Shown here one piece after another: positions 1-64,000 of a stretch of DNA of 64,000 nucleotides. Within the stretch, counting starts at the first letter, position 1; the number at the start of each line of letters is the position of its first letter. The DNA is from Escherichia phage 241Ecol014PP. The notes beneath the pieces are model-generated. The model saw only the letters and a program-made list of their open reading frames with translations, was not told the origin of the DNA and made no database searches. The DNA is taken from the sequence record OR062943.1; one strand, written 5' to 3'. The translations under genes were made by a program, and so were the position numbers.

Positions 1-37
1 TGAAAGATTCTATCGTTGTTGATGTCTGGAGGTATTA

Positions 38-3000
38 ATGCCAATTGCAATGATTGATAACATCGTTGCTTCTGCAAGATCTTCAAGTTATGACTGGAAC
101 GCATCCAAGGCAGCTCTGGCTGACAGCCTGAACACTGTTACCACCAGAACTCTGGATAAGATTTTTGAGGGCAACAAATCTTACAGAAGTCAGCAAGATA
201 GACAAAAGCTTCTCAGATCTTCTGCTGCACCTTGCTCTGTAGTGTATGGGAAGACACGCACATCCGGATTGCTTGCGTTTTTGGAGCAGGATAGCGACAG
301 AACCCTCCATTGTGCTATTGTTCTTGCTAATCATCCTCTGGAAGGTATAGAAGACATACTCATCGACGGTAATCCTATTTCCTCGTATGGAGATCTGGTA
401 TCGTGGGAGCTACATAACGACAGAAAAACATCTGATCCTTTCATGGGTACACACTGCCCATCATGGTCACCTGACATGATAGGTAGAGGGATTAGTTGGC
501 TACGTGCCAGTTTCAAGTTTGACCCTAACAAGTTTCCTTTTGGGTTGCCAAACGTTACACTCGTTAAGGTTGGTAAAAAATGCTATGATCCTCGTATCAG
601 TAAAGAGGTGTACACCAATAACGCAGCCTTGGTGATCCTAGACTATTTAAGAACGTACCTTAAATGTCCTGACGAAACCATCAACTGGGAGTCCTTTAAG
701 GAGGCTGCCAACATATGCGACGAAGCGGTAAAAAACGCTGACGGAACCAGTGAGCGACGTTACACCATTAACGGTGAGTTCGACATGGATGAGGCTCCAG
801 CAAGTATTATGGCAGAAATGTTGAAAGCTTGTGGTGCAGATCTCAGTTATGTAGCTGGTAAGTATGGTTTGCTGGTTGGTGCATACTATGGCCCGGCAAC
901 AATGACACTGAGTGAGGACTGTGTCTGCGGTGAGGTCAAGATCTATCCGGAAGCCTCGTTTGACAAAAGATCCAACACAATAACTGGCAGATTCACTAGT
1001 CCGACCAAAGGGTATTCTGAAACAGATTTTCCATCAGTGTTTGTCCCAGAGTGGATAGAGAAGGATGGAGAAAGAAAGATAATCGATATAGACTATCGCT
1101 TTGTTACCAGCCCTTATCAAGCTCAGCGTGTTTCTGCAATCTTCTTAAGACGTGCTAGAGCTGGCAGGATTATTGAAGTCACCTGCAATATGCGAGGTTT
1201 TAAATTTAAGCCTGGTCGTTATGTTACAATGGACCTCCCAAGTATTGGTATAGTGGGCCAAGAAATGAGGGTTCTTGAATGGGAGTTCACCAAAAAGGGC
1301 GGTGTCAAGGTAAAACTTCGTCAAGATGCTAAAGAGTGGAATGATGCCACAGGGCAACTTCCGGATTCCGGTGATGTAGATATTCCGATATCCCCGTCCG
1401 GTGTAGCTCAGCCGCAAAACTTCAGATACTCCGTTCTCCAAGCTGGGGAAGTAACTCACGGTGTTTTGGCTTGGGACAACGTTGGGACTTACGCTCAAAA
1501 TATTGTGCAAGTAAGAAAGAACGGAGAGATTGTTTGGACAGCACAGACAGTTGAGCAGTTTGTCAGAGTAGAAGGTTTGACCAAAGGGTCATACACAGCA
1601 ACCGTGGTTGCAACATCTTATAAAGGTGGTGTATCTCCAGAAGCGTACTGTGAGTTTAACATTCAGGCACCTGAAGCTCCGGTTTCTGTAGAGGTTAAGC
1701 AAGGATACTTTGCTATCACCTTGATTCCGCATAGTAGGGATTTAGCAAGTGTTAGCACCCAGTATGACTTTTGGACATCTGGTATGACAAGGTTGCCCGA
1801 CACCAGTGATGCAACCGTTACTTCAAACGCCACCCGTATGGGTGTTGGTTCAACTTGGACATCTGAAGGCCTGCAGAACGATAAGGTTTATTATTGGTAT
1901 ATTCGAACCACAAACGCTTTTGGTAGTTCTCAGTTTGTAGAATGCGCTGCACGTTGCTACACCTCTATTGAGGATTTGATGCCTCAGATAGATGCTGAAT
2001 TCAAAAAGACAGAAACTTATAAAGAGTTGATGAGCACTTTGGATTCCTCTATTGAAGAGGTTGAAAATCGTGTCACAGAACTTAACAGGTACATGGATGG
2101 TAGGGTAGATGAAGCGTTCCAGCAACTTGGGGACAGAATAGGTGCGGTAGTTACAGAAACAACTCAGAAGTTTGAAGATGTCAATGGTAACATTACAGCG
2201 CTGGATAGGAAACTTGTTGCTGCACAGAACAAGTTCACCAACGATCTGAACACTGAAAGTGGAAGATTGGCATCCCTGATTGAGACAACCAATAAAGCAA
2301 CTACTGATCTTCTGAACAAAAAGACAGAGGCTTTAGATGAGAAATTGGTTGCCGCCAAAGGTGAGCTGGTAGAGCAGATAGAGGGAGTTGAGAGCGGGTA
2401 TTTAGCCGGAGATAAAACTCTGGATGGTAAGATCAATACCCAGAGAACAGAACTTGACGCAAGCATCTTGAGCACTAACCAGGCCACTGTGGATCTTTTG
2501 AACAGGACATCTGAAACTCTGGATCAAAAGATCAGTCAGACAAACGCGACGGTATCTAAAAACTATACCACCCTGGATGGCAAGATAACCACCGCAAAAA
2601 CTGACCTCAACACCTTGATTGCCAATACCAACAAGACCACCACTGACTTGTTGAATCAGAAAACATCTGCACTGTCAGAGCAAATAACTTCTGCACGTGG
2701 GGAGATCTCTACCAACAAGCAAGCGATTGATGCTTTGGATGGAAAACTGACCTCCACAAAAACAGCGCTGGATGCTACAATTTCCGATACCAACAAGGCC
2801 ACTGTGGACCTTATCAACGGCACAGCGTCAGCTATTCGTCAAGAACTTGCTGTTGCTAAGCAGGAGATCATTGATGATGTTGGAGATGTGTCCGAGATCA
2901 GGGCTGCAGTAGCTACAACATCTAAGGCTGTGACCGACTTAGAGGGTAAAGTAAATGCTCAGTGGGGCACAAAAATACAGGTAGACTCCGCAGGGAATAA

Positions 3001-3877
3001 ATATGTTGCAGGTATCCAGTTGGGGATGGAAGGGTCTGGGGGCCAAGTTCAATCCTACTTCATGGTTAGTGCAAACAATTTTGCGGTATACAACCCCGGC
3101 AATGGAACAGCAACCCTTGCTTTCGCAATCAAGAACAACCAAGCATTCTTGAAAGACGCTTTTATAGAGAATGGCACGATCTCCTCTGCCAAGATCGCAC
3201 AAGAAATTTCGTCAAACAACTACGATGGCAACGGGTACCATAAATACGGTTGGTATATTAACAAGAACGGGCACGCCCAATTTATGGATGTGTGGGTGAA
3301 AGGCAACATCAACGCTAGTTCTGGTAACTTCACAGGGGCAGTTAACGCCACTAGTGGTACCTTCCGTGGAGATGTTTATGCCAATAATGGTAGCTTCAGG
3401 GGCACCATAGATGCAACCGGAGGTACCTTCCGTGGGCGTGTAGAAGCTTCTGTTATTCGTGCCAACCAGTTTGAAGGTGCAATTGTTGCACACAGGACTT
3501 ACGGGGATTGTGCACCAGTATACAACTCCCGGCAGAGGGTTTGCCGTTGGAGGTGGAGATACGTAGATAACGTTTCAGGTCAGGGTAAGAACGTAACATT
3601 CTTCTTTAAACTGAACGGTACTCGTGCCAACTCCCAACTAAATGCGTGGATAGCTGGTCATCAACTCCTTGCTGGCAAGAAGTACGGAAACGACAACGAT
3701 GGCATGTGTGCAGTTGGGATAACAGGTCTAGGTGAACAAACTATAGACATTATTATTGAAATCTACACCCCGTGGTCAACGTCAAACGTGACAGGTATTA
3801 CAATATCCTGTCCTACTGTGGTTGTTAGTCGTTCTAACTCCAGCTTCCAGGGACCTTGGAACGAGTCTCACGACTAA
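38..3877 (+). CDS. large tail/baseplate-associated fibre protein (host-specificity-like)
   Basis: 1279-aa ORF, GGAGG RBS upstream of ATG; central ~35-aa coiled-coil tandem repeats (LDGKITT..TDLLN), C-terminal TFRG/GxF beta repeats; terminator follows. Confidence 0.6.
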   Translation: MPIAMIDNIVASARSSSYDWNASKAALADSLNTVTTRTLDKIFEGNKSYRSQQDRQKLLRSSAAPCSVVYGKTRTSGLLAFLEQDSDRTLHCAIVLANHPLEGIEDILIDGNPISSYGDLVSWELHNDRKTSDPFMGTHCPSWSPDMIGRGISWLRASFKFDPNKFPFGLPNVTLVKVGKKCYDPRISKEVYTNNAALVILDYLRTYLKCPDETINWESFKEAANICDEAVKNADGTSERRYTINGEFDMDEAPASIMAEMLKACGADLSYVAGKYGLLVGAYYGPATMTLSEDCVCGEVKIYPEASFDKRSNTITGRFTSPTKGYSETDFPSVFVPEWIEKDGERKIIDIDYRFVTSPYQAQRVSAIFLRRARAGRIIEVTCNMRGFKFKPGRYVTMDLPSIGIVGQEMRVLEWEFTKKGGVKVKLRQDAKEWNDATGQLPDSGDVDIPISPSGVAQPQNFRYSVLQAGEVTHGVLAWDNVGTYAQNIVQVRKNGEIVWTAQTVEQFVRVEGLTKGSYTATVVATSYKGGVSPEAYCEFNIQAPEAPVSVEVKQGYFAITLIPHSRDLASVSTQYDFWTSGMTRLPDTSDATVTSNATRMGVGSTWTSEGLQNDKVYYWYIRTTNAFGSSQFVECAARCYTSIEDLMPQIDAEFKKTETYKELMSTLDSSIEEVENRVTELNRYMDGRVDEAFQQLGDRIGAVVTETTQKFEDVNGNITALDRKLVAAQNKFTNDLNTESGRLASLIETTNKATTDLLNKKTEALDEKLVAAKGELVEQIEGVESGYLAGDKTLDGKINTQRTELDASILSTNQATVDLLNRTSETLDQKISQTNATVSKNYTTLDGKITTAKTDLNTLIANTNKTTTDLLNQKTSALSEQITSARGEISTNKQAIDALDGKLTSTKTALDATISDTNKATVDLINGTASAIRQELAVAKQEIIDDVGDVSEIRAAVATTSKAVTDLEGKVNAQWGTKIQVDSAGNKYVAGIQLGMEGSGGQVQSYFMVSANNFAVYNPGNGTATLAFAIKNNQAFLKDAFIENGTISSAKIAQEISSNNYDGNGYHKYGWYINKNGHAQFMDVWVKGNINASSGNFTGAVNATSGTFRGDVYANNGSFRGTIDATGGTFRGRVEASVIRANQFEGAIVAHRTYGDCAPVYNSRQRVCRWRWRYVDNVSGQGKNVTFFFKLNGTRANSQLNAWIAGHQLLAGKKYGNDNDGMCAVGITGLGEQTIDIIIEIYTPWSTSNVTGITISCPTVVVSRSNSSFQGPWNESHD

Positions 3878-3885
3878 CCTTTAAA

Positions 3886-3912
3886 GCCCCGCTTCGGCGG
3901 GGTTTATTTTTA
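3886..3912 (+). terminator. rho-independent terminator
   Basis: hairpin CCCCGC-TTCG-GCGGGG followed by TTTATTTTT, 9 nt after stop. Confidence 0.75.
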
Positions 3913-3920
3913 TGCTCAGA

Positions 3921-3949
3921 TTGACTATTGTTACAAAATTTGGTAAAAT
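3921..3949 (+). promoter_or_regulatory. sigma70-like promoter
   Basis: TTGACT, 17-nt spacer, TAAAAT; upstream of GTG start at 3983. Confidence 0.5.
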
Positions 3950-3982
3950 ACCTTGTAGAGATTTTCATACCGGAGGAGTGAC

Positions 3983-5473
3983 GTGGCTAAGTATGGATTG
4001 ACAGAGGCTGGTTTCGTTATACCAACCCTAAATGACCTAATCGTTGAAACTAAGCAAAGCCTGATCCGTGCTTTTGGCGAAAACTTCAACGTACAGAGTA
4101 ACTCCGTTGCAGATAAGCTGACCACTATCTTCAACGAGCGAGAGTATCAACTTATTCTTATGGCAGCATCTGTATACGCATCACAGACGCTGTATGGGGC
4201 AGAAGGTATTTACCTAGATGAGCTTCTTGGAAGACAGGGTATTTACCGAAGAGGCCGTTCTAAATCATCAGGTACCTGCCAGTTGACAATCAACACAACT
4301 GTGCCGTACAATATGATTTATGATTCCAAAACTTATACGCTGGACAGTGGCAACTTTGTTCTTAGTAATGATGTGCAAGTAGCAGGGAATCTTATTGCTC
4401 ACAGAATAAATGCTCCAGACCTAAGGATTGGGAAATACAACTTCCAAATTACCAACCAAACAGACGGAAGTATCAAAACAAAAAGCCTGGTTTTAACAGA
4501 TAAGTCTCTGGACTCTTCTGATTTGCCAAGCTTTTACGGAGAGATTAAGCAATTCATTGTCGATAATACAACCCTGTTGAACGACGATTTGATTCAGATC
4601 GATATGTTGACAGGAACGTTGTGGATAGGGTACAATTCGAATCTTGATCAAGTTGGGCTTAACAGCAGGGTAGATTTCAGAGTATCCCCGATTGTAGGGG
4701 AAAGAACTATCACACTGGATGTTATCGCTAACGAGGCTGGTGAGCTGTCAAGAGAGGCAGAAACCGTGACAACAATGTCACCTACTCCCAGTGGATTCAT
4801 CAAGCTTACCAACCGAGAAAGATTCAATGAGGGCAGGGATGTTGAGAAAGACTCAGAGTATCGCTTAAGAGCTTCCAGCACAAAACAGTTAACATCTAAG
4901 GCTACCCGTCCTGCAATCCTTAGCGCTGTAAGCGAGGTGAAAGGTGTTGAGAAAGTGAGAGTGTTCTCCAACAACACCGATAAAACTGATGCTAAAGGTA
5001 TACCTCCTTACAAGTTCCAAGTGGTTGTGTTTGGTGGTGCAACGGAGGACATTTGCCAAGCACTTTACCAAACTATAGCCTGTACGAACAGGACTTATGG
5101 TAATATTTTCTACGATGTAACTACATCTGACGGTCAAACTGAAAGAATTTATTACTCCAAGGCAAATACCTACCGCCTAGATGTAAGAATTACCTACTCC
5201 GGTGCCGCACTTTCCACAACAGAAAAAGATGCCATTGTAGAGGCTCTTTTGCAGGTTGTTAACGGACTGGATGTTGCAGATACGTTGTATAATATCCAAT
5301 TGGTCGGTGCTGCATCTGCTGCTGTGTCAATAGGCAGATTTAATAGACTGGTAATTCAAGTTAAGCCAGTAGGAGCTTCTGATGAAGCTTACACTACAAA
5401 CGATATTGTTGCGAACATGACCGAGGTGTTTGACCTCGACGAAAGTAATATAACTTTCCAACAAACTATTTAA
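3983..5473 (+). CDS. baseplate wedge protein (Baseplate_J / gp6-like)
   Basis: 496-aa ORF, GTG start 5 nt after GGAGG; N-terminal region resembles baseplate J family as recalled; position in tail module. Confidence 0.45.
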   Translation: MAKYGLTEAGFVIPTLNDLIVETKQSLIRAFGENFNVQSNSVADKLTTIFNEREYQLILMAASVYASQTLYGAEGIYLDELLGRQGIYRRGRSKSSGTCQLTINTTVPYNMIYDSKTYTLDSGNFVLSNDVQVAGNLIAHRINAPDLRIGKYNFQITNQTDGSIKTKSLVLTDKSLDSSDLPSFYGEIKQFIVDNTTLLNDDLIQIDMLTGTLWIGYNSNLDQVGLNSRVDFRVSPIVGERTITLDVIANEAGELSREAETVTTMSPTPSGFIKLTNRERFNEGRDVEKDSEYRLRASSTKQLTSKATRPAILSAVSEVKGVEKVRVFSNNTDKTDAKGIPPYKFQVVVFGGATEDICQALYQTIACTNRTYGNIFYDVTTSDGQTERIYYSKANTYRLDVRITYSGAALSTTEKDAIVEALLQVVNGLDVADTLYNIQLVGAASAAVSIGRFNRLVIQVKPVGASDEAYTTNDIVANMTEVFDLDESNITFQQTI

Positions 5474-5484
5474 GGCGGCGAGAT

Positions 5485-6171
5485 ATGGCAGAGATTAAGT
5501 CGGATGTTAACCACATCCACACTCTGCCAGATTTTGTTCAGGGGGGTCTTGACTACCTACCTGGAGATTTTCTGGCTGAGAAGGTTAATTTAGTCACATT
5601 CTTAACCGTATACCTTAAAAGGTTGGAGGATGTTGATAAGATGCTGGTAGGTTTGGCTGAAGGAAGATTGCTTAACAATGCCAGCGGAAGATACCTTGAC
5701 GAAGTTGGTAATCAACTTGGTATTCTTAGGAATGGACTTTCAGATGCTGATTTTCGTGCCACACTAATTATTCAGCAGGCCGCAGCATCAAGGGGCGGGA
5801 CTCGCGAAGATGTCATCTCCACCTTGCGACAATTGTTCGGAAGAGACAATTTCGATACGTGGAAAGGAGACAACTTCAGGTTTGACATAAATATTAGAAA
5901 AACTTGCTTTGACATATTGCAGTCTATCGATCAGATCTTAGATATGCTACCATTGCCTTGTCATTTGCGTCTTACAGAATCGCAAGGGCAAGCTTTTGGT
6001 TTTGAAGGGGACTCTACAGCTCTGGGCTTCGGATCAGTGTGGGAAGAAAACCAATTCGGAGTTGGTGGGCTGGCTACTTTGCTGTATGTTCCTGACGTAA
6101 GACCTGATTGGGACACCACAACCATTTATTGTGAAAGTATTACAGTAAACGCAACTAGACAGGAGGGTTAA
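5485..6171 (+). CDS. baseplate/tail protein (P2 gpI-like, DUF2313-like)
   Basis: 228-aa ORF directly after baseplate J-like gene; synteny-based call, weak motif support. Confidence 0.35.
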   Translation: MAEIKSDVNHIHTLPDFVQGGLDYLPGDFLAEKVNLVTFLTVYLKRLEDVDKMLVGLAEGRLLNNASGRYLDEVGNQLGILRNGLSDADFRATLIIQQAAASRGGTREDVISTLRQLFGRDNFDTWKGDNFRFDINIRKTCFDILQSIDQILDMLPLPCHLRLTESQGQAFGFEGDSTALGFGSVWEENQFGVGGLATLLYVPDVRPDWDTTTIYCESITVNATRQEG

Positions 6172-8243
6172 TGGCAACAGCTGTTTTTAAACCTTACCGT
6201 GATTACTCTACAATGGCTGCACAGTTTCATTACCGAACAGTTCAGGATACTGCCGTTCCTGGTAGAGATTATAATCATGTTGAGGGCGATGTAACTATCC
6301 CAATTGGGGCAACCAGTATTGAGATCCCCGTGGAAATTGTTGACAAATTACCCAACAGGTTGCCAAGAAGCTTCTTTATGGAGTTTTCATCAAAATCTCA
6401 AGGGGTAATGATTGGAACACAAAGGGCGAAATGTACAATAGTTTCAGATGAGAATCTCGACAGGATATCTTGGGATACTGTTGAGGAGAGAATGTTCCAC
6501 CCAAGATATTGGGTTACAACTACTCAGCAGACTGAAAGTACCTGTATTGTTGCAGATAACAACTGTTGTATTAACCGTTTAGTGTCAAGAACATATGGAG
6601 GTATGGCTGGGTGCATTTGGGAAACAGTTGACAAGTATGACCATTTCGGCATTGGGTTTGATGATCATTATGAGATGAGAAACACCAAGCTATGGTTCAG
6701 AATGTCAATAACCAACGCCAGCAACTTCTCCACTCCTGAAAAGATGATTATGACTGTAGACCTTGTTGATGGCACAATCATCTATGTTCCTTTAGCTCAA
6801 TATGCTGTCAGCATCTCAGAGGATAAGAATGTTGCAGAAATTCATATTGATTTTGAGGACTGCGTCGGGATGGACCAGAACAACAACATGATGGGTGTTG
6901 ATCCTCGGCAGGTGAGAAGGATTTTAATACCACTTATGCCTAAAGACTGGGTAAGTAACAGCACAGACCCGAGAACGGAAAACGTAGAGTGTGAGTTGCG
7001 CCTAGATCTGCTTCAGCCAGACACAGGCTGGAAAATGATGCAACTTAATAATATCCAGGTGAAAGAACACGACGTTGGAATCTGCACAGCATATGACGAT
7101 ATGTGGAACGTATCCCCTTTAAGGGTGTTGAACAATATCAAACGTCTGGGCTATACCGGAACCATAAACCATTATGTTGGTATGAGTCATTATTATGACT
7201 ACACATGGTCAGGAACCCAATGGTCTATAAACAAAACAGGAGCGCTAAACGCTGCAGCTTATAAATGGCATGATGATTTTATGTACAATGCCAAACGACA
7301 TAACTTCGACGTTATGCAATCTGTAAGTTTTGAGCTTTTCAGTGATGCCTGCCCGTTGGAATGGACCCAAAGAGACTGGAACGATAACTACGCTAAAACA
7401 GGGTATACACCTTGTAGTTACCTCCTGTCTCCAACCATTGAAGAGGGTATGAATTTTCTTACTGCAGTATTTAAGAATTTTGCATCAGCCGCTATGAGAA
7501 ACAATCTGCCAGTGATTATGCAGGTTGGTGAACCATGGTGGTGGTACAATACCGATACTCGTAGACCTTGTATTTATGATTACCCTACAAAGCAGGCGTT
7601 TTATGATGAGACAGGTGAGTATGCATTAGATATTGGGACTATTGACGATCCTAAAACTGGCGGTGTTTACGATAAGTATGTAGCATTTTGTCGTGGTAAG
7701 CTTGGCGCTCGTATTGCAGCTATTTCAAAGGCAATAAAGGCACACGCTGCATCAGCTCAGATGACAGCTTTGCTGTTTTTCCCAACCATCATGGAAACCG
7801 AGCTTACACAAAAGCTGAACCTTGCTGACCAATATAAAAAGGAAGCAGGTGCTCTTGATTTCTTCTGTACCGAGTGCTACGATTGGGTGATGCAGGGAGG
7901 TATTGAAAAGGCAAAAGAGTCTGTAAACATACCTATCGTTAAGTTAGGCTGGCAACCGTCTGAAATACAATACCTTGCAGGGTTCGTTCCTAGTAAAGAG
8001 CTTGCTCCGGTATATGGCTACGACCCAACTAGGAATTACCAAGAATTTTTATGGAGATGTATTTGCGGAAACATGGCAACTATAGAGTATAGATACCCTG
8101 AGGTAAAACAGTATGTGTGGGCATACCCGCAAGTAATGTCTGACAGCATCACTGTTACCGCTAGAGATTCTACCGTGCTTCATATGGGGCAGGTTGCTCT
8201 GAAAGGGTATGTAGAAGATGTTGTCCCGCCAGACTTCTCATAA
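6171..8243 (+). CDS. tail-associated protein with N-terminal Calx-beta-like domain
   Basis: 690-aa ORF, start overlaps upstream stop (TAATGG); N-terminal AVPGRDY..GDVTIPIGATSIEIPVEIVD fits Calx-beta pattern; rest unassigned. Confidence 0.35.
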   Translation: MATAVFKPYRDYSTMAAQFHYRTVQDTAVPGRDYNHVEGDVTIPIGATSIEIPVEIVDKLPNRLPRSFFMEFSSKSQGVMIGTQRAKCTIVSDENLDRISWDTVEERMFHPRYWVTTTQQTESTCIVADNNCCINRLVSRTYGGMAGCIWETVDKYDHFGIGFDDHYEMRNTKLWFRMSITNASNFSTPEKMIMTVDLVDGTIIYVPLAQYAVSISEDKNVAEIHIDFEDCVGMDQNNNMMGVDPRQVRRILIPLMPKDWVSNSTDPRTENVECELRLDLLQPDTGWKMMQLNNIQVKEHDVGICTAYDDMWNVSPLRVLNNIKRLGYTGTINHYVGMSHYYDYTWSGTQWSINKTGALNAAAYKWHDDFMYNAKRHNFDVMQSVSFELFSDACPLEWTQRDWNDNYAKTGYTPCSYLLSPTIEEGMNFLTAVFKNFASAAMRNNLPVIMQVGEPWWWYNTDTRRPCIYDYPTKQAFYDETGEYALDIGTIDDPKTGGVYDKYVAFCRGKLGARIAAISKAIKAHAASAQMTALLFFPTIMETELTQKLNLADQYKKEAGALDFFCTECYDWVMQGGIEKAKESVNIPIVKLGWQPSEIQYLAGFVPSKELAPVYGYDPTRNYQEFLWRCICGNMATIEYRYPEVKQYVWAYPQVMSDSITVTARDSTVLHMGQVALKGYVEDVVPPDFS

Positions 8244-8255
8244 TCAGGAGATAAA

Positions 8256-9296
8256 ATGTCAAAACCTAGTTTTCCATTAGAGATTTGGGCAGAGGAGGAT
8301 CAGGTTCTGCCTAACACCCACAGACAGAACAGGCTACGCCCGATTGATGATTTGTGGAGAAAAGGTTGGGATCTTGGTCAAAAGCCCTCATGTGAAGAAC
8401 TTAACTATATTTTCAATATGCTCGGGACTTGGGCAAAATACATTGCTGACGAGCAGATCCCCGCTCAAGAAGGCCGTTATCTGGTACGTGATAATAACTT
8501 GAGTGATCTTTTGAACATTCCTGTTGCCCGTAGAAACCTTGGGATTATTACTAAGGAAGAGGCAGACGCCAGGTATGTAAAAGTTACAGGTGATACAATG
8601 ACAGGCCCACTGGGTTTGCAACGTATCAACTTTAAAGCTGCCGAGACAGATAAGGCTTGGATAGAGACAACTATTGGCCCAGATAAGACAACTCTCGACT
8701 TTGGGTTAAGTGATAATATTGGGTCGTTTGATGATGGTGGCACATCTACAATAGATGCGTTTCGTTGGAGATTCCAGCCAACTCAGCCGGATATTAATCC
8801 AGAGTTCACTTTGATGTACCTTAACGCGATCACGGCTAACCGTGCGCTGTTGAAAGTGGTCGGCAATGTTGAAGTTGTCGATAACATGAGGTGCAATAAC
8901 CTTACTATCAGCAATACAGCAACATTCACCAACTGTAATGTGGCTAGTCAGTTGACGGCTGGGTCAGTATATGTTAATGGTGGTGCAAGTTGTGACAGTA
9001 TGGTTGTAAGAAGCCAGCACTGTGTTGTAGGTAACAGAAATGTGGTTCGCTCTGTGAACGGAGTGACGGCTAACGGTAACGGTGATGTAACGATCACTAT
9101 CCCGCAGACGGGTGTGCAAGACATCAGAATCGGTGCAAGACTTGTGGACGGCGTTTCTGAATCTCCAATCCGCAACGGCTACGTTGTCACAGGCTGGCAT
9201 TTCGGTGACAAAAAAGAGATGCGTGGTTCAACTTACTGGGCAGGACCTTTACAAAAACTTGTAAATGGTCAATGGATCACTGTTAATTATGCATAG
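8256..9296 (+). CDS. tail fibre protein, paralogue A
   Basis: 346 aa; N-terminus PLEIWA..LPN and C-terminus QKLVNGQWITVNYA shared with ORF 10308-11354; Gly/Asn/Thr-rich beta-type centre. Confidence 0.55.
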   Translation: MSKPSFPLEIWAEEDQVLPNTHRQNRLRPIDDLWRKGWDLGQKPSCEELNYIFNMLGTWAKYIADEQIPAQEGRYLVRDNNLSDLLNIPVARRNLGIITKEEADARYVKVTGDTMTGPLGLQRINFKAAETDKAWIETTIGPDKTTLDFGLSDNIGSFDDGGTSTIDAFRWRFQPTQPDINPEFTLMYLNAITANRALLKVVGNVEVVDNMRCNNLTISNTATFTNCNVASQLTAGSVYVNGGASCDSMVVRSQHCVVGNRNVVRSVNGVTANGNGDVTITIPQTGVQDIRIGARLVDGVSESPIRNGYVVTGWHFGDKKEMRGSTYWAGPLQKLVNGQWITVNYA

Positions 9297-9310
9297 ATCG
9301 GAGGACTAGC

Positions 9311-9895
9311 ATGAAAATACTTCAAGAGTTTAAACTTTACCAACCGGGATCTGGCGAATACCACGCCAACAAGGAAACCAAAGAGCTGACCCCTCAAGAG
9401 GTCGAGGATTACACCGCATACACTGGGTATTTTTTACGTAATGATGATGGTGATTGGTATGTGCAGTCACGAACATTACGACAAGAAAATCCAGGGTGTA
9501 TCTTCCTACTTGTTGACGAGAAGGGAATTCTTAAGACATCTACAGAAGAACCTGATGCCTTATGGCCTGCTCCAGGTCTTCGTGTGGTTATCGCCAAAAA
9601 AGAAGAGGTACCAGAAAACATTATGCTTCACCACGACGATTTGCGTTTAGTTGGTGATGAATTTGTCACAGACAATGAATTCTTTGTTCAACAGGCAGAG
9701 GGTGTCATAGAGACAGAACTTGCTTGGGCTACTGCTAGAATTGGTGCCTATCAAGACATGATTGACCTTGAATATGATCTTACTGATGACCAGAAACGTA
9801 ACATCAGAGATTTGAAAATGTACAGGGTAAAACTTCTTGAAATAGATACATCTAAAGCCCCTGACATTTTCTTCCCGGAGCGACCTACCCTCTAA
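9311..9895 (+). CDS. hypothetical protein (possible tail-fibre chaperone by position)
   Basis: 194-aa ORF between the two fibre paralogues; no motif recognised. Confidence 0.35.
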   Translation: MKILQEFKLYQPGSGEYHANKETKELTPQEVEDYTAYTGYFLRNDDGDWYVQSRTLRQENPGCIFLLVDEKGILKTSTEEPDALWPAPGLRVVIAKKEEVPENIMLHHDDLRLVGDEFVTDNEFFVQQAEGVIETELAWATARIGAYQDMIDLEYDLTDDQKRNIRDLKMYRVKLLEIDTSKAPDIFFPERPTL

Positions 9896-9906
9896 GAGGA
9901 GGTGTT

Positions 9907-10221
9907 GTGGAGTTGGATTTGGCGGCATTGTACGGTATCTGCATGGGTACCGTTGTCCCGATCTGTGTATGGGCTTTCAACCAGTGGCACACCAAATGGA
10001 AAGGCATTTCCAAGAGGTTGGAAGAGCTGGAGAAAGACCTCATCTTAGTGAAAAACAGTATGGTTACAAAAGATAAACTTGATTCCGTTATAGAGACCCG
10101 GTTAAGCAAGCTAGAGGCCGATATTAACGACCTTAAGCAGGATGTCAGGACAGATGTCTCCGGCATCAGAGCCGATGTACAAAAGATTTTGCACATGCTC
10201 GTAGAGCATAGTAAAAGGTAA
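9907..10221 (+). CDS. membrane-anchored coiled-coil protein
   Basis: GTG start after GGAGG; one N-terminal hydrophobic helix then heptad-like LEELEKDL..LSKLEADINDLKQD. Confidence 0.35.
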   Translation: MELDLAALYGICMGTVVPICVWAFNQWHTKWKGISKRLEELEKDLILVKNSMVTKDKLDSVIETRLSKLEADINDLKQDVRTDVSGIRADVQKILHMLVEHSKR

Positions 10222-10230
10222 ACAAAGGTC

Positions 10231-10263
10231 AGAACGGAAAGGACTCCGTTCTTGCATTTTGTT
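10231..10263 (+). terminator. rho-independent terminator
   Basis: hairpin AGAACGGA-AAGGAC-TCCGTTCT then TGCATTTTGTT. Confidence 0.5.
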
Positions 10264-10307
10264 CCCTAAAGTGTTAAAATAGTCCTAAGGAATTTTCTCA
10301 GGAGAAC

Positions 10308-11354
10308 GTGATGACTAAACCAGTTATCCCTCTTGATATTTGGGCCAATCAGGATGTTGTGCTTGAAAATACGGGAGAGTTGAATAAGTCTCAACCAAAA
10401 AAAGAAGAGAGATTGAAAGGTTGGGATATGACACAAAGAGTGGCATGTGAAGTTGTTAACTTTGAACTTCACATGCTTTCTGCGTGGTTAAAGCATTTAA
10501 CAGAAGATGTTGTCCCAGGATGGGATAATAGATTCTTAAGGGTCACTAATAATCTAGCAGACGTTCCAGACAAAGCTGCTGCACGTCAAGTTCTCAATGT
10601 ATACTCGCCTGAAGAAATGGACGATCTGTATGTTGACAAGTCTGGAGACATAATGACTCAGACTCAAACTTTAGGCCTTCAAAGAATCGAGTTTGCATCT
10701 GCGTCAACAGACAATGCGGCAATATATACCACCATAACTCCAGACAAGACGACGATGGACTTCTGGATTATGGACAACATCGGTGGTGCTGACGGCACAG
10801 ACCTTGATGATCCTTCTCACCAAATAGACGGGTTCCGTTGGAGATTTCAACCTTCTGGTGGGCAGCCTGTGTTTTCGGCTATGAAGCTCAATGCTATAAC
10901 TGCCAACCGTGCAAGACTGGCTATCCAAGGAAATCTTGAATGCAACGATGCAAAAAGTTCCTCTGCAAATGCCAATGCGGTCACGATACCAAGAGCCACT
11001 GTTAACGGACAACAATCCTGCGGAAGCGCTCAAATAGGTGGAAGAGTTGATTGTAACGATGAAACCGTTAGAGGCCAATATGCAACCGTTGGTGGAAGAA
11101 ACGTGGTCCGCAGGGTAAACGGTAACAGCGCAGACGGTAGTGGTAACCTTACTGTCCCTATGCCCAGTAGAGGGGTTGACGATGTAAGGATAGCGAACCG
11201 TTTCAAAACCACCTACAGAGAGTCAAGAGTCTACCCTGGACATGTGATGTGCTCTGGTAACTACGCTTATAAACACCCTTATCAAGGTGATTACTGGACA
11301 GGTGCTATCCAAAAACTTGTAAACGGTCAATGGATCACTATATCTTATGCTTAA
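10308..11354 (+). CDS. tail fibre protein, paralogue B
   Basis: 348 aa; likely ATG at 10311 after AGGAGAA; homologous end-to-end with 8256-9296, identical C-terminal QKLVNGQWIT motif. Confidence 0.55.
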   Translation: MMTKPVIPLDIWANQDVVLENTGELNKSQPKKEERLKGWDMTQRVACEVVNFELHMLSAWLKHLTEDVVPGWDNRFLRVTNNLADVPDKAAARQVLNVYSPEEMDDLYVDKSGDIMTQTQTLGLQRIEFASASTDNAAIYTTITPDKTTMDFWIMDNIGGADGTDLDDPSHQIDGFRWRFQPSGGQPVFSAMKLNAITANRARLAIQGNLECNDAKSSSANANAVTIPRATVNGQQSCGSAQIGGRVDCNDETVRGQYATVGGRNVVRRVNGNSADGSGNLTVPMPSRGVDDVRIANRFKTTYRESRVYPGHVMCSGNYAYKHPYQGDYWTGAIQKLVNGQWITISYA

Positions 11355-11365
11355 AAAGAGGGTAA

Positions 11366-11632
11366 ATGAAACTAACTCAGTTTTTATGGGGACTGGTTGC
11401 GGCATCTGATGACCCTACGAAAGTATCCCAATCTAAGCTATGGTCGAACATAGGCATGGCGGTGATGACTGGGGTGTTTATTCATATGGGGTATAATGAT
11501 ACGCTTCCTGAATGGTATGCGTGGATATATGCACCTTCAGTAGCCTGCCCCCAGCTTATTAGCAAATTCATCTCGCTCCGGTGGGGTTGCCAGCACCCTG
11601 ACCACGTTAAAAACGAAGAGCAAAAAGCTTAA
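11366..11632 (+). CDS. small membrane protein
   Basis: 88 aa with two hydrophobic segments; RBS GAGGG present. Confidence 0.35.
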   Translation: MKLTQFLWGLVAASDDPTKVSQSKLWSNIGMAVMTGVFIHMGYNDTLPEWYAWIYAPSVACPQLISKFISLRWGCQHPDHVKNEEQKA

Positions 11633-11641
11633 GGAGAAATC

Positions 11642-13387
11642 ATGGCGCAAGACATGACAAGCTTCGAGCAGGCGGTAGATCAAGTAATTGTTGATTCTGA
11701 ACGTTTGCACTTGATTGTCAACGGTAACGCTGTGGATGAAGTTGTCGTAGAGGATGGGACCACTATCCCTACGGTACGAAAAGCCATGCTTGACACCCTT
11801 TATTTTAAAACGCCACCAATCCCTTGGGCGTATGGTGCATCCACAACAGTTTTTAACCAGTTGTATGAGTTTAAAGGGGATACAGGCACTCAGTGGTGGT
11901 ACGCCCCAGCAGCATCAAAATCTAACCCGGTTAGAATGCCAGCAGATCCTTCACAATCTCCAAACTGGAGATTATACACCGACTCTGCAGTAATGGCAAA
12001 ATACTACGCAAAACTTAACAGCCCAAGGTTCGAAGGTGACCCGCGAGTACCTACACCTCCAATGGACGATAAGTCAGAGTCCATAGCAAACACAGAGTTT
12101 GTTGTTGACTATGTTGATAGCATATTTAAAGCCATGGAGGGGATGAAAGTTACTGTAGGATCTTTGGTGGTAAAAGGTCTTACAGAACTCGCTAACACTA
12201 TAGTTGGTGGCACCCTTACCTTACATGGACCTGTTAATGGGGCAGATTCTACTGCACGCTTTAGGAATCTAATCCTCACGGCAAATACTTCTACACTTAC
12301 TTTTGCGTGGAGCGATCCTAAGCATGCAGACTGGAGAAGTACAGAGCTGCAACCTCATGAAGTGTCCACCCACAGGGTTATAGCTGACACTATAACTTCT
12401 GGGAAACCAGTGGCTAATAATAACGATGTGCATTTTGATGGTCTGGGTAATAACTTTTTTGACTACGTGTACATTCGTGGTAATGCCATGAAGGCAGCAA
12501 CCGAGCCGACATTGCAGGTCGATGGGACCGCCAGGGTTAAGAACCTTGAGGTGACAGGCACCGTTACAGGGATAACATACTCTGTCGATGGCACCATGAT
12601 CTACCCTAGCTATATTGAAAGCACGGGTGATGCATTGATAAATGGCGATTTGGAGGTTGGCGGATCTGTAGTTATTCGAGGTACAGCCTCTATCCAAAAC
12701 ATAGCTCTGAATACCCTAAGAGTCAATGAGCGTGCAACTTTTGAAGGGGAAGGACTTACAGCCAACAAAGGTGTAATTACCGAGCTGACAACCACTACTT
12801 TAACTGCAACAACTGCAAACTCTGAAAACTGCAACGTTACCAGAAACTTGCAGGTAAATGGAGATGTTAGTTTAAACGCAGCAGGGACGGGCACCACCTA
12901 CCTTCACAACCTTGAAATATCCGGCACAGTGACTGGGTGGCTGCCAGACTTCTCTAATGTCAACTTTGTTTGTAATGGCATTAACTCCAGTGGCAAGATA
13001 ACCACCTCTCAAGAAATTGAGGCGGGTAAAACCATTACTGCCCCTACTTTCCACGCAGGAAAGGTAGATTTTGATTTAGAGGAGGTTGACGCGTCCAGTG
13101 GGACATGGACACCTAACGGGCAGGCCAGTATGTATGTTGTCCACGCGAAAGGGGATTTTACAATAGGACAATGGCCTGGGACATCAGCGGAAGATAAACC
13201 TTATCCATTCACTGCAGTTATCTATGTCATTCAGGATGCTGTAGGTCACAACGTGACTTTGCACGATAAGTATGCTATCCTGTCGGCAACACCTGTTATT
13301 AACAACAAGGCTAACAGTGTTACCTTGCTGCAATTAACGTATTGTGGTGTTGGTGATATTGTAGACGTAGTAATTGCACAACGTTAA
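11642..13387 (+). CDS. tail fibre / tail spike-like protein
   Basis: 581 aa, Thr/Gly/Asn-rich beta-helix-like repeats (LTATTANSEN.., GTGTTYLHNLEISGTVTG). Confidence 0.45.
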   Translation: MAQDMTSFEQAVDQVIVDSERLHLIVNGNAVDEVVVEDGTTIPTVRKAMLDTLYFKTPPIPWAYGASTTVFNQLYEFKGDTGTQWWYAPAASKSNPVRMPADPSQSPNWRLYTDSAVMAKYYAKLNSPRFEGDPRVPTPPMDDKSESIANTEFVVDYVDSIFKAMEGMKVTVGSLVVKGLTELANTIVGGTLTLHGPVNGADSTARFRNLILTANTSTLTFAWSDPKHADWRSTELQPHEVSTHRVIADTITSGKPVANNNDVHFDGLGNNFFDYVYIRGNAMKAATEPTLQVDGTARVKNLEVTGTVTGITYSVDGTMIYPSYIESTGDALINGDLEVGGSVVIRGTASIQNIALNTLRVNERATFEGEGLTANKGVITELTTTTLTATTANSENCNVTRNLQVNGDVSLNAAGTGTTYLHNLEISGTVTGWLPDFSNVNFVCNGINSSGKITTSQEIEAGKTITAPTFHAGKVDFDLEEVDASSGTWTPNGQASMYVVHAKGDFTIGQWPGTSAEDKPYPFTAVIYVIQDAVGHNVTLHDKYAILSATPVINNKANSVTLLQLTYCGVGDIVDVVIAQR

Positions 13388-13396
13388 TATATCTAA

Positions 13397-13421
13397 CCGC
13401 TCCTGACGGGGCGGTTTTCTT
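13397..13421 (+). terminator. rho-independent terminator
   Basis: hairpin CCGCTCC-TGAC-GGGGCGG then TTTTCTT. Confidence 0.55.
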
Positions 13422-13435
13422 ATCTGGAGAACACA

Positions 13436-16400
13436 ATGCTTCCAATCCCTTTGCTAAAACTTGGTCGTCATTTCCTCGATAAGAGGGGTGGAATTAAGGA
13501 ACTTGCTGTTCTGTCATACCCAATAGACAACAGTGATGGTACAAGCAACACAGTATCCTATGTAAATAGCTTAGCTATACTTTTTGATGATGGTCAGCTT
13601 AATATTACTGGCTATAATAGGTTCGGAGAGTGTCGGACTGGAGATCTTGATACAATAAACTATCCTAATGAGGCTGCCTGGAACGTTGATCATGTGTGGA
13701 GAGCAGACCGTGCGTTTGTGATCCGAACTTTTGATAACCAGTTTTTCTACATCGGCTGCACTGCAGGGCTTATTGGGTCTGATGCTGCAGGCGGTAATGA
13801 TGTTTGTGTAAGAGAGTGGACACCTCTTCCTGAACAGATCGTTAAAGGGTTGCACCTTGACACCCACCCAGAGCGCCTTATTGAGGTGATGGGTGGTATT
13901 AACAACACTGTCTGGGTTATTGCAGAGGCAGAAGGCACTGGCATACTTAACCTGTATGGATCTGGTAACAACACCTACGGATCTTTGCATGTAGATAAAA
14001 ACCAGCATGCAACCCCTGTAAAGATTGGTGAGACATCGGAAAATCCTGAAACAGGCCCTTGGAAAAACCCAAGCATCAACTGTGAGGTGCATGACAACTC
14101 TGTTATTTTCGGTGGTCCTAGGGGTTTCTGGATTGCTGGATACGACTTTCTAAGAAATAACAGTAGAAACGACCTTGTTTGGCCTCCTGTGCAGATTACT
14201 CGTAACGATTTGAGAGGCATTCCTGCAGATGAGGAGTGGAAAGGGTTTATGTGCGGTCCTAACGGGGCAATAATTGCCACACAGAGGATGCACACACCTA
14301 ATGACCAGCAGCTTGTTAACGTATTCTACGGGCAAGACGTTTGGGGAGATGACACATGGCGTTCCTTAAATATCACCTACACCCATGAGGTGATAATGGC
14401 TCGTGGATACGGCACAAGTGGCATTTTCTTCAATAATGGCACTAAACAGTATCGTGGATTCTCTCGCAACTTGTGTAATGATATTGGTGCACAATCTGCA
14501 AACAATAGCCCTAGGGCTAATTTTATCCACTATCAGGCTCTTGCTACAGCTAAATATGTTGAGCAACGCCTGCCAGTTAGCTGGACAGAGAGTGTTTATT
14601 TCCAAGGCATCCACAGGGAAGGTTTCTTAGGAACCTTTACTGTTGTTAATGGCAAACTTTGGTGGTCAGGCATCCCAAGGGGAAGTTTTGCAGGCTCTAA
14701 CAACCTGTTTGGCGGCAGACTTAATAGCCAGGGGTTCACAGAGGTTCCTGAGAATTGGTATAAAAATGTCCCGGTAGATAGTTGGGGTGTTGATGATATT
14801 TTCGACGTTAACGGTGTTAGCAGCGTTAGCAATATTTACATTGGTGACACGGTCAAGATGAAATTGAAGCCTCAGCCAGAGGGGGCTACGTTCATTATTG
14901 ACAAGATTGAACTGGTAAATGCTGCAGGCACGGTTGTTACAGATGCAAATTACCAATTCTCCACCAACTGGAACCACGGCGGGGCCAACGAAGTTGTTGT
15001 TACCCAATATAACAGAAATGTTAACAGACGTGGACTGTACTCTGTAAAAATAACCTATCATGACAAACATGGCACAGGCAGAACCCACACAACAAGGACT
15101 TTGAACTGGAACACTATCGTCCCAGCGTACCCGTCTGATGGTAAATGGCATACTGTCGGTAGAAACAAACAGTTCCATGTTAATGATACTGTATACTTTG
15201 GGCTGAATGCGGCTCAGCCTGCAGTAGAAGGGGATACATCGTATATGGTCAGACTCCACAGAATGGATGCTGGATCAGTAACTTATGATGTTACCCAAGA
15301 GATTTATAATCAGCGACGAAATACCTATGATAACTTGGTGCAGACACAGGCCTTATGGGAGTTCAACCCAAACGGCAGAGGTGGTAAAATGTTGCAGGTC
15401 AATGAACAAAACGGGACATCGTTGACTGTCCATGAACATCCAAATCCTTGGCCTGATCCTGGAAAACCTAACTCTGGTGCTCGTACACTGAAAATTGTTA
15501 GCCATGATGCAGGATATTTCGGAATACGCTGGGAAGCCACAGTAAGATATGCCGACGGGACAACAAACAATATAGGGATCACCCTTGGTGGCACTAGTGA
15601 GGATAACTCACTGAAAATTGCCTACACCCCTAGAGGCATCTCTATTGACAATATGGATGTTGTTCGCAACGGTTACGGCGATGTGAATGTCAAAGTTACT
15701 CTTGGCGAACATCTTGGTGGGGAAAGGATCATCATGTATGCCTTTGATCATGATCCGCGCACCAATGGGACTTATGCAAATCAGGCATGGAGTTATCTGA
15801 TAAATGCACCTGAGCCGAATACTAAAGAGTTCTACTACGGTATGAAGCGAGATGTGTGCAAGAAAACAGGAACACATGACTGGATTGCTATCTGCGTTAA
15901 AGATGAGCGCACAGCTTGGGATGAGCCTGTTAACAGATGGTTCATAGGTATTCCTACCAGAAGTGATAAGTATGTCGCAGAATATATTGTATGCATGGGC
16001 GGTACCAACCTAAACATGTGTTGGAACGAAGATGTAAACAAATACTCTGATTATGACTATATGAGGGATTACTCTTGTAATTTGTGGTTTAACCAAACTA
16101 CAGGTTACCCTCCGCGTCAGGCAAGGGTAAATCCTGCAATCTTTACAGATACGCAGGTTTTCTTGACAAAACAGGCCAACGAGGTCCAGACCTTCAAGAA
16201 CAAATACGACCCTAATAAGTGGTTCTATAACTGCTATGGGGCATTTTTCTGGGGACCTGGAGAATTACCTGGTGGTGGCTCTTGTTTTGAGGCTGCAACT
16301 TACGCCAGTGACAGATTTATGGGCCAGGTCAAGAAATACAAGATAATTCCAGGGCCTGAAACTTTAGGCAACGCTGTCGACCCCTATATCATCATGAGTG

Positions 16401-19072
16401 ATCTAAGATCGAACATGGATGGAACATCCATATCTATGCAAGTTCCGGTAACAAACGGATACAAGCGTGTTGTGATGATCATTAAGTGCGATCTGATAGG
16501 TAAGCAAGTTCTTGCAGAGAACGGAACTTCCACCCACCTATTTGAGACTGCTCTGCACTATCAGTTTGCTGATTCACCTTTTGCAGGGGATAAGAGAATA
16601 TCTGACACAGACGCTGTGCGATGCAAGAAATTTATGCTAGGTGGTGGGTGGTGGTGGTATGAATTTGACTTAACAGACAAATTCACCGACACGTCTAAAG
16701 TAGTGACGGGGCTTCGTCTAGACCTTGGCGAAAACATGCACAAAAGTGTTTGTGATGGCACCTACGGTGACCCAACAATCTACTTAAAGTATGTCTCTTT
16801 TGAGCACCCAGAGGATGTTGTTTATGGTCCAAAACTGAGACTGTTTGGCAATTGGATTGCTAAAGACAGGGTAGGTATGGGCAAGAAGGTAAGAGGCTTC
16901 TTAATGGATGCCGGTACAGAGGACATGCTAGTCAATGCAGTGTGGCCTGAATTACCTGGGACTCAGTGGAACAACTCAGCCAAATCTATAAACTGGTTCA
17001 ATATCCACAGGGCTATGTGGACAACCAACTGTTACCTGTGGAAAGAGCTGAATGACGGCGCTTTCGGGTTCACAGGCGGCAGAAGAATGGCAATCATTTG
17101 CTGGACAACGTTGCAAAGATGTTATGACCATGACTACGAGATTGGAGGTAGGGCATGGAAAAATATTAGGGATAGAATCATAACCAACTTTGCAGATCCT
17201 AACGGTGGTGGAGCGTATGGCTTCGACTGCAGCAGGCTCATCCATTTGAACGGATCCTCTGCCTACAAGAAAGAAGGTTACTCTGGGTCTATGATAGAAT
17301 GGGGCCTGGTGAAAGATGCTCGCGTGCTGATGGGTCAACAACTTGCTGCTGCAATAGGTCCTAATGCAGTGCAATCTGTTAAACCTGCGTGGTTTGATAT
17401 CCCATTGTGGTCATCCGGTACACCAGGAACTGCTGCAATCAACCCTACCACGGGGGATCTGGAAATCTCTTGGGAGGACTTGAAGCAGGTTGGAGGCTGG
17501 GATAAAACAGGGTATCAGGTCCAGTGGTGGAGGGCTGATGGATCTTTAGCCGCTGATGAGTTTGTTAAGGACAATTTCTACACCATGTCCTCTGCAAAAG
17601 CACAGCAATTATTTGGTCAGGCCACTCCGTCAACGATCACCATGTCTATGTGCTGTAAAGACAACAGGACTGGAGCTTTGGGGCCAAGGGTTGCTAAGGT
17701 TTTCTCAGGTATTAAATGGAATCTCCCTGTTCAAAGTGTTTCATGGAAGCAAATAGGTGATAACAAGCTGCTGGTTACCCCTGCCTGTCAGTTCAACGCA
17801 ACTCTTAACGTTGATCCTGCTGTTGCGGCAAACTCAGCTAAAGCTTCTGACTTCTCTGTGTCTAACACTGCTATGGCAGATGTGAGGAAGATTGACACAC
17901 TGAACGCCAGAATTACCTGTAAAAACACTTATGGCACATTCCAAATCATCAACAACTTCACAGATGCTGATTCTAAGGTAGTAAGGACAGCAAGCCAGAC
18001 TCTGAGTTTAGGGACTCTAGCCTATGCGGCCATGATCACCGAACAGTCGGCAACACTCCAAGGAGGCGGTGTAGGCAAGTCCATTGCAACACCTGTGTGG
18101 AAGCCGAATGAGTGGGTTGTGTTTGATTTGACTGTGGACTTCTCCAGTGATAATAACTGGACATGGGTAAGGAATTGTTTGTCACAGTTGATGGGCGGTC
18201 CAAGCTCCATTAGCGATAGTCACGACTCTACTGACCCGAGCGTGTTCCAGGTGGGTAAAACTCACCCAGAGACTGGAGAAACGTTGCCTGACAGGAAGTA
18301 TGCTTTGGTTTGCATCTCTTACGGGAAGGCAGATGTCACCTTCTCAGGGACACACACTTATAACGGAACCTACAACTTCTCAAGGAAGTATAGTCTCAAA
18401 GCAGGGAACATTGTAGACGAGGTTGGTGTGCTGTATAATCCAGGTAACGGCATAGGGATTGTGGGTGGTAAACTGCAGATGCAGGAACCTTCTATTACCC
18501 CTTCCAACGTATCCGGTATTAGAAAGACTTGGGAAAGTAGTAATACCAACATTGCAACAGTGGATGCTGCCACAGGGCTGGTAACATTTAAAGCTACTGG
18601 GAATGTCACCATAAAGTTTGTAGTTACTGATGATGCAGGGCGCAAAACGTCTTCAACATCTTTTACTGTCAAACAGATGGCACCACAGTGGAGAATGTGG
18701 ATAGGTACAGCAACAAACGGGGCATACCCTAATCCGGCAGGTACTTCTGGTATGAAGACTTTCTCTACAAGCAAACCGATGGAGTACGGCAGCGGTCCTA
18801 AGGTAGGGCAGATGGTGTACTTTGGTGCGTATATTCCTGAAATTATAGGGCTTCCTAGAAGTCAGCTTCAGTTGCTGTTTGGGGCTGGTGTTGACGATCT
18901 TGCCACTTTCGGGTATAGCGACAACATCGAGGCTGCAAGGAGTTCAGGATGGGTAGGGTTCAGAATGGAGTCTGGAAAGGAAGGCAGGATTCTAGGGACA
19001 GCCTCTATAGGTGTTATGTTCCCTGGTGACCAGCAGTATCGTCTAGAAGCCTACGCAACCTTTTCTCGTTAA
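13436..19072 (+). CDS. giant virion-associated adhesin-like protein with Big_2 Ig-like domain
   Basis: 1878-aa ORF; near C-terminus ITPSNVSGIRKTW..TGLVTFKATGNVTIKFVVTDDAGRKTSSTSFTVKQ fits bacterial Ig-like group 2 pattern. Confidence 0.5.
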   Translation: MLPIPLLKLGRHFLDKRGGIKELAVLSYPIDNSDGTSNTVSYVNSLAILFDDGQLNITGYNRFGECRTGDLDTINYPNEAAWNVDHVWRADRAFVIRTFDNQFFYIGCTAGLIGSDAAGGNDVCVREWTPLPEQIVKGLHLDTHPERLIEVMGGINNTVWVIAEAEGTGILNLYGSGNNTYGSLHVDKNQHATPVKIGETSENPETGPWKNPSINCEVHDNSVIFGGPRGFWIAGYDFLRNNSRNDLVWPPVQITRNDLRGIPADEEWKGFMCGPNGAIIATQRMHTPNDQQLVNVFYGQDVWGDDTWRSLNITYTHEVIMARGYGTSGIFFNNGTKQYRGFSRNLCNDIGAQSANNSPRANFIHYQALATAKYVEQRLPVSWTESVYFQGIHREGFLGTFTVVNGKLWWSGIPRGSFAGSNNLFGGRLNSQGFTEVPENWYKNVPVDSWGVDDIFDVNGVSSVSNIYIGDTVKMKLKPQPEGATFIIDKIELVNAAGTVVTDANYQFSTNWNHGGANEVVVTQYNRNVNRRGLYSVKITYHDKHGTGRTHTTRTLNWNTIVPAYPSDGKWHTVGRNKQFHVNDTVYFGLNAAQPAVEGDTSYMVRLHRMDAGSVTYDVTQEIYNQRRNTYDNLVQTQALWEFNPNGRGGKMLQVNEQNGTSLTVHEHPNPWPDPGKPNSGARTLKIVSHDAGYFGIRWEATVRYADGTTNNIGITLGGTSEDNSLKIAYTPRGISIDNMDVVRNGYGDVNVKVTLGEHLGGERIIMYAFDHDPRTNGTYANQAWSYLINAPEPNTKEFYYGMKRDVCKKTGTHDWIAICVKDERTAWDEPVNRWFIGIPTRSDKYVAEYIVCMGGTNLNMCWNEDVNKYSDYDYMRDYSCNLWFNQTTGYPPRQARVNPAIFTDTQVFLTKQANEVQTFKNKYDPNKWFYNCYGAFFWGPGELPGGGSCFEAATYASDRFMGQVKKYKIIPGPETLGNAVDPYIIMSDLRSNMDGTSISMQVPVTNGYKRVVMIIKCDLIGKQVLAENGTSTHLFETALHYQFADSPFAGDKRISDTDAVRCKKFMLGGGWWWYEFDLTDKFTDTSKVVTGLRLDLGENMHKSVCDGTYGDPTIYLKYVSFEHPEDVVYGPKLRLFGNWIAKDRVGMGKKVRGFLMDAGTEDMLVNAVWPELPGTQWNNSAKSINWFNIHRAMWTTNCYLWKELNDGAFGFTGGRRMAIICWTTLQRCYDHDYEIGGRAWKNIRDRIITNFADPNGGGAYGFDCSRLIHLNGSSAYKKEGYSGSMIEWGLVKDARVLMGQQLAAAIGPNAVQSVKPAWFDIPLWSSGTPGTAAINPTTGDLEISWEDLKQVGGWDKTGYQVQWWRADGSLAADEFVKDNFYTMSSAKAQQLFGQATPSTITMSMCCKDNRTGALGPRVAKVFSGIKWNLPVQSVSWKQIGDNKLLVTPACQFNATLNVDPAVAANSAKASDFSVSNTAMADVRKIDTLNARITCKNTYGTFQIINNFTDADSKVVRTASQTLSLGTLAYAAMITEQSATLQGGGVGKSIATPVWKPNEWVVFDLTVDFSSDNNWTWVRNCLSQLMGGPSSISDSHDSTDPSVFQVGKTHPETGETLPDRKYALVCISYGKADVTFSGTHTYNGTYNFSRKYSLKAGNIVDEVGVLYNPGNGIGIVGGKLQMQEPSITPSNVSGIRKTWESSNTNIATVDAATGLVTFKATGNVTIKFVVTDDAGRKTSSTSFTVKQMAPQWRMWIGTATNGAYPNPAGTSGMKTFSTSKPMEYGSGPKVGQMVYFGAYIPEIIGLPRSQLQLLFGAGVDDLATFGYSDNIEAARSSGWVGFRMESGKEGRILGTASIGVMFPGDQQYRLEAYATFSR

Positions 19073-19083
19073 CAAGGGGGTAA

Positions 19084-19116
19084 ATAAAAAAGGGGCCGTT
19101 TGGCCCCTTTCTTTTT
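19084..19116. terminator. bidirectional rho-independent terminator
   Basis: AAAAAA-AGGGGCC-GTTT-GGCCCCT-TTCTTTTT between convergent genes ending at 19072 (+) and 19121 (-). Confidence 0.75.
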
Positions 19117-19120
19117 ATAG

Positions 19121-19321
19121 TTAGTAATACTCCCAACATGCCCCATCTTCAGACGGCTTGACGCGCTTACCTTTATGGTCAACATAGGTATAGCCACAAC
19201 CTTCACAAATAACAGGTGCTGCATAGCCTTCCTTCCACTGATCCTCAGTGATCAGACCTTCCAAATCTTTGCAGTCAAAGCCAAACAACTCTTCAGAACA
19301 GTCTTTACAAAAATCAGCCAT
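19121..19321 (-). CDS. small Cys-rich putative zinc-binding protein
   Basis: 66 aa with CxxC...CxxC pairs. Confidence 0.4.
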   Translation of the reverse strand: MADFCKDCSEELFGFDCKDLEGLITEDQWKEGYAAPVICEGCGYTYVDHKGKRVKPSEDGACWEYY

Positions 19322-19390
19322 CTCTATCAGTCTCCATATTTAACCAATCTATATTACATATTGCCGAAGAAACAGTATTTCATTTCATCA

Positions 19391-19609
19391 TCACAGATCT
19401 CCAACAACTTCCCAAATACCCCAGTGAGCATCTATATCCTTGATAAAGTATCTTTCTCCACGGTTTGTCCACACACCTATCCCAACTTTACCATCTATCC
19501 CATTGTATACATCTGCCTCATACTCTTTGCCCGGTGTAAAGTGTACACCCATCATAAGGGCTGTTATTCCATTAGGATTTTTAAATTTAACAAATTTTAC
19601 TTTGCTCAT
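19391..19609 (-). CDS. hypothetical protein
   Basis: 72-aa ORF in co-directional minus-strand block. Confidence 0.4.
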   Translation of the reverse strand: MSKVKFVKFKNPNGITALMMGVHFTPGKEYEADVYNGIDGKVGIGVWTNRGERYFIKDIDAHWGIWEVVGDL

Positions 19610-19610
19610 A

Positions 19611-19940
19611 TTACTTAATCCTTGCAGTTACAGTAGCGCTATACCCCATGTAGTTATGAGACATAAAGAATGTAAGCCCTTTAAGTTCAGGATTCTTTCT
19701 AAGAAATCGTTTCAATTTTCGAATGCAATTAACACCATGATCATAGTTTGAGAAATTAAATTTAATACCCTGCTCCATCATAGTGCACACTTCTTCATGG
19801 GTATGCCATTGTCTATCGTGGTCACAAAACCAGTAACCAATACCTTCTTTTTCTTGGATATGCAATCCCCAAAATACTTTATGCATTGGATATTTTGGTT
19901 TTCTACCATGATAATGTAGTTTAATATTCACATGTGCCAT
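19611..19940 (-). CDS. hypothetical protein
   Basis: 109-aa ORF, stop-start coupled with downstream gene. Confidence 0.4.
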   Translation of the reverse strand: MAHVNIKLHYHGRKPKYPMHKVFWGLHIQEKEGIGYWFCDHDRQWHTHEEVCTMMEQGIKFNFSNYDHGVNCIRKLKRFLRKNPELKGLTFFMSHNYMGYSATVTARIK

Positions 19941-20111
19941 TTTTTTTTGTTACTCCGTTCTGTATCTGTGATAATGAGAATAGCAAACTGGGGTGTGTGC
20001 TGTCAACAACATTTTTAAGCGTTTTGGGGAAGTTTTTTGAAAGGTGGGTGTAATCACAAGAGAGGGTGGAGTTATTGAAGGCACAGGCCTCTTTTGAGGC
20101 CTTAAAATCGA

Positions 20112-20492
20112 TTATGACACTTTGACGTAGCGCTCTGACAGAGCTGGAAAGCCAAAAGCAGTACCTATACTACCGTATGCTACCCACCATTGAAGTTCAT
20201 CGTGACACCATTTTCCGATCAGGAAGGTGCTGGGGTAGCGGGTCAGTATTTTGGCATAAGCTTTAGGGTCTGCATCTTCTGGGATAATGATACTTGGAAC
20301 ATCTTTGTTATGGCCACAGCAGCAGTTTAGAGTTTTCAATCCTGCCGCCCATAGACTCATGATAGGCTTAGCCATGCACTTATCAAGGCACACACGTTTT
20401 TTGCCGTCACGGAGCTTTTTAGGCACATCAACGATAACATTTTGATGCTTGGCACCTTTCACTTTCCAATTATAGGATTTACACTTGCACAT
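20112..20492 (-). CDS. hypothetical Cys-rich protein
   Basis: 126-aa ORF. Confidence 0.4.
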   Translation of the reverse strand: MCKCKSYNWKVKGAKHQNVIVDVPKKLRDGKKRVCLDKCMAKPIMSLWAAGLKTLNCCCGHNKDVPSIIIPEDADPKAYAKILTRYPSTFLIGKWCHDELQWWVAYGSIGTAFGFPALSERYVKVS

Positions 20493-20522
20493 TTAATCAG
20501 TCTCCATCTAGAAAGTAATACT

Positions 20523-20693
20523 TTACTTAAAATCTTTGTCACCTATTACGATTGCACGAATCCACTCATTGTGATGTTCAATGGCGGTAAGGTGTAACAT
20601 AATGCAGTGATTGTCATTACCAAACACGGTGCGGTAAGCTTTAGCAGCACCATGATATAACTTCCACATCAGGTAATGATATCTTCGCCTCAT
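20523..20693 (-). CDS. small hypothetical protein (56 aa)
   Basis: ATG preceded by GGAG on minus strand; below the 60-aa track cutoff; found by eye. Confidence 0.25.
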   Translation of the reverse strand: MRRRYHYLMWKLYHGAAKAYRTVFGNDNHCIMLHLTAIEHHNEWIRAIVIGDKDFK

Positions 20694-20698
20694 GGCTC

Positions 20699-21169
20699 TT
20701 ACTCCGGTTCAGGATCTGGGTAATCTTCAATAATAAAGGGCCATCCGTTCCGCTTAGCCTCAGACTTATACTCGATCTCCTTCATTGCAAACTCTAACTG
20801 ATTCTTAGCCGGAATACATGCCGGAGAATCATCAATCCAGATATCTGGGTAGATATCAAACTGCGCCAGATAGGCTGCCTTCTGAACACCACCAGTATAA
20901 AACACACCAACATCGAGCTCCTTGCGCCAATACTCAATGTCTACATTGTCTTGAGTAATGAATCGGAAAGTTACAAGGTAGACTGTCCACCCCTCATTCT
21001 TTAGATCCCTGATCAGGCGGGAGAAGATGAAAGGGCTCGCATTAAACGTTCCATCAAAGTCAATGGCAATGATGTGCGTGCCGTGGCGAGTCTCATATGG
21101 ATTGCTAGTGGTAAGATTGCTGTAGTTAAAAGGAACTTCTTCCCCGCAGTAGCTGTAGTCCATATTCAC
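20699..21169 (-). CDS. HAD-superfamily phosphatase (nucleotidase-like)
   Basis: motif I IIAIDFDGT and acidic WIDDSP motif. Confidence 0.5.
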   Translation of the reverse strand: MNMDYSYCGEEVPFNYSNLTTSNPYETRHGTHIIAIDFDGTFNASPFIFSRLIRDLKNEGWTVYLVTFRFITQDNVDIEYWRKELDVGVFYTGGVQKAAYLAQFDIYPDIWIDDSPACIPAKNQLEFAMKEIEYKSEAKRNGWPFIIEDYPDPEPE

Positions 21170-21441
21170 ACCTTCTCGTTGATAAATTTACGGGCGGTTT
21201 GGTGAGTTGTTTCTGCTGTCTTCAGAATGATATTAATTTTATTGTCAAGATCATTCATCTCTGCAGTTAATTCAGGAATCTCTCCGGCATGCATAGTGAA
21301 ATCATACATAGACATTCCCAGAATCTCATTGATGCGGCGGTTGCATTCTGCAGCACGCTGGTTCATTTTCCAAGCTAACACCAAAGCCTCCTGCGTAGCC
21401 TCTAGTGCAAAATCTAATACGTCGGCCTCTTCTTTCGTCAT
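21166..21441 (-). CDS. hypothetical protein
   Basis: 91-aa ORF overlapping neighbour by 4 nt. Confidence 0.4.
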   Translation of the reverse strand: MTKEEADVLDFALEATQEALVLAWKMNQRAAECNRRINEILGMSMYDFTMHAGEIPELTAEMNDLDNKINIILKTAETTHQTARKFINEKV

Positions 21442-21498
21442 GTCAGTCTCTCCTGTTGTATTGTTGGTAGGTGTATGAATACCTTATAACTCACCTTT

Positions 21499-22065
21499 TT
21501 ATTCAAACTGCAATAGTAAATCCACCACCGCGCTAGGTCTGTCAACAAATTCCCCTGGCCCACATGCCCATAAAGGGTATCCGTCTACATACCGCCAAAT
21601 CCAACCTGCAGTGTGGAGTTCGAGCAGGGCAGTACCGTCCTTGCTGTCAACCACTCTTTCCCACAGTGTTGGGCAGCGAAGCTTGAGAATCGGATCACCT
21701 CCCTTATACCCATCCATGTAGATACCCATTGCAAAGTTCAGCATCATCTTTTTGTGCACCGATCTCTTACTGAGGGTGCTCATCACTTCCTCTTTGTGAA
21801 TGTTTGTAAGCCTCTCCTTGGCTACCCGCAGATCGTTGCAACCATTGTTCAGCAGATCTTCCAGACACTTGATCCGAAGGTCGTGAATGTCTTTGTCGTG
21901 TACCGTTGGCACAGGGTCGTAGCGGTATAGCACTGTTGATACAAGGTTGCTCGGGTGTGGGTCTGACAGCAACCCATAACCCCAATACTCTTCTGTATCT
22001 GAAAGGACAAGACACCCAATGTCTCTGTCAAGCTTTCCTGTGTTGTAAGCCACATTGACCGCCAT
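21499..22065 (-). CDS. hypothetical protein
   Basis: 188-aa ORF. Confidence 0.4.
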   Translation of the reverse strand: MAVNVAYNTGKLDRDIGCLVLSDTEEYWGYGLLSDPHPSNLVSTVLYRYDPVPTVHDKDIHDLRIKCLEDLLNNGCNDLRVAKERLTNIHKEEVMSTLSKRSVHKKMMLNFAMGIYMDGYKGGDPILKLRCPTLWERVVDSKDGTALLELHTAGWIWRYVDGYPLWACGPGEFVDRPSAVVDLLLQFE

Positions 22066-22067
22066 GA

Positions 22068-22313
22068 CTATAGCTCCACTAGCAAAGTGCTTTCAAAGTG
22101 CCGTTCATGCAGACCGTTGTAAGGAACCACTTCTACAACGCCATCACGGACATATGAGGCCATCATGGTGGTATAATCTCCAAACGGGTTGGTATTGTCA
22201 CTAACCACAACCACCTTCTGCCCTTCCTTGGCAGAGTGCCAAATAGATCTGCACTTCATCAGGTGTTCGAGAGCTCCAGGTAAAATTTTGTTACGTTCTT
22301 TACGGGTCTTCAT
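22068..22313 (-). CDS. hypothetical protein
   Basis: 81-aa ORF. Confidence 0.4.
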   Translation of the reverse strand: MKTRKERNKILPGALEHLMKCRSIWHSAKEGQKVVVVSDNTNPFGDYTTMMASYVRDGVVEVVPYNGLHERHFESTLLVEL

Positions 22314-22759
22314 AACAGATATAGCTCCTTATGAAAGTGGTCTTTTAATTTCTCACTGAGAAACTTCTTGATACCTTCCTCTAAAGTGTTTTCGATGTAG
22401 TCCAGCTTAACTGCTTCGATGGACATATCATAGATCGCCAGCTCTAAGCTGTCAAGTCCCATCATAGCATGAACCATAAGATTTTCATCTTCAGATACAT
22501 TTAGGGGACTTCCTATAACATCTGGAGGCAGAATAGTTTCCCAATTATTCTGGGTGGTAGTTCTCCCTCCCTCTACTTTACGGCGCAGTTCGAATGTGTT
22601 CTTAGTGTAGAACACTTCATAAGAAACGATACGACTGTCGCTCTCATAATAAACGAAGTTCAGGTAGGAGCCTAGCCGCAGTCGGCAAACTTCCACCCCA
22701 AACCATTGTTTCTTATAAGAATTCAGGCTAATGCTGTCGCATTCACGTTTGCTCAACAC
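22310..22759 (-). CDS. hypothetical protein
   Basis: 149-aa ORF. Confidence 0.4.
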   Translation of the reverse strand: MLSKRECDSISLNSYKKQWFGVEVCRLRLGSYLNFVYYESDSRIVSYEVFYTKNTFELRRKVEGGRTTTQNNWETILPPDVIGSPLNVSEDENLMVHAMMGLDSLELAIYDMSIEAVKLDYIENTLEEGIKKFLSEKLKDHFHKELYLL

Positions 22760-22775
22760 GGCTCTCTCCTTTTTG

Positions 22776-23009
22776 TTAATCTTCGTAAATCAGGATTTCT
22801 GCTTTAGGTTTTCGTGCTTTCAGGTCCAGCTCTATCCAGTGCACCATAGCTGTTTCAAGAAAAACAGCTTGGATGCATCCGTCCTCAGCGTGCCCCACCA
22901 ACATAACAAGATCTTCACCTTCGTCATCTGCATCACGAACATACAGAATCTCTCCAGATTCAAAGTCTTTCACAACCTGATTGTTGGATAATTTACGAAT
23001 TTTTGCCAT
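22776..23009 (-). CDS. hypothetical protein
   Basis: 77-aa ORF. Confidence 0.4.
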   Translation of the reverse strand: MAKIRKLSNNQVVKDFESGEILYVRDADDEGEDLVMLVGHAEDGCIQAVFLETAMVHWIELDLKARKPKAEILIYED

Positions 23010-23010
23010 A

Positions 23011-23274
23011 TCAGAAACCCTCTAAAAAGCTCTTGTAGAAAACAATCTCAGTATCAACACCAGTAACGATCTTGTCGTTCCTGATTTCATCCGTAAGGTA
23101 GGTGTCAAAACGCAGAACCTGTGTGGTATTGTCACACATCCACTCAGCTGTGACCATAGCGAAAATCTTAGCATCTTCATTATCTGGTGTGAATGTTACC
23201 ACCTCGCCGCATTTAAACTTTTCGATGGGTTGAGTGTTAGCTTTCGGTTCTGCAATGGTGATTTTCGTGGTCAT
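23011..23274 (-). CDS. hypothetical protein
   Basis: 87-aa ORF. Confidence 0.4.
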   Translation of the reverse strand: MTTKITIAEPKANTQPIEKFKCGEVVTFTPDNEDAKIFAMVTAEWMCDNTTQVLRFDTYLTDEIRNDKIVTGVDTEIVFYKSFLEGF

Positions 23275-23534
23275 TACTCTTCCTCCATAGTTTCACCAAA
23301 TACTTCGATACGAGCATCGAGCTCGGTTGCTTTCAGCTCTCCAACAAAATCTTTTAGTTCTTTCTCGTCCAGATCGTAAGCCCACACACAAGAGGAACAT
23401 GCAGATTTCACAATCAGCAGCGTAGATACACGGCCTGACTCTGTGATCATGCTCACAATGGTTCCCACAGGGAACGTGTTGATAGCTTTTTTTTTAACTG
23501 GGCGTTCAGATTTGATTACTACTTCTGTTGCCAT
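23274..23534 (-). CDS. hypothetical protein
   Basis: 86-aa ORF. Confidence 0.4.
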   Translation of the reverse strand: MATEVVIKSERPVKKKAINTFPVGTIVSMITESGRVSTLLIVKSACSSCVWAYDLDEKELKDFVGELKATELDARIEVFGETMEEE

Positions 23535-23549
23535 AAATAACGTCCTCTC

Positions 23550-25031
23550 TTACTTGGCGTACTCGATTAATTCCACAGTTTTCCCAAAGCTAGGGATATA
23601 ATTTTTATTATACCCTTCAGTGAGAACCCATAAAGTATCGTACTTTTTCCACTTATTGTCAACAGCCTTTTGTTCAAAGTTATGCTCAAAGTATAGGTCG
23701 GTCAGGACGATGACATCTTTTGCATTCGGTATGTTGGCATCCAGATACTCGAACACGCAAGCAGCTGTTGTGCCCCATGTTGAGTGGACCTCATAGTTGA
23801 TCATCTCATCTATGTTACCGCGAGTGTATACTTTGACCTCTCCAACCTCGGTTGACCAACAGAACATCGTAACCTTAAACTCTTTATACAGATTGCACAA
23901 TCCGGTGATTTCATTGAACATTTTCTTTAAAGTTCTTTGAGATATCGAGCCAGAAACGTCTAAAGCTACAACAATATCTATAGTGTTTTCAGGATTACGA
24001 CCGGGAACAATAACGTGCTGGTTCTTGTTTATAGCCCCAACTTTTCGCATTGTGCTGGTCAAAGAACCAGATCGGCGACCAGGTTTTCTGTAGGTCAGTT
24101 CAGCCTTTCGTTTAGACAACATGCGTTGCTTAATAATGTCTATATAGTTGATTACAGGCTTACCTCTGTTCTTGACAAACTCACGCACCGCCTCAGGGCA
24201 ACGACCTCCGGAAGCTTGCATTGCTGCCTCCAGCATGTCACCAGAGTCCTGCATGGCCTGATCTTTATCAGATTGGCTGATTACAGGTTGTGGCTGATCA
24301 TATCCCAGAGCCTTTCCAAGATCATCACTGGTGCCACCGTTCCCACTCATGTGATCATCGGTTTGTCGCTTATCCCCTTGAGAGTTCTCACCTTTACCGC
24401 TCTTACTTTTACCGTTATTCTGATCTCTTTGCTTATCAAGAACTGCATAGACGTTCTCAGCAATCCACCCATGAAACTTCATGTCGCAGTAGCAGCTGGC
24501 TAAGAAGCCAAAAGGCTTACCTTTCACAAACGTAGTGCTTTTCCCCTTCGGGAAGAAAACACAAGGGGGCTTGCTAAAGTCAACCACAAGACCTGTGTTG
24601 ATAACGTGATCACAAGCAATATTGAACAGTTCCGGCTCAAAGCTTTTGCCACGGACCAGGTGATCACAGATAATATGCCCCACCTCATGTGACAGAAGGA
24701 AAGCCACCTCTTTCACAGATTTGGGGGAATAGAAAACTTCAGCCATCTCAAACTGCTCGCCAGTTAGAGAGGCCTTAAGAATAGCCTTGCGTTCATCAGC
24801 CAACCCCATAATGAACTCAGGACTGTAATAGATGCGTTTATGGTCGGTTGCCATGGTGGAGCACCATGTGTGGTTTTCTACGAACTGTAACCCTGACAGC
24901 AGTGTGCCATAAAACGGCAGCTTTTCAAGGAGATACATACGTGCAGCCTGTAACATTCTCAGGGCATCATCTTTCTGTGAGGCAATGATTTCTGAACTTC
25001 TGCTATCCATTAAAACTCCAGAAGGGGCCAT
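23550..25031 (-). CDS. vWA-domain protein with N-terminal HExxH metallopeptidase-like motif
   Basis: 493 aa; LSHEVGHIICDH (HExxH) in N-half; C-half VVALDVSGSISQ MIDAS-type motif. Confidence 0.55.
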   Translation of the reverse strand: MAPSGVLMDSRSSEIIASQKDDALRMLQAARMYLLEKLPFYGTLLSGLQFVENHTWCSTMATDHKRIYYSPEFIMGLADERKAILKASLTGEQFEMAEVFYSPKSVKEVAFLLSHEVGHIICDHLVRGKSFEPELFNIACDHVINTGLVVDFSKPPCVFFPKGKSTTFVKGKPFGFLASCYCDMKFHGWIAENVYAVLDKQRDQNNGKSKSGKGENSQGDKRQTDDHMSGNGGTSDDLGKALGYDQPQPVISQSDKDQAMQDSGDMLEAAMQASGGRCPEAVREFVKNRGKPVINYIDIIKQRMLSKRKAELTYRKPGRRSGSLTSTMRKVGAINKNQHVIVPGRNPENTIDIVVALDVSGSISQRTLKKMFNEITGLCNLYKEFKVTMFCWSTEVGEVKVYTRGNIDEMINYEVHSTWGTTAACVFEYLDANIPNAKDVIVLTDLYFEHNFEQKAVDNKWKKYDTLWVLTEGYNKNYIPSFGKTVELIEYAK

Positions 25032-25043
25032 TGGCCCCTGTTA

Positions 25044-26087
25044 TTATTTAACGTGTTTGAAAATACCTGCCAACTCGGTCATTGTCATGCGGGTGGTCTT
25101 CATAAGATCTGTCATAGCTTTCTCCATAATTGGGGATACTACCATAAAGTTTCCTTTAGTGAAACCTTTATTCCAGTCGGTCACTAACAGGGGTTTAAGT
25201 CCAGCTCCGAGACGTTCACCAGTTAAAGCACAGCATTTGCGAATATACAAACTCTTAAATTGGCTGAACGACAGATCAACCTTCATACCTGCATCGTAGA
25301 ACGTTTGACAATAGAAAGTGTAAGCCTTAGCAACCTCAACATCATCAGGCAGTGCAGGAACCTCTTCTGCAATCTCCTCTTCGACCTCCTGAGGCTCTTT
25401 TTCCTCTTCAGAGTTCTGTTCTTCAATTTCTTCTGTCACAGTTTCGTTTACGATGTCTGAAATGTGTTTGTTGGCTGCACGATCAGCCATGAAATTTTTA
25501 AAGTCCTGCATTGGTGACATATCTTCTTCCTCTTCGTCAAAAAGTGCTAGTTTATCTTCTTCTGTCCCGTATTGCAAGATGAAATCTTCAAAAGTATAAT
25601 CACCTTTCAATTTCTCCATACGCTCTTCGCTCAGGTGGAGCATCATCTGCTGGACAATTTTTCGATCAGTTTCGTCTTTAATCAAGACTGCAGTCTTTTT
25701 ATCTACCAGACAGTCCTTCAGAGCGTTGCACCTCAACCCTACCACACAACAATTATCAATTGCGTAAGGACCTTCATCATCTATCCGCTCCAGAGATGGG
25801 TAGAAAGGATTTCCCAGTCCGTTTTCATCTGTGTGCGTGTCGAAAGGTATAAGGGTATAGTCGCATACCCCTTCTCCTAAAAGTTTTTTACCAAATAGGA
25901 GGTATTCTTCCCACGACAGTTCGAACTCTATATCTCGTTTCCGTGCATTATTCTTTTTGCGTCTATATTTTTTGAGCAGGCGCTCTAACTCTTCTGTTGT
26001 ATAATATTTTTCAAGATTCATGAGTTGTCTCTCGTGCTCTGTAAGTGAAGAAATCGTATCAATTGTCTCAACAGATGTCAACATCAA
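25044..26087 (-). CDS. HNH_3-like nuclease-domain protein (two tandem modules, acidic linker)
   Basis: 347 aa; PSLERIDDEGPYAIDNC..CN motif and a weaker second copy; Glu-rich linker; likely ATG at 26084. Confidence 0.35.
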   Translation of the reverse strand: MMLTSVETIDTISSLTEHERQLMNLEKYYTTEELERLLKKYRRKKNNARKRDIEFELSWEEYLLFGKKLLGEGVCDYTLIPFDTHTDENGLGNPFYPSLERIDDEGPYAIDNCCVVGLRCNALKDCLVDKKTAVLIKDETDRKIVQQMMLHLSEERMEKLKGDYTFEDFILQYGTEEDKLALFDEEEEDMSPMQDFKNFMADRAANKHISDIVNETVTEEIEEQNSEEEKEPQEVEEEIAEEVPALPDDVEVAKAYTFYCQTFYDAGMKVDLSFSQFKSLYIRKCCALTGERLGAGLKPLLVTDWNKGFTKGNFMVVSPIMEKAMTDLMKTTRMTMTELAGIFKHVK

Positions 26088-26094
26088 GAACGTG

Positions 26095-26123
26095 TTGACT
26101 TTACTCTAAATCTCCGATATAGT
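26095..26123 (+). promoter_or_regulatory. sigma70-like promoter in divergent intergenic region
   Basis: TTGACT, 17-nt spacer, TATAGT; 40 nt upstream of ATG at 26164. Confidence 0.5.
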
Positions 26124-26163
26124 GCACCCATTCGAAAGAAAACCAACATAGGAGCACTCACTC

Positions 26164-27063
26164 ATGGCAAATCTTAACAGTTTTAGTACTCGGTGGCAAC
26201 AGGATATAACAACCAATCTCTCGGCTGGAGACATTCTTTCTGCAATTTACGAGGCTTTAGATGCTAAAGCTACTTCAAAAGCGGTTTGTACCAACCCCCT
26301 AATCCCTGTAGTGATGAAGGTGATTGAGCGTAGATTGGTATCTGGGTCTGATAAGTGGACATATTTAGATAATGAAGGACACACCTATTCCAATGGGTAT
26401 GTCGATATAAAAGTAGAATACGCGGTATCATACCGCCGGAGCGGTTCTGTAACTTTCAACTTCTCTGGAGGTTTTCGATCTCTGGCTACCTCACCTTTTG
26501 TTTCCTCAGAGGAGAAGTATGAGCTGCCATTTCTTTGGATGATGGCTAACGCGACAGGAAAAACCCCCGTTAGCATCCGAGTAGAATACAACTACAACGG
26601 ATCTAGTAAGATCTATGCCGAAAGTGTCTCAGCAAGTTTTTATTTTGTGATGGGGGATGGAATCCTCAAACATATAAAGATGTGTGATATGCATGATGTT
26701 ATAAATGAAGTGACTGATAAGAATGTTCTAGTGAAAGACCTCAACAATTTTTATACACCCGGAGACTATTACGTCAGCCGTCCACTGTGCATCTTTAATG
26801 CCGCACATCCTCTAGGTGAGTATTTGATCGCCAATAGCGATATTGCCAATAACCGCTTCGAGGTAGCAAGAGTTCAGAATGAGGTATTGACATCTTGTAA
26901 GAGCGGTGATAAGTTTACCGAAGAAGAGATGGGTGTTTTAGAAATGATGGGATATAAGTGTAGCCTTTGGGTAGATGAGGTGTTCAATGATTGCATCTAT
27001 GGACAGGATATTTACCCATTAAAGAAGTATACTGATTCCAGTTTAATTTACGCGGAGATTTGA
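26164..27063 (+). CDS. hypothetical protein
   Basis: 299-aa ORF, first gene of + strand block. Confidence 0.45.
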   Translation: MANLNSFSTRWQQDITTNLSAGDILSAIYEALDAKATSKAVCTNPLIPVVMKVIERRLVSGSDKWTYLDNEGHTYSNGYVDIKVEYAVSYRRSGSVTFNFSGGFRSLATSPFVSSEEKYELPFLWMMANATGKTPVSIRVEYNYNGSSKIYAESVSASFYFVMGDGILKHIKMCDMHDVINEVTDKNVLVKDLNNFYTPGDYYVSRPLCIFNAAHPLGEYLIANSDIANNRFEVARVQNEVLTSCKSGDKFTEEEMGVLEMMGYKCSLWVDEVFNDCIYGQDIYPLKKYTDSSLIYAEI

Positions 27064-27338
27064 CTATGATGAAGTCATGTGGTAGTGTATATTATGTTGG
27101 TGAGAATGTTCAGGCAGATAGTGTGTGGAAATCCATTAAGTCCACCACCGATGATGCCTTTCTGAGCGGGTTATGTTTTCCCAGCCCAGGGGACACTCTC
27201 CCTTACCCTGGAGATTTTGTTGTCAACAAGATGGACGGTTATACCGTGTGCCTGATGGTTGAAAAAATCTTTTTAGACACTAGACACAATCACCGTCTTG
27301 TGTTAAAATTTCAAGAATGTAAAATGACAATTGCCTAA
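27060..27338 (+). CDS. hypothetical protein
   Basis: 92-aa ORF, 4-nt overlap with upstream gene. Confidence 0.35.
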   Translation: MTMMKSCGSVYYVGENVQADSVWKSIKSTTDDAFLSGLCFPSPGDTLPYPGDFVVNKMDGYTVCLMVEKIFLDTRHNHRLVLKFQECKMTIA

Positions 27339-27351
27339 GGAGACCTTGCCG

Positions 27352-27708
27352 ATGTCTAAAGTTACTTATCGTGCAGCTATTTACTGCAATGAACACCCAA
27401 TCAATAATGATGGTCACTGCCTTTTTAAAGAAAATCAATTGGGCTGTATTGTCCTCCCTGATGAAGGGGAAGGTTATCTGATTGCATTGACAGGGTTTGA
27501 ACCTGAGGCTCTGGAAGCCAATCTGGACTACCTGGTAGAAGAGGGTGCTGCAGACCTGGTTGCCAATGGCCTCTCCATAAGCCTTGACGAAGTGGAGCGC
27601 TTCATGGGTAATTACCGTGTAGTGCGTGAGTTTACTATCGAGGTTGAAACTCCAGAGTGGGGCAGCCCTGAAACTAATGTCGAAGAAAAAGAAGAGGAGG
27701 TAGAATAA
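27352..27708 (+). CDS. hypothetical acidic protein
   Basis: ATG at 27352, 8 nt after AGGAGA; track ORF begins earlier at TTG 27331. Confidence 0.4.
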   Translation: MSKVTYRAAIYCNEHPINNDGHCLFKENQLGCIVLPDEGEGYLIALTGFEPEALEANLDYLVEEGAADLVANGLSISLDEVERFMGNYRVVREFTIEVETPEWGSPETNVEEKEEEVE

Positions 27709-27965
27709 TGAAAGTGCAGATCTTGACTAATGCCGAGAAGATGTTTATTGAAGATACACCTTTTGAAGCTGGTGAGCTACAGTTCGTTTATTTTGTTGAC
27801 TTAGATAAGGTGTTTCCTGCACTGAATCTAGGTTTTGATGAAGTTCCTCATAAGGTTTTGTGCCAAGTTGTTCGTGCCTTAGCGGCAGAGGGGGAGTTCC
27901 GCACCCTTCAAGATGTCCAGACCTACGGGTACCTTGAACTACAACGAGAAGAAGAGGTGGACTGA
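27708..27965 (+). CDS. hypothetical protein
   Basis: 85-aa ORF with GAGGAGG RBS. Confidence 0.4.
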   Translation: MKVQILTNAEKMFIEDTPFEAGELQFVYFVDLDKVFPALNLGFDEVPHKVLCQVVRALAAEGEFRTLQDVQTYGYLELQREEEVD

Positions 27966-27967
27966 TA

Positions 27968-28348
27968 ATGGCTCAGTGGAAGACAACAGTTGACCTTCAT
28001 GATCAGTGGTTAGGACGCATCACTGAAGACGGGAAGCTAGTGGAGTGGGACAATAAGCATGTTAGCGAGTTGGCAAGTATTGTGGCTGGTAAGTTACGCT
28101 CCAAGTTCCCTGAACAACTGGATCCTGATAGTTCAAAGTTCGATCCTGAGTTGGAGGATGTTGTATACTACTTCGATACCGTGGATGACTACGATGCGTG
28201 GTTTGCAGCACGGGAGCTTTACCCACAAGGCTCTGCTATGCGCCAGATGGAAGAAGATTATCCTCCGTGTGAGCAATTCAATAGTGCAATGACTTGCCTC
28301 TATGATTGGGCAGATAAGAACCTTGTCTGGATTCGGACTGCATTTTAG
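27968..28348 (+). CDS. hypothetical protein
   Basis: 126-aa ORF. Confidence 0.4.
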   Translation: MAQWKTTVDLHDQWLGRITEDGKLVEWDNKHVSELASIVAGKLRSKFPEQLDPDSSKFDPELEDVVYYFDTVDDYDAWFAARELYPQGSAMRQMEEDYPPCEQFNSAMTCLYDWADKNLVWIRTAF

Positions 28349-28392
28349 TGGGCAGGAATGGCGGCAAGGATGCTGCTTAAGGAGTAGTAGAG

Positions 28393-28662
28393 ATGTTATA
28401 CCAGCAATATGAACTTCGTGCAGAAAAAGAGTTAAATTTTGACAAAGATATTCACAGATATTATTATGGGAAAGTTAGAGGGCAAGCAAGAAAGTGTACT
28501 CCAACACTCTTTTATGCCAGCAGACGACTAGCGCCAGAAGAGGCAACAGCAGAAAGGGTTGCGTTCAACTGGAAAGTCACGTATGATATTGACAGATCCG
28601 ATGTGATATCTGTTTTGGAAAACTTTGAAAACACTTACACACAAGTAGAGGACTTTTACTAA
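28393..28662 (+). CDS. hypothetical protein
   Basis: 89-aa ORF, AGGAG RBS. Confidence 0.4.
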   Translation: MLYQQYELRAEKELNFDKDIHRYYYGKVRGQARKCTPTLFYASRRLAPEEATAERVAFNWKVTYDIDRSDVISVLENFENTYTQVEDFY

Positions 28663-29846
28663 TGTCAAGAAACGTATTCGAAAGTGGTCAAATCACTGTC
28701 CGTGAGTTGCCAGCTATTATTCAGTTTGCCCAACGTCATAGCCGATCTGTCCTAATTTTGGGACCAATGGGTGTGGGTAAAAGCCAGGTGATGAAGCAGA
28801 TCGCTGATAATATGTTCGGTGAGCGAGATGACAACCTTATTGACGTGCGACTGTCAGATAAAGATCCTGCCGACTTATCTGGGCTACCTATCCCTGTAGA
28901 AGCGGATGGAACTACACGTACAGTGTTTGCAATTCCAGAATTTTGGCCTGCGGATCCTGACTGGAGCGGAATTATCTTTCTGGATGAGCTCACTCATGCA
29001 GATAACTACCTGCAAAAGGTTGCAATGCAAATTATGCTTGACCACAAGTGCGGCACCTATGCATTCCCTAAGGGTTCTGTTTTTGTGGCTGCGGGTAACC
29101 GTTCTACAGATGGTGCGGTTCTTTCGGCGCTCGAAGCCCCTCTGGCTAACCGTTTTATCATTGTAGAGGTTACAAGCAATGCAGAGGTGTTTATTGAGGA
29201 CTACGCATTCCTTAATGGGGTGCATTCCTCTGTAATTGGATATTTGAAAAGAGTTCCCTCAGCTATCGATAATTATGAGGCCATGGCTGAGATTAATTGT
29301 CCATCTTTTGCCACACCGCGATCTTGGGTTGCTGCATCTGATATCTTGCACGATTTTGACAGCGGTATTATTTCTGACGCTATGGCCCGTGTTCTTCTGC
29401 AAGGTGCTATTGGTCACACTGCAGCGGTAGAGATCTGGACCTACCACACCAAGAAGCGCAACTTACCGGAAATTGGTCGGATTATGGCAGGGGGTTGCAA
29501 AGAATACGTCGGTCCTAAACAGCCAGACATCTTGTGGATTCTTGGATCTGAAGGTTGTATCGCTATTCGTAATATGATGGAAAATGCAAGTATCTCAGAC
29601 GAAGATCTTGTCAGCTGCGTGGCAAACTTCCTTGATTTCCTTTGGGAAAACTTCAAGGACGAGAACCGAGATTTTGTATTCTCAGTCTTTATGGCGATGA
29701 TGAAACCTAATGCCTTAGGAAATGCCTTGCTTATCGGTAAAGGGCGTGACAAGATCGTTGCTCAACTGATCAAAGCGTATCCAAACCTGATGAAGATTGT
29801 AAAAGAGTTTGGTGAAGAGTTTAGCGCCATTTTAGCTAAAGCTTGA
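28662..29846 (+). CDS. MoxR-like AAA+ ATPase
   Basis: Walker A GPMGVGKS, Walker B IIFLDELTHA, 394 aa. Confidence 0.6.
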   Translation: MSRNVFESGQITVRELPAIIQFAQRHSRSVLILGPMGVGKSQVMKQIADNMFGERDDNLIDVRLSDKDPADLSGLPIPVEADGTTRTVFAIPEFWPADPDWSGIIFLDELTHADNYLQKVAMQIMLDHKCGTYAFPKGSVFVAAGNRSTDGAVLSALEAPLANRFIIVEVTSNAEVFIEDYAFLNGVHSSVIGYLKRVPSAIDNYEAMAEINCPSFATPRSWVAASDILHDFDSGIISDAMARVLLQGAIGHTAAVEIWTYHTKKRNLPEIGRIMAGGCKEYVGPKQPDILWILGSEGCIAIRNMMENASISDEDLVSCVANFLDFLWENFKDENRDFVFSVFMAMMKPNALGNALLIGKGRDKIVAQLIKAYPNLMKIVKEFGEEFSAILAKA

Positions 29847-29855
29847 GGAGGTTGT

Positions 29856-30236
29856 ATGGCTAAAGTAGGTAAGCGGGGAAACTACTTGGTAGTATTGACC
29901 GAGGAGCCGGAGAAGGAGTACGAATGCAGCTCCACTTGCGTGATCGATATCCGAGAAAAAGATGTAGATGAAATCTGGTTTGAAATATTAGACGCTTGCG
30001 ACAGCAGTGATTATTTCTTCATCTATGTCAACGATAAGGCTGGGTTCTTCCATGACGACGGAGAGTTGCCATATGAAATCTATGAACTTGTAGAGGCTTG
30101 CCATCGTGGAGATGCAGAGTTGTTTGGCCTACGGCTGAAAAGTGGTAAATTCTTCTATCAAGATGAGTGCATGAATCTTCATAACTTTGTAGAGGGAACT
30201 TGCAACGATGGAGAGATTTTGGCACACTACGATTAA
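29856..30236 (+). CDS. hypothetical protein
   Basis: 126-aa ORF, GAGGAGG RBS. Confidence 0.4.
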   Translation: MAKVGKRGNYLVVLTEEPEKEYECSSTCVIDIREKDVDEIWFEILDACDSSDYFFIYVNDKAGFFHDDGELPYEIYELVEACHRGDAELFGLRLKSGKFFYQDECMNLHNFVEGTCNDGEILAHYD

Positions 30237-30247
30237 TTTCTAAGACA

Positions 30248-30275
30248 CCCCCGCTTCGGCGGGGATTTTCTATTT
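30248..30275 (+). terminator. rho-independent terminator
   Basis: CCCCGC-TTCG-GCGGGG hairpin (same stem-loop as at 3886) then ATTTTCTATTT. Confidence 0.7.
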
Positions 30276-30284
30276 GGAGTTATT

Positions 30285-30785
30285 GTGAAAATTAAGATCT
30301 TTGCTATTATTTTGAGCGCATTTTTATCGCTGCCTGTTGTTGCAGCACCAAAACAAAAAGTATATCATACTTGCAAGCCCTCAGATACTAAGGAAAACAT
30401 TCTGGCATGCAATATCTACAGGGAAGCTAGAGGAGATGGCACGATGGGTATGCTGGCATCTGGGTTTGCCACACTGAACAGGAAATCCCACCCTAAATAC
30501 CCAGACACTATAAGAAAGATTGTCTACCAACCTAACCAATTTTCGTGGACAAACCACGGCAAAACTTTTAAGGTGACAGAAAAAGATTCATGGGATCACG
30601 CTAAAAGTCTTGCAAAGATGCTTCTAAAGGTTTATAATAACAACCATGTTGCATACATGGCTATGGATATAACAGGTGGAGCAACACACTACCATACAAC
30701 CAAAGTACGACCGAAATGGGCAAAAAAGATGCAGAGGACAGCTCAATTCGGGAACCATATCTACTACAAGGAGCGCAATAAATGA
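30285..30785 (+). CDS. SleB-like cell-wall hydrolase (putative endolysin) with signal peptide
   Basis: GTG start after GGAG; N-terminal MKIKIFAIILSAFLSLPVVAAP signal-like segment; NIYREARGDG region fits SleB/Hydrolase_2 pattern. Confidence 0.55.
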   Translation: MKIKIFAIILSAFLSLPVVAAPKQKVYHTCKPSDTKENILACNIYREARGDGTMGMLASGFATLNRKSHPKYPDTIRKIVYQPNQFSWTNHGKTFKVTEKDSWDHAKSLAKMLLKVYNNNHVAYMAMDITGGATHYHTTKVRPKWAKKMQRTAQFGNHIYYKERNK

Positions 30786-32764
30786 TTGTAAACAGTAATG
30801 AAACTAAAGCAGTGCTAACCGGAAATATGGAGGTCACCAGGGGCTCAATTTCTCTGAACAAAGAGACTTTTGGGCTAATCATTAAAGGGATTTACGAAGA
30901 TAAGGTGCTGGCAAGCTGCCGTGAACCAATCTTCAATGCTGTAGACTCCCATGTTGAGTCTGGACGGGGTGATGTACCGATCATCATTCACTCCCCTACA
31001 GACCTTGAACCATACTTCTTTGTGCAGGACGTTGGATTGGGCATGTCAGAAGAGATGGTCCGCAACACGTTCATGAACCTTGGAGAGTCAACCAAGCGCA
31101 ACAGCAACGCTCTGGTAGGTAATAAAGGTGTTGGTTCAAAGGCTCCGTTCAGCATGGTGGACACTTTCGATGTTATCAGTGTGCACAATGGTGTTGAAAG
31201 CACATATCTATTGTTCTTGGATCAGGGTATCCCAAACGTTACCAAGATCCGCGAGCGGAAGACTAAAGAGCACAACGGGGTAAAAGTTCAGTTTCATGTT
31301 AAGAAAGAGCATGTCCTGAAATATCGCACTGCTATTGCATCGTGCTTACGCTACGCGAAGTTTCCGTTCACCGTCACCGATCCCATGACCAGTAAGATGC
31401 TGGAAGGTGACAAGGTTGAGGCGCAGTATCAATACGAGAAAGATGGTTGGAAAATGACCATCCTGAAAGGTTATACCAGCTCTGACGAGAGTCGCGTGGT
31501 AATGGGTCACCAACCTTACCGCTCCAAGTTCCTGGAAACATTAACCGATTATCCTGCGATCTGTGTAGAAATCCCTATCGGGGATTGCAATATTAACCCT
31601 GGGCGCGAATGGACCATAGAGGGTCACGACGATGGTGGATTCCAAGAGCGTTTGGAGGCTTTTGTCAAAGAAGGTATCCGTCTTCGTGGGGCAGAAGTTG
31701 TTGCAGAACTGGAGACGGCAAAAACCTCCGCAGAAGCACGTGAAATGATGAAGAATAGTGGAGTGTTCGGACACATCTTCGGCAAAAACTTTATGTGGAA
31801 CCGTTGGGAAGAAACAGGGCTTGGCGACTTAGGCGATTGTGAAATTTTCGCTGGCGGCTTAAATAAAGGCCGCATAGGCTATGCTCGTTACGGAAAGTCG
31901 GAGTTCTTACGGGGGGTCTACTTAGTATTTAACGACGGAGACGGCAAATATAACCGAAATAAGTGTAACTACTTAAGCGAGATCACCGGACGCAACGTTT
32001 TCTATTGCCGTAACACGGATCTGGTGGAAGAGTTTAAAGAAGCGGCACACCACCCGTTCTTTGCAGATACGGTCAAATTGTTATCAGAGCTCCCTCGCCG
32101 ACCTGTAAAGAAAGGTGAAACAAAAACTCACTATGAGCCAGGGTATTGGGTTAAAAAACTTGAGAAAGACGGTTACTTCCGTCGTGAGCGTATTACTAAG
32201 GCAGAGTTCAAGAAGATTAAGCACTGCATTCCTTATGAGGGTGATATCCAACGTGGAAGTTGTTGGCTGGGACAGCTAAGTAACATCTACCAGCAAAATT
32301 ATGACCGTGTGCGTGCGGCACTCCAGATTCCTGAAGGGGAAGATCTGTACCTGGTATCAGAATCTCGTCTGCTTTGGACTGATCCTGATTGCCAGTATGT
32401 TACAGAGAAGAATGTGGAACATTTGTTGAAAGAGGATGCTTGGAAATTCTTACTAACTCGCGCAGCAAATGAAACTTCATATGACAGCCTGTATAGACAA
32501 TTAGGGAAAATTATCCCCATGCAAGATTTTGGAAATTATCAGCCACATTTCCACAAGTGGGAAGGTAACACCACGTGGAAGCACAGTGAGCTAAATCATC
32601 GTGCCAAAATCTTAATCGCCAACCGAGTCAAGTGCGGGAAGGCCTATATTGCAAGATTGGAAAAGAAATACCCACTTTTGAAGCATGTAGGCTTGAAATA
32701 TTGGGACACCCCTGCTATGATTGAATACCGTGAACTGATTGACACAAAGAATAACACCAACTAA
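30782..32764 (+). CDS. rIIA: rIIA-like protein (N-terminal GHKL ATPase fold)
   Basis: 660 aa; ETKAVLTGNMEV N-terminus, NAVD / DVGLGMSEE / GNKGVGSKAPF boxes typical of HATPase_c as in T4 rIIA; rIIB-like gene follows. Confidence 0.55.
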   Translation: MIVNSNETKAVLTGNMEVTRGSISLNKETFGLIIKGIYEDKVLASCREPIFNAVDSHVESGRGDVPIIIHSPTDLEPYFFVQDVGLGMSEEMVRNTFMNLGESTKRNSNALVGNKGVGSKAPFSMVDTFDVISVHNGVESTYLLFLDQGIPNVTKIRERKTKEHNGVKVQFHVKKEHVLKYRTAIASCLRYAKFPFTVTDPMTSKMLEGDKVEAQYQYEKDGWKMTILKGYTSSDESRVVMGHQPYRSKFLETLTDYPAICVEIPIGDCNINPGREWTIEGHDDGGFQERLEAFVKEGIRLRGAEVVAELETAKTSAEAREMMKNSGVFGHIFGKNFMWNRWEETGLGDLGDCEIFAGGLNKGRIGYARYGKSEFLRGVYLVFNDGDGKYNRNKCNYLSEITGRNVFYCRNTDLVEEFKEAAHHPFFADTVKLLSELPRRPVKKGETKTHYEPGYWVKKLEKDGYFRRERITKAEFKKIKHCIPYEGDIQRGSCWLGQLSNIYQQNYDRVRAALQIPEGEDLYLVSESRLLWTDPDCQYVTEKNVEHLLKEDAWKFLLTRAANETSYDSLYRQLGKIIPMQDFGNYQPHFHKWEGNTTWKHSELNHRAKILIANRVKCGKAYIARLEKKYPLLKHVGLKYWDTPAMIEYRELIDTKNNTN

Positions 32765-32774
32765 GGAGACCAAG

Positions 32775-33980
32775 ATGATTTTCATCTACGAACATTTCAA
32801 AACTCGTAAAGAAGCACGCGACCGCCGTGCAGAACTTGAGAGGAAGGGTTTCACATGTGCCATTGAGAAAGGTAACACAACCTGGACACTGGCAGTGGGT
32901 GCCCCAGAGGTGTTCGATCCTGACCGTGACAGCGTCTGCTACACCCGTGAGGATTTTGAAACCCGTGAAGAGGCCCGTTTATTCCGCTATGGACTGGAAG
33001 ACAACGGTAAGTACGCCATGATCTTAGACTTAGGTGAGGGTTCCGTTAAACGTTGGGGTGTGGTATACCCACTGTGTGTTGTTCACGGTGTGGGGTTCAC
33101 TGGGGTGGCAATCAAGTCAGAAGAACCTTTAGTAGAAGTCAAAGATCCGGTGCTGGAGGTGGTGAGCAGTGTGTCTCAGCAACAGACTCGAAGCATCGAG
33201 CCTTTAGTGGTTATTTGCGGGGAACTCCTCCAGATCACCTGCAACGAAGGCATTTTTGAAATTCGCCGCAGTGAAAGTGAGGAAGTTTACCAGAAAGTCT
33301 TCGACCATATCTCTGTTCAGGAATATGACGAGGCAATTGGTGAAATCCTTGTCTGGTTGGAACGCAAGAATGAGTTCACCACACTTGCAGACAACCTGAT
33401 CATGAAGGATGGTAAGCTCTACTACTACGGTGTAGAGATGCGATCCACCATTGCAAAGAAAATTGAGAAAGATTATGCAGACGGAACACTGGATGACCGC
33501 TATGTGAAATTCTTAGTTCGCCTGCTACGCAATCCTTCTGCAAAATCTGTAAACATGCTCTACGATTTTATGCAGGCCAATGATATTCAGATTGCAGAAG
33601 ATGGTCGAATCATTTGCTACAAAGGGGTTCAGTTTAACGGAAGCAAGTGGGTGGACTGGCACAGTGGTAAAGTTCCACAATACCAGGGTGCTTTTGTATC
33701 CATGCCTCGTAACTTTGTAGAGGATGATCCGGAAGCTGCGTGCTCCTATGGCTTACACTGCGCCAGCAAAGAGTATGCAAAGAGCTACGGTACTGTAATG
33801 ACTGTCATGGTTGATCCTGCAGATGTGGTTAGTGTGCCATACCAACACAATAGCGCCAAGTGCCGTGCATGCCGATATGAGATTGTGGTAGCTCCGGAAG
33901 CACGCAAGGACGGAGACCCGATTGAATACGTGGTTGACCGAGACGGCAACACTATCGACATTCTTTACGAGGAGGCGTAA
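32775..33980 (+). CDS. rIIB: rIIB-like protein
   Basis: ATG 32775 after AAGGAGA; C-terminal blocks LYDFMQANDIQIAEDG, SYGLHCASKEY, VDPADVVSVPY..CRYEIV resemble T4 rIIB as recalled; follows rIIA. Confidence 0.45.
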   Translation: MIFIYEHFKTRKEARDRRAELERKGFTCAIEKGNTTWTLAVGAPEVFDPDRDSVCYTREDFETREEARLFRYGLEDNGKYAMILDLGEGSVKRWGVVYPLCVVHGVGFTGVAIKSEEPLVEVKDPVLEVVSSVSQQQTRSIEPLVVICGELLQITCNEGIFEIRRSESEEVYQKVFDHISVQEYDEAIGEILVWLERKNEFTTLADNLIMKDGKLYYYGVEMRSTIAKKIEKDYADGTLDDRYVKFLVRLLRNPSAKSVNMLYDFMQANDIQIAEDGRIICYKGVQFNGSKWVDWHSGKVPQYQGAFVSMPRNFVEDDPEAACSYGLHCASKEYAKSYGTVMTVMVDPADVVSVPYQHNSAKCRACRYEIVVAPEARKDGDPIEYVVDRDGNTIDILYEEA

Positions 33981-35350
33981 TGGAAAAAGGGCAGTATGAT
34001 GTAGGCACAGATGCTGCCCTCGTTGCAATCATGAGCGGTGAGAATGTCTTCGTTTCAGGACCTGCAGGTTGTGGGAAGACGTACCTCATCAACATGATCC
34101 AGTCAATGTATGGGGACTCTTGCATAACGGTTGCCCCGACAGGGGTAGCCGCTTTAAACGTTAATGGAGCAACAGCACACCGAACCTTCGATCTTGCAGC
34201 AGGTGTGAGCATGGAGTCAGACTGGACCGCAATAAGGGCAAAAACAGCAAAGCCTTTGAAAAGCAAGGCATTTACCATCCTAATTATCGATGAAATCTCT
34301 ATGATCCGTGCTGATAAGTTTATAGAGATGGATAGGAAACTTCGCTTCCTTCGAAAAAATGACAAACCTTTCGGAGGCATACAGGTCATATTGTTTGGCG
34401 ATTTTTACCAGGCACCTCCTGTTGTCTCTTCTATGGAGAAGGAGGCCTACTTCAACTTCTACCATACAGACCTGTGTTGCTATACCGAATCTTGGAAAGA
34501 GCTTGACCTCCACAACATAGCCCTAATAGATCAGTTCCGACAGGAGTCTATTCGATTTGCCACAATGCTCAACTGTGTTCGTGAGGGTCGTCGCATAAAA
34601 GAGGTTGTAGCAGAGCTTAATGCTCGCTGTTACAAAGGTGGTGTACCAACAGACGCTCTCACAATTTGCGCCACCAACAAACAAGCAGAGGAAGTGAACA
34701 GAAGGTTCTATGATGCCATCAACGCCCCAGAGAAGGTATACACTGGTGAAATGAAGGGTAAGTTTCCCTCCACCCTGCCAGTTGAGCAGGAGATGAAGTT
34801 GAAAATTGGCATGAAAGTTATGATAACCGCCAACGATGTTGACCCGACGCACAAAGTACCTTATTATGTTAACGGAACACGTGCCACAATTGTTAAATTT
34901 AAGAACAAGGCGGTGGTGGTAGAGCTTGAAGATGGAACACAGGTTGACATAGAGCAGAGGTTATGGGAGAATAACGAGTATAAGCCATCTCAGAGATACA
35001 ACATTGCAGAAAGGAAGATGGAGAAGTTTATAGAGAGGGTAGTGATTGGGTCATACAAGCAACTTCCTCTGAAATCTGGGTACGCCGTAACATCTCATAA
35101 AAGTCAAGGACTTACGCTAGATTGTTACAACCTAGACCTTGGAAAGAACGGAGCTTTCTCTCCTGGGATGACATATGTCGCTTTGAGTAGAGTTAAGACA
35201 ATACAAGGAATAAACTTGTTGCGTCCACTAAGAGAAGTTGACATTATTGTTGACCCGCGAGTCGTAGAGTTTTACAATACAACATTCCCTGACTTAGACA
35301 AAATTGTCAGGAAAGATTTTGAAACCAGAGCCGAAGAGGGGGACGTATGA
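33980..35350 (+). CDS. Dda/RecD/Pif1-like SF1B DNA helicase
   Basis: Walker A GPAGCGKTY, Walker B IIDEISM, C-terminal VTSHKSQGLT motif; 456 aa. Confidence 0.65.
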   Translation: MEKGQYDVGTDAALVAIMSGENVFVSGPAGCGKTYLINMIQSMYGDSCITVAPTGVAALNVNGATAHRTFDLAAGVSMESDWTAIRAKTAKPLKSKAFTILIIDEISMIRADKFIEMDRKLRFLRKNDKPFGGIQVILFGDFYQAPPVVSSMEKEAYFNFYHTDLCCYTESWKELDLHNIALIDQFRQESIRFATMLNCVREGRRIKEVVAELNARCYKGGVPTDALTICATNKQAEEVNRRFYDAINAPEKVYTGEMKGKFPSTLPVEQEMKLKIGMKVMITANDVDPTHKVPYYVNGTRATIVKFKNKAVVVELEDGTQVDIEQRLWENNEYKPSQRYNIAERKMEKFIERVVIGSYKQLPLKSGYAVTSHKSQGLTLDCYNLDLGKNGAFSPGMTYVALSRVKTIQGINLLRPLREVDIIVDPRVVEFYNTTFPDLDKIVRKDFETRAEEGDV

Positions 35351-35688
35351 GTTTGTGGAGAAATATAGTTAACTACGTGTGTGGCAATCCAACTCCTGAA
35401 GAGAAGGATGTTGTGATTCACGATTTTACTAAAAGATCTCGTGAAAAAGATCTACTGCTAACAAAGGTGACTGATAAAGATCCTGCAGTAGGGGACTGGG
35501 CAGGTTTTGCGTTCACATCGGACAAATACACCTTTAACAAAGGTGACTACCTTGTTGTGGATTTTAACGAGGACATCGAGGGTGCTGAACCTTACTATCA
35601 GACCCTTATCGTTGCAGGGTGTGTTAATCTCTCTGCAGGTGTGCACAGTTTGATTCTTTTTGAGCTTGACTCTGAAGACCTCCAGTAG
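35347..35688 (+). CDS. hypothetical protein
   Basis: 113-aa ORF. Confidence 0.4.
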   Translation: MSLWRNIVNYVCGNPTPEEKDVVIHDFTKRSREKDLLLTKVTDKDPAVGDWAGFAFTSDKYTFNKGDYLVVDFNEDIEGAEPYYQTLIVAGCVNLSAGVHSLILFELDSEDLQ

Positions 35689-35748
35689 TAAGATGTGAGT
35701 ATAAAGGGGAGGCACTCCTCCCCACAAAAACTAAGGAAGCACTGAACG

Positions 35749-36051
35749 ATGAAACGTTATAAACCATACACTTTTGAAATCGATTTCGAACTTGACGATA
35801 TGTTCACTGTAGAAGCTCAGGCAGTTGTCCAGTTGCCAGACCCGGAGTGCCGTGATTCTGATGTTGACTATTACGGATTTAGACAAATTACCGATGTGCA
35901 TGTTTACCACAACGGTGAAGAGGTGGACTTCCACAAACTGCCAAACGATATGCGCCACTCAATTTACAAACGTGCAGCCCGTGAACTAGAGTCCTATCTG
36001 GATGCAGCGACGACAGCAGCTGCATTTGCTGAAGAAGTGGGAGGTTTCTGA
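35749..36051 (+). CDS. hypothetical protein
   Basis: 100-aa ORF with AAGGAAG RBS. Confidence 0.4.
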   Translation: MKRYKPYTFEIDFELDDMFTVEAQAVVQLPDPECRDSDVDYYGFRQITDVHVYHNGEEVDFHKLPNDMRHSIYKRAARELESYLDAATTAAAFAEEVGGF

Positions 36052-36446
36052 TGATTACAGGTGTGAAGGTTATCCAATACCACTTAACCAAATTGGAAGA
36101 TGCTGAAAAAGAGCTTGCAGAAGTTCTGAATAGTGGATATACTTTGCTATCATGCGCCTGCTCAGACACCTACGTTGTGTGGACACTTATCCGGAAGGAA
36201 GAGCCTGCAGGGATCTTGGTGCCAAACCATAAGATTATTAGTGAGGTGGATGACTACTCTCAGGACGGACTGCCGGAAGTATGGGAAGTATGGGAAGGTG
36301 GTGAAAATCCTGCACCAGGTAAGTGGGTAAAATACAAACTACGTAGCGGTGCACAGTACGCTGACTACTCTGATGACCTAGACTGGAGTCATTCTTCACC
36401 AGGATCATCTGCAAGTTCATATGATATCATAGCTTTTCAGGAATAA
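36051..36446 (+). CDS. hypothetical protein
   Basis: 131-aa ORF, start overlaps upstream stop. Confidence 0.4.
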   Translation: MITGVKVIQYHLTKLEDAEKELAEVLNSGYTLLSCACSDTYVVWTLIRKEEPAGILVPNHKIISEVDDYSQDGLPEVWEVWEGGENPAPGKWVKYKLRSGAQYADYSDDLDWSHSSPGSSASSYDIIAFQE

Positions 36447-36458
36447 GGAGAAGAAGGT

Positions 36459-36941
36459 ATGTCAGATTTTATGTGGAAAGTAGGTTACGCAACCCCTGAA
36501 ATGTGTGAGGCTTGCTTTGTTAAAATAGGCCGCGAGGATATCGACAAAGTGATCCTTAAGTTTCGTGATGTGGCTGTGATCGGCAACCGAGTGCTTAAGC
36601 ACTTAAAGAATCTGAAGCTCACCAAAAAGAAGTTCTTCGGACTTTTCGAAGAGAAGGTTGATGCTTGGACTCATTGCATTCAGGAAGCCAAATCTCACTA
36701 CAGTGCCATCGTTACTCCAGAACGGGTAGCAAAGATGGAAGGATTCATCAACAGCACAGAATTTGAGTGCCTAAAGGCTGCCCTTGATAGCTATCCAAAG
36801 TGCCTCAAACACCTTGACAAGTATGCAGAAAAGGATGGTGAAATGTATCTCACCCTGGACGCATATTATGAGATGCAAGAAATTTTAAATTTAGATTTGA
36901 CATTGGTATCCACCGAGTATACAATAGGTATCCGGGTTTAA
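36459..36941 (+). CDS. hypothetical protein
   Basis: 160-aa ORF, AAGGAGAAG RBS. Confidence 0.4.
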   Translation: MSDFMWKVGYATPEMCEACFVKIGREDIDKVILKFRDVAVIGNRVLKHLKNLKLTKKKFFGLFEEKVDAWTHCIQEAKSHYSAIVTPERVAKMEGFINSTEFECLKAALDSYPKCLKHLDKYAEKDGEMYLTLDAYYEMQEILNLDLTLVSTEYTIGIRV

Positions 36942-36947
36942 CACTAG

Positions 36948-36974
36948 GCCCTGCCCGAAAGGGTGGGGCTTTTT
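36948..36974 (+). terminator. rho-independent terminator
   Basis: GCCCTGCCC-GAAA-GGGTGGGGC with GAAA tetraloop then TTTTT; same hairpin recurs at 49592. Confidence 0.65.
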
Positions 36975-36992
36975 GCATTAGGAGACAGCAAA

Positions 36993-37757
36993 TTGAAATT
37001 TATCTACAAAGAACACTACCACAAAGGTGTTGTGTGGAGTCTATTTGACGGATCTGGTGGTGCAGTCATTGACTGGGCAAAAGCTGGGTACCTGTGCCTG
37101 TGCTTTAATGCAGAAGGTGCTGATCACGGCAGTTATGCAGAGGTGATAACCGATCATCACAACATTCACTATGTGGATTATTGGATTGACCCATGGTTCC
37201 CTCAGGAAACTTTTTGCATGTACCCAGCTCCAGACTTTATTCTTGCATTTCCTCCGTGCACGCATTTAGCGGTATCGGGTGCTGCACATTTTAAGAAAAA
37301 GCTGGCTAAGGACCCCATGATCCAAATTAATGCTGTAAAGGATGCTCGGGTTGCGGAAGAGCTGGGAGAGATTTACGATTGCCCGTGGCATGTAGAGAAT
37401 CCTGTTGGTGTTATGTCCACACTGTGGCGCAAACCTGATTACCGTTTTCATCCTTCTGACTATGGCGGGTATTTACCGGAGGATGATGTAAACCCCTGGT
37501 TTCCTGAATTTATAGCTCCACGTGATGCCTATCCAAAAATAACTTGCGGCTGGATAGGTAATGGATTTATAATCCCGGCCACAAAACCTGTCCCGCAAAT
37601 AGTTGACGCGGTTAGTGGGTATTCAATGCAACACGCCAAGCTGGGTGGAAAGAGTGCAAGAACGAAGATGATTCGAAGCCTCACACCACGTGGCTGGGCA
37701 AAAGCCGTATTCTTAGCAAACGAGCCTGCAGTAAGGAGCAGAATTAATGGGAAGTAA
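36993..37757 (+). CDS. C5-cytosine methyltransferase-like protein (compact, no obvious target-recognition domain)
   Basis: TTG 36993 after AGGAGA (track ORF starts inside the terminator); motif I LFDGSGGA, motif IV-like FPPCTHLAVSG, motif VI-like HVENPVG. Confidence 0.4.
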   Translation: MKFIYKEHYHKGVVWSLFDGSGGAVIDWAKAGYLCLCFNAEGADHGSYAEVITDHHNIHYVDYWIDPWFPQETFCMYPAPDFILAFPPCTHLAVSGAAHFKKKLAKDPMIQINAVKDARVAEELGEIYDCPWHVENPVGVMSTLWRKPDYRFHPSDYGGYLPEDDVNPWFPEFIAPRDAYPKITCGWIGNGFIIPATKPVPQIVDAVSGYSMQHAKLGGKSARTKMIRSLTPRGWAKAVFLANEPAVRSRINGK

Positions 37758-39825
37758 ATTTATGGCATCTGCATACAACCGTTTCGGTGAGCCAAACCCG
37801 GTTGCAACAAGATACAAAAGTGGGGGTAGTATGAAACGAGACTATCGTGATGAAAAAGAGGTTGAAACTGTAGAGACTGTTTTAGAAAATACTAAAATTG
37901 TCCCTGTCCCACAACAAAATATCGGTCTGATGGCTGCACAATATTTTGGTGTGCGATCAGCATTGTCCCAAGAAGACGGTGTGACAGTCACTGCAACATA
38001 TTTCCCATATTACGACCGCTACGGGAATCTGTCCGGTTTCAAAAAGCGTGACTGGACTAAGCCGAAAGAGCAGAAAGGACACTGGTCTGTAGTAGGCATC
38101 GTAAAGGCCAACTCCCAGATGTTTGGTCAAAAGTTGTGTGCATCTTCCAACAACCGTAAGCAGATTAACGTTTGTGAGGGGGAAGGCGATGTTATTGCAG
38201 CATGGCAGGCTGCATATCAGATACAGGTAAAAGGGATTCTCACCAACGCTAAAGCTCCGGCAAAGGTGAAGCAGTGGGCTAAAGAGGTCCAGGACGGGAT
38301 CGACGCAGTTATCAACGGTGGTGATCTGGCAGGAAAACCCTGCCTGCCTTTTGTTGGAATTAACTGTGGATGTGCAAACGCAGTAGATACTTTTGCAAAC
38401 AATGAGAAGTTTATCCGTAGCTATGGAACAGTTGTGCTGGCAATGGATAACGATGCAGCTAACGAGGTAGAAAAGCAAAAACACGTCATTAAAGGTGTTG
38501 AGGCAACTCACAATATCGCAGCATTTTTGATGGCTGATAACGTTTACCACGTAGAATATCCCGGTGAGGTAAACGATCCTGACGGTGTAAAAGATATCCG
38601 TGACATGCTGAAGGCTAAAAAGCTAGAAGATATTGTCAACATGTTCCGGCATCCTGTTAAATATGTACCTGATGCTGTGTCGGATTTAGAAGACTTCTCT
38701 ATCGAGTCTTTGCGGAAAAAGACTTCCAACGGGGTGGATATCAGCGCAGAGTTCCCAAAACTGCAAAAAATGCTAAAAGGCTTGCACAAAGGGACACTCG
38801 TAATGCTTACAGGTCCATCGGGGGGCGGTAAAACAACTATAGCTAAAAAACTGGAACACTGTATTGCAAGATACCTAATGGACCCAACATGCCCGAAGGC
38901 TGATGACTACGAGGAGGATGATCGTCTATGCATGATCCATCTTGAGGAGGACCCAGAGGAAGCAATTAACTCCTTGTATGCAAACCAGTTGGGGTTCGAT
39001 GTTAAAGAGTTTGTTGAAGATCCTAGCCGGTTTTTAACTGATCAGGAACACGCAGAGATTCACCAATCATGGGCAAAAGCCGGAAAAATCAAAGTGTTCA
39101 AACATTTCGGGTCTATTCCGGTGGACGAGTTGATTACCAAGCTTAAGCAAATGGTTTGCCTGTACCATTGCCGTTATATTGTGCTGGATCACCTGTCCAT
39201 GGTAATTTCAGGGCTTAATGTTAAGGATGAGCGAAAAGAACTGGACATGGCTATGACCCAACTGGCTGCGTTTTGTAAGCAGTTTAATGTGTTTATCTTG
39301 GTGATCGCTCACCTCAAACGTACAGAGATTGTGCCCCCTAAGGACAAGGATGGTAACCCGTTACCTTTCTGGTATCCTGTGCGAAAAGAGAATTTGCGAG
39401 GATCGGCTGGGCTTGAGCAGTTGAGTTGGGTAGTCATAGGTGTCGAGGCCGAAGAAATGGTGGATCGTTCTCGTGGGCGTGTCCGTCTGGTAAGTCTTAA
39501 AAACCGTCCAGCAAAAACTTTAGGTATTGCTGACACTTTAGTTATGGACCCGCACACAGGTAAGTTCCATGATGCCAGTAATTGGTACTGGGACAAAGAA
39601 ATGCAGATGTTTACAGACGGAGAAGGTGGGGAGGTTGTTTGGAGACCTCAGGCTATGTTTGAGGATCAGGAGCATGCAGTTGTAGAAACACCTGTTGGCA
39701 AGGTTGTGGCTGATAAGGTTGTAACTTCTACTGTTAAACCTGTTGACACGCAGGAAGACCTCCAGTACGATGATCCATCCTCTGACCCTGTCCCTGGTTT
39801 TGAGGATGATGAAACGCCTTTTTAA
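37747..39825 (+). CDS. primase-helicase (T7 gp4-like: TOPRIM + DnaB-type helicase)
   Basis: TOPRIM CEGEGDVIAAW and LAMDNDAAN; Walker A GPSGGGKTT; 692 aa; no N-terminal Cys4 zinc ribbon. Confidence 0.7.
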   Translation: MGSKFMASAYNRFGEPNPVATRYKSGGSMKRDYRDEKEVETVETVLENTKIVPVPQQNIGLMAAQYFGVRSALSQEDGVTVTATYFPYYDRYGNLSGFKKRDWTKPKEQKGHWSVVGIVKANSQMFGQKLCASSNNRKQINVCEGEGDVIAAWQAAYQIQVKGILTNAKAPAKVKQWAKEVQDGIDAVINGGDLAGKPCLPFVGINCGCANAVDTFANNEKFIRSYGTVVLAMDNDAANEVEKQKHVIKGVEATHNIAAFLMADNVYHVEYPGEVNDPDGVKDIRDMLKAKKLEDIVNMFRHPVKYVPDAVSDLEDFSIESLRKKTSNGVDISAEFPKLQKMLKGLHKGTLVMLTGPSGGGKTTIAKKLEHCIARYLMDPTCPKADDYEEDDRLCMIHLEEDPEEAINSLYANQLGFDVKEFVEDPSRFLTDQEHAEIHQSWAKAGKIKVFKHFGSIPVDELITKLKQMVCLYHCRYIVLDHLSMVISGLNVKDERKELDMAMTQLAAFCKQFNVFILVIAHLKRTEIVPPKDKDGNPLPFWYPVRKENLRGSAGLEQLSWVVIGVEAEEMVDRSRGRVRLVSLKNRPAKTLGIADTLVMDPHTGKFHDASNWYWDKEMQMFTDGEGGEVVWRPQAMFEDQEHAVVETPVGKVVADKVVTSTVKPVDTQEDLQYDDPSSDPVPGFEDDETPF

Positions 39826-39883
39826 TGTTTAACCAAGAGTGGGAGGGGTAGTACAACCGCCTCCCCTTTAAGGAGAACACTTT

Positions 39884-42800
39884 ATGAGCATGTATAGCTT
39901 CGATTTTGAGGCCTCCGGGCTTTTGGAAGACCCAGATCTTTATTACCACTGCGGCCTGTTTAAAGAGCTGAATAAGAACCGTTTTATGCTGTTCCTCCCT
40001 CTAAATGACCGCACACACTACTCCGAGGAGGATATAGAGAAGGCTAAGAACTTCATTCTGGCAAAGAAAACTCTTTATAAAGATTTTGAAGTTCGCATAG
40101 CAGATTTTTCGGAGTTGGAAGGTTGGCTTACAGGCAATTCCGACTGGTCACCAACAGCTTTGAACTGCCATAACTGCTACAGTTATGACTTTATGCTGAT
40201 GGAGAAATTATCCGGTATTCATTTTGATATGTTCCGTGATCCTAAATGCATGGGTACTATCAACGATCACCAGGTTAACCTGTTCGATACGTTGGCGATG
40301 AGCCGAATCTTGTGGCCTGATCGCCCTTTACCAAAAGGTTGTCCGGACTCTGTATTCAACCCGGTTACTAAGAAAATGCAGCCTGTTGGTGCCCACGGCC
40401 TTATGGCATGGGGCTACGCCCTTGGTAACCAGAAAGTTCAAATTGATGACTGGCGTGATCTTCCGTTGTGGAAGTATGTGGATCGTGTATTCGAGGACGT
40501 TATCATCCAGGAGCTGCTCTGGAAAGAGCTGGTAGCGGAATCAAAAGGTGTATTCTACGGCAAATCTGACATGCAGAACTTTATGTACGATCCTGCCAAA
40601 GAGAAGCCGAAAGGGTTCAAGAAGATCACCTGGAAGAACGCATTACGCCGGGGTATGCTGCAGCACTTCCTGATGGAGCTGCAGGCCCGTCAGGGTGTAT
40701 ACTTCGACATAGATGGAGCTATTGCTTTACGTGACCGTTGCGATGCGTGGATGAAAGAGATCGCTGATCGTGTTGAACCTCAACTTCCTTTAAAAGAGTT
40801 GTCAATGTCTCAGCGGCCCAAGTTCCCTGAAAAGCCGTTTAACCAAGATGGGACAATCTCCAATAATGGTTGGAAATGGTTAAAAGATAAGCTTGGCTAT
40901 CCTGTGGACATGAGTGCTTTAGAGTTCAAAGCCCCGCCTAAGCGAGCATTTACCTCCACAGGAGATGTCAGCAAGATGGGGATAAAATGGTGTGAAGAGA
41001 TGGGCTGCAAAGACCCCGATAAGATGGCTGATTTCTTGAGAGGCTATATTAAGGGCACTTCCACACCACACCCTTTACCTAAAGAGCTGATGGATCAGGC
41101 GATAAGTGATCTACAGCAGAAGCGAATGCCGGACTGCAAGATACCTATGAAAATCAGCAATCAGGACGACATTAAGCGATACCTGATCAGTGCTGGTTGG
41201 CTTCCGACAATGTGGAGAACTAAGGATGTAACTAAAGACAGCAAGAAGAAAGCTCTACCTGATGCAGATGTTGATGCACGAGTATATGCATATATGGACG
41301 AGCTTTTAGAGTCAGAGTATTGTGATCTGATTATCAACTTCTGGAACAAAACTGATGCTAAGTTCCAGACAACCGTGCACAAGTTCCGAAGCTTTCCTAA
41401 CTCCGAAAGGATTAAAAAGGAAGTGTTCGGGAAAATACGTAGAAAAGCCAGAGCACTTATTACTTCTCCGCAGCTGAAAGATACGTTTGGACACCTATGC
41501 CCAAATCTTGAAAAATTGAACGGAGAGATGGCTAAAGATATCGTCTTGTGGTTATCATTGCGAAACCGCAGATCGGTCCTTGATCCAATCAAGGAGGATA
41601 AGGTTGATACTGGTCTTCTTAATCACCCACGTTTGAAGATTGACCATAAGCTTCCTGCTAAAAGTTCTGGGTTAACAAACACTTCCCGACAGAAACACAG
41701 TATTTGTGCAAACATGCCTAAACCATCTCCTAAAGTGGTTATGGGTAAAGAGATGCGTAGTCTGTGGGGTGTTCCTCCAGGATACTTTGAGATCGGTATT
41801 GACGGGTCCAACTTAGAGCAGCTTATCGGGGCTTGGGGTGCCTTTGAGTTCGACAACGGCCTGTATTATGATGTTGTAAGTAACGGCGATGCACACTGTT
41901 ATTCAGGAGATACACAAATTCTCACGGAGAAAGGGTGGGTGAGGTTTGAAGATCTTGATCCGGGAACACAAGTGTTCCAGTACGATCACAACACCTCGTC
42001 GATGAACCTTGTTACTCCATTAAATTACGTTAAGCGTAGTTATTGTGGGGATATGTATCATTTCCACAACAGCAGTGTGGATTTTATGGTTACAGATCAA
42101 CACAGGATGCTGACCGTGGATCACAGAAGCAATAAATTGTTTGAAGATTTGGCAAAAGACCTGAAAGCAGGTAAAGGGTCTAATTCAGGAAGAAGGTTTA
42201 TCCATGCGGCAGAGTTTTATGGGAATACAACCTTATCTCCTGCCCAGATTAATTTGCTTATTGCTATTCACGATGATGGGCACTTGCATACAAATAAGGA
42301 CGGCAGCATCGTGTGCAGGATTCAGGTCGGGAAGGGCAGAAAAGTTGCAACGCTTTTAGATACTTTTTCTGCTCTAAGCCTTAGTTATGTAGAGCAGAGC
42401 GGGAAAACCACAAAAGGGGGCTTACTGGCGAGAAGGTTCCAATTCCACGTTCCGTCCTGGGTATTTGAGTTTTTGGACAGCAATAAGGATTTCACCTACA
42501 ACCTGATGGACCTTGATAAAGAATCTAAAAACCTGTTTATAGCTTCTTTATCTAACTGGGACGGATGGGTATCTTCCGAAGGTGGAAAAGTTGCCTACTA
42601 CTCTCAGTCCGAGTGCAGGAAGAAATCTGTAGAGGTTGTGTCTGCGCTGGCTACTCAGTGTGGTTTACGGAATAATACGGTGGCGATTCACAAAAAAGGT
42701 CGTTCCGTACAGCACAGAATCACGATTGGTAGCAAACAGAGAGCAGGGTTGCTGACACTATCTAAAGAGTCTGTCGAGGTGAGTGGTTCTTTGGTTTATT

Positions 42801-43276
42801 GCGTTACCGTCCCTTCTGGAGCAATCATTGTGAGAAGGAATGGTAAAGTGGCAGTGTGCGGTAACTGTAATAACGCCAAAGCTTACTCTTCTGTAGCAGG
42901 CAAGGAGATTTCCCGTAACGATGGTAAGCCTGTCACGTATGGGGTTATGTACGGGGCACAAAAAGATAAAGTTGCAGATATGCTGGATATCTCCCCAGAG
43001 TTGGGGCAAAGGGTGATCGATGCACTTTGGGATGCCAACCCCGGTCTTAAGGGGCGCAAAGAGGATCTGGAGAAATTCTGGGAAGCAACAGGTAAGAAGT
43101 TTATCTACTCTTTTGATGGTCATGCTATCTGGACTCGATCTAAACACTCTTTACTTAATGCATACCAACAAAATGGTGGTGCATCGCTGTGTGACTTAGT
43201 TGGGATACTCATGCACCACCAAATGGTGAAGCGTGGGTGGTACGATGAAGGTGTTCGTCGTATTATTTATTACCAT
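39884..43276 (+). CDS. family-A DNA polymerase, exon 1 (contains intein)
   Basis: Exo I FDFEASGL; motif A-like IDGSNLEQL; motif B-like RNDGKPVTYGVMYGA; ORF stops 2 codons after the His expected to begin motif C (HDE). Confidence 0.7.
41897..42865 (+). mobile_element. intein (323 aa) within DNA polymerase, putative LAGLIDADG endonuclease core
   Basis: in-frame insert between motifs A and B: starts CYSGDTQILTEKG, block B-like VTDQHRM, ends VYCVTV..NGKVAVCGN with +1 Cys; LLIAIHDDGHL and FIASLSNWDGW candidate LAGLIDADG motifs. Confidence 0.65.
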
Positions 43277-43552
43277 AAATAACATTGTGGCTTCATAGAG
43301 TAATCTATGTCGAATAACCTCTTTAACTGCGGGAAGCCTAAACCTTATGGCAAGGTAATCCGCAACGAAGCGCTCAAAAGAGCGAACGCTCAGAGGCCAT
43401 TCCGAAAGGAAGTAGACCAGCAAGTGCGGTCGAAATGGGAGGATTCCTGTGGTTGCTTATCATAGGAATATGAGATGGTCCGATCCTACGTGAAAACGTA
43501 TGGCTATGCACGTAATGGTGCGGGGTAGCTTAACGACCTACCTGAACTATTG
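43277..43552 (+). mobile_element. group I self-splicing intron (ORF-less) in DNA polymerase gene
   Basis: 276 nt; exon 1 ends ..CCAU pairing with GUGG guide at 43287-43290; P-like CTGCGGGAAG 43327, Q-like AATCCGCAAC 43357, P7 AGACCA 43414 / TGGTC 43476; last nt G; joins H|DE of motif C. Confidence 0.6.
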
Positions 43553-43906
43553 GATGAGTACCAAATTCAAGTCCCTGACACGCCTAAGTATAAGACTGTG
43601 TACACCTTCGACACAATTGAAGAACTGGAAGCATTTAAGGCAGAGCAGGAGGCCAAACTTCATGTGTTTGACGGTCATAAGTACAAAAAGGCACGCAAGG
43701 ATGAGAACGGAAACGAAGTGGTTGACAGAGACGGAAACACGGTGTACGATCCTATCCTGAACGATGACGGAAAGCTTGAACTTATCTGGAGCCCTGTGGG
43801 TGAAATGGTGGTGCATTGCTTCTGGCAAGCTTCTAAAATGATGGGCGTCCCGTTCCAGATCACAGGTGAATACTTGTGTGGGGCTAATTGGGGTAGTTGC
43901 CATTGA
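43553..43906 (+). CDS. family-A DNA polymerase, exon 2 (C-terminal part)
   Basis: begins DEYQIQV (motif C DE), ends GANWGSCH resembling the family-A C-terminus; no RBS or ATG of its own. Confidence 0.6.
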   Translation, partial: DEYQIQVPDTPKYKTVYTFDTIEELEAFKAEQEAKLHVFDGHKYKKARKDENGNEVVDRDGNTVYDPILNDDGKLELIWSPVGEMVVHCFWQASKMMGVPFQITGEYLCGANWGSCH

Positions 43907-43926
43907 TCTGATAAGAGATATTTGCT

Positions 43927-44574
43927 ATGGAAGAATGGAGAAAACTGGTTGGCAGGGAGGCCAACTATGAAGTTAGCAGTAAAGGAAGGATTAAAAGGCT
44001 GTCTTACCTGAGGAAGTACAGTAACCAAACAGGTAAAGTTACTTTCAAAGCTGTCCCTGACAGGATTTTAAAAGGTAGCGTAGACAGTAGCGGTTACATT
44101 CAAGTAAATGTAGATGGAAGATCGGAATTGCTTCACAGGTTAATTGCCGAGACCTTTCTAGAGCCTCCTTCAAAAGAGCTTGTAGAGGAATGTAAGGCAG
44201 CAGGGCTGGACTATGTGCCGATCAATCATAAAGACCATAACCGCCTAAACAATGCTGCTGACAACCTTGAATGGGCCTCGCCTTCAAAAAATGCACAAGA
44301 TGTGGACTACGACTACCATAAAACAAGAGGGGAAAGTTCATACTGTGCAAAACTTAAAGAGCGAGATGTTGACGAAATATTAAAGCTTTCCAAAACAGGT
44401 ATGTCACAGCAAGCTATAGCAGATCTTTTCGGTGTTAATCAGATAACCATTTCCAATATCTTGACAGGTAGGAGTTGGGCATGGTACACTGGGATACCTA
44501 AAACCGCAAGGTGTAAAAACAAAAGGGGGAGATCCCCGAAAAGCATGTCTGAGCAAAATTTCTCTGTAAGCTGA
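43927..44574 (+). CDS. HNH homing endonuclease (NUMOD4-like N-term, HTH C-term)
   Basis: EEWRKLVG..YEVSSKGRIKR N-terminus; INHKDHNRLNN..NLEW HNH core; C-terminal MSQQAIADLFGVNQITISNIL helix-turn-helix. Confidence 0.6.
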   Translation: MEEWRKLVGREANYEVSSKGRIKRLSYLRKYSNQTGKVTFKAVPDRILKGSVDSSGYIQVNVDGRSELLHRLIAETFLEPPSKELVEECKAAGLDYVPINHKDHNRLNNAADNLEWASPSKNAQDVDYDYHKTRGESSYCAKLKERDVDEILKLSKTGMSQQAIADLFGVNQITISNILTGRSWAWYTGIPKTARCKNKRGRSPKSMSEQNFSVS

Positions 44575-44633
44575 TTGTCACTAATGTAAACTATCAACAC
44601 ATGGAAGTGTTGTTGAGCAAAGAGGAGACTTTT

Positions 44634-44918
44634 ATGGTAGTAGAACCAACAAAAACATTTACATCTATGACTATCCCTGTTATTATGCAGGTGGAGTGTG
44701 TTCAGGTATCTCAAGTGTGGCCTGGCACCAAAATCCCAACAGGGCCTGATTTCTTTCAGGTTGGCAAAGTGTACAATGTCTGGAAGGCACCAGATTGTTA
44801 CCCTTTCATTAAAGATGACCGTGGGATGCTGTGGTATCTTGGAAATGATTTGACACTGCACCTTGGGAATGCTATTATTGCAGTATTCAGACTTAACAAG
44901 AAGGAGACCGATCAATGA
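44634..44918 (+). CDS. hypothetical protein
   Basis: ATG 44634 after AGAGGAGA; track ORF begins at 44601. Confidence 0.35.
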   Translation: MVVEPTKTFTSMTIPVIMQVECVQVSQVWPGTKIPTGPDFFQVGKVYNVWKAPDCYPFIKDDRGMLWYLGNDLTLHLGNAIIAVFRLNKKETDQ

Positions 44919-45142
44919 CAACTTTGGTTAAAGCTACTTTTGTAGAAGAAAAGATGACAGACCTGTCCTTCTTTAAAGAAGGAAAGACCTACGAGGTTTA
45001 TTACGATAAAGATCGTGCAAACAAGATGATTAAAGACGAGGAAGGGATTGCCTGGTTTATCTCCCATCTGGCAAACGGTGAGTATCATATCTACGGAACC
45101 ACCCTGCTTGCCAAGTTTGTAGCTGTCGAAGAGGACCTATGA
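44915..45142 (+). CDS. hypothetical protein
   Basis: 75-aa ORF, AAGGAGA RBS. Confidence 0.4.
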   Translation: MTTLVKATFVEEKMTDLSFFKEGKTYEVYYDKDRANKMIKDEEGIAWFISHLANGEYHIYGTTLLAKFVAVEEDL

Positions 45143-45333
45143 AAGTAAAGTATCTGGCTGAGGGCATGAGCAGGTATTTTACCCTTGGTGAAGAATATTG
45201 GCCCTTTACAAACAACGGTGATGTCTACGTGAAAGATAATTTCGGCACGCCGTGGTTTCTGCACTCTAATGGGCTGGGATACTCCATTTACTGCGGTGCA
45301 GTGAACAACACAACTCTTGCAGAGTTCGTTTAG
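45139..45333 (+). CDS. hypothetical protein
   Basis: 64-aa ORF. Confidence 0.4.
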   Translation: MKVKYLAEGMSRYFTLGEEYWPFTNNGDVYVKDNFGTPWFLHSNGLGYSIYCGAVNNTTLAEFV

Positions 45334-45343
45334 AGGAGGTAGG

Positions 45344-45715
45344 ATGTTAGTAAAAGGTACCCACACAGTCAAACAACGTATTGAAGTTGAGATTGATGAT
45401 TGTGAGCTGAAGCATATTTTACGGTCATGCTCCAACGTTTTGCTCCTTAGTATTCTTCAGGAGCGAGCGGAGAACGAGTTCTTAAATGCACTGGCAGGCC
45501 GTCCTGGTGACTTCTGTGTGCGTAAGCGTGGTGACAACAAGTCATGGCTGTGGGAAATCGATGCCGACTGGGATTACCACAAAAATGAGGGTATAGATGA
45601 GCCTATTCGTGAACTGACGGACAAAGAGGTTCAGATGTACAATGAAGTTTGTCAGTGGGCAAAAAGTCAACAAACTTATCTTGATCCTTGGTGGATGATC
45701 GAAAATAGTCGTTGA
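45344..45715 (+). CDS. hypothetical protein
   Basis: ATG 45344 after GAGGAGG; track ORF starts at 45317. Confidence 0.4.
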   Translation: MLVKGTHTVKQRIEVEIDDCELKHILRSCSNVLLLSILQERAENEFLNALAGRPGDFCVRKRGDNKSWLWEIDADWDYHKNEGIDEPIRELTDKEVQMYNEVCQWAKSQQTYLDPWWMIENSR

Positions 45716-45738
45716 CAGGAAGTAAGATTAGATATAAG
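45712..45738 (+). promoter_or_regulatory. sigma70-like promoter (weaker spacing)
   Basis: TTGACA overlapping stop codon, 15-nt spacer, TATAAG. Confidence 0.35.
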
Positions 45739-45791
45739 ATGCTTCACACAAACAGAGCGTTGATTGTTTAACACTTAAGGAGACCGCTAAG

Positions 45792-46046
45792 ATGAAAATC
45801 ATGTTGAAACCAGAGTGCGTTGCAAATGACCGAGCTTTTAAAGATTGCACGCTTGGTGCTATTTATGAAGCCGAGTTTTGTGATAACCCTCTGGTAAAAG
45901 CTCTCCTGGAAGAGGGTGCCCCTTTATCTCAAGAAGAGATTGATGAACTGGAAAACTCAGCCCAGTGCCTTACCTTTAAAGATGATGAAGGAGATTCTGT
46001 CTGGTGCACCGTTAACGAAGTGGTTTTTGTAAAACCTGAACATTAA
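45792..46046 (+). CDS. hypothetical small protein (paralogue of 46110-46370)
   Basis: 84 aa; KPECVANDRAFKDCT and DDEGDSVWCT blocks shared with next gene. Confidence 0.4.
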   Translation: MKIMLKPECVANDRAFKDCTLGAIYEAEFCDNPLVKALLEEGAPLSQEEIDELENSAQCLTFKDDEGDSVWCTVNEVVFVKPEH

Positions 46047-46049
46047 TAC

Positions 46050-46078
46050 TTGACAAGAAAGATGGGACCTATTATAAT
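46050..46078 (+). promoter_or_regulatory. sigma70 promoter, consensus hexamers
   Basis: TTGACA, 17-nt spacer, TATAAT. Confidence 0.65.
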
Positions 46079-46109
46079 GGCCCTATCAAAACGAAAGGGG
46101 ACCACAGTA

Positions 46110-46370
46110 ATGACCAAACAATATCAACGAATTAAAGCCAAGGTTAAGCCAGACTATCTGGAGAAGGACTCTGCTTTTCGGGACTGCACAGCCGACAAAG
46201 TTTACACAGGAGCTGTCCTGTTGAACGATAAACTTGAAGTAGATGTGCTGGGTAAAGAGGCCGTTATCGAGGATGACAACGGTGACTGTGTTTTCTGCAC
46301 CACACGGGAGCTGGAAGTCTTAGAATACTTCGGTGAAATCTTCAACTCCTTAGACGACGAGGAAGCGTGA
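46110..46370 (+). CDS. hypothetical small protein (paralogue of 45792-46046)
   Basis: ATG 46110 downstream of the promoter; track ORF starts at 46050 inside the promoter. Confidence 0.4.
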   Translation: MTKQYQRIKAKVKPDYLEKDSAFRDCTADKVYTGAVLLNDKLEVDVLGKEAVIEDDNGDCVFCTTRELEVLEYFGEIFNSLDDEEA

Positions 46371-46759
46371 TGAAAAATATTTGGGATATTGATATCTTTG
46401 AAGCCTCTAAGCTTGACGGTGCTGATGGAGTTATTATGGTGTCTGATGGCAAGGCAACACTAACTTCTGGAGATATCATCTATGCCTTGGACGAGCTGGC
46501 GCTTCTGAAATCTACCGGTAACACTTTAGAGGAGCGTCTTCAAGGCTTCGCCTTCAAAGAAGGCACAAATACCGCCATGATGTGCACCACACGGACAGTT
46601 CAGGTTGGTAACGGTGTCTATATGATCATTGCTGTGTGTCCTAAATTCAGCAACGTCAATAAAGATGATGCTGACGCTGTCAACGATGGGGTTGTTCTCT
46701 TCGTGGGTGACGCTATGGCAGATCTGATGAATGCAGGAGAAGCAGCAAATGAAGACTGA
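46367..46759 (+). CDS. hypothetical protein
   Basis: 130-aa ORF, start overlaps upstream stop. Confidence 0.4.
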   Translation: MMKNIWDIDIFEASKLDGADGVIMVSDGKATLTSGDIIYALDELALLKSTGNTLEERLQGFAFKEGTNTAMMCTTRTVQVGNGVYMIIAVCPKFSNVNKDDADAVNDGVVLFVGDAMADLMNAGEAANED

Positions 46760-47051
46760 AAACATCACCCCAGCAGGGTTTTTAAAAGTATACCGTGAAC
46801 TGCTATATACTACAGAGGACAGTGTTCTAGAGTATCCAGAATATCTTTTGCTGTATAAGTATCTGCAGGAGGCTGGTGAAAATCTGCCAGTTAGTGCAGA
46901 AGGTGGTCCGAACTGGATATACAGCGCATGGAGAAAGGTTGACATTCTCCCAGATCCAGGTAAAGATATGGTAGTTTGGCAGCTTATCAACAACATCGGG
47001 ATTCCAATCTTTGATGAAGCTGTTAAAATCTATTTTGAACTTGACGATTAA
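46749..47051 (+). CDS. hypothetical protein
   Basis: ATG 46749 after AGGAGAAG; track ORF begins at 46731. Confidence 0.4.
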   Translation: MKTENITPAGFLKVYRELLYTTEDSVLEYPEYLLLYKYLQEAGENLPVSAEGGPNWIYSAWRKVDILPDPGKDMVVWQLINNIGIPIFDEAVKIYFELDD

Positions 47052-47068
47052 TATCAGGAGACCTTAAG

Positions 47069-47314
47069 ATGACTGAAGTAGTTGCTCGCGCAGGACAGAA
47101 AGTACGTTGTGTTGAAGTAGGTTTTGGTGGCAAAGGGTGTCAAAACTTGACTCAAGGTAAGGAATACGCTGTTATTTCTGGTGGTGGCGACGAAAGTATT
47201 GTGTTCGAGGGCCACATCCTGGATGCTGAAAACTTTGAAATCTTTGACGACGATGGGGATCCGATCACCTGCCTGCTGGACGGGAATTGGGGAACTTTCG
47301 AAGTGATTGGCTAA
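47069..47314 (+). CDS. hypothetical protein
   Basis: 81-aa ORF, AGGAGA RBS. Confidence 0.4.
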   Translation: MTEVVARAGQKVRCVEVGFGGKGCQNLTQGKEYAVISGGGDESIVFEGHILDAENFEIFDDDGDPITCLLDGNWGTFEVIG

Positions 47315-47324
47315 CAAATACCTA

Positions 47325-47353
47325 TTGTAATTTACAGAAGGGGATGCTAAAAT
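47325..47353 (+). promoter_or_regulatory. sigma70-like promoter
   Basis: TTGTAA, 17-nt spacer, TAAAAT. Confidence 0.45.
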
Positions 47354-47397
47354 AGTGTCTCCTTCTATGTTGTTCAAATAAAATCGGAGATTCCATA

Positions 47398-47763
47398 ATG
47401 GAACAAATGAACGATCAAGCGTCGGTTGCGATGAACGAGCAAGAACAACCTCAAGAATTTTTCTTAGGGTTAAGTAAAGATCAAGTGTCTCTTTTGCTAG
47501 TGCTTTCTTCTTTCATGGGAAGACTTCAGGAGCTCACACAACAGCCGGAGGCTGAACAATTATTTCAGGCTCTGCGTGAAGAAGAAAAATATCGTCGTTT
47601 GGACTATGCCTTAGGTTGGGTAGCTCAACAACGAGATATGCTGATGGCCCTCTCTGGGACCACAAGTTTTGCAATGGGCCTGTTGGCTCAAGTTCAGGAC
47701 AAATTAATTCAAGCAGGGTTTGCACACACGGCAAACACTAACGAAGAACAAGGAGACAAATAA
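47398..47763 (+). CDS. hypothetical Gln/Glu-rich protein
   Basis: 121-aa ORF; codon choice CTG/CGT-rich. Confidence 0.4.
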   Translation: MEQMNDQASVAMNEQEQPQEFFLGLSKDQVSLLLVLSSFMGRLQELTQQPEAEQLFQALREEEKYRRLDYALGWVAQQRDMLMALSGTTSFAMGLLAQVQDKLIQAGFAHTANTNEEQGDK

Positions 47764-48989
47764 TGAGCGTTATTCAACAATTCGCTAACCCGATGAATCC
47801 GCGTGAAACTGTTTTACTGGCTCACGGCATGATTAAACGCGTCAGCATCAAGCCTATCAAAGGTGCTGATCCTACAACAGGTATTAAAACCACTGTGTGG
47901 CAAGGTAAGAAAATTGAGTCCAGCCACACCATCTCTTTACTGATTTCTGAACTGGATTCCTCTGATAACCTGCTTCAAGGTGGTGAAGAAGTCTGGATCA
48001 GCATGGGTGATAAACTGCTTAAACCGGGTCATCAAGACTCTGTCTCTGTTAAAATTGATGACAAGTGGGAAACCGTAACACCGGGATGGATCGTAAATAT
48101 TCCTTTGAAGGCAAACGAGCATAACGGTAAGACCTATTACAAAGGCTCACTGGCTAAGATGGTCAAGCTGGGTGCAGGAGAGGCTCCAGCAGCGACTCAG
48201 CAGCAAAAACAGCAACAAGGTGCACAATCACAAGGCCAGAAGCAGAAACCTCAGCAGAATGCCAATCAGGACGTTTTACGCATCTACGGTGATGTGACTC
48301 AGATTGTTGGCAACGTGGTTACTGTTAATGACCACAAGATTGGCGAAGGTGCTATGGTTGTCACTGATGAGCAGCTTAAAGACCTGGTGGTGGGTGGTCG
48401 TGTTGCCGCCATTGTTGACAAAGACACCGGAAACATTATCAGTGGTTTCAAAGCCTATCCACCTAAGGCAGAGAACGGCACTCAAGGCTCTGGTGGCAAG
48501 CGTAAATCATCTTACGACCCTATCGGTGTGGAAACGGGGCATAGCATCAATGCGTTGCAGATCATCCTGGATCGCGGGTTTAAGGTAGACGACCCACTGG
48601 GCGTGGCTAAAACACTGCACGTAGTCACCATTGAGCTTAAGAAAGAGTATGCTCAAGCCACCAACCGAACTGAAGATGAAGTAGGTGCCAGTGTCGGTAA
48701 TGCGGTGTTGAACGCTTGTCGCCGTATTGACAAGAAAACGAAAGTTGATGATTTTGCAGCGGCAATTACTGCAGAAGCAAAAGATGTCTTGACTAATCTG
48801 GCTGAACCGTTGTACGATTGGATCAAGAACGGTGCTGGGTCAACCGACCATCAAGAACCTCAGGCTGCCAAACAGGAAGCAGCTCCACAGCAAAACACTG
48901 TAGACGCTCCTCCTGTAAATGATGAGGGAGATGACCCGATGGATCAGAATCCAGCACAGTATGAGTTCGATGACTCGATCCCTTTCTGA
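47763..48989 (+). CDS. SSB-like single-stranded DNA-binding protein with acidic C-terminal tip
   Basis: 408 aa; Gln-rich linker; C-terminus DDPMDQNPAQYEFDDSIPF resembles the bacterial SSB ...DDDIPF tail. Confidence 0.45.
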   Translation: MSVIQQFANPMNPRETVLLAHGMIKRVSIKPIKGADPTTGIKTTVWQGKKIESSHTISLLISELDSSDNLLQGGEEVWISMGDKLLKPGHQDSVSVKIDDKWETVTPGWIVNIPLKANEHNGKTYYKGSLAKMVKLGAGEAPAATQQQKQQQGAQSQGQKQKPQQNANQDVLRIYGDVTQIVGNVVTVNDHKIGEGAMVVTDEQLKDLVVGGRVAAIVDKDTGNIISGFKAYPPKAENGTQGSGGKRKSSYDPIGVETGHSINALQIILDRGFKVDDPLGVAKTLHVVTIELKKEYAQATNRTEDEVGASVGNAVLNACRRIDKKTKVDDFAAAITAEAKDVLTNLAEPLYDWIKNGAGSTDHQEPQAAKQEAAPQQNTVDAPPVNDEGDDPMDQNPAQYEFDDSIPF

Positions 48990-48997
48990 GGTCAGTT

Positions 48998-49576
48998 ATG
49001 AAATGCAAACGTTGTGGAGAGGACAAGGAGGCCTCCGACTTCTACACCAGTAACAAATCAACGTGCAAAGAGTGTTGCAAGAAGGCCAGCAGGGAGGCTG
49101 ACCAATTTGCTAAAGACTCTTCAGAAAAAGGTGTAATACGCGTGCTGTACAAGTCTCAAAAGTGCAACAGCAAGCAAAGAGGTCACCCTCCTCCGACTTA
49201 CACCAAAAAAGAGTTTAAGGAGTGGCTATACCTGAACGGTTACAAAGAGTTGTATGATCAGTGGGTAGCCAGCGGATACGACAAAAGGAAAAAGCCTTCT
49301 TGTGACAGGATAGATGATTTCAAAGGGTACTCTTTTGATAATATCCGTTTAACGACTTGGGGAGAAAATAAAGACAAGCAGACAGAAGATATTCTGTTAC
49401 ATAGAAGCACCAGCGGTAGACGGTGCAAAAATGTAAGGAGGTTGGACATGAATGGTAACGTTCTTAAAGAATGGGTATCCCACAACTCTTGTAGCAGAGA
49501 AACCGGAATATATATTGGTTACTACATTCATGAAAAAATTCCAGCTCCAGATGGATACTTCTATGAATACTTTTAG
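48998..49576 (+). CDS. HNH_3-type endonuclease with N-terminal Cys-rich zinc finger
   Basis: CKRCG..CKECC pairs; PSCDRIDDFKGYSFDNIRLTTWGEN HNH_3-like core. Confidence 0.5.
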   Translation: MKCKRCGEDKEASDFYTSNKSTCKECCKKASREADQFAKDSSEKGVIRVLYKSQKCNSKQRGHPPPTYTKKEFKEWLYLNGYKELYDQWVASGYDKRKKPSCDRIDDFKGYSFDNIRLTTWGENKDKQTEDILLHRSTSGRRCKNVRRLDMNGNVLKEWVSHNSCSRETGIYIGYYIHEKIPAPDGYFYEYF

Positions 49577-49591
49577 CACCTAACTGACATA

Positions 49592-49620
49592 GCCCTGCCC
49601 GAAAGGGTGGGGCATTTTTG
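49592..49620 (+). terminator. rho-independent terminator
   Basis: GCCCTGCCC-GAAA-GGGTGGGGC then ATTTTTG; same hairpin as at 36948. Confidence 0.65.
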
Positions 49621-49638
49621 TATAAGGAGATCTGAAAA

Positions 49639-50055
49639 ATGACATTAGAAGATATCATTGTTAAGCCTGAGAACTATGACCAATACAACCTGTCAACTCA
49701 ATCTGTAGACCTCGGATGCGCCACAGTCAGTGCATGGCTGGTTAACGGAAAAGAGCTTGACGAGTGCCTGGAAGCACACATGTCGGTGAATAAATTCCTT
49801 GATGAAAATACCCACTGGCTAGAGGGTGCAGGAGTATATGCTTCATGGTTGGAGAGTATGGGATTCAACTACCAATCTGAAGAGGGGTGGTGGAGCTATT
49901 TAGCTATCTGCCCAGAGACGCTGCAATGCTTCATGAAATATTCTGAAGATTTGGAGTACCGGGCGGTGGTTGATAGTGCTATTGCCCGTTATAGCCGTAA
50001 ACCTTTTTCCCACGACATTAAAACTGTGGAAGAATTTGTTGAAGTTTTCTGTTGA
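49639..50055 (+). CDS. hypothetical protein
   Basis: 138-aa ORF, AAGGAGA RBS. Confidence 0.4.
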   Translation: MTLEDIIVKPENYDQYNLSTQSVDLGCATVSAWLVNGKELDECLEAHMSVNKFLDENTHWLEGAGVYASWLESMGFNYQSEEGWWSYLAICPETLQCFMKYSEDLEYRAVVDSAIARYSRKPFSHDIKTVEEFVEVFC

Positions 50056-50080
50056 CACAGGTTGAAAGGTGTGCAATTAT
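50052..50080 (+). promoter_or_regulatory. sigma70-like promoter (weak -10)
   Basis: TTGACA overlapping stop codon, 17-nt spacer, AATTAT. Confidence 0.35.
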
Positions 50081-50151
50081 AACTTCATAGAACGGGAGGA
50101 CGTGATGAACGAAGAAAACTGGGATGTATAACTAACAGGAGGCCACTGCCC

Positions 50152-50349
50152 ATGATTTATCGAATCCGTGTAAGAGAAGATGCACCAGGCTGTTACTTTG
50201 ACTGGCGTGGGTGGTGGTTTCTCCACCCGATGGATGGACTCACAGATAGAATGCTGGATGCTGCCCTTTATACAGATACCGATATAGAATATAATCTCTA
50301 TCTGAAGGACGGTATAGATAACGGCCTATTTGAAGCAATTCCTGTGTAA
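50152..50349 (+). CDS. hypothetical protein
   Basis: 65-aa ORF with AGGAGG RBS. Confidence 0.4.
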   Translation: MIYRIRVREDAPGCYFDWRGWWFLHPMDGLTDRMLDAALYTDTDIEYNLYLKDGIDNGLFEAIPV

Positions 50350-50417
50350 GAGACTGTGATAGCTATGTTTTATGATCTTCCTGTAGCGCCACCACCTGTT
50401 GAACCCGGAGAACTAAG

Positions 50418-50843
50418 ATGATCTATGAAATGCCAAAACTGATTCGTGACGATGCCCAAAACGCTCACACCATTATTATGGGCAAACGCATGGATATTAT
50501 TTGTCATAAAGATTTCTGGGAAGGAAGTTACTTCACAGAGTATTTTGGTAAACTGGACAATGGTCTGCTGATCCAGTTCTACACCGATGCGGAAAACAAC
50601 ATTCCCTGGGAGTTCGAAACTGAAGATGTCAATAAACTTTTCACCTTCCTCGGTATTAAGGTTAAGGCCAAGTTTGAAGAAGGTGAGTGCGACGATTGTG
50701 GATTTTATGAGGTAACAGATTTCTACCTTCCTAGCGGTAAGAACCTTTACTATGAAAGCCACTTCGGTAACTCCAATATGCCACAGTGCTGGACTGAGTT
50801 TTTTGAAATTGCGGAAGAGGAGCTGGCTTACCGTGATTATTGA
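50418..50843 (+). CDS. hypothetical protein
   Basis: 141-aa ORF; ends 11 nt inside the macro-domain gene. Confidence 0.4.
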   Translation: MIYEMPKLIRDDAQNAHTIIMGKRMDIICHKDFWEGSYFTEYFGKLDNGLLIQFYTDAENNIPWEFETEDVNKLFTFLGIKVKAKFEEGECDDCGFYEVTDFYLPSGKNLYYESHFGNSNMPQCWTEFFEIAEEELAYRDY

Positions 50844-51291
50844 TACTGTAGAGGGAGATTTAATCTCCCTTTTTAAGAGCGGTGCTGGTCACCTGATCCA
50901 CGGTTGTAACTGCTTCCACACAATGGGCAAGGGTATAGCAAAACAGATTGCCCGTGAGTTTCCTCAAGCACTGTCAGCCGACAAAGAGACTAGATACGGT
51001 TGCCTAAGTAAACTGGGTGCGTTCTCCCGATGGGAGCACTTATCTCCGATAGGTATTGTCTACGGAATCAATCTATATACCCAGTTCTACCCAGGACCTA
51101 ATGCTGAGTATTTCTCAATCCTGAAAGGCTTTGAGCTAGTCAATGAAGTATTCAGCGGATCGACTTTACCATTCTACATCCCTAAGATCGGGTGCGGCAT
51201 AGGCGGTTTGAAGTGGGAACACGTAGAGGACGTTATTAACCTTGCCACTTTCGACATAGATATTGTCGTGGTGGAGTACAAAAAGTGTTGA
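50833..51291 (+). CDS. macro-domain protein (ADP-ribose binding/hydrolase fold)
   Basis: GTG 50833 after GAGGAG; GDLISLFKSGAGHLIHGCNCFHTMGKGIAKQI and IPKIGCGIGGLKWEHV fit macro-domain signature. Confidence 0.55.
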   Translation: MIIDTVEGDLISLFKSGAGHLIHGCNCFHTMGKGIAKQIAREFPQALSADKETRYGCLSKLGAFSRWEHLSPIGIVYGINLYTQFYPGPNAEYFSILKGFELVNEVFSGSTLPFYIPKIGCGIGGLKWEHVEDVINLATFDIDIVVVEYKKC

Positions 51292-51316
51292 CGACCATCT
51301 TCTGAGGTGATATAGT
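51288..51316 (+). promoter_or_regulatory. sigma70-like promoter
   Basis: TTGACG overlapping stop codon, 17-nt spacer, TATAGT. Confidence 0.5.
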
Positions 51317-51345
51317 TTCCACGACAACTAAGAGAGGAGAGCACT

Positions 51346-51516
51346 GTGGAGACTAAAATCTTAATTCTTGCTGTGGTAGATACAACCGAAGGAGCTATAT
51401 TCGAATCTGCAGGAGGGTATTTCTACCTACCATACGGAAAAAGAACTTCCGAGCCAAGTAAAGATTCAATCCTCAAAGTGTTCCCGTGTGCTTTCTGGCT
51501 GGAGATTTTGGTATAA
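51346..51516 (+). CDS. small hypothetical protein (56 aa)
   Basis: GTG after AGAGAGGAGAG, downstream of the 51288 promoter; below track cutoff. Confidence 0.3.
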   Translation: METKILILAVVDTTEGAIFESAGGYFYLPYGKRTSEPSKDSILKVFPCAFWLEILV

Positions 51517-51542
51517 GATTGCAGAGGATTTGGGAGAGAATT

Positions 51543-51737
51543 ATGAGAAACAAGAAAGAACTTTACTCCGGTGAGTGGATCAACGATCAACAGGTGGGAG
51601 AGGTAACCTGCTTCCGATGTTTTACCAGGTACAATCTTAAAACTGCACCAAAAAGTGTTCCAAAGACTGACGGTTACTACATAAAAGAACCTCATTGCCC
51701 AAAATGTAAATGCCGATTGTACTGGAGCAATCTATAA
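51543..51737 (+). CDS. zinc-ribbon protein
   Basis: ATG 51543; CFRC..(24 aa)..CPKCKC pattern; track ORF starts at GTG 51486. Confidence 0.4.
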   Translation: MRNKKELYSGEWINDQQVGEVTCFRCFTRYNLKTAPKSVPKTDGYYIKEPHCPKCKCRLYWSNL

Positions 51738-51741
51738 GAGG

Positions 51742-51769
51742 TTGACATCTGAAAACTGCAGTGTATAGT
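51742..51769 (+). promoter_or_regulatory. sigma70-like promoter
   Basis: TTGACA, 16-nt spacer, TATAGT. Confidence 0.5.
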
Positions 51770-51800
51770 ATACGCATAAACTAACAGAGAGCGATGTATT

Positions 51801-51992
51801 ATGGTAATTTTTAACCGGGATGGTATCATAGTTAGACAGCACCCGTTCCTTGAATACTATCAAATTGAGCAATGGTGCTACGGGGATTGCAGTCACTCCT
51901 ATGGGCAAAGTTGGGGATATCGTACAGTTTTTGAATCAACAGACCTTGACAAAGTAAGACAGAAAGTTTTAGAACTTATTAACAACAAGTGA
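51801..51992 (+). CDS. hypothetical protein
   Basis: 63-aa ORF. Confidence 0.35.
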   Translation: MVIFNRDGIIVRQHPFLEYYQIEQWCYGDCSHSYGQSWGYRTVFESTDLDKVRQKVLELINNK

Positions 51993-52001
51993 GTATGATA
52001 T

Positions 52002-52334
52002 ATGGTAACATTAGAAAGACGTAAAGCTATCGCCGCCACACTGGCAGACATCTTTTGGGATTGCAACTTAAAAGATACCCGAAATTGTGGCGCATCTGTA
52101 GATGTATTATTCCCACGGCCCACCATTGTTGCAATGGGAAACCTGTTAAACGTAGTGTACGGAGCATGGGACAAAGAAGGTGGATTCTATGTCTGGCAAC
52201 CTGACTACGGAGCCTGGAAAGAGGTAAGGGGTGCGGATGACTTTGGGCCTACAGTTGCTAAGATGGATGGCTGGCAAATTTATGTTGGAAACGACATGGA
52301 ACTGAAAGGCGAAATTGTTTACTGGTTACCTTAA
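52002..52334 (+). CDS. hypothetical protein
   Basis: 110-aa ORF. Confidence 0.4.
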   Translation: MVTLERRKAIAATLADIFWDCNLKDTRNCGASVDVLFPRPTIVAMGNLLNVVYGAWDKEGGFYVWQPDYGAWKEVRGADDFGPTVAKMDGWQIYVGNDMELKGEIVYWLP

Positions 52335-52354
52335 GAAAGTGCAGGAGATAAAGC

Positions 52355-52600
52355 ATGAACAAAGAATGGACATTAGTAGACGGCGTTAAAAACATGCCTC
52401 TCGGAAAGTATATCGTAGCCATGACGGATGAGAATGGCAATGTGGATTTCGGAGCTTGCGAGGTTGTTCTTGCAGGATCTGGTAACTACGTGGACAAAAC
52501 TGGGATAATTAACGGTCAGTTCTACTTTGATCACAACCCTGTTGTAGCGTATATGGCTATGCCAGAGTTCAAGCTACCAAAGGAGTGCGCTAATGTTTAA
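52355..52600 (+). CDS. hypothetical protein
   Basis: 81-aa ORF with GCAGGAGA RBS. Confidence 0.4.
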   Translation: MNKEWTLVDGVKNMPLGKYIVAMTDENGNVDFGACEVVLAGSGNYVDKTGIINGQFYFDHNPVVAYMAMPEFKLPKECANV

Positions 52601-52790
52601 GCTAAAATCCGCATGGAACATTGCTGTAGGAGATGAGATCCGCATCCCAGGCGGGAAGACCATTATGAAGATATCTCGTATTGAGTACGAAGGTGACCGT
52701 GTATTCCACATCTTTGCAGAAGATGGTCGAGAAATTTATGTGCAGGCAGGCTCTCACATCTATATCCGTAAGAAAGGAGATGACAAATGA
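52593..52790 (+). CDS. hypothetical protein
   Basis: 65-aa ORF. Confidence 0.4.
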   Translation: MFKLKSAWNIAVGDEIRIPGGKTIMKISRIEYEGDRVFHIFAEDGREIYVQAGSHIYIRKKGDDK

Positions 52791-53113
52791 CAGAGATCAT
52801 CATTTCAACTGCAGGGTATGTATTCCTGACAATCCTTGCGCTGACTATTTTGGTGGTGGTATATGGGATTGTTATTCTCCCTATTCTTGAGACAATTAGT
52901 TTGTGTCGGTGTTGGAGAAAGGCTTACGGTCCACAGCCGTGGAAGGACTGGCCCCACCTGGTGCACATAGCGTTCTCTTATGCCTACGATCACTCTAGCA
53001 GTGCATGCATAACCGGATACCACGCCCACAATTGGAGATGGGAAGGGTTGAGGAAGTGGAATGTTACAAAGACTATACCTCTGCGCATGTACAAAGGAAA
53101 AAGGAGGGATTGA
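52787..53113 (+). CDS. membrane protein
   Basis: 108 aa; long N-terminal hydrophobic segment YVFLTILALTILVVVYGIVILPIL. Confidence 0.4.
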   Translation: MTEIIISTAGYVFLTILALTILVVVYGIVILPILETISLCRCWRKAYGPQPWKDWPHLVHIAFSYAYDHSSSACITGYHAHNWRWEGLRKWNVTKTIPLRMYKGKRRD

Positions 53114-53757
53114 TGGGAATACCTGTTAAAGACAGAAAAATATGTGGTCGTGGAGTAAACGATTTAAAAGACAAAGTCCCAATGTACCAATCTGTTAATG
53201 GTAAGAGAGTACCAGAACCTCACTATGCTACATGGAAAGCATTATTCCAGAGGTGCTACGGCGATAACTCAAAGTACCATACAGGTTGTGAAGTTGTAGA
53301 AGATTGGTGGTTGTTCTCAGAATTCTGGAAATGGATGGATACACAAGAGTGGAAAAGAAACGCTAAGAAGTTCACTCTTGACAAAGATCTGAAAATCCCC
53401 GGAAACAGAATATACTCCCCAGAAACATGTATGTTTGCTCCACCACAAATAAACACCTTATTTGGCATAAGACAGGCAGCACGAGGGGATTTACCTTTGG
53501 GTGTGACACTTAGAAAAGATGTAAACAAGTACCTCGTGCATTGTCATCAAGATGGAAAAATTGTTCATGGTGGTCATTTCGCTGATCCGCAGATAGCACA
53601 CAAGGTGTGGCAAGAAATGAAACTTGAGGAGATGAAGCTTCAAGCTATTAAAAACAAAGATGAGATTTGGCTGTTCGCCATTAAACGTGCAATAACTATC
53701 CTTGAGAATGATTTGAAAAATAATAAGGAGACTATAACATTGGTGAAATTTATTTAA
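53113..53757 (+). CDS. HNH_3-type endonuclease
   Basis: ATG 53113 after AAGGAGGG; Trp-rich region then TLDKDLKIPGNRIYSPETCMFAPPQIN core; track ORF begins at 53005. Confidence 0.5.
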   Translation: MGIPVKDRKICGRGVNDLKDKVPMYQSVNGKRVPEPHYATWKALFQRCYGDNSKYHTGCEVVEDWWLFSEFWKWMDTQEWKRNAKKFTLDKDLKIPGNRIYSPETCMFAPPQINTLFGIRQAARGDLPLGVTLRKDVNKYLVHCHQDGKIVHGGHFADPQIAHKVWQEMKLEEMKLQAIKNKDEIWLFAIKRAITILENDLKNNKETITLVKFI

Positions 53758-54085
53758 GATATTTATGGTAGTATTTATTTTAAAATTATAAAAATTTTAG
53801 GTGATGAGGGAAAATATGTAATGGATTTTCCCTTATTTATCAGATATTTGCAGATATTTGGAAATCCTTAGAAAATCAGAAAATGGATCGAAAACTAAAA
53901 TGGATTTTTCAGGGTAGACACGATGAGCTGAACCACTCATCCTATCGTTTGCGGCATATTCCGGACTACCATTCCAGATTTTCCGCGTATGCTCACATCC
54001 TCCTACTAGAACTTCCCCCACTTATCCTTGACCTTTTATGGTAATAATATAACCACTATCTTGAAGTTGCGGTGCAGCTTTCCAG

Positions 54086-54173
54086 GTACTCGATCTGTTT
54101 TTCGTTTCAAAGATTGAATTTTCTGAAAATTTTTCTCGATAAATTTCTTAGTACTCGATCTGTTTTTCGTTTT
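54086..54173. repeat. 22-bp direct repeat pair (GTACTCGATCTGTTTTTCGTTT) within ORF-free region
   Basis: copies at 54086-54107 and 54151-54173; surrounded by further short repeats (AAATGGAT x3, CAGATATTTG x2). Confidence 0.6.
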
Positions 54174-54377
54174 CTGAATCAGATTTTCTGGAAATCGTTC
54201 CGGCGCTCGACCTAAAATTTTTGGGGGCGAAATCGATTTTTCGTTTTCAGAAATGGATTTTTAAAATTTATATATGGGGATATTTTATGGGATATTGTTT
54301 TATAGGAAATTGTTACGGAGGATAATTAGCATGCTAATTAAATTTATTAAATGTGAGGAGTTCTCATTTAGAATTTT

Positions 54378-54392
54378 GAATGATAATCATTC
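54378..54392. promoter_or_regulatory. 15-bp palindrome GAATGATAATCATTC (operator-like)
   Basis: near-perfect dyad symmetry directly upstream of first GC-rich element copy. Confidence 0.35.
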
Positions 54393-54409
54393 TCGTTTGC
54401 AGAATAACG

Positions 54410-54432
54410 GGCAGGCCCGGTGATTGTCTCCC
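54410..54432. repeat. GC-rich element, copy 1 (direct)
   Basis: GGCAGGCCCGGTGATTGTCTCCC; 22/23 match to reverse complement of 62071-62093. Confidence 0.6.
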
Positions 54433-54548
54433 GGCCCCTGTTGCCCCGGCTTGTTATTATAGTATCACACAGGACAAAGAAGGCAAGGATTTTTTGCATA
54501 AATTTTTAAATGATAATGATAACCGTTCTCATTTTATGCAGCGCCCAT

Positions 54549-54586
54549 CTCCGGTGGTTGTCTCCCCCGTCACCGGTGCCTGCCGT
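54549..54586. repeat. GC-rich element, copy 2 (direct, longer)
   Basis: CTCCGGTGGTTGTCTCCCCCGTCACCGGTGCCTGCC; matches reverse complement of 62051-62093 with few mismatches. Confidence 0.6.
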
Positions 54587-54755
54587 CCTTTCGATAGGTA
54601 TATTGTGCCACCTGGCGGGGCCGCTGTCAACACTTTTCAAAAAATTTTTCTAACCTGGTGCGCTAACCGTTGCAACCTGGCGGGGCCAGCCTGGCAGGGG
54701 GGTGAAAGCTTGCAAACCTGGTAGTAGGGTAAACAATTGAAGAGGAGGTACAAAA

Positions 54756-54914
54756 ATGAAAGGTAATGCTACTCACCTGGAAAATGTAGCGATTAATGAC
54801 GCTGAGGCTATCGCCCTGGTTGAAAAGGCTATGGCGGGAGCGTTGGAACATAAAGAAGAGTACGAAAAAATGGTGGTTAACCTGGAGGGGGGCGGCAGGT
54901 GGATTCTATCATAA
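54756..54914 (+). CDS. small hypothetical protein (52 aa)
   Basis: ATG 7 nt after GAGGAGG; below track cutoff. Confidence 0.4.
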   Translation: MKGNATHLENVAINDAEAIALVEKAMAGALEHKEEYEKMVVNLEGGGRWILS

Positions 54915-54933
54915 AAATAATTTAAAATAGTCG

Positions 54934-54961
54934 TTGACAACAAGGTTAATCATGGTATTAT
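54934..54961 (+). promoter_or_regulatory. sigma70-like promoter
   Basis: TTGACA, 16-nt spacer, TATTAT. Confidence 0.5.
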
Positions 54962-55011
54962 TACCCTACAAGGTGAACAACACCGCACTAACCAGTAAAG
55001 AGGATAAATTT

Positions 55012-55209
55012 ATGAACGCATACGGGATCAAAGTACGTCGCAACACTCGCCAGGTGGTCACCAATCAAGTGATTTGCCGGGTGGATGTAACCATCAACAA
55101 CGGGCAAGGCCTTTATAAATTTCGTCGCGGTCATAGCTATACTCTGCAACAGCTTAATCGTTGCGCCCTGACAAAAGGTCAGATCAACCACTGGTTTAAT
55201 AAAAAATAA
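55012..55209 (+). CDS. hypothetical basic protein
   Basis: ATG 55012 after AAAGAGGA; track ORF begins inside the promoter at 54934. Confidence 0.4.
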   Translation: MNAYGIKVRRNTRQVVTNQVICRVDVTINNGQGLYKFRRGHSYTLQQLNRCALTKGQINHWFNKK

Positions 55210-55212
55210 ATA

Positions 55213-55241
55213 TTGACATGTAGTCTGAAACAAAATATACT
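55213..55241 (+). promoter_or_regulatory. sigma70-like promoter
   Basis: TTGACA, 17-nt spacer, TATACT. Confidence 0.6.
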
Positions 55242-55273
55242 GAAAGCACAAAAGACACTAAGAGGATAAAATC

Positions 55274-55672
55274 ATGAAAACCACAACCTTTAATTTTGAC
55301 AATGCTGACTTCTCTTTTTCTGATGTTAAAAGCTGCCGCCGTGATCGCGGATTCTACAAGGCCTATAATCTGGTTGGCCTGGACGATGATAATAATTTGC
55401 ACGAAGTAGCGGAGATCCGGTACTATGCCGCCGCCAGCGGTAACACTCACTACTGTGTATTTTGGATTCACGACAACAAGAACAATAAGTACGGTTATAC
55501 TGGCGGCAAGGCGAGCGGTCACGGTTATGATAAAGCCAACGCTGCACTTGAAAGCGCATTAAGTGCCATGGGAATCACTGCCGACGGCTGGATCTATGAA
55601 GAAGAGTTTTTGGCGGCACTTGCTAACCACCTAGGCTATAAAAAGCACATTGTAACATGCGCCCACGAATAA
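55274..55672 (+). CDS. hypothetical protein
   Basis: 132-aa ORF, AAGAGGA RBS; CTG/GGC/CGC-rich codon choice. Confidence 0.45.
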   Translation: MKTTTFNFDNADFSFSDVKSCRRDRGFYKAYNLVGLDDDNNLHEVAEIRYYAAASGNTHYCVFWIHDNKNNKYGYTGGKASGHGYDKANAALESALSAMGITADGWIYEEEFLAALANHLGYKKHIVTCAHE

Positions 55673-55682
55673 AAAAAAATTA

Positions 55683-55710
55683 TTGACACGCTGCAAAATT
55701 AAAGTAAACT
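55683..55710 (+). promoter_or_regulatory. sigma70-like promoter
   Basis: TTGACA, 16-nt spacer, TAAACT. Confidence 0.55.
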
Positions 55711-55720
55711 AGACACAAAA

Positions 55721-55739
55721 GGCGGGAATGTTTCCCGCC
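55721..55739 (+). promoter_or_regulatory. conserved 5' leader hairpin GGCGGGAA-TGT-TTCCCGCC
   Basis: perfect 8-bp stem downstream of promoter, upstream of RBS; near-identical hairpin at 57922. Confidence 0.5.
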
Positions 55740-55758
55740 AGCACAAAGGAAAAAGATC

Positions 55759-56163
55759 ATGAATAAGAACGTACGCCGCATCATGAACGAACTGGCAAAC
55801 GATGAAAAAATTATTGATATGCATTTGGTCAACATTTGCCGCCGTTGTGTAACATACAACAACCGAGCCGCAAAAGCGCGTGAGATGAACGCAAAAGGCA
55901 CCTTAAAGCCATTCCAGGTGGTGGTAAAGGCCATTAAAGATGTAACTAATACGGCAAACCAGGTACAGGGGAACACCAACGAGAGTACCAATATTGATCC
56001 GGCTTACATCATGAAACGGATCCGGACCTGCAAGAACAAAGAGCAAGTGTATAATGTTATAGACTGGTTGGATTCTATGGGCGATGTGGTTTACAATAGG
56101 TTTTCTGCAGCTATTGAGATCCAGCTTGACAGGTTGGACGGTAAAGTACTGAAAACTTACTGA
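55759..56163 (+). CDS. hypothetical protein
   Basis: 134-aa ORF. Confidence 0.45.
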   Translation: MNKNVRRIMNELANDEKIIDMHLVNICRRCVTYNNRAAKAREMNAKGTLKPFQVVVKAIKDVTNTANQVQGNTNESTNIDPAYIMKRIRTCKNKEQVYNVIDWLDSMGDVVYNRFSAAIEIQLDRLDGKVLKTY

Positions 56164-56164
56164 G

Positions 56165-56205
56165 TTTATTTTTAGATGGCCTTGACACCAGGGCCATCAA
56201 TAAAG
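56165..56205 (+). repeat. 41-bp promoter/palindrome cassette, copy 1
   Basis: TTTATTTTTAGATGGCCTTGACACCAGGGCCATCAATAAAG; dyad GATGGCC..GGCCATC surrounds TTGACA. Confidence 0.65.
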
Positions 56206-56243
56206 TAAACTAATCTCAACTAAGCGAAAAAGGGGGCTTTAAG

Positions 56244-56363
56244 ATGAGCGCTACACGCCAATACACAAAGGTAACTATTATCGTTTGCGTTGTCGGTTAC
56301 ATCCTGGCGCAAATGTTAATGAGTAGCGCTAACAGTTTTGCAAAATTTTTCTTAAATTTTTAA
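56244..56363 (+). CDS. small hydrophobic peptide (39 aa)
   Basis: ATG after AAAGGGGG; single transmembrane-like segment; below track cutoff. Confidence 0.3.
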   Translation: MSATRQYTKVTIIVCVVGYILAQMLMSSANSFAKFFLNF

Positions 56364-56391
56364 TTGACAAACTAACTTAGATCAATATACT
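56364..56391 (+). promoter_or_regulatory. sigma70-like promoter
   Basis: TTGACA, 16-nt spacer, TATACT; followed by leader hairpin GGGAAAACTTCCC at 56405. Confidence 0.55.
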
Positions 56392-56442
56392 TAAACACGT
56401 AAACGGGAAAACTTCCCAGAGCACACAAAAGGAGAAAACACC

Positions 56443-56784
56443 ATGACTACTATGACCGCCGAAGAAAAAGCCCTGCAGATCGCCGCTCTGAAAAAACAGA
56501 TTGCAGAACTTGAAGACAAGATCGACAATTTTGAAATCGACGAAGACAAACACGACGATAAATATGATGAATGGTTAGACGAGATCTACGGCGAAATCAT
56601 GATCGGAAACATTTCTTTTCTTCCGTCGCGTATCCTCAAGGAGCTAGATCCTATCGCTTACCGCTGCGGATTTAGCGACTACATCGACAGCCTGGATATT
56701 GAGGACGATGAAGAATACCAAGAATTACAGACAGAGCTTGAAGAAGTGAAAGAAGAGCTTGCAGAACTGGAAGAAAACGAGTAA
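56443..56784 (+). CDS. highly acidic protein (candidate DNA mimic)
   Basis: 113 aa with roughly one third Asp/Glu and few basic residues; AAAGGAGAA RBS. Confidence 0.45.
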   Translation: MTTMTAEEKALQIAALKKQIAELEDKIDNFEIDEDKHDDKYDEWLDEIYGEIMIGNISFLPSRILKELDPIAYRCGFSDYIDSLDIEDDEEYQELQTELEEVKEELAELEENE

Positions 56785-56826
56785 ATTTATTTTTAGATGG
56801 CCTTGACACCAGGGCCATCAATAAAG
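56785..56826 (+). repeat. promoter/palindrome cassette, copy 2
   Basis: ATTTATTTTTAGATGGCCTTGACACCAGGGCCATCAATAAAG. Confidence 0.65.
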
Positions 56827-56859
56827 ATAATTTATTAACACCATGAAAGGAGAAAGTAC

Positions 56860-57213
56860 ATGATCAGCGGGGCTAGTTTTATTATTGGCGCTATTGCTAC
56901 GGCTTTAATTGTAAACAAGATCCAATCTAAAAACGAAAAAGATAGCAACGCGCTCACAGAATACCCATTTTGGGTATTCAACGACAACGAAGACTACATA
57001 ATCAAGTACAAGAATGAGAAGGGCGACCAGGTAACACCGCGACCGATCCCGGCTTACAAAATGCAAGAAACACTATACCGCCTAAAGGCTGGAGGCGCAA
57101 AAATCGTAGACTTTTGGGGATATGATTGCAAGGATCAGGAGGTTATAAAACGGCGTATCCGGGCGATTCAGGCAAATATTGAGATCAGTAAGGGGGGAAG
57201 TTATGAAAATTAA
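56860..57213 (+). CDS. membrane-anchored protein
   Basis: 117 aa; N-terminal hydrophobic helix ISGASFIIGAIATALIV. Confidence 0.45.
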   Translation: MISGASFIIGAIATALIVNKIQSKNEKDSNALTEYPFWVFNDNEDYIIKYKNEKGDQVTPRPIPAYKMQETLYRLKAGGAKIVDFWGYDCKDQEVIKRRIRAIQANIEISKGGSYEN

Positions 57214-57400
57214 TTTCGAAAAAATTGTAAAGCGCCCCCACGATTCCGAAGAGCTGCCGGAACGCCGCCAGCGCAACAATAAACTGAATAAACCGAAAAG
57301 ATTTGGGAAGATCTGGCGGAATCATTATGATCGTAAACTGCCTGTCCTACTTTTGGAACGTGAACGACAGGCGGAACGATACCGCCACAAAGGCAAATAA
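57203..57400 (+). CDS. small basic protein
   Basis: ATG 57203 after AGGGGGGAAG; Arg/Lys-rich; overlaps end of upstream gene. Confidence 0.35.
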   Translation: MKINFEKIVKRPHDSEELPERRQRNNKLNKPKRFGKIWRNHYDRKLPVLLLERERQAERYRHKGK

Positions 57401-57408
57401 CAACCAAC

Positions 57409-57438
57409 GCCCCGCCATTGTGCGGGGCTTTTTATTTC
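57409..57438 (+). terminator. rho-independent terminator
   Basis: GCCCCGC-CATTGT-GCGGGGC then TTTTTATTTC. Confidence 0.7.
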
Positions 57439-57570
57439 TATCCTACGAATAGCGCCCCTGGTTGGCCCTACAAACGCCACAAAAGCCCCTACCTATGCAA
57501 TCCCCTTTCTTAGCCTGAAAACATCACCCAGGGCCGTTTTATGGTGTTAAAAATATCTTTTATTTAAAGC

Positions 57571-57598
57571 TTGACACCTTGGAATCGCCTGATATACT
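57571..57598 (+). promoter_or_regulatory. sigma70-like promoter
   Basis: TTGACA, 16-nt spacer, TATACT. Confidence 0.55.
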
Positions 57599-57633
57599 AA
57601 CCACATCAAAGCAAGAAGGAAGGAGTAAACGCC

Positions 57634-57894
57634 ATGCGTAAATTAAAAAATTTTGATAAAGTCGATGTTGTCCTGAATAATTTTTACTACTGCAACAACA
57701 AGGCCATTTGGTGGCGTGATAGTTCCACCGATAAAGTCAAGGCGCGCTTTCTCCAGGGGCACTGGCAAGGCCGCCCAGTGATTAAAATCATGGGGCAATT
57801 GGTAGCGTTTAAAAATTGCCGCCGTGTTGATGACGTTGAAGAGATTCTAAACATTTTACGCCACAATAATTTAAAAAATAGTGTTGACAAGTAA
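57634..57894 (+). CDS. hypothetical protein
   Basis: 86-aa ORF with AGGAAGGAG RBS. Confidence 0.45.
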   Translation: MRKLKNFDKVDVVLNNFYYCNNKAIWWRDSSTDKVKARFLQGHWQGRPVIKIMGQLVAFKNCRRVDDVEEILNILRHNNLKNSVDK

Positions 57895-57911
57895 GCCTCA
57901 ATAAGTATACT
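57884..57911 (+). promoter_or_regulatory. sigma70-like promoter
   Basis: TTGACA overlapping stop codon, 16-nt spacer, TATACT. Confidence 0.55.
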
Positions 57912-57921
57912 TAAACACGCA

Positions 57922-57940
57922 GGCGGGAAAACTTCCCGCC
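57922..57940 (+). promoter_or_regulatory. conserved 5' leader hairpin GGCGGGAA-AAC-TTCCCGCC
   Basis: same stem as 55721-55739, located between promoter and RBS. Confidence 0.5.
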
Positions 57941-57968
57941 ACTAACAAAGAAAATAGGAGAAAATATC

Positions 57969-58592
57969 ATGACCACCGTTAACATTACTACAGGTTACAA
58001 TTTATCTTTCGACGTGCTGACCGACGAACAAAAAGAAAAAGCCGTTGAAATGGTCCGCGAAAGAGAAGAACACAGCGGGGATAACTTTTTTGCAGAAAGT
58101 GTAATTGAAGACTATAAAGAATATGTCTTTCCAGAGTATGGCCTTGAAGATACCAAGGTACATTGGTCCGGCTTTTGGTGCCAGGGTGACGGCGCGTCAA
58201 TCAGTGCGGAAAACGTGGATTTAGAAAAATTCTTGCGTAAAGTAAAGGCCCTGACCAAGTTCCGATCAATTCGTCACTTGTTCGGCACAATGCACGATGG
58301 CGAGCTATCCGCAAGTGTTGAGCGTGATCCATATAGCCGCTATAGTCACGAAAACACTGTAAGCGGGTACATCGATACTACATGGCTAGACCTGACCGCC
58401 AAACAAGAAAATAAAGTGGAAGATCTGGAAGAGCTGATCACCGAGACGGTACGGGAGCTATCCCGCAAGGTTTACGTAGACCTGGAGGGGGCCTATCTTG
58501 AACAATTCACTACCGAAAACCTGATCGGCCTTATCAAGGCCAATGATTGGCGGTTTGATGTGGATGAAGATGGCGAGATGACTTTTTCATAA
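57969..58592 (+). CDS. hypothetical protein
   Basis: 207-aa ORF, acidic. Confidence 0.45.
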   Translation: MTTVNITTGYNLSFDVLTDEQKEKAVEMVREREEHSGDNFFAESVIEDYKEYVFPEYGLEDTKVHWSGFWCQGDGASISAENVDLEKFLRKVKALTKFRSIRHLFGTMHDGELSASVERDPYSRYSHENTVSGYIDTTWLDLTAKQENKVEDLEELITETVRELSRKVYVDLEGAYLEQFTTENLIGLIKANDWRFDVDEDGEMTFS

Positions 58593-58682
58593 ATAAAGTG
58601 TTGCAATAACCTAAAAACCTGCTATATTAAAACTCAAGGGGGCAAGACGTTTGCCCCCACACAAAACAAAGAGGAAAACATC

Positions 58683-59063
58683 ATGAAAAACACTACTAAA
58701 GCTATTGACACCGTTATGTTTAACCTGGTTACCTTTCGCGAGGATATGAAAGATCTTCCACGTGAAACAGTGTGCGATCACATTGAAAACTATCGCAAAC
58801 TAATCAAAGAGTTGCCTTTAAAACGTGATCAGTATGCGGCTAACGCCATGCTTAATGCCATGATCAAAAAGATGATCCAGTGTGATTTAACTCTAGCCTA
58901 TGATTATGCGGGTGGTCGTTTTGCAGTATACAATCAGCCCGTGCCTGGTATGAGCACCACAGAAGAATTGCACGCGTTAAATCTAAAACAAGACGTGTGG
59001 GATAGTATGCCCCGCGTGGTGGTATGGGTAGAAAGCGGGAAGATTTACGGCGATAATTTTTAA
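58683..59063 (+). CDS. hypothetical protein
   Basis: 126-aa ORF with AAGAGGAAA RBS. Confidence 0.45.
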   Translation: MKNTTKAIDTVMFNLVTFREDMKDLPRETVCDHIENYRKLIKELPLKRDQYAANAMLNAMIKKMIQCDLTLAYDYAGGRFAVYNQPVPGMSTTEELHALNLKQDVWDSMPRVVVWVESGKIYGDNF

Positions 59064-59073
59064 TCAGGTAACA

Positions 59074-59102
59074 GGCGGCGGCATATTTGCCGCCTTATTG
59101 TT
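59074..59102 (+). terminator. rho-independent terminator
   Basis: GGCGGCA-TATT-TGCCGCC then TTATTGTT. Confidence 0.6.
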
Positions 59103-59130
59103 AAACAGAACTGCAAAAGAGGTACATAGA

Positions 59131-59502
59131 ATGGAATTTATTATTTTGGCTGTATTGGTTGCCTTGTTTAACGCCTGGATCGCTGGCAAGATGGGCAGAT
59201 CCGCCTTTTTATGGTTTATTATATCTATTTTCCTGGGGGTGGTTGCAACTATTGTATTGGTTATCCTTGCAATTGTTGACAAGGGGAATAATAGAAAGGG
59301 TAAAGTATTTTCAGACCTGTACGACGCTCAAACGTTTGTCAACGCATATTATAGTGATCTCCCAGTCTCCCTACGCTGCAGCCTGGCACAACAAGTTTTC
59401 GATGAGGCTAAAACCAGAGATCAAGCCCATGAGATATGTTTAACTGAGGCGGATCGCCTATTTGAGAGGAATAGAAAATATGTGGGCCAACCGTTTAAAT
59501 AA
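59131..59502 (+). CDS. two-helix membrane protein
   Basis: ATG 59131 after AAAGAGG; two hydrophobic segments in first 60 aa; track ORF starts at TTG 59098. Confidence 0.45.
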   Translation: MEFIILAVLVALFNAWIAGKMGRSAFLWFIISIFLGVVATIVLVILAIVDKGNNRKGKVFSDLYDAQTFVNAYYSDLPVSLRCSLAQQVFDEAKTRDQAHEICLTEADRLFERNRKYVGQPFK

Positions 59503-59725
59503 TGCCACGTTAATTAATCCCTTTAGTGAAGATTTGAAGCCAGCCGCCTGGCGTGATGGATTCAATACCGAACGCTTTATTTTCAGGCCTGATCTTGAGG
59601 AATTTTATAACAATGGATCGAACAACGACAGAGATAATTTTTCTTGTGATGTGCGTAGTGATGGTACTCCTGGGGGCCATTGTAAACCACGTCACTACTA
59701 CCAGGAGGAAAGGTGGAGACGATGA
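59480..59725 (+). CDS. hypothetical protein (uncertain)
   Basis: ATG 59480; overlaps both neighbours; weak RBS. Confidence 0.25.
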   Translation: MWANRLNNATLINPFSEDLKPAAWRDGFNTERFIFRPDLEEFYNNGSNNDRDNFSCDVRSDGTPGGHCKPRHYYQEERWRR

Positions 59726-59841
59726 CACCCAAGGATAAGCCACGCACCGATAAGGCGCGCCGTGTTATGGTGTGGCTGGAGATCATCGCCCTTGAAATAT
59801 TGTTAGGCGTAGGGATGTACTTTATCGCTATAAGTAACTAA
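59722..59841 (+). CDS. small membrane peptide (39 aa)
   Basis: ATG after AGGAGGAAAGGTGGAG; C-terminal hydrophobic helix; terminator follows. Confidence 0.35.
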   Translation: MTPKDKPRTDKARRVMVWLEIIALEILLGVGMYFIAISN

Positions 59842-59846
59842 GAACG

Positions 59847-59876
59847 GCCCCCGATCATGGGGGCTTATCTTTTTAA
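59847..59876 (+). terminator. rho-independent terminator
   Basis: GCCCCC-GATCAT-GGGGGC then TTATCTTTTT. Confidence 0.7.
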
Positions 59877-59980
59877 AAAATTTTTCTTCTAGGGTGTTGC
59901 AATCCGGTCCGGAATGTGGATAATGACAATCAACGGGGAGCTAATCCCCACCAACACAAAAACCAGAAAGGAGAAACAAA

Positions 59981-60181
59981 ATGAGCAACAATATCCGCGT
60001 TATTAACTTCAAAAAAGAAGAAAAAATTGCCGTGCTGATTGACGGTCAAGAAATCTTCAAGGGCGATTATGAAGATCATCAAACGGCGATTAGTATCACT
60101 CGCGTGATCGGTTACCATAATTTCTACCCCCAAGGCGCTGAGGCAGCAGTTAAACGAATCAAAGAGATTGTAGGCCTGTAA
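59981..60181 (+). CDS. hypothetical protein
   Basis: 66-aa ORF, AAAGGAGAA RBS. Confidence 0.4.
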   Translation: MSNNIRVINFKKEEKIAVLIDGQEIFKGDYEDHQTAISITRVIGYHNFYPQGAEAAVKRIKEIVGL

Positions 60182-60182
60182 A

Positions 60183-60224
60183 ATTTATTTTTAGATGGCC
60201 TTGACCCCAGGGCCATCAATAAAG
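60183..60224 (+). repeat. promoter/palindrome cassette, copy 3 (TTGACC variant)
   Basis: ATTTATTTTTAGATGGCCTTGACCCCAGGGCCATCAATAAAG. Confidence 0.65.
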
Positions 60225-60272
60225 TAAATTTAAACCCTGTTAAAATAATCAGTACAAAAAGGAGTAATGATC

Positions 60273-60572
60273 ATGTTTATACCCGCCAATAATCTTTATT
60301 TCTTTGATGGTCAGATCGTAGACGGTGTGGAAGTGGAGATCACCGGGTGCCCTGGCGGTCAGGCTATGACTTTTCGGAATAATGCCTTTGATGATTCTCA
60401 TATCGTTATGAGAATGGAAGTTACGAAGCTGGACGACAAGAAAACACTTATTGACTATTCTGTGAAAGATCATCCAGACTACCGCATGATCCATGGCGAT
60501 TTGTGCATTGTTGACCGTGACAAGGTGGGCGGCATTGTGATCGCTATTGTGAACGATGTTTTCTCAAACTAA
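60273..60572 (+). CDS. hypothetical protein
   Basis: ATG 60273 is 8 nt after GGAG; track start 60267 is too close to the RBS. Confidence 0.4.
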   Translation: MFIPANNLYFFDGQIVDGVEVEITGCPGGQAMTFRNNAFDDSHIVMRMEVTKLDDKKTLIDYSVKDHPDYRMIHGDLCIVDRDKVGGIVIAIVNDVFSN

Positions 60573-60589
60573 TTTCAGCAGGTGATTTT

Positions 60590-60940
60590 ATGAAAGTTAA
60601 ACTATATTACCTTAATGAGCTTAACCCCCTTGCCCAGGTCCGCGCCCTGGCTAATACCTTGATTTGTGAGAAATCTGCATATTGTGTTGAGCTTAACGCC
60701 ATGCGTGAACGTCTTAAAGGGGGTTACTTTGACATCCATGCTGCAATCAACGGCCTGAATATGGAATTTATACGCTTACGTAACAGCCGCCGGAATCTGG
60801 TAAGAATGGAACAAGATCCGGCCCACCTTCGTAAGCTGGTTATTGAAAACCATCTGATGTTTAATGCCGAGGGTGATTATTACCATTTTCACCGCAAACG
60901 TTGGTACCGTGGCGGCAATACAAGCAAGAATGCAAAATAA
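60590..60940 (+). CDS. hypothetical basic protein
   Basis: 116-aa ORF. Confidence 0.4.
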   Translation: MKVKLYYLNELNPLAQVRALANTLICEKSAYCVELNAMRERLKGGYFDIHAAINGLNMEFIRLRNSRRNLVRMEQDPAHLRKLVIENHLMFNAEGDYYHFHRKRWYRGGNTSKNAK

Positions 60941-61143
60941 GGCCCCTAGCAGGGCCTGCAGCTATATAATCACATAAAGGCTATGCGGTTGCATGGCCTT
61001 TATTATTTTAGCGTTACAGCGACCCCCCAAGGCGCTTAAAAAATTTTTTAAAGAAGTACTTGCATCATTCCCGACAATATGGATAATAAGAGTTATCGAG
61101 GGGGCGGCCCCAATCATTAACCAGATAGATAGGAGTTAAAACC

Positions 61144-61428
61144 ATGGCTATTGTTACCGCTGGTGATGTAGTAGAAATGGAAGCAAAATACTTAAAAGCT
61201 GGTATGCATATCATCCGCAATGATCTTGAACTGGTCCTCACTATGGTTGATTATAACCCTGGTCAAGATTATCCAAGTGTTGACTACTTTTTCCAGTATG
61301 TTGATGAAGAATTAAAAGAGGATGAGGCTTATCAGGGTGAATTTTGTAATTTCTTTTGCCCTGATGAGGTTGTAAAAGTTATTTATCGACCTGGCGTACC
61401 TTTCCCACTGCACGCTATCAATAAATAA
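61144..61428 (+). CDS. hypothetical protein
   Basis: 94-aa ORF with AGGAG RBS. Confidence 0.4.
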   Translation: MAIVTAGDVVEMEAKYLKAGMHIIRNDLELVLTMVDYNPGQDYPSVDYFFQYVDEELKEDEAYQGEFCNFFCPDEVVKVIYRPGVPFPLHAINK

Positions 61429-61485
61429 ACCTGGAGGGGCCGAAAAGGCCCCCCCAATTATGAAAATAAAGAGGGGCAAATCATC

Positions 61486-61719
61486 ATGATGGAACAAATT
61501 AAACGCGCTGAGGCTATTAATGGCAATGTGATCTATTTTGTCAGCAATAACGAAAAAGGCGTACCATATGCGGCGGTAATAGTACAGCCTGACGGCAATT
61601 ATTGGTTTACTGTATACGGATCTTATTCTTTCGGGCGTCCGGTGCATGATAGAATTTTGAAAGTAGCGAACCCCACCGGGAAGAATATCACGGCAGAAAA
61701 ATTTTTTGAAAATAATTGA
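61486..61719 (+). CDS. hypothetical protein
   Basis: 77-aa ORF. Confidence 0.4.
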   Translation: MMEQIKRAEAINGNVIYFVSNNEKGVPYAAVIVQPDGNYWFTVYGSYSFGRPVHDRILKVANPTGKNITAEKFFENN

Positions 61720-61743
61720 CAACGTTTTAAATTAGTTTAAGAT
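61716..61743 (+). promoter_or_regulatory. sigma70-like promoter
   Basis: TTGACA overlapping stop codon, 16-nt spacer, TAAGAT. Confidence 0.4.
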
Positions 61744-61793
61744 GTATCACGTAGGGCGGCAATGGTGCCGCTCACAACTGGAAGGAAAACACC

Positions 61794-61997
61794 ATGACTA
61801 CAGCTAACCGCCTGATCGCCGTCCTGAACAAAGCAAAGGCTAACCGCCTGGATGTTCAAATCAAAGAGCAAGCAAATGGCGAGATCCTTGCTACGGTGTC
61901 CGATGGCGGTTATGTATCGGAATCATTTTTATCAGGGAGCTTAGATCATCTTGTTTGGAAATTAGAAATTATCGTGGAGGATATGCAGATCATCTAA
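61794..61997 (+). CDS. hypothetical protein
   Basis: 67-aa ORF with GGAAGGAAA RBS. Confidence 0.4.
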   Translation: MTTANRLIAVLNKAKANRLDVQIKEQANGEILATVSDGGYVSESFLSGSLDHLVWKLEIIVEDMQII

Positions 61998-62006
61998 TCT
62001 TTACAA

Positions 62007-62037
62007 AACAGGGCTTGTTTTTGTCCTGTTTTTTGTT
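62007..62037 (+). terminator. rho-independent terminator
   Basis: AACAGGGC..GTCCTGTT stem then TTTTGTT. Confidence 0.55.
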
Positions 62038-62050
62038 ATACTTGTTTCAC

Positions 62051-62093
62051 GGCAGGCACCTGGCGACGGGGGGAGACAATCATCGGGCCTGCC
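62051..62093. repeat. GC-rich element, copy 3 (inverted relative to copies at 54410 and 54549)
   Basis: GGCAGGCACCTGGCGACGGGGGGAGACAATCATCGGGCCTGCC; ends GGCAGGC/GCCTGCC are self-complementary. Confidence 0.6.
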
Positions 62094-62118
62094 TGTCATA
62101 TAAGAACTATAAAAACCG

Positions 62119-62147
62119 TTGACATCTGCCAGGTGGTGGGGTAACAT
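62119..62147 (+). promoter_or_regulatory. sigma70-like promoter
   Basis: TTGACA, 17-nt spacer, TAACAT. Confidence 0.45.
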
Positions 62148-62201
62148 TTATCTTGAAGGGGCAAAAGTGCCCACACAACAACCAGAAGAGAGGAAAACAT
62201 T

Positions 62202-62474
62202 ATGTCAAGCTGGATTAATCAAGAAGTCGAATCACGTTTTAACGCTATTTGGGATCTCATCGAAAAAGAGGACGGAACATCAAGCCCTTATCTCAATAAT
62301 CTTGAATTCCATTTCGTGGAAGCGATGAACGCAGAACATGATCACGAAGGTGGTGCGGATGAATTCGCTAAAGGATATGGCTTCAACAATGCCAACGAAA
62401 TGATCGAGGCGGTTGTACTCCAGGCTGAGGAAGATTATCAATTAAAAACGCTTGAATTCTGCCGCCGTAAGTAA
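62202..62474 (+). CDS. hypothetical acidic protein
   Basis: 90-aa ORF with AGAGAGGAAAA RBS. Confidence 0.4.
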   Translation: MSSWINQEVESRFNAIWDLIEKEDGTSSPYLNNLEFHFVEAMNAEHDHEGGADEFAKGYGFNNANEMIEAVVLQAEEDYQLKTLEFCRRK

Positions 62475-62536
62475 TAAGATAATGACACGGGCCAAAAGGC
62501 CCACTAAACAAAAACCACATAAAGAGGAAAAACATC

Positions 62537-62800
62537 ATGAAACGTCTTGATCAGCTCAAATTAGTTCAATATATGGCTTATCGTGTTCTTGAAGTCCAGA
62601 AAGGTAGCAAAAAAGAGGTTTGCGAGAAAGCTTATAAGATCTTCACTCGCAAAAAAGATGACTGGATGCTGCGCCAGACTAAAAAGGCTGACATCTTGGG
62701 GTACCTGGAAGAAGAGATCCGCCTTGAAGAGCAAGAAGAGATCCGCCGTAGTGAGGCAGATTATCAGGCAGCTTGGGAAAACTGGATGAGCAACAAATAA
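62537..62800 (+). CDS. hypothetical protein
   Basis: 87-aa ORF with AAAGAGGAAAA RBS. Confidence 0.4.
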   Translation: MKRLDQLKLVQYMAYRVLEVQKGSKKEVCEKAYKIFTRKKDDWMLRQTKKADILGYLEEEIRLEEQEEIRRSEADYQAAWENWMSNK

Positions 62801-62819
62801 TACAACAAGGTGCACGGTC

Positions 62820-62845
62820 AGGGGCTTAAAGCCCCTTTCTTTTTG
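62820..62845 (+). terminator. rho-independent terminator
   Basis: AGGGGC-TTAAA-GCCCCT then TTCTTTTTG. Confidence 0.75.
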
Positions 62846-63449
62846 TCCGCTATTCCCTATCACAAACGGCCCCGCCTGACAAGTGGAATAATCAACAAGC
62901 CAGCAATTTCCCACACTGTACAAACATACAGGTAAAATAACTATTGCATAATTTTTCATTGTGTGGTAGCAGGGCCATTTTTACCCGTTTTTCCTCCCAA
63001 AATTGCACGTAATGCCGCTATTGCATAAATTTTAACCTGATGCACATCTTCAATATCTTGTCAACAAATAAAAATTCTTATAAGTCATACACTTACATAA
63101 CCACAAAAGCGCGTTCTACGTGAAAAATCGAGTATAACTATAGCCGCCAGATCTCAGAATTTACGTACGCTCACCATTCTATAGCCTGCTAAGTATTTAT
63201 TCCAACCATAGAATAACGGAATAGTCAATACCTGCATAAAATAATTATTCGTTTAAATTGCATAACATAAATCAGCCAGGGTGTCAACATTTTTCGTAAA
63301 CAGTCCGAAATTATCACTGTGAGTTATCATAAACAGAGAAATCTTTAGTCGTCTAATGTTTACTGTACGTTACTATACTAACCGGAATCATTAGATGACT
63401 AATAGAAAAGATAAGAAATAATCAACAATACAATTATTTTATCTGTAAC

Positions 63450-63680
63450 AATAAGGCAACTATGCAAACGAATGGCATGGCGCGACGGAGTCGCGACATA
63501 ATATAAAAGCAGTAACCATCACCCCCGTGATAGTTTGTCTGCAAACTATTAATCAGATCATAGTTGCCTTGTATTTAGTTAATCATGACATAACAAGCAA
63601 GGCAACTATAGATCTTCTAATAGTTGCCTTGCTTTTATATTATGTCATAAATTATTAACATGCAAACGAATGGCATGGCT
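63450..63680. repeat. operator-like repeat cluster (coordinates approximate)
   Basis: 11-mer AAGGCAACTAT in four alternating-orientation copies; 19-mer TGCAAACGAATGGCATGGC twice; 17-bp inverted pair GACATAATATAAAAGCA / TGCTTTTATATTATGTC. Confidence 0.55.
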
Positions 63681-63714
63681 TATCATTTTTGAGTAAATAG
63701 TCTACACGTGAACA

Positions 63715-63860
63715 GTTAGCTATGTAAACTATTAGTCATGTAAACCGTTAGGCATGTAAACAGTAGAGGGAGTGAATAGTGACAGCGTAAACAGTCAGGC
63801 ATGTCAATTATGTCAATCGTGTCAGTTATGTCACAGTATGTCTAAAGTGTCAGACAAGTT
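63715..63860. repeat. iteron-like periodic repeats (coordinates approximate)
   Basis: ATGTAAAC at 16-bp period (3-4 copies) then six 9-bp-period TGTCA units. Confidence 0.55.
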
Positions 63861-64000
63861 TTTCTCCTCTTTGTCAAGTGCTGCATGAAAAATTTACAAA
63901 CTGGTATGGTAGCATTTTTGCGGCCCTGTTTACATTCAGTAATGTATGTATGACCCTTGTTGTGTGGGCGTTTAGACGTCTAGACGGTTGGAAGTCTACA

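Follow-up and report, generated by a model that had tools for sequence, protein, structure and literature searches.

What does a short GC-rich element do when it is repeated at both ends of a cluster of small phage genes? The DNA analyzed here, a 64-kb stretch referred to as the window, comes from an rV5-like Vequintavirus, in which copies of such an element flank the small-gene cluster at 54756-62800. The element is previously undescribed. It is ~45 to 50 bp long and occurs three times in the window, each time directly 3' of a promoter-like site (Table 1).

Three copies of the element in the window

We scanned the 64 kb with profile R1, a sequence-only model built from 27 copies from many phages, and obtained exactly three sites, with E values of 1e-8 to 1e-12 that are partly circular because the model includes these three copies; the next best site has an E value of 4. 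Independent support for the copies comes from their conservation in other genomes. An earlier, sequence-only reading of this DNA had described two direct copies and one inverted copy bracketing the cassette, and all three were recovered at those places: copy A, containing GGCAGGCCCGGTGATTGTCTCCC at 54410-54432; copy B, whose alignment reaches past the R1 match to GGCAGGCACC at 54574-54590; and copy C, on the opposite strand from A and B. The copies do enclose the small-gene cluster, and their GC content (0.66 to 0.70, compared with ~0.42 in the surrounding 2-kb windows) bears out their description as GC-rich. That they lie in ORF-free DNA holds for credible genes, the only overlapping ORFs being mechanical ones. 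A 30-codon ORF ending in copy A is interrupted by a stop codon in the related phage EdH4, and no coding potential was found for the element.

A repeat search pairs 54404-54432 with 62071-62099 as inverted arms (29 nt, 90% complementary) and 54551-54568 with 62069-62086 as a second pair (18 nt, 89%). In gapped pairwise alignments, identical columns number 38 of 55 for A and C, 40 of 63 for B and C, and 35 of 58 for A and B. Conservation centers on a linear core, GGGAGACAAWCACCGG, which is nearly invariant in the 27-copy alignment, and the flanks are variable; core variants are GGGGAAGATAATCACCGG in Mt1B1_P17 and GCGAGACAAACACCGC in the A-like copy of PD06. Taken alone, the 16-mer core is weakly above chance (three matches with at most three mismatches versus 0.55 expected, a number reached in 2 of 100 shuffles).

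Table 1. Copies of the element and neighboring features in the window (GA sense, G-rich strand; R1 E values are partly circular, as stated in the text)
Feature	Position	Strand	Details
Copy A	54402..54451	- (GA sense)	Core GGGAGACAATCACCGG; R1 match 42.5 bits, E 3e-12
Copy B	54540..54590	- (GA sense)	Core GGGGGAGACAACCACCGG; R1 match 54540-54582, 30.8 bits, E 1.4e-8
Copy C	62051..62100	+ (GA sense), inverted relative to A and B	Core GGGGGGAGACAATCATCGG; R1 match 40.8 bits, E 1e-11
P1(A), perfect TATAAT (54461->54456) overlapping TG-extended GATACT (54469->54461)	54456..54469	-	From sequence; leftward into copy A (predicted)
P1(B), TTGACA-17-(TG)CACAAT	54602..54630	-	10/12 match, TG present; leftward into copy B (predicted)
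P1(C), TG-extended -10 TGtTATACT	62034..62042	+	From sequence; predicted start A at 62049, 2 bases before the element
P2(C), canonical TTGACA-17-TAACAT	62119..62147	+	10/12 match; between copy C and the next gene (ATG 62202)
Intrinsic-terminator-like hairpin and T-run	62005..62032	+	End of gene 61794-61997, directly before P1(C)
Five direct (A/C)ACCTGG(C/T)(G/A) repeats	54609..54722	+	Between copy B and the first small gene
Three iteron-like 47-nt repeats (...CTCGATCTGTTTTTCGTTT...), family D3	54076..54261	+	Left of copy A, on the side faced by P1(A) and P1(B)
Fur-box-like palindrome TGATAATCATTCTCG	54377..54395	+	Adjoins copy A; 12/14 of TGATAATnATTATCA, 15/19 of GATAATGATAATCATTATC
Two overlapping Fur-box-like sites, TGATAATGATAACCG and TGATAACCGTTCTCA	54511..54531	+	Adjoin copy B; combined GATAATGATAACCGTTCTC, 16/19 of consensus

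Promoter linkage and surrounding features

In all 38 distinct copies examined, the G-rich strand has a sigma-70 -10-like hexamer (at least 4/6 matches, with A2 and T6 present) that ends 21 to 35 nt before the core. The -10 is TG-extended in 23 of the 38, against 1/16 expected per site, a comparison that gives no strict probability because the copies are related; a -35 of at least 4/6 is found in 19 of 38, and on the opposite strand TG is present in 1 of 36. This placement 3' of a -10 lets the element be read as the start of a transcript or as an operator placed shortly after the start site. We refer to the predicted promoter as P1. It is usually TG-extended, often follows immediately on the preceding gene's terminator, and has a recognizable -35 in half of the copies. 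The TGnTATNNT-N6-A layout of P1(C) recurs in Certrevirus, SSBI34, PD06, and Mt1B1_P17; P1(A) and the terminator/-10 flank of copy C are homologous (repeat pair I22); and the annotation of EdH4 places a terminator at the position homologous to 62005-62032.

The sequence-only reading had not included this promoter linkage, the Fur-box-like palindromes beside A and B, or the wide conservation of the element. Several repeat families lie nearby. The CACCTGGCG submotif of the 54609-54722 repeats also occurs inside copy C, and its complement is found in the P2(C) spacer. Repeats of the form TTCTCGATCGATTTTTC, similar to the 54076-54261 set, are found in Seunavirus EC152 on the left side of its A-like copy, and a 52-nt family (at 56162, 56783, and 60181) separates cassettes inside the cluster. 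The leftward path from A and B crosses ~650 nt of noncoding DNA and then runs antisense to the upstream gene.

Conservation in other phages

The sequence-only reading had suggested a search of related phages, and at least five related genera share the arrangement. EdH4, a whole related genome of 136 kb, has exactly three copies, and rV5-like genomes in general have two or three at constant syntenic positions. An A-like copy lies in a long noncoding stretch upstream of the small-gene cluster, with an inverted C-like copy 8 to 11 kb downstream, in DU_PP_I (Certrevirus), SSBI34 (a Seunavirus-like Salmonella phage), PD06 (Justusliebigvirus), and Mt1B1_P17 (Phapecoctavirus); an A-like copy is also present in EC152. 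Two modules, A (54360-54432) and C (62006-62086), stand out at 85 to 89% nucleotide identity in ~150-kb phages that are otherwise unalignable with the window. The genes 3' of C-like copies are nonhomologous between genera, so the element is no leader specific to a particular gene. In SSBI34, Mt1B1_P17, and PD06, the A-like copy has a small minus-strand gene in front of it, which fits the usual layout; the window has no such gene.

An unrelated group of freshwater phages carries one copy per gene cassette, spaced every 0.6 to 3 kb. All of these copies (at least 12) show the order terminator, P1, element, operator-like sequence, canonical P2, and gene, with the G-rich sense codirectional with the genes, and copy C of the window has the same layout.

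Proposed role as a promoter-proximal control element

Control close to the promoter is the most likely function of the element as judged from these patterns. More specifically, we tentatively propose, with somewhat less than even confidence, that the three copies represent a conserved, phage-specific, promoter-linked noncoding module through which a trans-acting factor would exert such control. The G-rich strand of each copy would start a few bases after the predicted start of P1, and its position there makes the ~45-nt element the presumptive initial transcribed region, or 5' leader, of P1. We infer that P1 is active, that its transcripts carry the element in the G-rich sense, and that the factor then binds, with the core, (ACCTGG-N4-5-)GGGGGAGACAAWCACCGG, as its probable recognition site. 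The factor may act on the P1 transcription complex or on the nascent RNA just after initiation; the core could serve as an operator of the roadblock or shut-off type (about +14 to +37) or as a loading site like ops or nut that alters elongation or termination behavior. The evidence would fit a DNA operator as well as a signal in the RNA or the nontemplate strand. The regulator-binding site suggested previously is compatible with these data and may form part of the proposed role, given a core that is linear, asymmetric, nearly invariant, and at a fixed distance from the promoter. No candidate for the factor was identified among the flanking proteins tested, none of which has an assigned function.

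In rV5-like and phi92-like phages, one outward-pointing unit, duplicated in the window as A and B, stands at each end of the cluster; such a disposition accounts for the inverted pair. A and B point leftward, with the small genes behind them, which would be unusual in an mRNA leader.

Alternative explanations

Exchange of cassettes offers another way to read the module. PD06, a phi92-like phage of a different subfamily, is 97 to 100% identical to the window over 61738-62017 (promoter, gene, and terminator), and identity declines through P1 and the element, first to 85% and next to 70%, and is ~47% past 62098. The mosaic junction thus coincides with copy C, making an evolutionary role as a recombination linker plausible, and in that respect the recombination previously suggested for the element retains some merit. 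The module might persist mainly as a short stretch of homology through which co-infecting phages swap cassettes, in the manner of the PeSL cassettes of T4-type phages, with regulation secondary, as could also be said of the identity islands that it forms within otherwise unalignable genomes and of the freshwater group, where a copy separates every cassette. We consider this unlikely, however: the case rests on the one junction examined, rV5-like genomes have just two or three copies at the same syntenic positions while other repeats, such as the 52-nt family, separate the cassettes inside the cluster, and a homology patch alone needs no invariant 16-nt core at a fixed distance from the -10. 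The inverted orientation around a 7.6-kb segment might also mark crossover sites for site-specific inversion or the remnants of a miniature mobile element, but this is extremely improbable. The 74 Vequintavirus records that align over at least 80% of 51.5-64 kb do so on a single strand throughout among the matches listed, so that no inversion is seen in these genomes; orientation is the same in five genera, and the flanking proteins tested include no evident recombinase. The idea of a mobile-element footprint likewise loses ground, as no E. coli genome matches the element, the 18-mer core has 51 matches in 185,579 bacterial species (in scattered, unrelated taxa, with ~70 estimated by chance), and copies are syntenic in every genus examined.

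The remaining explanations concern what lies beside the element or what its RNA might form. Fur consensus sequences TGATAATnATTATCA and GATAATGATAATCATTATC come from the E. coli and B. subtilis Fur literature, and near-consensus palindromes adjoin the element at one site (A) and two sites (B) in the window, at five within ~110 bp in PD06, and at one or more beside the A-like copy in each of DU_PP_I, Mt1B1_P17, SSBI34, and EC152. A candidate C/U-sense promoter beside A and B is overlapped by such a site; at copy A, the palindrome is the spacer of a possible rightward promoter, TTGAAT-N18-CAGAAT, which is kept in DU_PP_I A, and a (C)WGAATARC patch is kept beside most copies. Transcription from this promoter could be gated by Fur and could converge on P1, with the C/U-rich strand transcribed at A and B and also at the C-like copies of Certrevirus and SSBI34; the resulting RNA would respond to iron, contain a segment resembling an anti-Shine-Dalgarno sequence (UUGUCUCCCC; in PD06, UUACCUCCCC), and either be antisense to the P1 leader or interfere with P1. 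A minus-strand transcript through copy C would meet the hairpin and then UUUUG. Such gating seems rather unlikely, as the -10 is weak (8/12 overall) and uncalled by the promoter scan, TG on that side occurs in 1 of 36 copies, the freshwater group has neither such a promoter nor a Fur box, the box at copy C is decayed, and DU_PP_I lacks the C/U-sense terminator; the palindromes could instead bind a phage protein. It is quite improbable that the ~1-kb noncoding region, with its iteron-like repeats, GATC sites, AT-rich DNA, and palindromes, is a replication origin into which P1(A) and P1(B) fire for activation or priming, the G-rich leader forming a stable RNA-DNA hybrid or a boundary mark. The repeats at 54076-54261 do lie downstream of both promoters, the same repeat type lies beside the EC152 A-like copy, the SSBI34 C-like copy is followed by a palindrome and an iteron-like stretch as a mirror image of the A side, and the RNA sense contains G-runs. 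Yet freshwater copies precede ordinary gene cassettes every 0.6 to 3 kb, a promoter and genes lie directly 3' of copy C, and no origin has been mapped in these phages; for rV5, only skew changes tied to the direction of transcription have been reported (PMC3606486). Very improbable, finally, is a structured RNA, whether a 5' stabilizing hairpin or an RNase III site, made by the element alone or by A or B pairing at long range with C in a single long transcript. The hairpin noted earlier at 62051 exists in copy C (GGCAGGC...GCCTGCC in the DNA, GGCAGGC...GCCUGCC in the RNA; -21 to -22.6 kcal/mol, z = -1.7 to -2.8) and is not shared by A, B, or the homologues in other genera. One copy C fold (-21.1 kcal/mol, z = -2.8) begins 2 nt from the predicted 5' end, A is 90% complementary to C across 29 nt, and clear 5' hairpins, GGCGGGAA-N4-TTCCCGCC in form, stand after other early promoters in these phages. 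However, RNAalifold gave no consensus structure for 20 copies (-0.3 kcal/mol, no covarying pair), single-sequence z-scores range from +1.1 to -3 and are near 0 for freshwater copies, and Rfam gave no match, permissive mode included. In copy B the outer stem has no 3' arm, the putative inner stem carries an uncompensated C-to-G change in L343, and many terminators lie between A/B and C.

Comparison with known systems

The proposed promoter-proximal element resembles several known systems in part. Like lambda pL-nutL and pR-nutR and HK022 put, which are antitermination signals close to their promoters, it is orientation dependent, lies within the first tens of nucleotides of the predicted transcripts, and is associated with two outward promoters around a central region in terminator-rich surroundings. 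It differs in that no boxA-like sequence is apparent by eye, a 4-bp GNRA-type mini-hairpin (CCUG-GCGA-CGGG) is restricted to C-type copies, there is no conserved two-stem fold like that of put, no N-like protein was identified, and the predicted leftward transcripts from A and B have no obvious genes to express. The RfaH ops element (GGCGGTAGnnTG, read from the nontemplate strand in 5' leaders) is likewise a short, linear, orientation-specific leader signal in which sequence prevails over structure. The best local matches (GGCGGGCACTTG in DU_PP_I and GGCAGGCACCTG in the window) lack the TAG triplet, however, lie in the variable 5' flank outside the conserved core, and are absent from freshwater copies.

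In Fur-regulated promoters, such as those of aerobactin and fhuA, the Fur box overlaps the -35/-10 region. The near-consensus palindromes, single or arrayed, that adjoin the element and fill a candidate promoter spacer may be comparable, although this is a virulent phage with no adjoining iron-uptake genes. Freshwater copies and copy C of the window are without Fur boxes, which makes the boxes neighbors of the element and not part of it. Possible convergent promoters ~60 to 70 bp apart, with transcripts overlapping across the element, recall the face-to-face pR/pL switch of P2 and 186, but here the second promoter, which reads in the C/U sense, is weak and not a general feature, and these are virulent phages without a lysogeny switch.

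The PeSL (promoter-early stem-loop) cassettes of T4-type phages, reportedly described by Arbiol et al. in 2010, differ in having no sequence similarity to the element, in lacking the ~45-nt G-rich segment 3' of the -10 that is the conserved part here, and in that rV5-like genomes have only two or three copies with an outward-facing inverted pair. They are nonetheless similar as short conserved intergenic modules that combine a terminator-like stem-loop with a sigma-70 early promoter, occur among small genes of unknown function, and are associated with modular shuffling; copy C likewise stands behind a terminator, with a promoter, at a mosaic junction.

Element copies and their genome setting

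The three copies of the GC-rich element proposed by the sequence-only reading are present in the sequence and were also recovered by a repeat search. Their GC content of 0.66 to 0.70, against ~0.42 in nearby DNA, bears out the claim that they stand out from their surroundings. By itself, the 16-mer core is weakly above chance, with 3 matches versus 0.55 expected, a count reached in 2 of 100 shuffles. A profile built from the alignment of 27 copies out of many phages, searched with all filters off, detected copies A, B, and C, and no other site in the 64 kb scored below E = 4. A fourth, degenerate copy suspected by eye at 54690-54715 is unsupported by the profile. The complete genome of the related phage EdH4 contains exactly three copies, each at a place homologous to those of the window.

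The 8.3 kb around the element matches 190 phage records at 92 to 94% identity, nearly all of them rV5-type Escherichia phages of the genus Vequintavirus. Between about 26 kb and 62.8 kb, the genes are on the plus strand. Of this span, 54756-62800 is taken up by ~25 small genes whose functions are unknown, along with numerous sigma-70 promoters and terminators; the rV5 genome paper (PMC3606486) makes this stretch the far end of a long unit, “genes 10-1-238-164”. This cluster has ~1 kb of noncoding DNA upstream (53757-54756) and, on its other side, a noncoding region of more than 1.2 kb that starts at 62840. A preprint on Bas54, a phage of the Vequintavirinae, reports an intergenic region of ~2 kb in which transposon insertions are not tolerated (10.1101/2025.11.20.689424). 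Because it is described as separating oppositely transcribed genes, this region probably corresponds to the junction that starts ~750 bp rightward of copy C rather than to the A/B region, and 62840-64000 is probably part of it.

Conservation across genera and in an unrelated phage group

With copy C as the query, 123 phage records were retrieved at 80 to 98% identity, including Pectobacterium, Salmonella, and phi92-like coliphages. Representatives share one layout: an A-like copy lies in a long noncoding stretch upstream of the cluster, with an oppositely oriented C-like copy close to the cluster's other end. An A-like copy is also present in the Seunavirus EC152, and the orientation of the copies is identical across five genera. 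In several phages of ~150 kb, only 62006-62086 and 54360-54432 of a 12.5-kb query still align (85 to 89%). Between genera, the genes that adjoin the C-like copies show no homology; a gene-specific cis-regulatory leader was rejected because the genes downstream lack such homology.

A scan of IMG/VR with the 16-mer core returned mostly unrelated prophage coding sequence (…CTGCCGGTGATTGTCTCCCAGTAC…) and chance matches, with only five relevant loci. About 90% of the output of the metagenome scan was chance matches in GC-rich DNA, but it recovered further copies from a freshwater group of unrelated phages. Together, the viral and metagenome scans added at least 12 copies from freshwater-type contigs (L093, L135, L148, L201, L225, L232, L235, and L267). 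These contigs carry one element per gene cassette, its G-rich sense always co-directional with the genes, in the order gene, terminator, (TGn)TATAAT, six bases, CAATACCTGARAACGGGGGAGACAAWCACCG, an operator-like TTTCAAATGTAA, the canonical promoter TTTACA-17-TATAAT, and the next gene. Copy C follows a freshwater-like plan of terminator, -10 hexamer, element, second promoter, and start codon. The presence of the element in this group suggests that its partner is widely conserved or mobile.

Positions of the element copies and neighboring features in the window and in related loci
Feature	Genome or locus	Position	Strand	Remark
Copy A	Window	54402-54451	-	Profile E = 3e-12
Copy B	Window	54540-54590	-	Profile match 54540-54582, E = 1e-8
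Copy C	Window	62051-62100	+	Profile E = 1e-11
A-like; C-like copy	DU_PP_I (Certrevirus)	~4100; ~12040		
A-like; C-like copy	SSBI34	~1000; ~12030		
A-like; C-like copy	PD06 (Justusliebigvirus)	~1470; ~12040		
A-like; C-like copy	Mt1B1_P17 (Phapecoctavirus)	1432-1475; 12046-12095		
Terminator before copy C	Window	62005-62032		
-10 hexamer before copy C	Window	62034-62042		TGtTATACT
Promoter after copy C	Window	62119-62147		TTGACA-17-TAACAT
Start codon after copy C	Window	62202		ATG
Small gene, phrog_19316/33408	SSBI34 (L123)	1215-1496	-	Adjoins A-like copy
Small gene, phrog_19316/33408	Mt1B1_P17 (L347)	1688-1954	-	Adjoins A-like copy
Small gene, phrog_19316/33408	PD06 (L124)	1711-1974	-	Adjoins A-like copy; unannotated
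Fur-box-like palindrome	Window	54381-54395		Before copy A; TGATAATCATTCTCG
Fur-box-like sites, two overlapping	Window	54511-54531		Before copy B
Near-consensus Fur-box-like palindromes	PD06 (L124)	1334-1441		Noncoding
Near-consensus Fur-box-like palindromes	Mt1B1_P17 (L347)	about 1320-1420		Noncoding
Near-consensus Fur-box-like palindromes	DU_PP_I (L122)	3980-4076; 13488-14255		
Near-consensus Fur-box-like palindromes	SSBI34 (L123)	953-967; 13552-14128		
Near-consensus Fur-box-like palindromes	L057	2546-2677		
Iteron-like direct repeats with GATC sites	Window	54076-54261		CTCGATCTGTTTTTCGTTT
Iteron-like direct repeats with GATC sites	EC152 (L348)	60-170		TTCTCGATCGATTTTTC
Perfect 16-bp palindrome	Window	54324-54339		AATTAGCATGCTAATT; between iteron-like repeats and Fur-like box of copy A
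Exchanged cassette	Window	61738-62040		Promoter, gene for 67-aa protein (phrog_14244), terminator
52-nt intergenic cassette	Window	56162-56213; 56783-56834; 60181-60232		
5' GC hairpin	Window	55720-55742; 57919-57940		
5' GC hairpin	PD06 (L124)	~12180		
5' GC hairpin	Mt1B1_P17 (L347)	~12210		
36-nt conserved island	Window	61743-61778		Downstream of promoter 61716-61743
17-nt perfect inverted repeat	Window	63495/63630		Within noncoding 62840-64000
Five CCWGG (Dcm) sites	Window	54611-54717		
Group I catalytic intron	Window	43267-43502	+	Rfam RF00028, 64.7 bits, E 4e-14

Promoter linkage and a possible role

On the G-rich strand, a -10-like hexamer ends 21 to 35 nt upstream of the core in all 38 distinct copies, at a distance that is constant for each type (21 nt in freshwater copies, 23 in A, 28 in C, and 35 in B). 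Of the 38 copies, 23 have TG before the hexamer and 19 have a -35 sequence with at least four of six matches, although these counts do not represent independent trials since the copies share ancestry. Copy B has a perfect TTGACA-17-(TG)CACAAT. On the opposite strand, TG occurs in only 1 of 36. The -10 linkage holds in both unrelated phage groups. We infer that the element represents the first ~45 nt transcribed from P1, the predicted sigma-70-type promoter just upstream of each copy.

The best fit to these sequence features is a promoter-proximal control element, a preference that we hold tentatively. In this reading, a conserved sequence for recognition spans about +14 to +37 relative to P1. 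Recognized in the DNA, it would act as an operator or roadblock; recognized in the nascent RNA or on the non-template strand, it would be a loading site with an effect on elongation or termination. Both ends of the early cluster in rV5-like and phi92-like phages would have one such unit that fires outward, which would account for the inverted pair. As to a small RNA gene delimited by a promoter and a terminator of its own, sequence supports the promoter well; across the copies compared, no conserved terminator was found after the element in either sense. A shared protein partner was sought among the flanking proteins, but all are of unknown function and the small ones are without known domains. 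The leftward direction of A and B in Vequintavirus is odd and counts against promoter-proximal control. A small minus-strand gene lies directly before the A-like copy in SSBI34, Mt1B1_P17, and PD06 and is absent from the window and DU_PP_I. Its product has an N-terminal LGWQGGTVHQVA..TGL motif that appears helix-turn-helix-like by eye.

Alternative explanations

A role as a recombination linker, in which the element would offer short homology for the exchange of gene cassettes, is unlikely in our judgment. PD06, which belongs to a different subfamily, is 97 to 100% identical to the window over 61738-62017, 85% over 62018-62057, 70% over 62058-62097, and ~47% beyond, a profile which indicates that a promoter-gene-terminator cassette was recently exchanged and that its right end is at P1 and the element. 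Recombination junctions are a trait of the promoter-early stem-loop (PeSL) cassettes of T4-type phages; for the element, this single comparison gives one clear junction, at copy C. Somewhat more doubtful is Fur-gated antisense or convergent transcription across the element. On the plus strand, a Fur-box-like palindrome precedes each of copies A and B; the one at A matches 12 of 14 positions of the 7-1-7 Fur consensus, and the two overlapping sites at B together match 16 of 19 positions of the 19-bp consensus. Sites with at most 2 mismatches number 3 in the window versus 0.41 expected. Relatives have more of them here, including perfect palindromes such as TGAGAATCATTCTCA, with arrays in PD06 (five within ~110 bp), DU_PP_I, and Mt1B1_P17; in rV5-like and phi92-like phages, multiple near-consensus sites with this sequence or variants of it occur in noncoding DNA on both sides of the small-gene cluster. 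The palindromes are also dense in the noncoding junction past the cluster in DU_PP_I and SSBI34. At copy A of the window and of DU_PP_I, the box fills the spacer of a rightward promoter, TTGAAT-N18-CAGAAT, which opposes P1, so that convergent transcription across the element is possible, but this promoter is weak and not general. A fuller scheme, slightly less probable again, has virulent phages of the rV5-like and phi92-like types relying on Fur, the iron regulator of their host: the box arrays would gate transcription across the element, and at either end of the early cluster iron status would balance outward G-rich P1 transcripts against an RNA of opposing sense that is C/U-rich and anti-Shine-Dalgarno-like. 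No mention of such palindromes in these phages was found in the literature. The adjacent arrays raise the testable possibility that virulent phages sense host iron status. About as improbable as the Fur scheme is an origin-associated element; three iteron-like repeats lie in the noncoding region left of copy A, which may be a replication origin, and similar repeats are found in EC152.

A structured RNA is less probable still. The hairpin that the sequence-only reading saw in copy C does fold well, but a fold shared among copies did not emerge, as the consensus of 20 copies was empty (RNAalifold, -0.3 kcal/mol, 2 invariant pairs, 0 compensatory changes). Single-sequence fold z-scores ranged from +1.15 to -3.1, copy B is without the 3' arm of the hairpin, freshwater copies fold no better than shuffled sequence, and a C-to-G change in the putative inner stem at locus L343 is uncompensated. 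The conserved part is a motif that is linear and asymmetric, (ACCTGG-N4-5-)GGGGGAGACAAWCACCGG, with a looser CTGC after it. A tRNA search found none at the element, and Rfam in permissive mode gave no match overlapping the copies in 53700-54800 and 61950-62250. An inversion site or the relic of a mobile element, both raised earlier, is very improbable. Among 74 Vequintavirus records covering at least 80% of 51.5-64 kb, every match listed lies on one strand, which speaks against inversion, and a mobile footprint is not supported, as there is no match in 5,426 complete E. coli genomes and the phage copies are syntenic. In 185,579 bacterial and archaeal species, the 18-mer core had 51 matches over unrelated taxa, with ~70 estimated by chance (17 specified bases).

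The conserved motif is purine-rich and often Shine-Dalgarno-like (GGGAGGT in PD06), a resemblance that is gone in Mt1B1_P17 (GGGGAAGAT) and in the PD06 A-like copy (GCGAGAC). Since GGAG is lost in the Mt1B1_P17 C-like and PD06 A-like copies, Shine-Dalgarno mimicry was rejected as the constraint and is at most a partial explanation. Small open reading frames (ORFs) were also rejected, as there is no conserved start codon or frame and the 30-codon ORF that ends in copy A is not intact in EdH4. The element and the ToxI repeat have GGTGATT in common; ToxI-like antitoxin mimicry was dismissed since no ToxI-like 36-mer (at most 12 mismatches) was found in the window or related loci. A sigma-54 promoter (GGCAC…GC) has the wrong spacing in every copy, judged by eye, and a sigma-dependent pause via the -10-like GACAAT was rejected because over half of the copies have A or C in place of the T.

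Relation to known systems and significance

The element is akin in kind to the T4-type promoter/stem-loop cassettes and to lambdoid promoter-proximal signals and has the defining features of neither. As in PeSL, copy C and the freshwater copies have a terminator followed by a sigma-70 hexamer, whereas only a relic of the stem is present in A and B. PeSL repeats lie between most small ORFs of a hyperplastic region, whereas the element occurs only three times per Vequintavirus genome, at the cluster edges; PeSL-like repetition between ORFs is found in the freshwater group. Unlike a lambda-type nut site, the element has no conserved boxB-like hairpin and, by eye, no boxA-like sequence in the alignment. 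Neither the rV5 paper (PMC3606486) nor literature searches, among them a full-text search for the core sequence, yielded a description of the element, and the Certrevirus CB7 paper reports only a sigma-70-like early promoter.

Identity of 85 to 89% in otherwise unalignable genomes, the constant promoter, and placement at both cluster ends single the element out as a strong candidate for a key point of control in the early program. Coliphages of the rV5-like and phi92-like types have a broad host range and are in wide use (therapy and biocontrol cocktails, BASEL collection), and to our knowledge their transcription program is essentially unmapped. The element supplies a precise sequence to mutate; were it just a promoter leader and recombination linker, it would still be a useful annotation landmark in these genomes.

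Other features of the region

A 52-nt intergenic cassette occurs between small genes in three copies that are 88 to 100% identical. It consists of the stem-loop GATGGCC-TTGACACC-AGGGCCATC, which contains a TTGACA -35, followed by TAAAGT, and looks like a PeSL-type promoter/stem-loop repeat. After canonical early promoters, a GC hairpin (GGCGGGAA-N4-TTCCCGCC) is found at the predicted mRNA 5' end; such hairpins are kept with different sequences in PD06, Mt1B1_P17, DU_PP_I, and SSBI34 and are likely 5' stabilizing stem-loops. Another conserved noncoding island, of 36 nt, is 97% identical in UP17, ABPW7, and EP57, which are distant phages of ~130 to 150 kb. Short repeats are abundant in 62840-64000 (GCAAACGAATGGCATGGC twice, ATAGTTGCCTTG twice, CATGTAAAC three times, and a run of (A/G)TGTCA). 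CCWGG sites number 4 to 9 per kb in the small-gene region versus ~1.4 per kb in the first 53 kb, making them ~3 to 6 times denser. Over the whole window, the sole Rfam match in gathering mode was a group I intron, which presumably interrupts a phage gene.

Follow-up and report, generated by a model that had tools for sequence, protein, structure and literature searches.

The block of small genes between positions 54756 and 62800 of the window (the whole 64,000-nt stretch of Escherichia phage 241Ecol014PP, OR062943.1, analyzed here) is likely a module of early accessory genes, transcribed by the host RNA polymerase, in the genome of an rV5-like myovirus (Vequintavirus; host, Escherichia coli). 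Early expression is presumed from the type of promoter, from codon usage, and by analogy. ORF calling gave 22 small ORFs, all on the plus strand, of 39 to 207 aa and with sizes agreeing with those of annotated relatives (Table 1), where the first-pass annotation had counted about 20. For ORF 2, a start at 55012 is likelier than one at 54952, since the latter position is overlapped by the promoter's -10 box; an annotated length of 198 nt agrees with this. The ORFs fall into at least 13 short, predicted sigma70-type transcription units with six intrinsic terminators between them, and in many leaders a GC hairpin lies immediately 5' of the ribosome site. The discrete block described initially, with small ORFs, host-type promoters, terminators, and codon usage distinct from that of the tail genes, was thereby recovered. 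As read from the sequence, this anatomy, with its T7 gene 1.1 homologue, is what an early or host-takeover region would be expected to show.

That homologue, ORF 8, matched Pfam PF08200 at E=8.5e-11 (42.6 bits; cut-off, 21). All 22 ORFs match PHROG families, every one of unknown function, and nothing indicating a host-takeover or anti-defence function was found for the block ORFs by Pfam, PDB sequence, or fold searches; the structure model of ORF 10 was confident and matched no known fold. The acidic, membrane, and basic small proteins anticipated at first pass are present, with extreme net charges of -27, -22, +12, and +11 and a predicted membrane segment in four ORFs. Host functions or defences may be the targets of such products. 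ORFs 12 and 13 (59131-59725) comprise a membrane protein named "putative holin" in a relative and the adjoining gene. Their codons are late-like (AGA/AGG, 5/7 and 4/10; CAI, 0.57 to 0.60), and the intergenic sequence places them downstream of a terminator without a promoter, an observation counting against early expression.

Table 1. Positions of ORFs and regulatory features in and around the block (strand ".", none assigned)
Feature	Position	Strand	Details
ORF 1	54756-54914	+	
ORF 2	55012-55209	+	
ORF 3	55274-55672	+	
ORF 4	55759-56163	+	
ORF 5	56244-56363	+	
ORF 6	56443-56784	+	
ORF 7	56860-57213	+	
ORF 8	57203-57400	+	Basic 65-aa protein, T7 early gene 1.1 homologue; Pfam PF08200
ORF 9	57634-57894	+	
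ORF 10	57969-58592	+	Acidic 207-aa protein, net charge -22
ORF 11	58683-59063	+	
ORF 12	59131-59502	+	
ORF 13	59480-59725	+	
ORF 14	59713-59841	+	
ORF 15	59981-60181	+	
ORF 16	60267-60572	+	
ORF 17	60590-60940	+	
ORF 18	61144-61428	+	
ORF 19	61486-61719	+	
ORF 20	61794-61997	+	
ORF 21	62202-62474	+	
ORF 22	62537-62800	+	
Promoter of ORF 2	54934-54961	+	TTGACA-16-TATTAT, 11/12
Promoter of ORF 3	55213-55241	+	TTGACA-17-TATACT, 11/12
Promoter of ORF 4	55683-55710	+	TTGACA-16-TAAACT, 10/12
D1 copy 1, promoter of ORF 5	56162-56213	+	AT-rich tract, hairpin around -35 TTGACA, -10 TAAACT
Promoter of ORF 6	56364-56391	+	TTGACA-16-TATACT; then leader hairpin 56405-56417 (repeat D6)
D1 copy 2, promoter of ORF 7	56783-56834	+	Also one-gene indel junction
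Promoter of ORF 9	57571-57598	+	TTGACA-16-TATACT, TG
Promoter of ORF 10	57884-57911	+	TTGACA-16-TATACT
Promoter of ORF 11	58601-58628	+	TTGCAA-16-TATATT, TG, 9/12
Promoter of ORF 15	59897-59924	+	TTGCAA-16-GATAAT, 9/12
D1 copy 3, promoter of ORF 16	60181-60232	+	TTGACC-18-TAAATT
Weak candidate promoter of ORF 18	61060-61087	+	TTGCAT-16-GATAAT, 8/12
Promoter of ORF 20	61716-61743	+	TTGACA-16-TAAGAT
Promoter of ORF 21	62119-62147	+	TTGACA-17-TAACAT
Intrinsic terminator 3' of ORF 8	57409-57428	+	dG -14.5, 7 T in tail
Intrinsic terminator 3' of ORF 11	59073-59095	+	
Intrinsic terminator 3' of ORF 14	59846-59865	+	
Intrinsic terminator 3' of ORF 17	60974-61003	+	
Intrinsic terminator 3' of ORF 20	62005-62032	+	Includes -35 box of right boundary promoter
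Terminator closing array	62820-62836	+	Also indel junction vs two relatives
Leader GC hairpins without T tail	55721-55739, 57922-57940, 58638-58658, 59935-59949	+	
Leader GC hairpins without T tail (cont.)	61436-61452, 61754-61773, 62159-62172, 62489-62502	+	
Left boundary module L1	54404-54486	-	Fires leftward, away from array; promoter TTGCCT-16-TACTAT, 54486-54459
L1 GC-rich leader core	54432-54417	-	
Left boundary module L2	54540-54630	-	Tandem duplicate; promoter TTGACA-17-CACAAT, 54630-54602
L2 leader core	54566-54551	-	
Right boundary module R	62015-62100	+	Fires rightward to ORFs 21-22; promoter TTGTTT-16-TATACT, 62015-62042
R GC-rich leader core	62071-62086	+	
11-mer CTGGCGGGGCC, two copies	54612-54622, 54677-54687	+	
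11-mer CTGGCGGGGCC, inverted copy	62868-62878	-	One mismatch; just beyond closing terminator
Fur-box-like palindrome 1	54376-54395	.	TTGAATGATAATCATTCTCG
Fur-box-like sequence 2	54505-54531	.	Weaker, two overlapping matches
Three 47-nt direct repeats	54076-54261	.	Spaced 65 and 74 nt; A/T tracts, CTCGATC cores

A TTGACA-type promoter had been proposed for every ORF. Strict TTGACA-N16-18-TAnnnT sites are indeed enriched, since 10 of the 22 in the window lie inside the block, which makes up 12.6% of the sequence (8.1 kb; binomial p=1.6e-4), and all 10 are intergenic. A sigma70-like site with 9 to 11 of 12 matches was found directly upstream of 13 of the 22 ORFs, and ORF 18 has one further, weak promoter (8/12), but no promoter of their own was found for the remaining eight (ORFs 1, 8, 12, 13, 14, 17, 19, and 22), which counts against the early-module interpretation. 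The description of the ORFs as often having their own terminator holds for the six hairpins with T-rich tails; the eight further GC hairpins lack such a tail and lie 19 to 34 nt upstream of start codons. In three cases a hairpin encloses the -35 box, and one such promoter module, D1, occurs in three copies of 88 to 94% identity. Transcription runs toward the nearby genome end, unlike in T7, and this too counts against an early module.

Codon usage in the block differs from that of the tail genes (summed synonymous chi-square, 292.7; df 41). AGA plus AGG make up 14% of Arg codons in the block and 63% in the tail genes (p=1e-20), with the middle blocks in between (28 to 35%), and CGC plus CGT make up 70% versus 28%. 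GGC (41% versus 21%) and GCC (28% versus 17%) are more frequent in the block than in tail genes, and AGA (9% versus 40%), ATA (7% versus 26%), and ACA (22% versus 36%) are rarer. The contrast first described by eye was therefore borne out by codon statistics for Arg, Gly, and Ala and extended to Ile and Thr, both strongly shifted, but not for Leu (CTG, p=0.06; TTA plus TTG, p=0.6). Against E. coli genomic usage, with a reference table drawn from general background knowledge rather than computed, relative synonymous codon usage correlated at r=0.68 for the block and -0.05 for the tail genes, and the median per-gene codon index was 0.680 versus 0.574 (p=5e-5).

The shift is best explained by expression timing and tRNA supply rather than by foreign origin. 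The SSB-like gene (47763-48989; C-terminus FDDSIPF) and the rII genes, outside the block, share the host-like pattern, and the real outliers are three HNH homing-endonuclease genes with tail-gene-like usage (AGA/AGG, 29/38). The SSB-like gene has no AGA/AGG among nine Arg codons, as the first-pass annotation had implied. No tRNA genes were found in the window, and the set was read from the close relative MZ501061 (Arg-tct, Thr-tgt, Met/Ile-cat, Pro-tgg, Tyr-gta, and Ser-tga), which counts against the early reading; the same set is given for rV5 (PMC3606486). The tail-preferred AGA, ATA, and ACA match these tRNAs, which points to early/late codon partitioning as in T4. Block genes would be translated first, from the tRNA pool of the uninfected cell, and late structural genes after phage tRNAs supplement rare host tRNAs. 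It is improbable that the difference instead reflects expression level, or drift in selfish or structural genes. Such an explanation would accommodate the AGA/AGG-rich endonuclease genes, the wide gene-to-gene variation inside the replication block, and the lack of an early/late difference for CCA and TAC, likewise read by phage tRNAs, the last also counting against the early module. However, the gradation runs over successive blocks on one strand throughout at similar GC, the three most strongly shifted codons are those matching phage tRNA anticodons, and the pattern is common to 20 of the 22 ORFs, whose sequences are unrelated. Among accessory ORFs present only in relatives, AGA/AGG is low too (16%), but ATA is not low and GGC not high, a further observation counting against early expression. 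The host-like codon choice attributed here to timing and tRNA supply is real, but it is a known kind of phenomenon.

The block had also been regarded as a self-contained cassette bracketed by inverted GC-rich copies, and a horizontally acquired or mobile unit with codons from a different donor would fit such copies near both borders. It would also fit the very different gene content between genera, as homologues in the other genera sampled were found only for ORFs 3, 6, 8, and 11, the last 69% identical to a Phapecoctavirus protein. Nevertheless, the block is syntenic within the genus: gene order is that of annotated relatives, and of 184 matching phage records, 88 span 80% or more of its length, mostly at 90 to 95% identity. 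Domain searches found no recombinase or transposase in any of the 22 ORFs, and the codon pattern is shared by the SSB-like and rII genes. Inverted copies do exist, but not as cassette bounds. The 11-mer CTGGCGGGGCC (4 matches versus 0.41 expected), the element that does bracket the block, has no inverted partner in the relatives examined, and the longer element (cores at 54417 and 54551, minus strand, and 62071, plus strand; 3 matches versus 0.09 expected) is conserved, with its right copy internal to the block, upstream of the last two ORFs. Mobility of the block as a unit is thus largely refuted, and foreign acquisition with inverted-repeat bounds is very improbable.

Single genes, rather than the block as a whole, are gained and lost at repeated promoter/hairpin modules, much as in T4-type phages. 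Where the sequence departs from four relatives, it does so at promoter, hairpin, or terminator modules between genes, and the indel junctions lie at 56810-56835 (the overlap shared at the one-gene indel in D1 copy 2), 61721/61733, 62513-62530, and 62820-62837; 18 to 26 nt of shared sequence occur at three of these four. A 1.6-kb difference from slur16/HdK5 has its left junction at the promoter of ORF 20. The repeated regulatory modules may serve as recombination sites at which single genes are added, deleted, or swapped. About 1.5 kb separates the end of the block from the position corresponding to the physical genome end in HdK5, whose position 312 aligns with window position 64000 and whose record repeats positions 1-459 at 138870-139328, a 459-bp terminal repeat (published as 458 bp; PMC6563267).

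The longer inverted elements were identified as paralogous modules of predicted promoter plus leader that fire away from the block centre, and they occupy the same location in Certrevirus, in Justusliebigvirus, and in an uncultured relative. A TTGnnn -35 box is present in all 17 copies examined, which come from at least five genera, and the -10 box ends 27 to 31 nt from the conserved core (37 in one copy). Their promoter score averages 8.9/12 versus 6.8 +/- 1.2 in shuffles, and on the opposite strand promoter positions are scattered. The module is conserved across two phage subfamilies, and this conserved non-coding unit at the block borders, a promoter with an iron-regulator (Fur-like) box, is the least expected feature of the region. 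On the left, the module is followed by palindrome 1, which matches 15/19 of the Fur consensus and the 7-1-7 core with two mismatches, shares 16 consecutive bases (ATAATCATTCTCGTTT) with the E. coli fhuA promoter, and has a homologous box in four other genera.

On the left, the 47-nt direct repeats lie in a 1-kb non-coding region (53758-54755) in which no conserved ORF was found. Together with the boundary modules, this region might form a replication origin or other DNA-level control region, in which an outward promoter would transcribe through a G-rich leader and on into iteron-like, AT-rich repeats, perhaps under the control of host Fur. This reading is doubtful, although less so than the alternatives above. 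The parts follow the same order across genera: promoter and GC leader come first, then one to four Fur-like palindromes and three to four repeats, each about 65 bp long with A5T6 tracts plus a GATCGAG core, and finally a pair of CAAATATC motifs. In addition, a 43-nt block is invariant in five of six relatives (the sixth diverges) amid surroundings differing by 12 to 28%, and three other genera carry 7 to 11 Fur-like boxes per 25 to 28 kb where 0.03 would be expected, concentrated at the two ends of the small-ORF array. On the other hand, there is neither GATC enrichment nor a recognizable DnaA-box-like motif, no consensus leader structure emerged from RNAalifold, and the window holds only one strong Fur-like box. 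In fhuA the Fur box overlaps the -10 box and start site, whereas palindrome 1 is predicted to lie about 45 to 65 nt downstream of the outward start site.

The early module resembles regions at the physical ends of other large linear phage genomes. Stewart et al. reportedly described, in 1998, how the terminal redundancy of Bacillus phage SPO1 houses a module for host takeover; T5 has a pre-early (first-step-transfer) region. Like these, the block has roughly two dozen small, functionally unassigned genes in many short operons, with strong host-sigma promoters (here predicted) and terminators. Unlike them, it lies 1.5 kb inside the end rather than within the 459-bp repeat and is transcribed toward the genome end; to our knowledge, neither host shut-off nor two-step DNA entry is known for it. 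In T4, Cowe and Sharp are said to have tied codon usage classes to expression time and phage tRNAs in 1991. The early genes of both phages have host-like codons and the late genes those of phage tRNAs (here AGA, ATA, and ACA), but the Arg contrast is unusually steep here (14% versus 63%) and timing is inferred.

For rV5 itself, 88 ORFs, mainly small, in one region, a 2.6-kb ORF-free stretch, 33 sigma70-type promoters, 20 terminators, and six tRNAs were reported, with the tRNAs compared only with whole-genome codon use (Kropinski et al. 2013, PMC3606486); block-wise codon analysis, modular indels, boundary modules, and Fur-like boxes do not feature in that paper. Finally, the modules recall the promoter-early stem-loop (PeSL) cassettes of T4-type phage hyperplastic regions (Arbiol et al. 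2010, PMC2839356; Comeau et al. 2014, PMC4122927). The lineage (Vequintavirinae) is unrelated, module sequences differ and are predicted from sequence, and close repeats are few (D1 in three copies plus two further pairs at 76 to 78%). Nevertheless, in both, an intergenic AT-rich tract precedes a sigma70-type promoter with a G/C-rich stem-loop over or after it, a Shine-Dalgarno sequence and start codon come next, and the arrangement is repeated among small orphan ORFs, and in both the insertion, deletion, and replacement junctions between close relatives fall inside the modules.

The block of small genes is a real feature of an ordinary kind, described in general outline before in the rV5 paper (PMC3606486). 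The 8.1 kb of the block match 184 phage records, nearly all of them rV5-like coliphages of the genus Vequintavirus, and at least 80% of the block is covered at a single place in 88 of these 184 records, mostly with 90 to 95% identity. The gene layout of the window was obtained by projecting the annotated relative EduardKellenberger (MZ501061) onto it, and is listed below with the other features discussed here. The block comprises 22 plus-strand ORFs of 39 to 207 aa, numbered from left to right, whose sizes agree with the annotations of relatives, and every one of the 22 matches a PHROG family of unknown function. Homology searches with these ORFs returned nothing informative besides ORF 8, which belongs to the T7 gene 1.1 family (PF08200; 42.6 bits against a Pfam gathering threshold of 21), itself a family without known function. 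For ORF 2, several relatives use the start at 54952 (258 nt); because the -10 box of the ORF's own promoter covers this ATG, the start is probably at 55012, which has a ribosome site of its own and gives an ORF of 198 nt. For annotation purposes, the block can carry the label "early accessory module of Vequintavirus".

Positions of the features discussed, in window coordinates
Feature	Position	Strand	Remarks
Tail-fibre and baseplate genes	38-19072	+	EduardKellenberger projection
Minus-strand block	19121-26084	-	EduardKellenberger projection
rIIA/B, helicase, primase, DNA polymerase	26164-44574	+	EduardKellenberger projection
Small ORFs	44634-53757	+	EduardKellenberger projection
Gene-free 1-kb stretch	53758-54755		
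Block under study	54756-62800		
AT-rich stretch without genes	after the block to the window end		
Hairpins with T-rich tails (n = 6)	57409, 59073, 59846, 60974, 62005, 62820	+	
GC hairpins without T tail (n = 8)	19-34 nt 5' of start codons		between promoter and ribosome site
D1 module, 52 nt (3 copies)	56162, 56783, 60181		-35 box enclosed by hairpin; copies open with TTTATTTTTA
Junction, one-gene difference at D1	56810-56835		shared overlap
Junction, 1.6-kb difference	from 61716		starts at promoter
Junction, 257-nt difference	62513-62530		
Junction, 550-nt difference	62820-62837		at closing terminator
Inverted GCAACTATG motifs	near 63446-63577		in gene-free AT-rich 62846-64000
Repeat, 16-nt unit ATGTAAACCATTAGGC, x2.5	63722-63761		in gene-free AT-rich 62846-64000
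Repeat, 9-nt unit ATGTCAATT, x4.6	63801-63842		in gene-free AT-rich 62846-64000

The first-pass annotation assigned a promoter to each ORF of the block. This was overstated, as eight ORFs have no promoter site and ORF 18 has a weak candidate; the block is nonetheless genuinely dense in promoters and terminators. A sigma70-type site with 9 to 11 of 12 matches lies directly upstream of 13 ORFs; in the D1 copies an AT-rich tract precedes it, as in the PeSL motif of T4-type phages. Under the strict pattern TTGACA-N16-18-TAnnnT, 10 of the 22 matches in the window fall in the block, which makes up 12.6% of the sequence, and all are intergenic (p=1.6e-4). These 13-14 predicted promoters represent compact, ready-made promoter/leader parts for E. 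coli. The late-promoter-like motif TGGTAAAATA proposed in the rV5 paper (PMC3606486) occurs seven times, with at most one mismatch, in the 19-kb tail region, and its copies at 3941 and 10272 stand 42 and 39 nt upstream of two tail-gene starts. Since it also occurs sporadically elsewhere, its role as a late-promoter motif is only suggestive.

The codon shift claimed for the block relative to the tail genes was borne out for Arg, Gly and Ala, but not for Leu, as neither CTG nor the sum of TTA and TTG differs between the two. The share of AGA and AGG among Arg codons rises from 14% in the block through 27-35% in the middle three blocks to 63% in the tail genes; GGC (41% vs 21%) and GCC (28% vs 17%) are enriched in the block relative to the tail genes, and ATA (7% vs 26%) and ACA (22% vs 36%) are depleted. 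Heterogeneity of synonymous codons between the block and the tail genes amounts to a summed chi-square of 292.7 (df 41); differences from each of the three other blocks are significant as well. With genomic codon usage of E. coli K-12 as the reference, relative synonymous codon usage reaches a correlation of 0.68 in the block, compared with -0.05 in the tail genes. The per-gene adaptation index has a median of 0.680 in the block vs 0.574 in the tail genes (p=5e-5). The SSB-like gene at 47763-48989 shares the host-like codons, as had been noticed (0 of 9 Arg codons are AGA or AGG); it encodes a 408-aa protein that has the C-terminal SSB-type tip FDDSIPF and no Pfam match. Base composition is not the cause of the difference, because GC content is similar in all the compared blocks and all lie on the plus strand except 19121-26084. 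Three homing-endonuclease genes outside the block have an AGA/AGG content as high as that of the tail genes, and ORFs present only in relatives are as low in AGA/AGG as the block without sharing its other codon traits.

No tRNA genes were found in the window. EduardKellenberger carries tRNAs with the anticodons tct (Arg), tgt (Thr), cat (Met, or Ile after modification), tgg, gta and tga, a set identical to that listed in the rV5 paper (PMC3606486). The codons most enriched in the tail genes, AGA, ATA and ACA, match the tct, cat and tgt tRNAs of this relative; CCA and TAC show no shift between the block and the tail genes, though they are also read by its phage tRNAs. In T4, the genes expressed first fit the host tRNA pool, and the late genes fit the pool supplemented by phage tRNAs. 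The codon split is best read as an early/late partition of this type, with the timing inferred: the block genes would be expressed first and tuned to the host tRNA pool, and the late genes would be tuned to the supplemented one. Literature searches found neither the strength of this split nor its tRNA logic described for this phage group. A steep split together with three matching phage tRNAs would make a clean test case for why lytic phages carry tRNAs. ORFs 12 and 13 (59131-59725), one of which encodes a two-helix membrane protein that a relative's annotation calls "putative holin", combine late-type codons with an upstream terminator and no promoter of their own, and so may be of another temporal class than the remaining ORFs.

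Insertions were also observed outside the block. The DNA polymerase gene (39884-44574) has three relative to EduardKellenberger: a 996-nt segment at 41897-42892, a group I intron (Rfam RF00028, 43267-43502), and a free-standing NUMOD4/HNH endonuclease gene just 3' of the gene (43927-44574). The first, which is in frame and opens with a weak match to a Hint domain, is likely an intein. Additionally, an HNH endonuclease gene (53113-53757, PHROG 953) with AGA/AGG-rich, tail-like codons lies in an insertion at 53101-53851 and is missing from all four close relatives compared.

Comparison with relatives, proposed earlier as a check on the cassette, showed the block to be colinear in slur16, HdK5, JLBYU08 and EduardKellenberger, with its differences from them joined at regulatory modules. 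All four junctions found against these relatives lie in such modules, with an overlap of 18-26 nt at three of them. The junctions show where genes can go in or out of broad-host-range therapeutic phages without breaking regulation. Among loci sampled from other genera, homologues were found for ORFs 3, 6, 8 and 11 only, so that the protein content of the block appears almost wholly replaced from genus to genus. Since hardly any other ORF is common to other genera, the 69% identity of ORF 11 (58683-59063) to a protein of Phapecoctavirus ukendt (locus L127, 5459-5812), which belongs to a different subfamily, suggests a recent exchange across subfamilies.

The block had also been described as bracketed by inverted copies of a GC-rich element, an arrangement that would suit a mobile element or an invertible segment. 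The 11-mer CTGGCGGGGCC occurs at 54612 and 54677 and, inverted, at 62868, and these copies do bracket exactly the coordinates first given; its context is promoter-like and resembles the other promoters of the block. However, its inverted partner is absent from relatives, and the longer element, with cores at 54417 and 54551 (minus strand) and 62071 (plus strand) whose positions are kept in relatives, has its right copy inside the block. No recombinase or transposase domain was found in the block ORFs. The block is modular, and very probably not a mobile cassette.

The longer element is itself conserved beyond the genus. A profile search also found it as an inverted pair on either side of the small-ORF array, with 7-10 kb between the two copies, in a Certrevirus, a Justusliebigvirus and an uncultured 146-kb contig. 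On the strand pointing outward, every one of the 17 copies examined shows a TTGnnn -35 box followed, at a spacing of 16-18 nt, by a -10 box that ends 27-31 nt from the core (37 in one copy); the spacers are not conserved. Because these boxes keep a fixed distance on the outward strand and score above shuffles (mean 8.9/12 vs 6.8 +/- 1.2), while on the other strand their positions are scattered, the elements are predicted outward-firing promoter-plus-leader modules. The two left copies would fire leftward (from 54486 and 54630), and the right copy would fire from 62015 to the right, through to ORFs 21 and 22. An inward-facing promoter controlled by Fur was also considered, but its candidate -10 boxes scatter in position, and in several genera their second base is not the conserved A. 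A structured small RNA in the GC-rich leader is likewise not claimed, because RNAalifold on 16 leader copies gave no consensus fold (three pairs only), stems drawn by eye fell in shifting registers, and the G-U evidence on the strand was contradictory. Rfam gave no match at the elements at the gathering threshold or with E values up to 5, no homologue was found in the E. coli chromosome, and an IMG/VR scan with a 16-mer from the core returned mostly chance matches in unrelated contigs.

Adjoining the left elements is a Fur-like box, TTGAATGATAATCATTCTCG (54376-54395), which fits the Fur 7-1-7 core with two mismatches and has 16 consecutive bases identical to the E. coli fhuA promoter. The fhuA gene is a classic Fur-repressed gene. 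A Fur-like box adjoins the element in phiTE and ukendt with one mismatch, and is conserved in other genera. Strong boxes number only one in the window; three other genera have 7-11 per 25-28 kb vs 0.03 expected, clustered at both ends of the array. Furthermore, over 120 IMG/VR contigs from very diverse sources (loci L129-L248) carry exact copies of the 19-mer AATGAKAATCATTCTCRTT, often in tandem and adjoining promoters. As chance was estimated to give about two such contigs, this favors recognition by a host factor rather than by a phage-specific protein, and Fur-type boxes may be widespread in phage genomes. A 24-mer scan of the genome collection found two bacterial loci with no iron-related neighbors, but it bears no weight on Fur because the 24-mer is too specific.

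The non-coding region to the left (53758-54400) has an order of parts common to several genera (the window and loci L126, L128, L249, L250 and L153): Fur-like palindromes, three to four repeats, each roughly 65 bp long and containing A5T6 tracts and a GATCGAG core, and then two CAAATATC motifs. Within it, the 43-nt block AAAAATCCATTTTAGTTTTCGATCCATTTTCTGATTTTCTAAG is invariant in five of six relatives and diverges in the sixth. The region has no conserved ORF, a 62-aa minus-strand candidate not being kept in relatives, and no enrichment of GATC. It may be an origin, a protein-binding array or another control region. Protein content turns over from genus to genus but the non-coding frame and its Fur-like boxes stay, which points to an undescribed control element. 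We consider it unlikely that a control system common to Vequintavirinae and Stephanstirmvirinae frames the array and couples a genome-end process to the iron status of the host. Its parts would be the outward host-type promoters with their conserved GC-rich leader, the Fur operator arrays and the iteron-like repeats, and the process coupled to iron would be the start of replication or transcription into the flanks. If true, strictly lytic phages would possess an iron-sensing switch, and an iron-responsive element would matter for how phages perform in the iron-poor gut and at infection sites. Literature searches on rV5-like phages found no transcriptome, Fur-box or anti-defence report, nor a description of the conserved boundary modules with Fur-like boxes.

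The block probably lies close to a physical end of the genome. We confirmed a direct terminal repeat of 459 bp in HdK5, given as 458 bp in its description (PMC6563267). Position 312 of HdK5 aligns with window position 64000, and by this homology the repeat would start near 63853, the window would end inside it, and the closing terminator of the block would lie about 1.5 kb from the physical end. Small genes driven by host promoters are also clustered at the genome end in the host-takeover module of SPO1 and the pre-early region of T5. The block is alike in being a small-gene cluster near the genome end, but differs from both in that its transcription is directed toward that end.

A further likeness concerns the architecture of the modules. 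The PeSL of T4-type phages consists of an AT-rich tract, a sigma70 promoter, a G/C stem-loop at various positions, a Shine-Dalgarno sequence and a start codon, and it is the site of gene gain and loss junctions (PMC2839356). The PeSL papers (PMC2839356, PMC4122927) make no mention of rV5-like phages, and literature searches found no description of PeSL-like junctions for this phage group. Judged by the published definition, the modules of the block share with the PeSL the predicted promoter with its AT-rich tract, the stem-loop in or by the promoter ahead of the Shine-Dalgarno sequence and start codon, and the location of junctions in the motif; given the different host lineage, analogy is to be expected.

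Follow-up and report, generated by a model that had tools for sequence, protein, structure and literature searches.

The question raised by this locus is why short GC-rich hairpins recur between the promoters and the ribosome-binding sites of small phage genes. The window, i.e. the whole 64-kb stretch of DNA that was analyzed, belongs to an rV5-like coliphage (Vequintavirus). An earlier note had reported an identical 8-bp GC stem at two positions, together with a degenerate relative, and had suggested that the stem-loop stabilizes early mRNAs or acts as a translational operator. A pattern search of the 64 kb for exact GGCGGGAA-N3-TTCCCGCC returned site A (55721-55739, read as GGCGGGAATGTTTCCCGCC) and site C (57922-57940, read as GGCGGGAAAACTTCCCGCC), with 0.00 matches expected in 100 dinucleotide shuffles; the reported identity of the two stems is exact. 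The motif search that the note had called for, run over the 64 kb, found only these two sites and no further copy with up to two mismatches. Both hairpins fold at -14.6 kcal/mol (z -2.75 for site A and z -3.53 for site C), and their identical stems represent one widely used hairpin variant in two copies, either paralogous or exchanged.

The degenerate relative, site B (GGGAAAACTTCCC, 56405-56417), is a decayed copy of 5 bp with a folding energy of -5.9 kcal/mol (z -0.84). The loose pattern that matches it was found four times against 1.72 expected, and at least four matches occurred in 12 of 100 shuffles, so that the pattern is not significant by itself. The relevance of site B comes from its context, since the promoter-proximal sequence TATACTTAAACACG is common to site B and site C (57922) and the hairpin is kept in 13 of 13 relatives examined. 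The claim of a degenerate relative is thus upheld by context and not by the pattern, and the site B hairpin is a decayed paralogue of that of site C.

The proposed order of promoter, hairpin and ribosome-binding site is correct at all three sites, where the coordinates of the -10 element, the hairpin and the ATG follow one another on the plus strand. The site A promoter (55683-55710) consists of TTGACA (55683-55688), a 16-nt spacer and TAAACT (55705-55710), with an A-rich tract upstream, and the orthologous place is annotated as a promoter in phage Gotham. It is followed after 10 nt by the hairpin GGCGGGAA-UGU-UUCCCGCC (55721-55739), identified by folding and pattern search, and then by the linker agcacaaaggaaaaagatc and the ATG of a 134-aa ORF (55759-56163). 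At site B, the promoter (56364-56391; TTGACA, 16-nt spacer, TATACT, with the -10 element at 56386-56391), annotated in rV5 as P192, precedes the hairpin GGGAA-AAC-UUCCC by 13 nt, and a 113-aa ORF starts with the ATG at 56443. The site C promoter (57884-57911) has the same hexamers and spacer length, with TATACT at 57906-57911; the hairpin GGCGGGAA-AAC-UUCCCGCC (57922-57940) starts 10 nt past it and leads to a 207-aa ORF (ATG 57969).

The 8-bp motif is one variant of a wider class of cassette hairpins, a point missed by the earlier note. Five other plus-strand leaders carry unrelated stems at the equivalent position. Site D is GGGGGCAA-GACGU-UUGCCCCC (58638-58658), 9 nt past the -10 element of TTGCAA-16-TATATT (58601-58628), with the ATG at 58683. 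Site H is GGGGA-GCUAA-UCCCC (59935-59949), 10 nt past that of TTGCAA-16-GATAAT (59897-59924; ATG 59981), and site E is GGGCGGCA-AUGG-UGCCGCUC (61754-61773), whose stem has one G.U pair, 10 nt past that of TTGACA-16-TAAGAT (61716-61743; ATG 61794). Site F, GGGCA-AAAG-UGCCC (62159-62172), follows TTGACA-17-TAACAT (62119-62147; P168 in the rV5 annotation) by 11 nt and precedes the ATG at 62202. The same distance of 11 nt is observed at site G, GGGGAGG-CACU-CCUCCCC (35706-35723; -14.1 kcal/mol, z -3.11), which lies downstream of TTGACT-17-TAAGAT (35666-35694) and upstream of the ATG at 35749. Additionally, a related cassette subclass is represented by the plus-strand palindrome GATGGCC-N10-GGCCATC, which encloses the -35 element TTGACA at 56175-56198 and has further copies at 56796-56819 and 60194-60217. 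Altogether, 11 cassettes are located within 35.6-62.2 kb, ten of them within 55.6-62.2 kb, and relatives list all the neighbouring genes as hypothetical.

The position of the hairpin relative to the promoter is constrained, although its sequence differs between leaders. All eight leader hairpins start 9-13 nt after the -10 element (seven of them at 9-11 nt), while the stems differ (GGCGGGAA, GGGGGCAA, GGGCGGCA, GGGCA, GGGGAGG and GGGGA) and the sequences between the -10 element and the hairpin are unrelated. A hairpin follows 5 of 52 promoter matches, compared with 0.67 expected (P=5.5e-4). The cassette promoters have TTGACA or TTGCAA, spacers of 16-17 nt and TAnnnT hexamers (9-11 of 12 positions), with A/T-rich sequence upstream, and some of them are annotated as promoters in rV5 and Gotham; about 12 of the approximately 20 credible promoters in the same region are free of hairpins. 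The eight hairpins fold at -4 to -14.4 kcal/mol in isolation and at -5.9 to -15.4 kcal/mol when several flanking bases are included. An A/C-rich linker, a Shine-Dalgarno (SD) sequence and the ATG of an ORF of 66-207 aa lie within 19-31 nt after each hairpin, and in the predicted fold the SD is unpaired, at 6-16 nt from the hairpin. The earlier statement that the hairpin lies a few nucleotides after the transcription start is correct only if transcription begins at the predicted position, about 7 nt past the -10 element; with that start, the predicted 5' tail ahead of the hairpin measures 2-6 nt.

In order to describe the variation of these leaders, orthologous loci were taken from 13-15 rV5-like genomes, 90-97% identical, among the GenBank phage records; a related-locus search with the 207-aa protein yielded only two close relatives. 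The hairpin is present in the orthologous leaders of all 13-15 genomes. Variable columns are more frequent in the loops (13/18) than in the stems (16/68; P=2e-4), and loops flipped to their reverse complement can be observed at site A (L012), site C (L013) and site D (L016). The stems, with 23.5% variable columns compared with about 19% in neighbouring non-coding DNA, show no extra conservation. Natural variants bring some stems down to -8 to -10 kcal/mol, and in L002, L003 and L017/L021 one half-site is broken. Covariation within the stems was not demonstrable among relatives that are 90-97% identical and whose stems vary like other non-coding DNA. Transition mismatches within stems, collected with a strand-symmetric finder, comprised five sense-strand G.T and no A.C (P=0.06), and the orthologue stem variants comprised three G.T and one A.C; this apparent bias of G.U over A.C is suggestive only, as it reflects few independent events from partly paralogous hairpins.

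The same layout of promoter and hairpin was found in Seunavirus 4MG and LNA4, in unclassified 153-kb contigs, in the jumbo phage 121Q, in a Klebsiella jumbo phage and in the rIIB leader of RB49, where TATAAT is followed after 10 nt by GGGCGGCGA-tag-TCGCCC. An identical hairpin of 17-19 nt stands ahead of non-homologous genes in Vequintavirus, Seunavirus, the 153-kb contigs and 121Q, and other enterobacterial phage groups also have leaders with the core GCGGGAA-N3-TTCCCGC. RB49 was not among the matches listed in a tblastn search with the site F gene. Exact GGCGGGAA-N3-TTCCCGCC was found at 116 sites in IMG/VR, mostly as ordinary terminators of unrelated phages (92 strand-contexts were flagged as terminators, with a T-run following), so that the sequence of the stem is by itself generic. 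A leader context applies to only about five of the 116 sites (L079, L080, L087, L108 and L117), one of which, L087, lacked any near match in the GenBank phages.

The closest known class is that of the promoter-early stem-loop (PeSL) cassettes of T4-like phages, reported in RB49/phi1, PST and nt-1 (Arbiol et al. 2010, PMC2839356; Comeau et al. 2014, PMC4122927). A close relative of the present architecture had thus already been described (PMC2839356), which the earlier note had missed; our literature searches on rV5-like phages and Vequintavirinae brought up neither leader hairpins nor PeSLs. Both groups share an A/T-rich tract, a consensus σ70 early promoter, a G_n-loop-C_n stem-loop and the SD/ATG, occur in many copies amid small ORFan early genes, and bound indels or replacements in close relatives. 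The PeSL subclasses "downstream of the -10" and "overlapping the -35" (PMC2839356) are both found in the window, and the RB49 rIIB leader matches the window leaders in layout. Cassette mini-circles are also among the criteria of the PeSL class. In contrast to the T4-like hosts of PeSLs, the hosts here are Vequintavirinae and 121Q-type jumbo phages. Moreover, whereas the RB49 stem-loops are commonest between the -35 and -10 elements or over the -10 element (PMC2839356), the hairpins of the window and of 121Q almost always lie 9-14 nt past the -10 element, presumably within the transcript.

Our favoured explanation, to which we give about an even chance, is that the leader hairpin is a 5'-proximal stem-loop that would hinder the access of RppH and RNase E to early transcripts, within mobile early-gene cassettes. 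Each cassette consists of an A/T-rich tract, a strong σ70 promoter, a GC stem-loop, an unstructured A/C-rich linker, an SD sequence and an ATG, and would drive one short early gene. Since the stems start 9-13 nt past the -10 element, in a transcript from the cassette's own promoter the hairpin is expected 2-6 nt from the triphosphate 5' end, and the likeliest effect of a hairpin so placed is the classical 5'-terminal stem-loop effect of E. coli. It would impede RppH and the 5'-end sensor of RNase E, giving longer-lived early mRNAs, and, once longer read-through transcripts are cut, would leave the downstream cistron with a hairpin cap at its 5' side. The structure alone seems to count, irrespective of the sequence of stem and loop. 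A 5' tail of 2-6 nt may, according to Belasco's work, reportedly be too long for full protection. RppH and RNase E require 5' ends that are single-stranded, for which reason 5' secondary structure makes E. coli mRNA more stable (PMC3997798, a review that cites Emory 1992, Bouvet & Belasco 1992 and Arnold 1998). The mRNA-stabilizing role proposed earlier is the best-supported function, given the spacing of 9-13 nt, the unrelated stems, the lack of a U-tract and the G.U bias, and it is a role that we infer, like the transcription start; the anatomy, the spacing constraint, the membership of the class and the shuffling are what the analysis shows. Several observations count against it: the stems are conserved no better than their flanks, some variants are weak and site B has 5 bp, many promoters have no hairpin, and the G.U bias comes from few independent events. 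In addition, the RB49 stem-loops lie mostly inside the promoter and thus not at the 5' end of their own transcript, so the class may have a role independent of the transcription start.

Stabilizing 5'-terminal stem-loops are known from ompA (hp1) and papA (Emory/Bouvet/Belasco 1992, Arnold 1998; reviewed in PMC3997798). The window leaders resemble them in having a stable hairpin near the (here predicted) 5' end, an unstructured leader and a ribosome-binding site, and an effect independent of the stem sequence, as expected for this type, agrees with the diversity of stems. They differ in that the 5' end is here predicted only, and in that the hairpin belongs to a repeated mobile cassette and not to the leader of a single gene. 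The T7 phi10 (gene 10) leader is also comparable, as the mRNA opens with a GC stem-loop (GGGAGACC...GGUUUCCC), reported to add stability, and continues with an unstructured A/U-rich leader and a strong SD. It differs in that T7 RNA polymerase makes it, using class III promoters, and in that its hairpin starts at +1 and belongs to no mobile σ70 cassette.

The stem-loop could instead act on transcription, as an attenuator or terminator that insulates each early gene from read-through from upstream, the role assigned to PeSLs by their authors (PMC2839356); this is unlikely here. The PeSL211/210 stem-loop, placed after a strong promoter, cut lacZ about as much as rrnB T1 did (PMC2839356). The window hairpins share with Rho-independent terminators a short GC hairpin, and the identical stem is a terminator with a T-run at most of the IMG/VR sites, in many unrelated viral contigs. 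However, the U-tract is absent after all eight leader hairpins, where A/C-rich sequence follows and the first 9 nt contain 0-1 T, so that the terminator role is unsupported by the sequence of the window. Canonical hairpins with T-runs are used by the phage nearby (57409-57428, 59846-59865, 62005-62032 and 62820-62836 in a terminator scan). At sites F and H the promoter is already preceded by a terminator and a second one would be redundant, and termination would need no fixed distance from the -10 element. An intrinsic terminator on either strand is disfavoured for want of a consistent T-run, the minus-strand tails being not consistently T-rich (only site A was flagged by the scan, and the site C flank is tgcgtgttta). 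We consider it still less probable that the hairpin is an operator, bound at about +4 to +22 by a dimeric DNA-binding repressor or read by an RNA-binding translational repressor, that co-regulates the genes at 55759, 56443 and 57969. The half-sites GGCGGGAA are identical at two promoters, the central triplet is variable as in many dimer operators, and the core is repeated in other phage groups. Against this stand the unrelated stems of five other leaders, the half-sites broken by natural variants, the loss of the outer 3 bp at site B and the lack of an identified candidate binding protein. Known phage RNA operators, e.g. the T4 gp43 operator, retain loop bases (PMC3014915), whereas the loops here are hypervariable and inverting and the SD lies unpaired outside the hairpin, so that the earlier translational-operator claim is disfavoured. 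A lambda nut/boxB-like element or a loop-reading operator is likewise disfavoured by the variation of loops between sites and orthologues and the three inversions, and boxA-like CGCTCTT adjoining the hairpins was absent from the sequence read. An N4-type hairpin promoter for a virion RNA polymerase was rejected as well, since the hairpins sit downstream of ordinary σ70 promoters. A scan of 35-64 kb with Rfam 15 covariance models found nothing on the hairpins at E<=1 apart from a chance-level overlap at 58614-58685 (E=0.6; 33.5 bits, where the gathering score is 94.4).

The variation among relatives also bears on a DNA-level reading, in which palindrome and promoter form a recombination module that mobilizes small early genes and the repeated hairpin is an exchange scar with no RNA function. 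In 6 of 6 relatives compared, homology with the window breaks between the -35 element, where it is lost, and the -10 element of the promoter at 61716; in slur16 and A141 it resumes just before the -10 element, after 1.6-1.7 kb absent from the window. The site F hairpin is replaced by the site D hairpin in two relatives (L018/L019; C2/C5), the three loop inversions are typical of template switching at palindromes, the hairpin shared across phage groups fronts non-homologous genes, and the loop is where crossovers of PeSLs were located (PMC2839356). In its pure form this reading is nevertheless improbable, as the breakpoint here lies in the promoter spacer, outside the hairpin, the hairpin position is fixed relative to the -10 element despite differing stems, and sense-strand G.T is favoured over A.C. 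Recombination and an RNA role are compatible, neither excluding the other, and the cassettes behave as recombination modules in the favoured explanation too. It is similarly doubtful that PeSL-type cassettes, far from being peculiar to T4-like phages, are a horizontally exchanged expression module common to several unrelated large enterobacterial myovirus families (Vequintavirus, Seunavirus, 121Q/RaK2-type jumbo phages and RB49) whose core is kept for recognition, as RNA or as extruded DNA, by a host or phage factor. Such recognition would keep GCGGGAA-N3-TTCCCGC itself and not mere hairpin quality. Finally, stems that vary as much as flanking non-coding DNA and the many promoters lacking a hairpin might indicate chance or neutral palindromes, but this is very improbable given the zero chance matches expected for the exact motif, the positional enrichment and the recurrence of the architecture in several phage lineages with differing stems.

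The PeSL concept of mobile gene-shuffling cassettes is hereby extended from T4-like phages to Vequintavirinae, 121Q and a Klebsiella jumbo phage, with the suggestion that a stem-loop in the mRNA leader would stabilize early transcripts and not terminate transcription. The biological weight of this extension is incremental, and it brings no new principle. For annotation and engineering, the layout offers a simple mark by which early-gene modules with independent expression can be recognized, as well as a natural collection of strong promoter/5'-UTR parts.

The two identical 8-bp GC stems reported in the earlier note, GGCGGGAATGTTTCCCGCC at 55721-55739 (+ strand, site A) and GGCGGGAAAACTTCCCGCC at 57922-57940 (site C), were correctly located, as determined by sequence reading and pattern search, and are non-random, no copies being expected by chance. 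A motif search of the whole window revealed no third copy of the 8-bp hairpin at up to two mismatches. The degenerate relative with a 5-bp stem, GGGAAAACTTCCC at 56405-56417 (+ strand, site B), corresponds to a short pattern found four times versus 1.72 expected, which alone is not significant; it can be regarded as a decayed paralogue of the 57922 site because the sequence TATACTTAAACACG upstream of the hairpin is identical at both. The folding energy was -14.6 kcal/mol for the hairpins of both site A (z -2.75) and site C (z -3.53) and -5.9 kcal/mol for that of site B (z -0.84), with the Shine-Dalgarno (SD) sequence unpaired in all three predicted folds. The -10 elements of sites A, B and C are at 55705-55710, 56386-56391 and 57906-57911, the gaps between the -10 and the hairpin are 10, 13 and 10 nt, and the ATG codons are at 55759, 56443 and 57969. 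The leader hairpin is a real, non-random feature.

By listing the sequence 3' of every strong promoter, and every GC hairpin, five additional leaders with the same layout and different stems were identified: GGGGGCAA-GACGU-UUGCCCCC at 58638-58658 (site D, gap 9 nt), GGGCGGCA-AUGG-UGCCGCUC at 61754-61773 (site E, 10 nt), GGGCA-AAAG-UGCCC at 62159-62172 (site F, 11 nt), GGGGAGG-CACU-CCUCCCC at 35706-35723 (site G, 11 nt) and GGGGA-GCUAA-UCCCC at 59935-59949 (site H, 10 nt). The gap sequences are unrelated among the eight sites, and their lengths vary from 9 to 13 nt. An A/C-rich linker (e.g. acacaaaacaaagagg) and then the SD come after each hairpin, and the nine bases 3' of the hairpin contain at most one T. 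A hairpin starting 9-15 nt past the -10 was found for 5/52 promoter matches versus 0.67 expected (P=5.5e-4), and was missing from the short leaders of about 12 other credible promoters in the region. A scan of IMG/VR with the exact motif yielded 116 sites; since most of these were ordinary T-run terminators of unrelated phages, the stem sequence represents a generic strong hairpin. The distinctive feature of the leader hairpins is their position together with the absent U-tract. Elsewhere in the window, at 36897-36990 (+), 22 nt separate a strong promoter (TTGACA-17-TACAAT) from a hairpin that resembles a terminator, GCCCTGCCC-GAAA-GGGTGGGGC plus TTTTT, and the SD (aggaga) comes only after this hairpin; this element could be an attenuator or give a very short transcript.

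The hairpins lie in a long arm of small early genes without annotation, which in rV5 was described as one transcription unit with numerous sigma70-type promoters (PMC3606486). The 55.4-58.3 kb region is 93-95% identical to the Escherichia phages APECc02 and rV5 and to about 115 more Vequintavirus records. More than 20 UNVERIFIED GenBank records (MG0656xx, e.g. loci L016-L021), titled 'Campylobacter phage' with C. jejuni as host, are 90-95% identical to the rV5-like coliphage region and classified as Vequintavirus; their host label looks doubtful. A Group I catalytic intron (Rfam RF00028) was also matched over the full-length model at 43267-43502 (+; 64.7 bits, gathering score 50, E=1.8e-14), and no Rfam match was obtained at the leader hairpins.

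When the leaders of 13-15 rV5-like genomes were aligned, the hairpin was retained in every orthologue, those of sites A, C and D folding at -8 to -16 kcal/mol. The loops clearly stood out as the most variable part (13/18 variable columns versus 16/68 in stems, P=2e-4), and the stems showed no excess conservation, their variability being about that of the surrounding non-coding DNA. Three loops were flipped to the reverse complement, each in a single relative: TGT to ACA at site A in slur16 (window positions 55729-55731), AAC to GTT at site C in APECc02 (57930-57932) and GACGT to ACGTC at site D in A141 (58646-58650). Such minute inversions are a known behaviour of DNA palindromes and resemble those that arise by template switching. 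Stem-weakening variants were present at site A (locus L002) and site C (L003 and L017/L021), and pairing was kept solely as G.U at C (L004), F (L016) and D (L019). Transition mismatches in the leader stems, detected with a strand-symmetric hairpin finder and representing few independent events, comprised five G.T and no A.C on the sense strand, a bias that would be in keeping with selection acting at the level of the sense RNA.

Among described elements, the promoter-early stem-loops (PeSLs) known from RB49/phi1 and further T4-like phages come closest. In PeSLs a sigma70 early promoter is combined with a G_n-loop-C_n stem-loop and an SD; they recur in ORFan early-gene regions, mediate cassette shuffling and mini-circles, and are divided into five subclasses according to where the stem-loop lies, among them 'downstream of the -10' and one termed 'overlapping the -35' (PMC2839356; PMC4122927). 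Five of the seven defining PeSL features were found here, and the RB49 rIIB leader has the same layout (TATAAT, 10 nt, hairpin, aactaatagagg, ATG). The 'overlapping the -35' subclass fits three further cassettes with the palindrome GATGGCC-N10-GGCCATC around the -35 hexamer (56175-56198, 56796-56819 and 60194-60217); these cassettes are about 45 nt long (about 56165-56211 for one) and read TTTATTTTTAGATGGCCTTGAC(A/C)CCAGGGCCATCAATAAAG, with a 7-bp palindrome. In the literature we found neither PeSLs nor leader hairpins described for Vequintavirinae. The same architecture, with non-homologous genes downstream, was observed in a Klebsiella jumbo phage, in Seunavirus 4MG and LNA4, in unclassified 153-kb contigs and in the jumbo coliphage 121Q, where the hairpins lie 12-14 nt past TATAAT and include GCGGGAA-CAC/UAG-UUCCCGC and a family GGGGAGAA-UAG-UUCUCCCC. 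The early promoters of 121Q (L023, 136454-142032, and L050) have in common an extended consensus, AAAGTACTTGCAA-N16-TATAAT-gttttacatc, ahead of the hairpin, and almost every small gene there is provided with a cassette of its own.

Signs of shuffling were also observed. In C2/C5 the site D hairpin stands in place of that of site F. In all six relatives compared, homology to the window breaks off with the final -35 base of the 61716 promoter; two relatives regain it just 5' of the -10, past 1.6-1.7 kb absent from the window. The spacer at 61716-61743, acgttttaaattagtt, is unlike those of the upstream and downstream promoters of slur16 (L012, 7394-7514 and 9012-9132), which suggests a third parental cassette.

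With a start about 7 nt past the -10, as is general in E. coli, the predicted RNA would carry 2-6 free nucleotides and then the stem. The hairpin appears to be tied to the transcription start, because it always begins 9-13 nt past the -10 although neither the stems nor the gap sequences are related. A single-stranded 5' end is required by RppH and by RNase E alike, and 5' structure therefore stabilises E. coli mRNAs (PMC3997798); this requirement favours a role in shielding the 5' end. Of the two functions proposed in the earlier note, stabilisation of early mRNAs is thus preferred on the fixed position near the predicted start, and the lack of excess stem conservation weighs against it, as does the fact that many RB49 stem-loops are located inside the promoter, either around the -10 or in the stretch separating it from the -35, which precludes a 5'-end role for them. 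The translational operator fared less well: the flipping of three loops indicates that the loop sequence is not read, and a sequence-specific operator seems improbable. The authors of the PeSL studies read their elements as attenuators, but here the U-tract 3' of the leader hairpins is missing and the sequence does not support a PeSL-type terminator function; attenuation seems unlikely. We consider a purely DNA-level role of the hairpin just as unlikely; the recombination role of the cassette at the DNA level is an established aspect of this element rather than a rival explanation. Judged from the predicted start, the chances are roughly even that the leader hairpin shields the 5' ends of early mRNAs.
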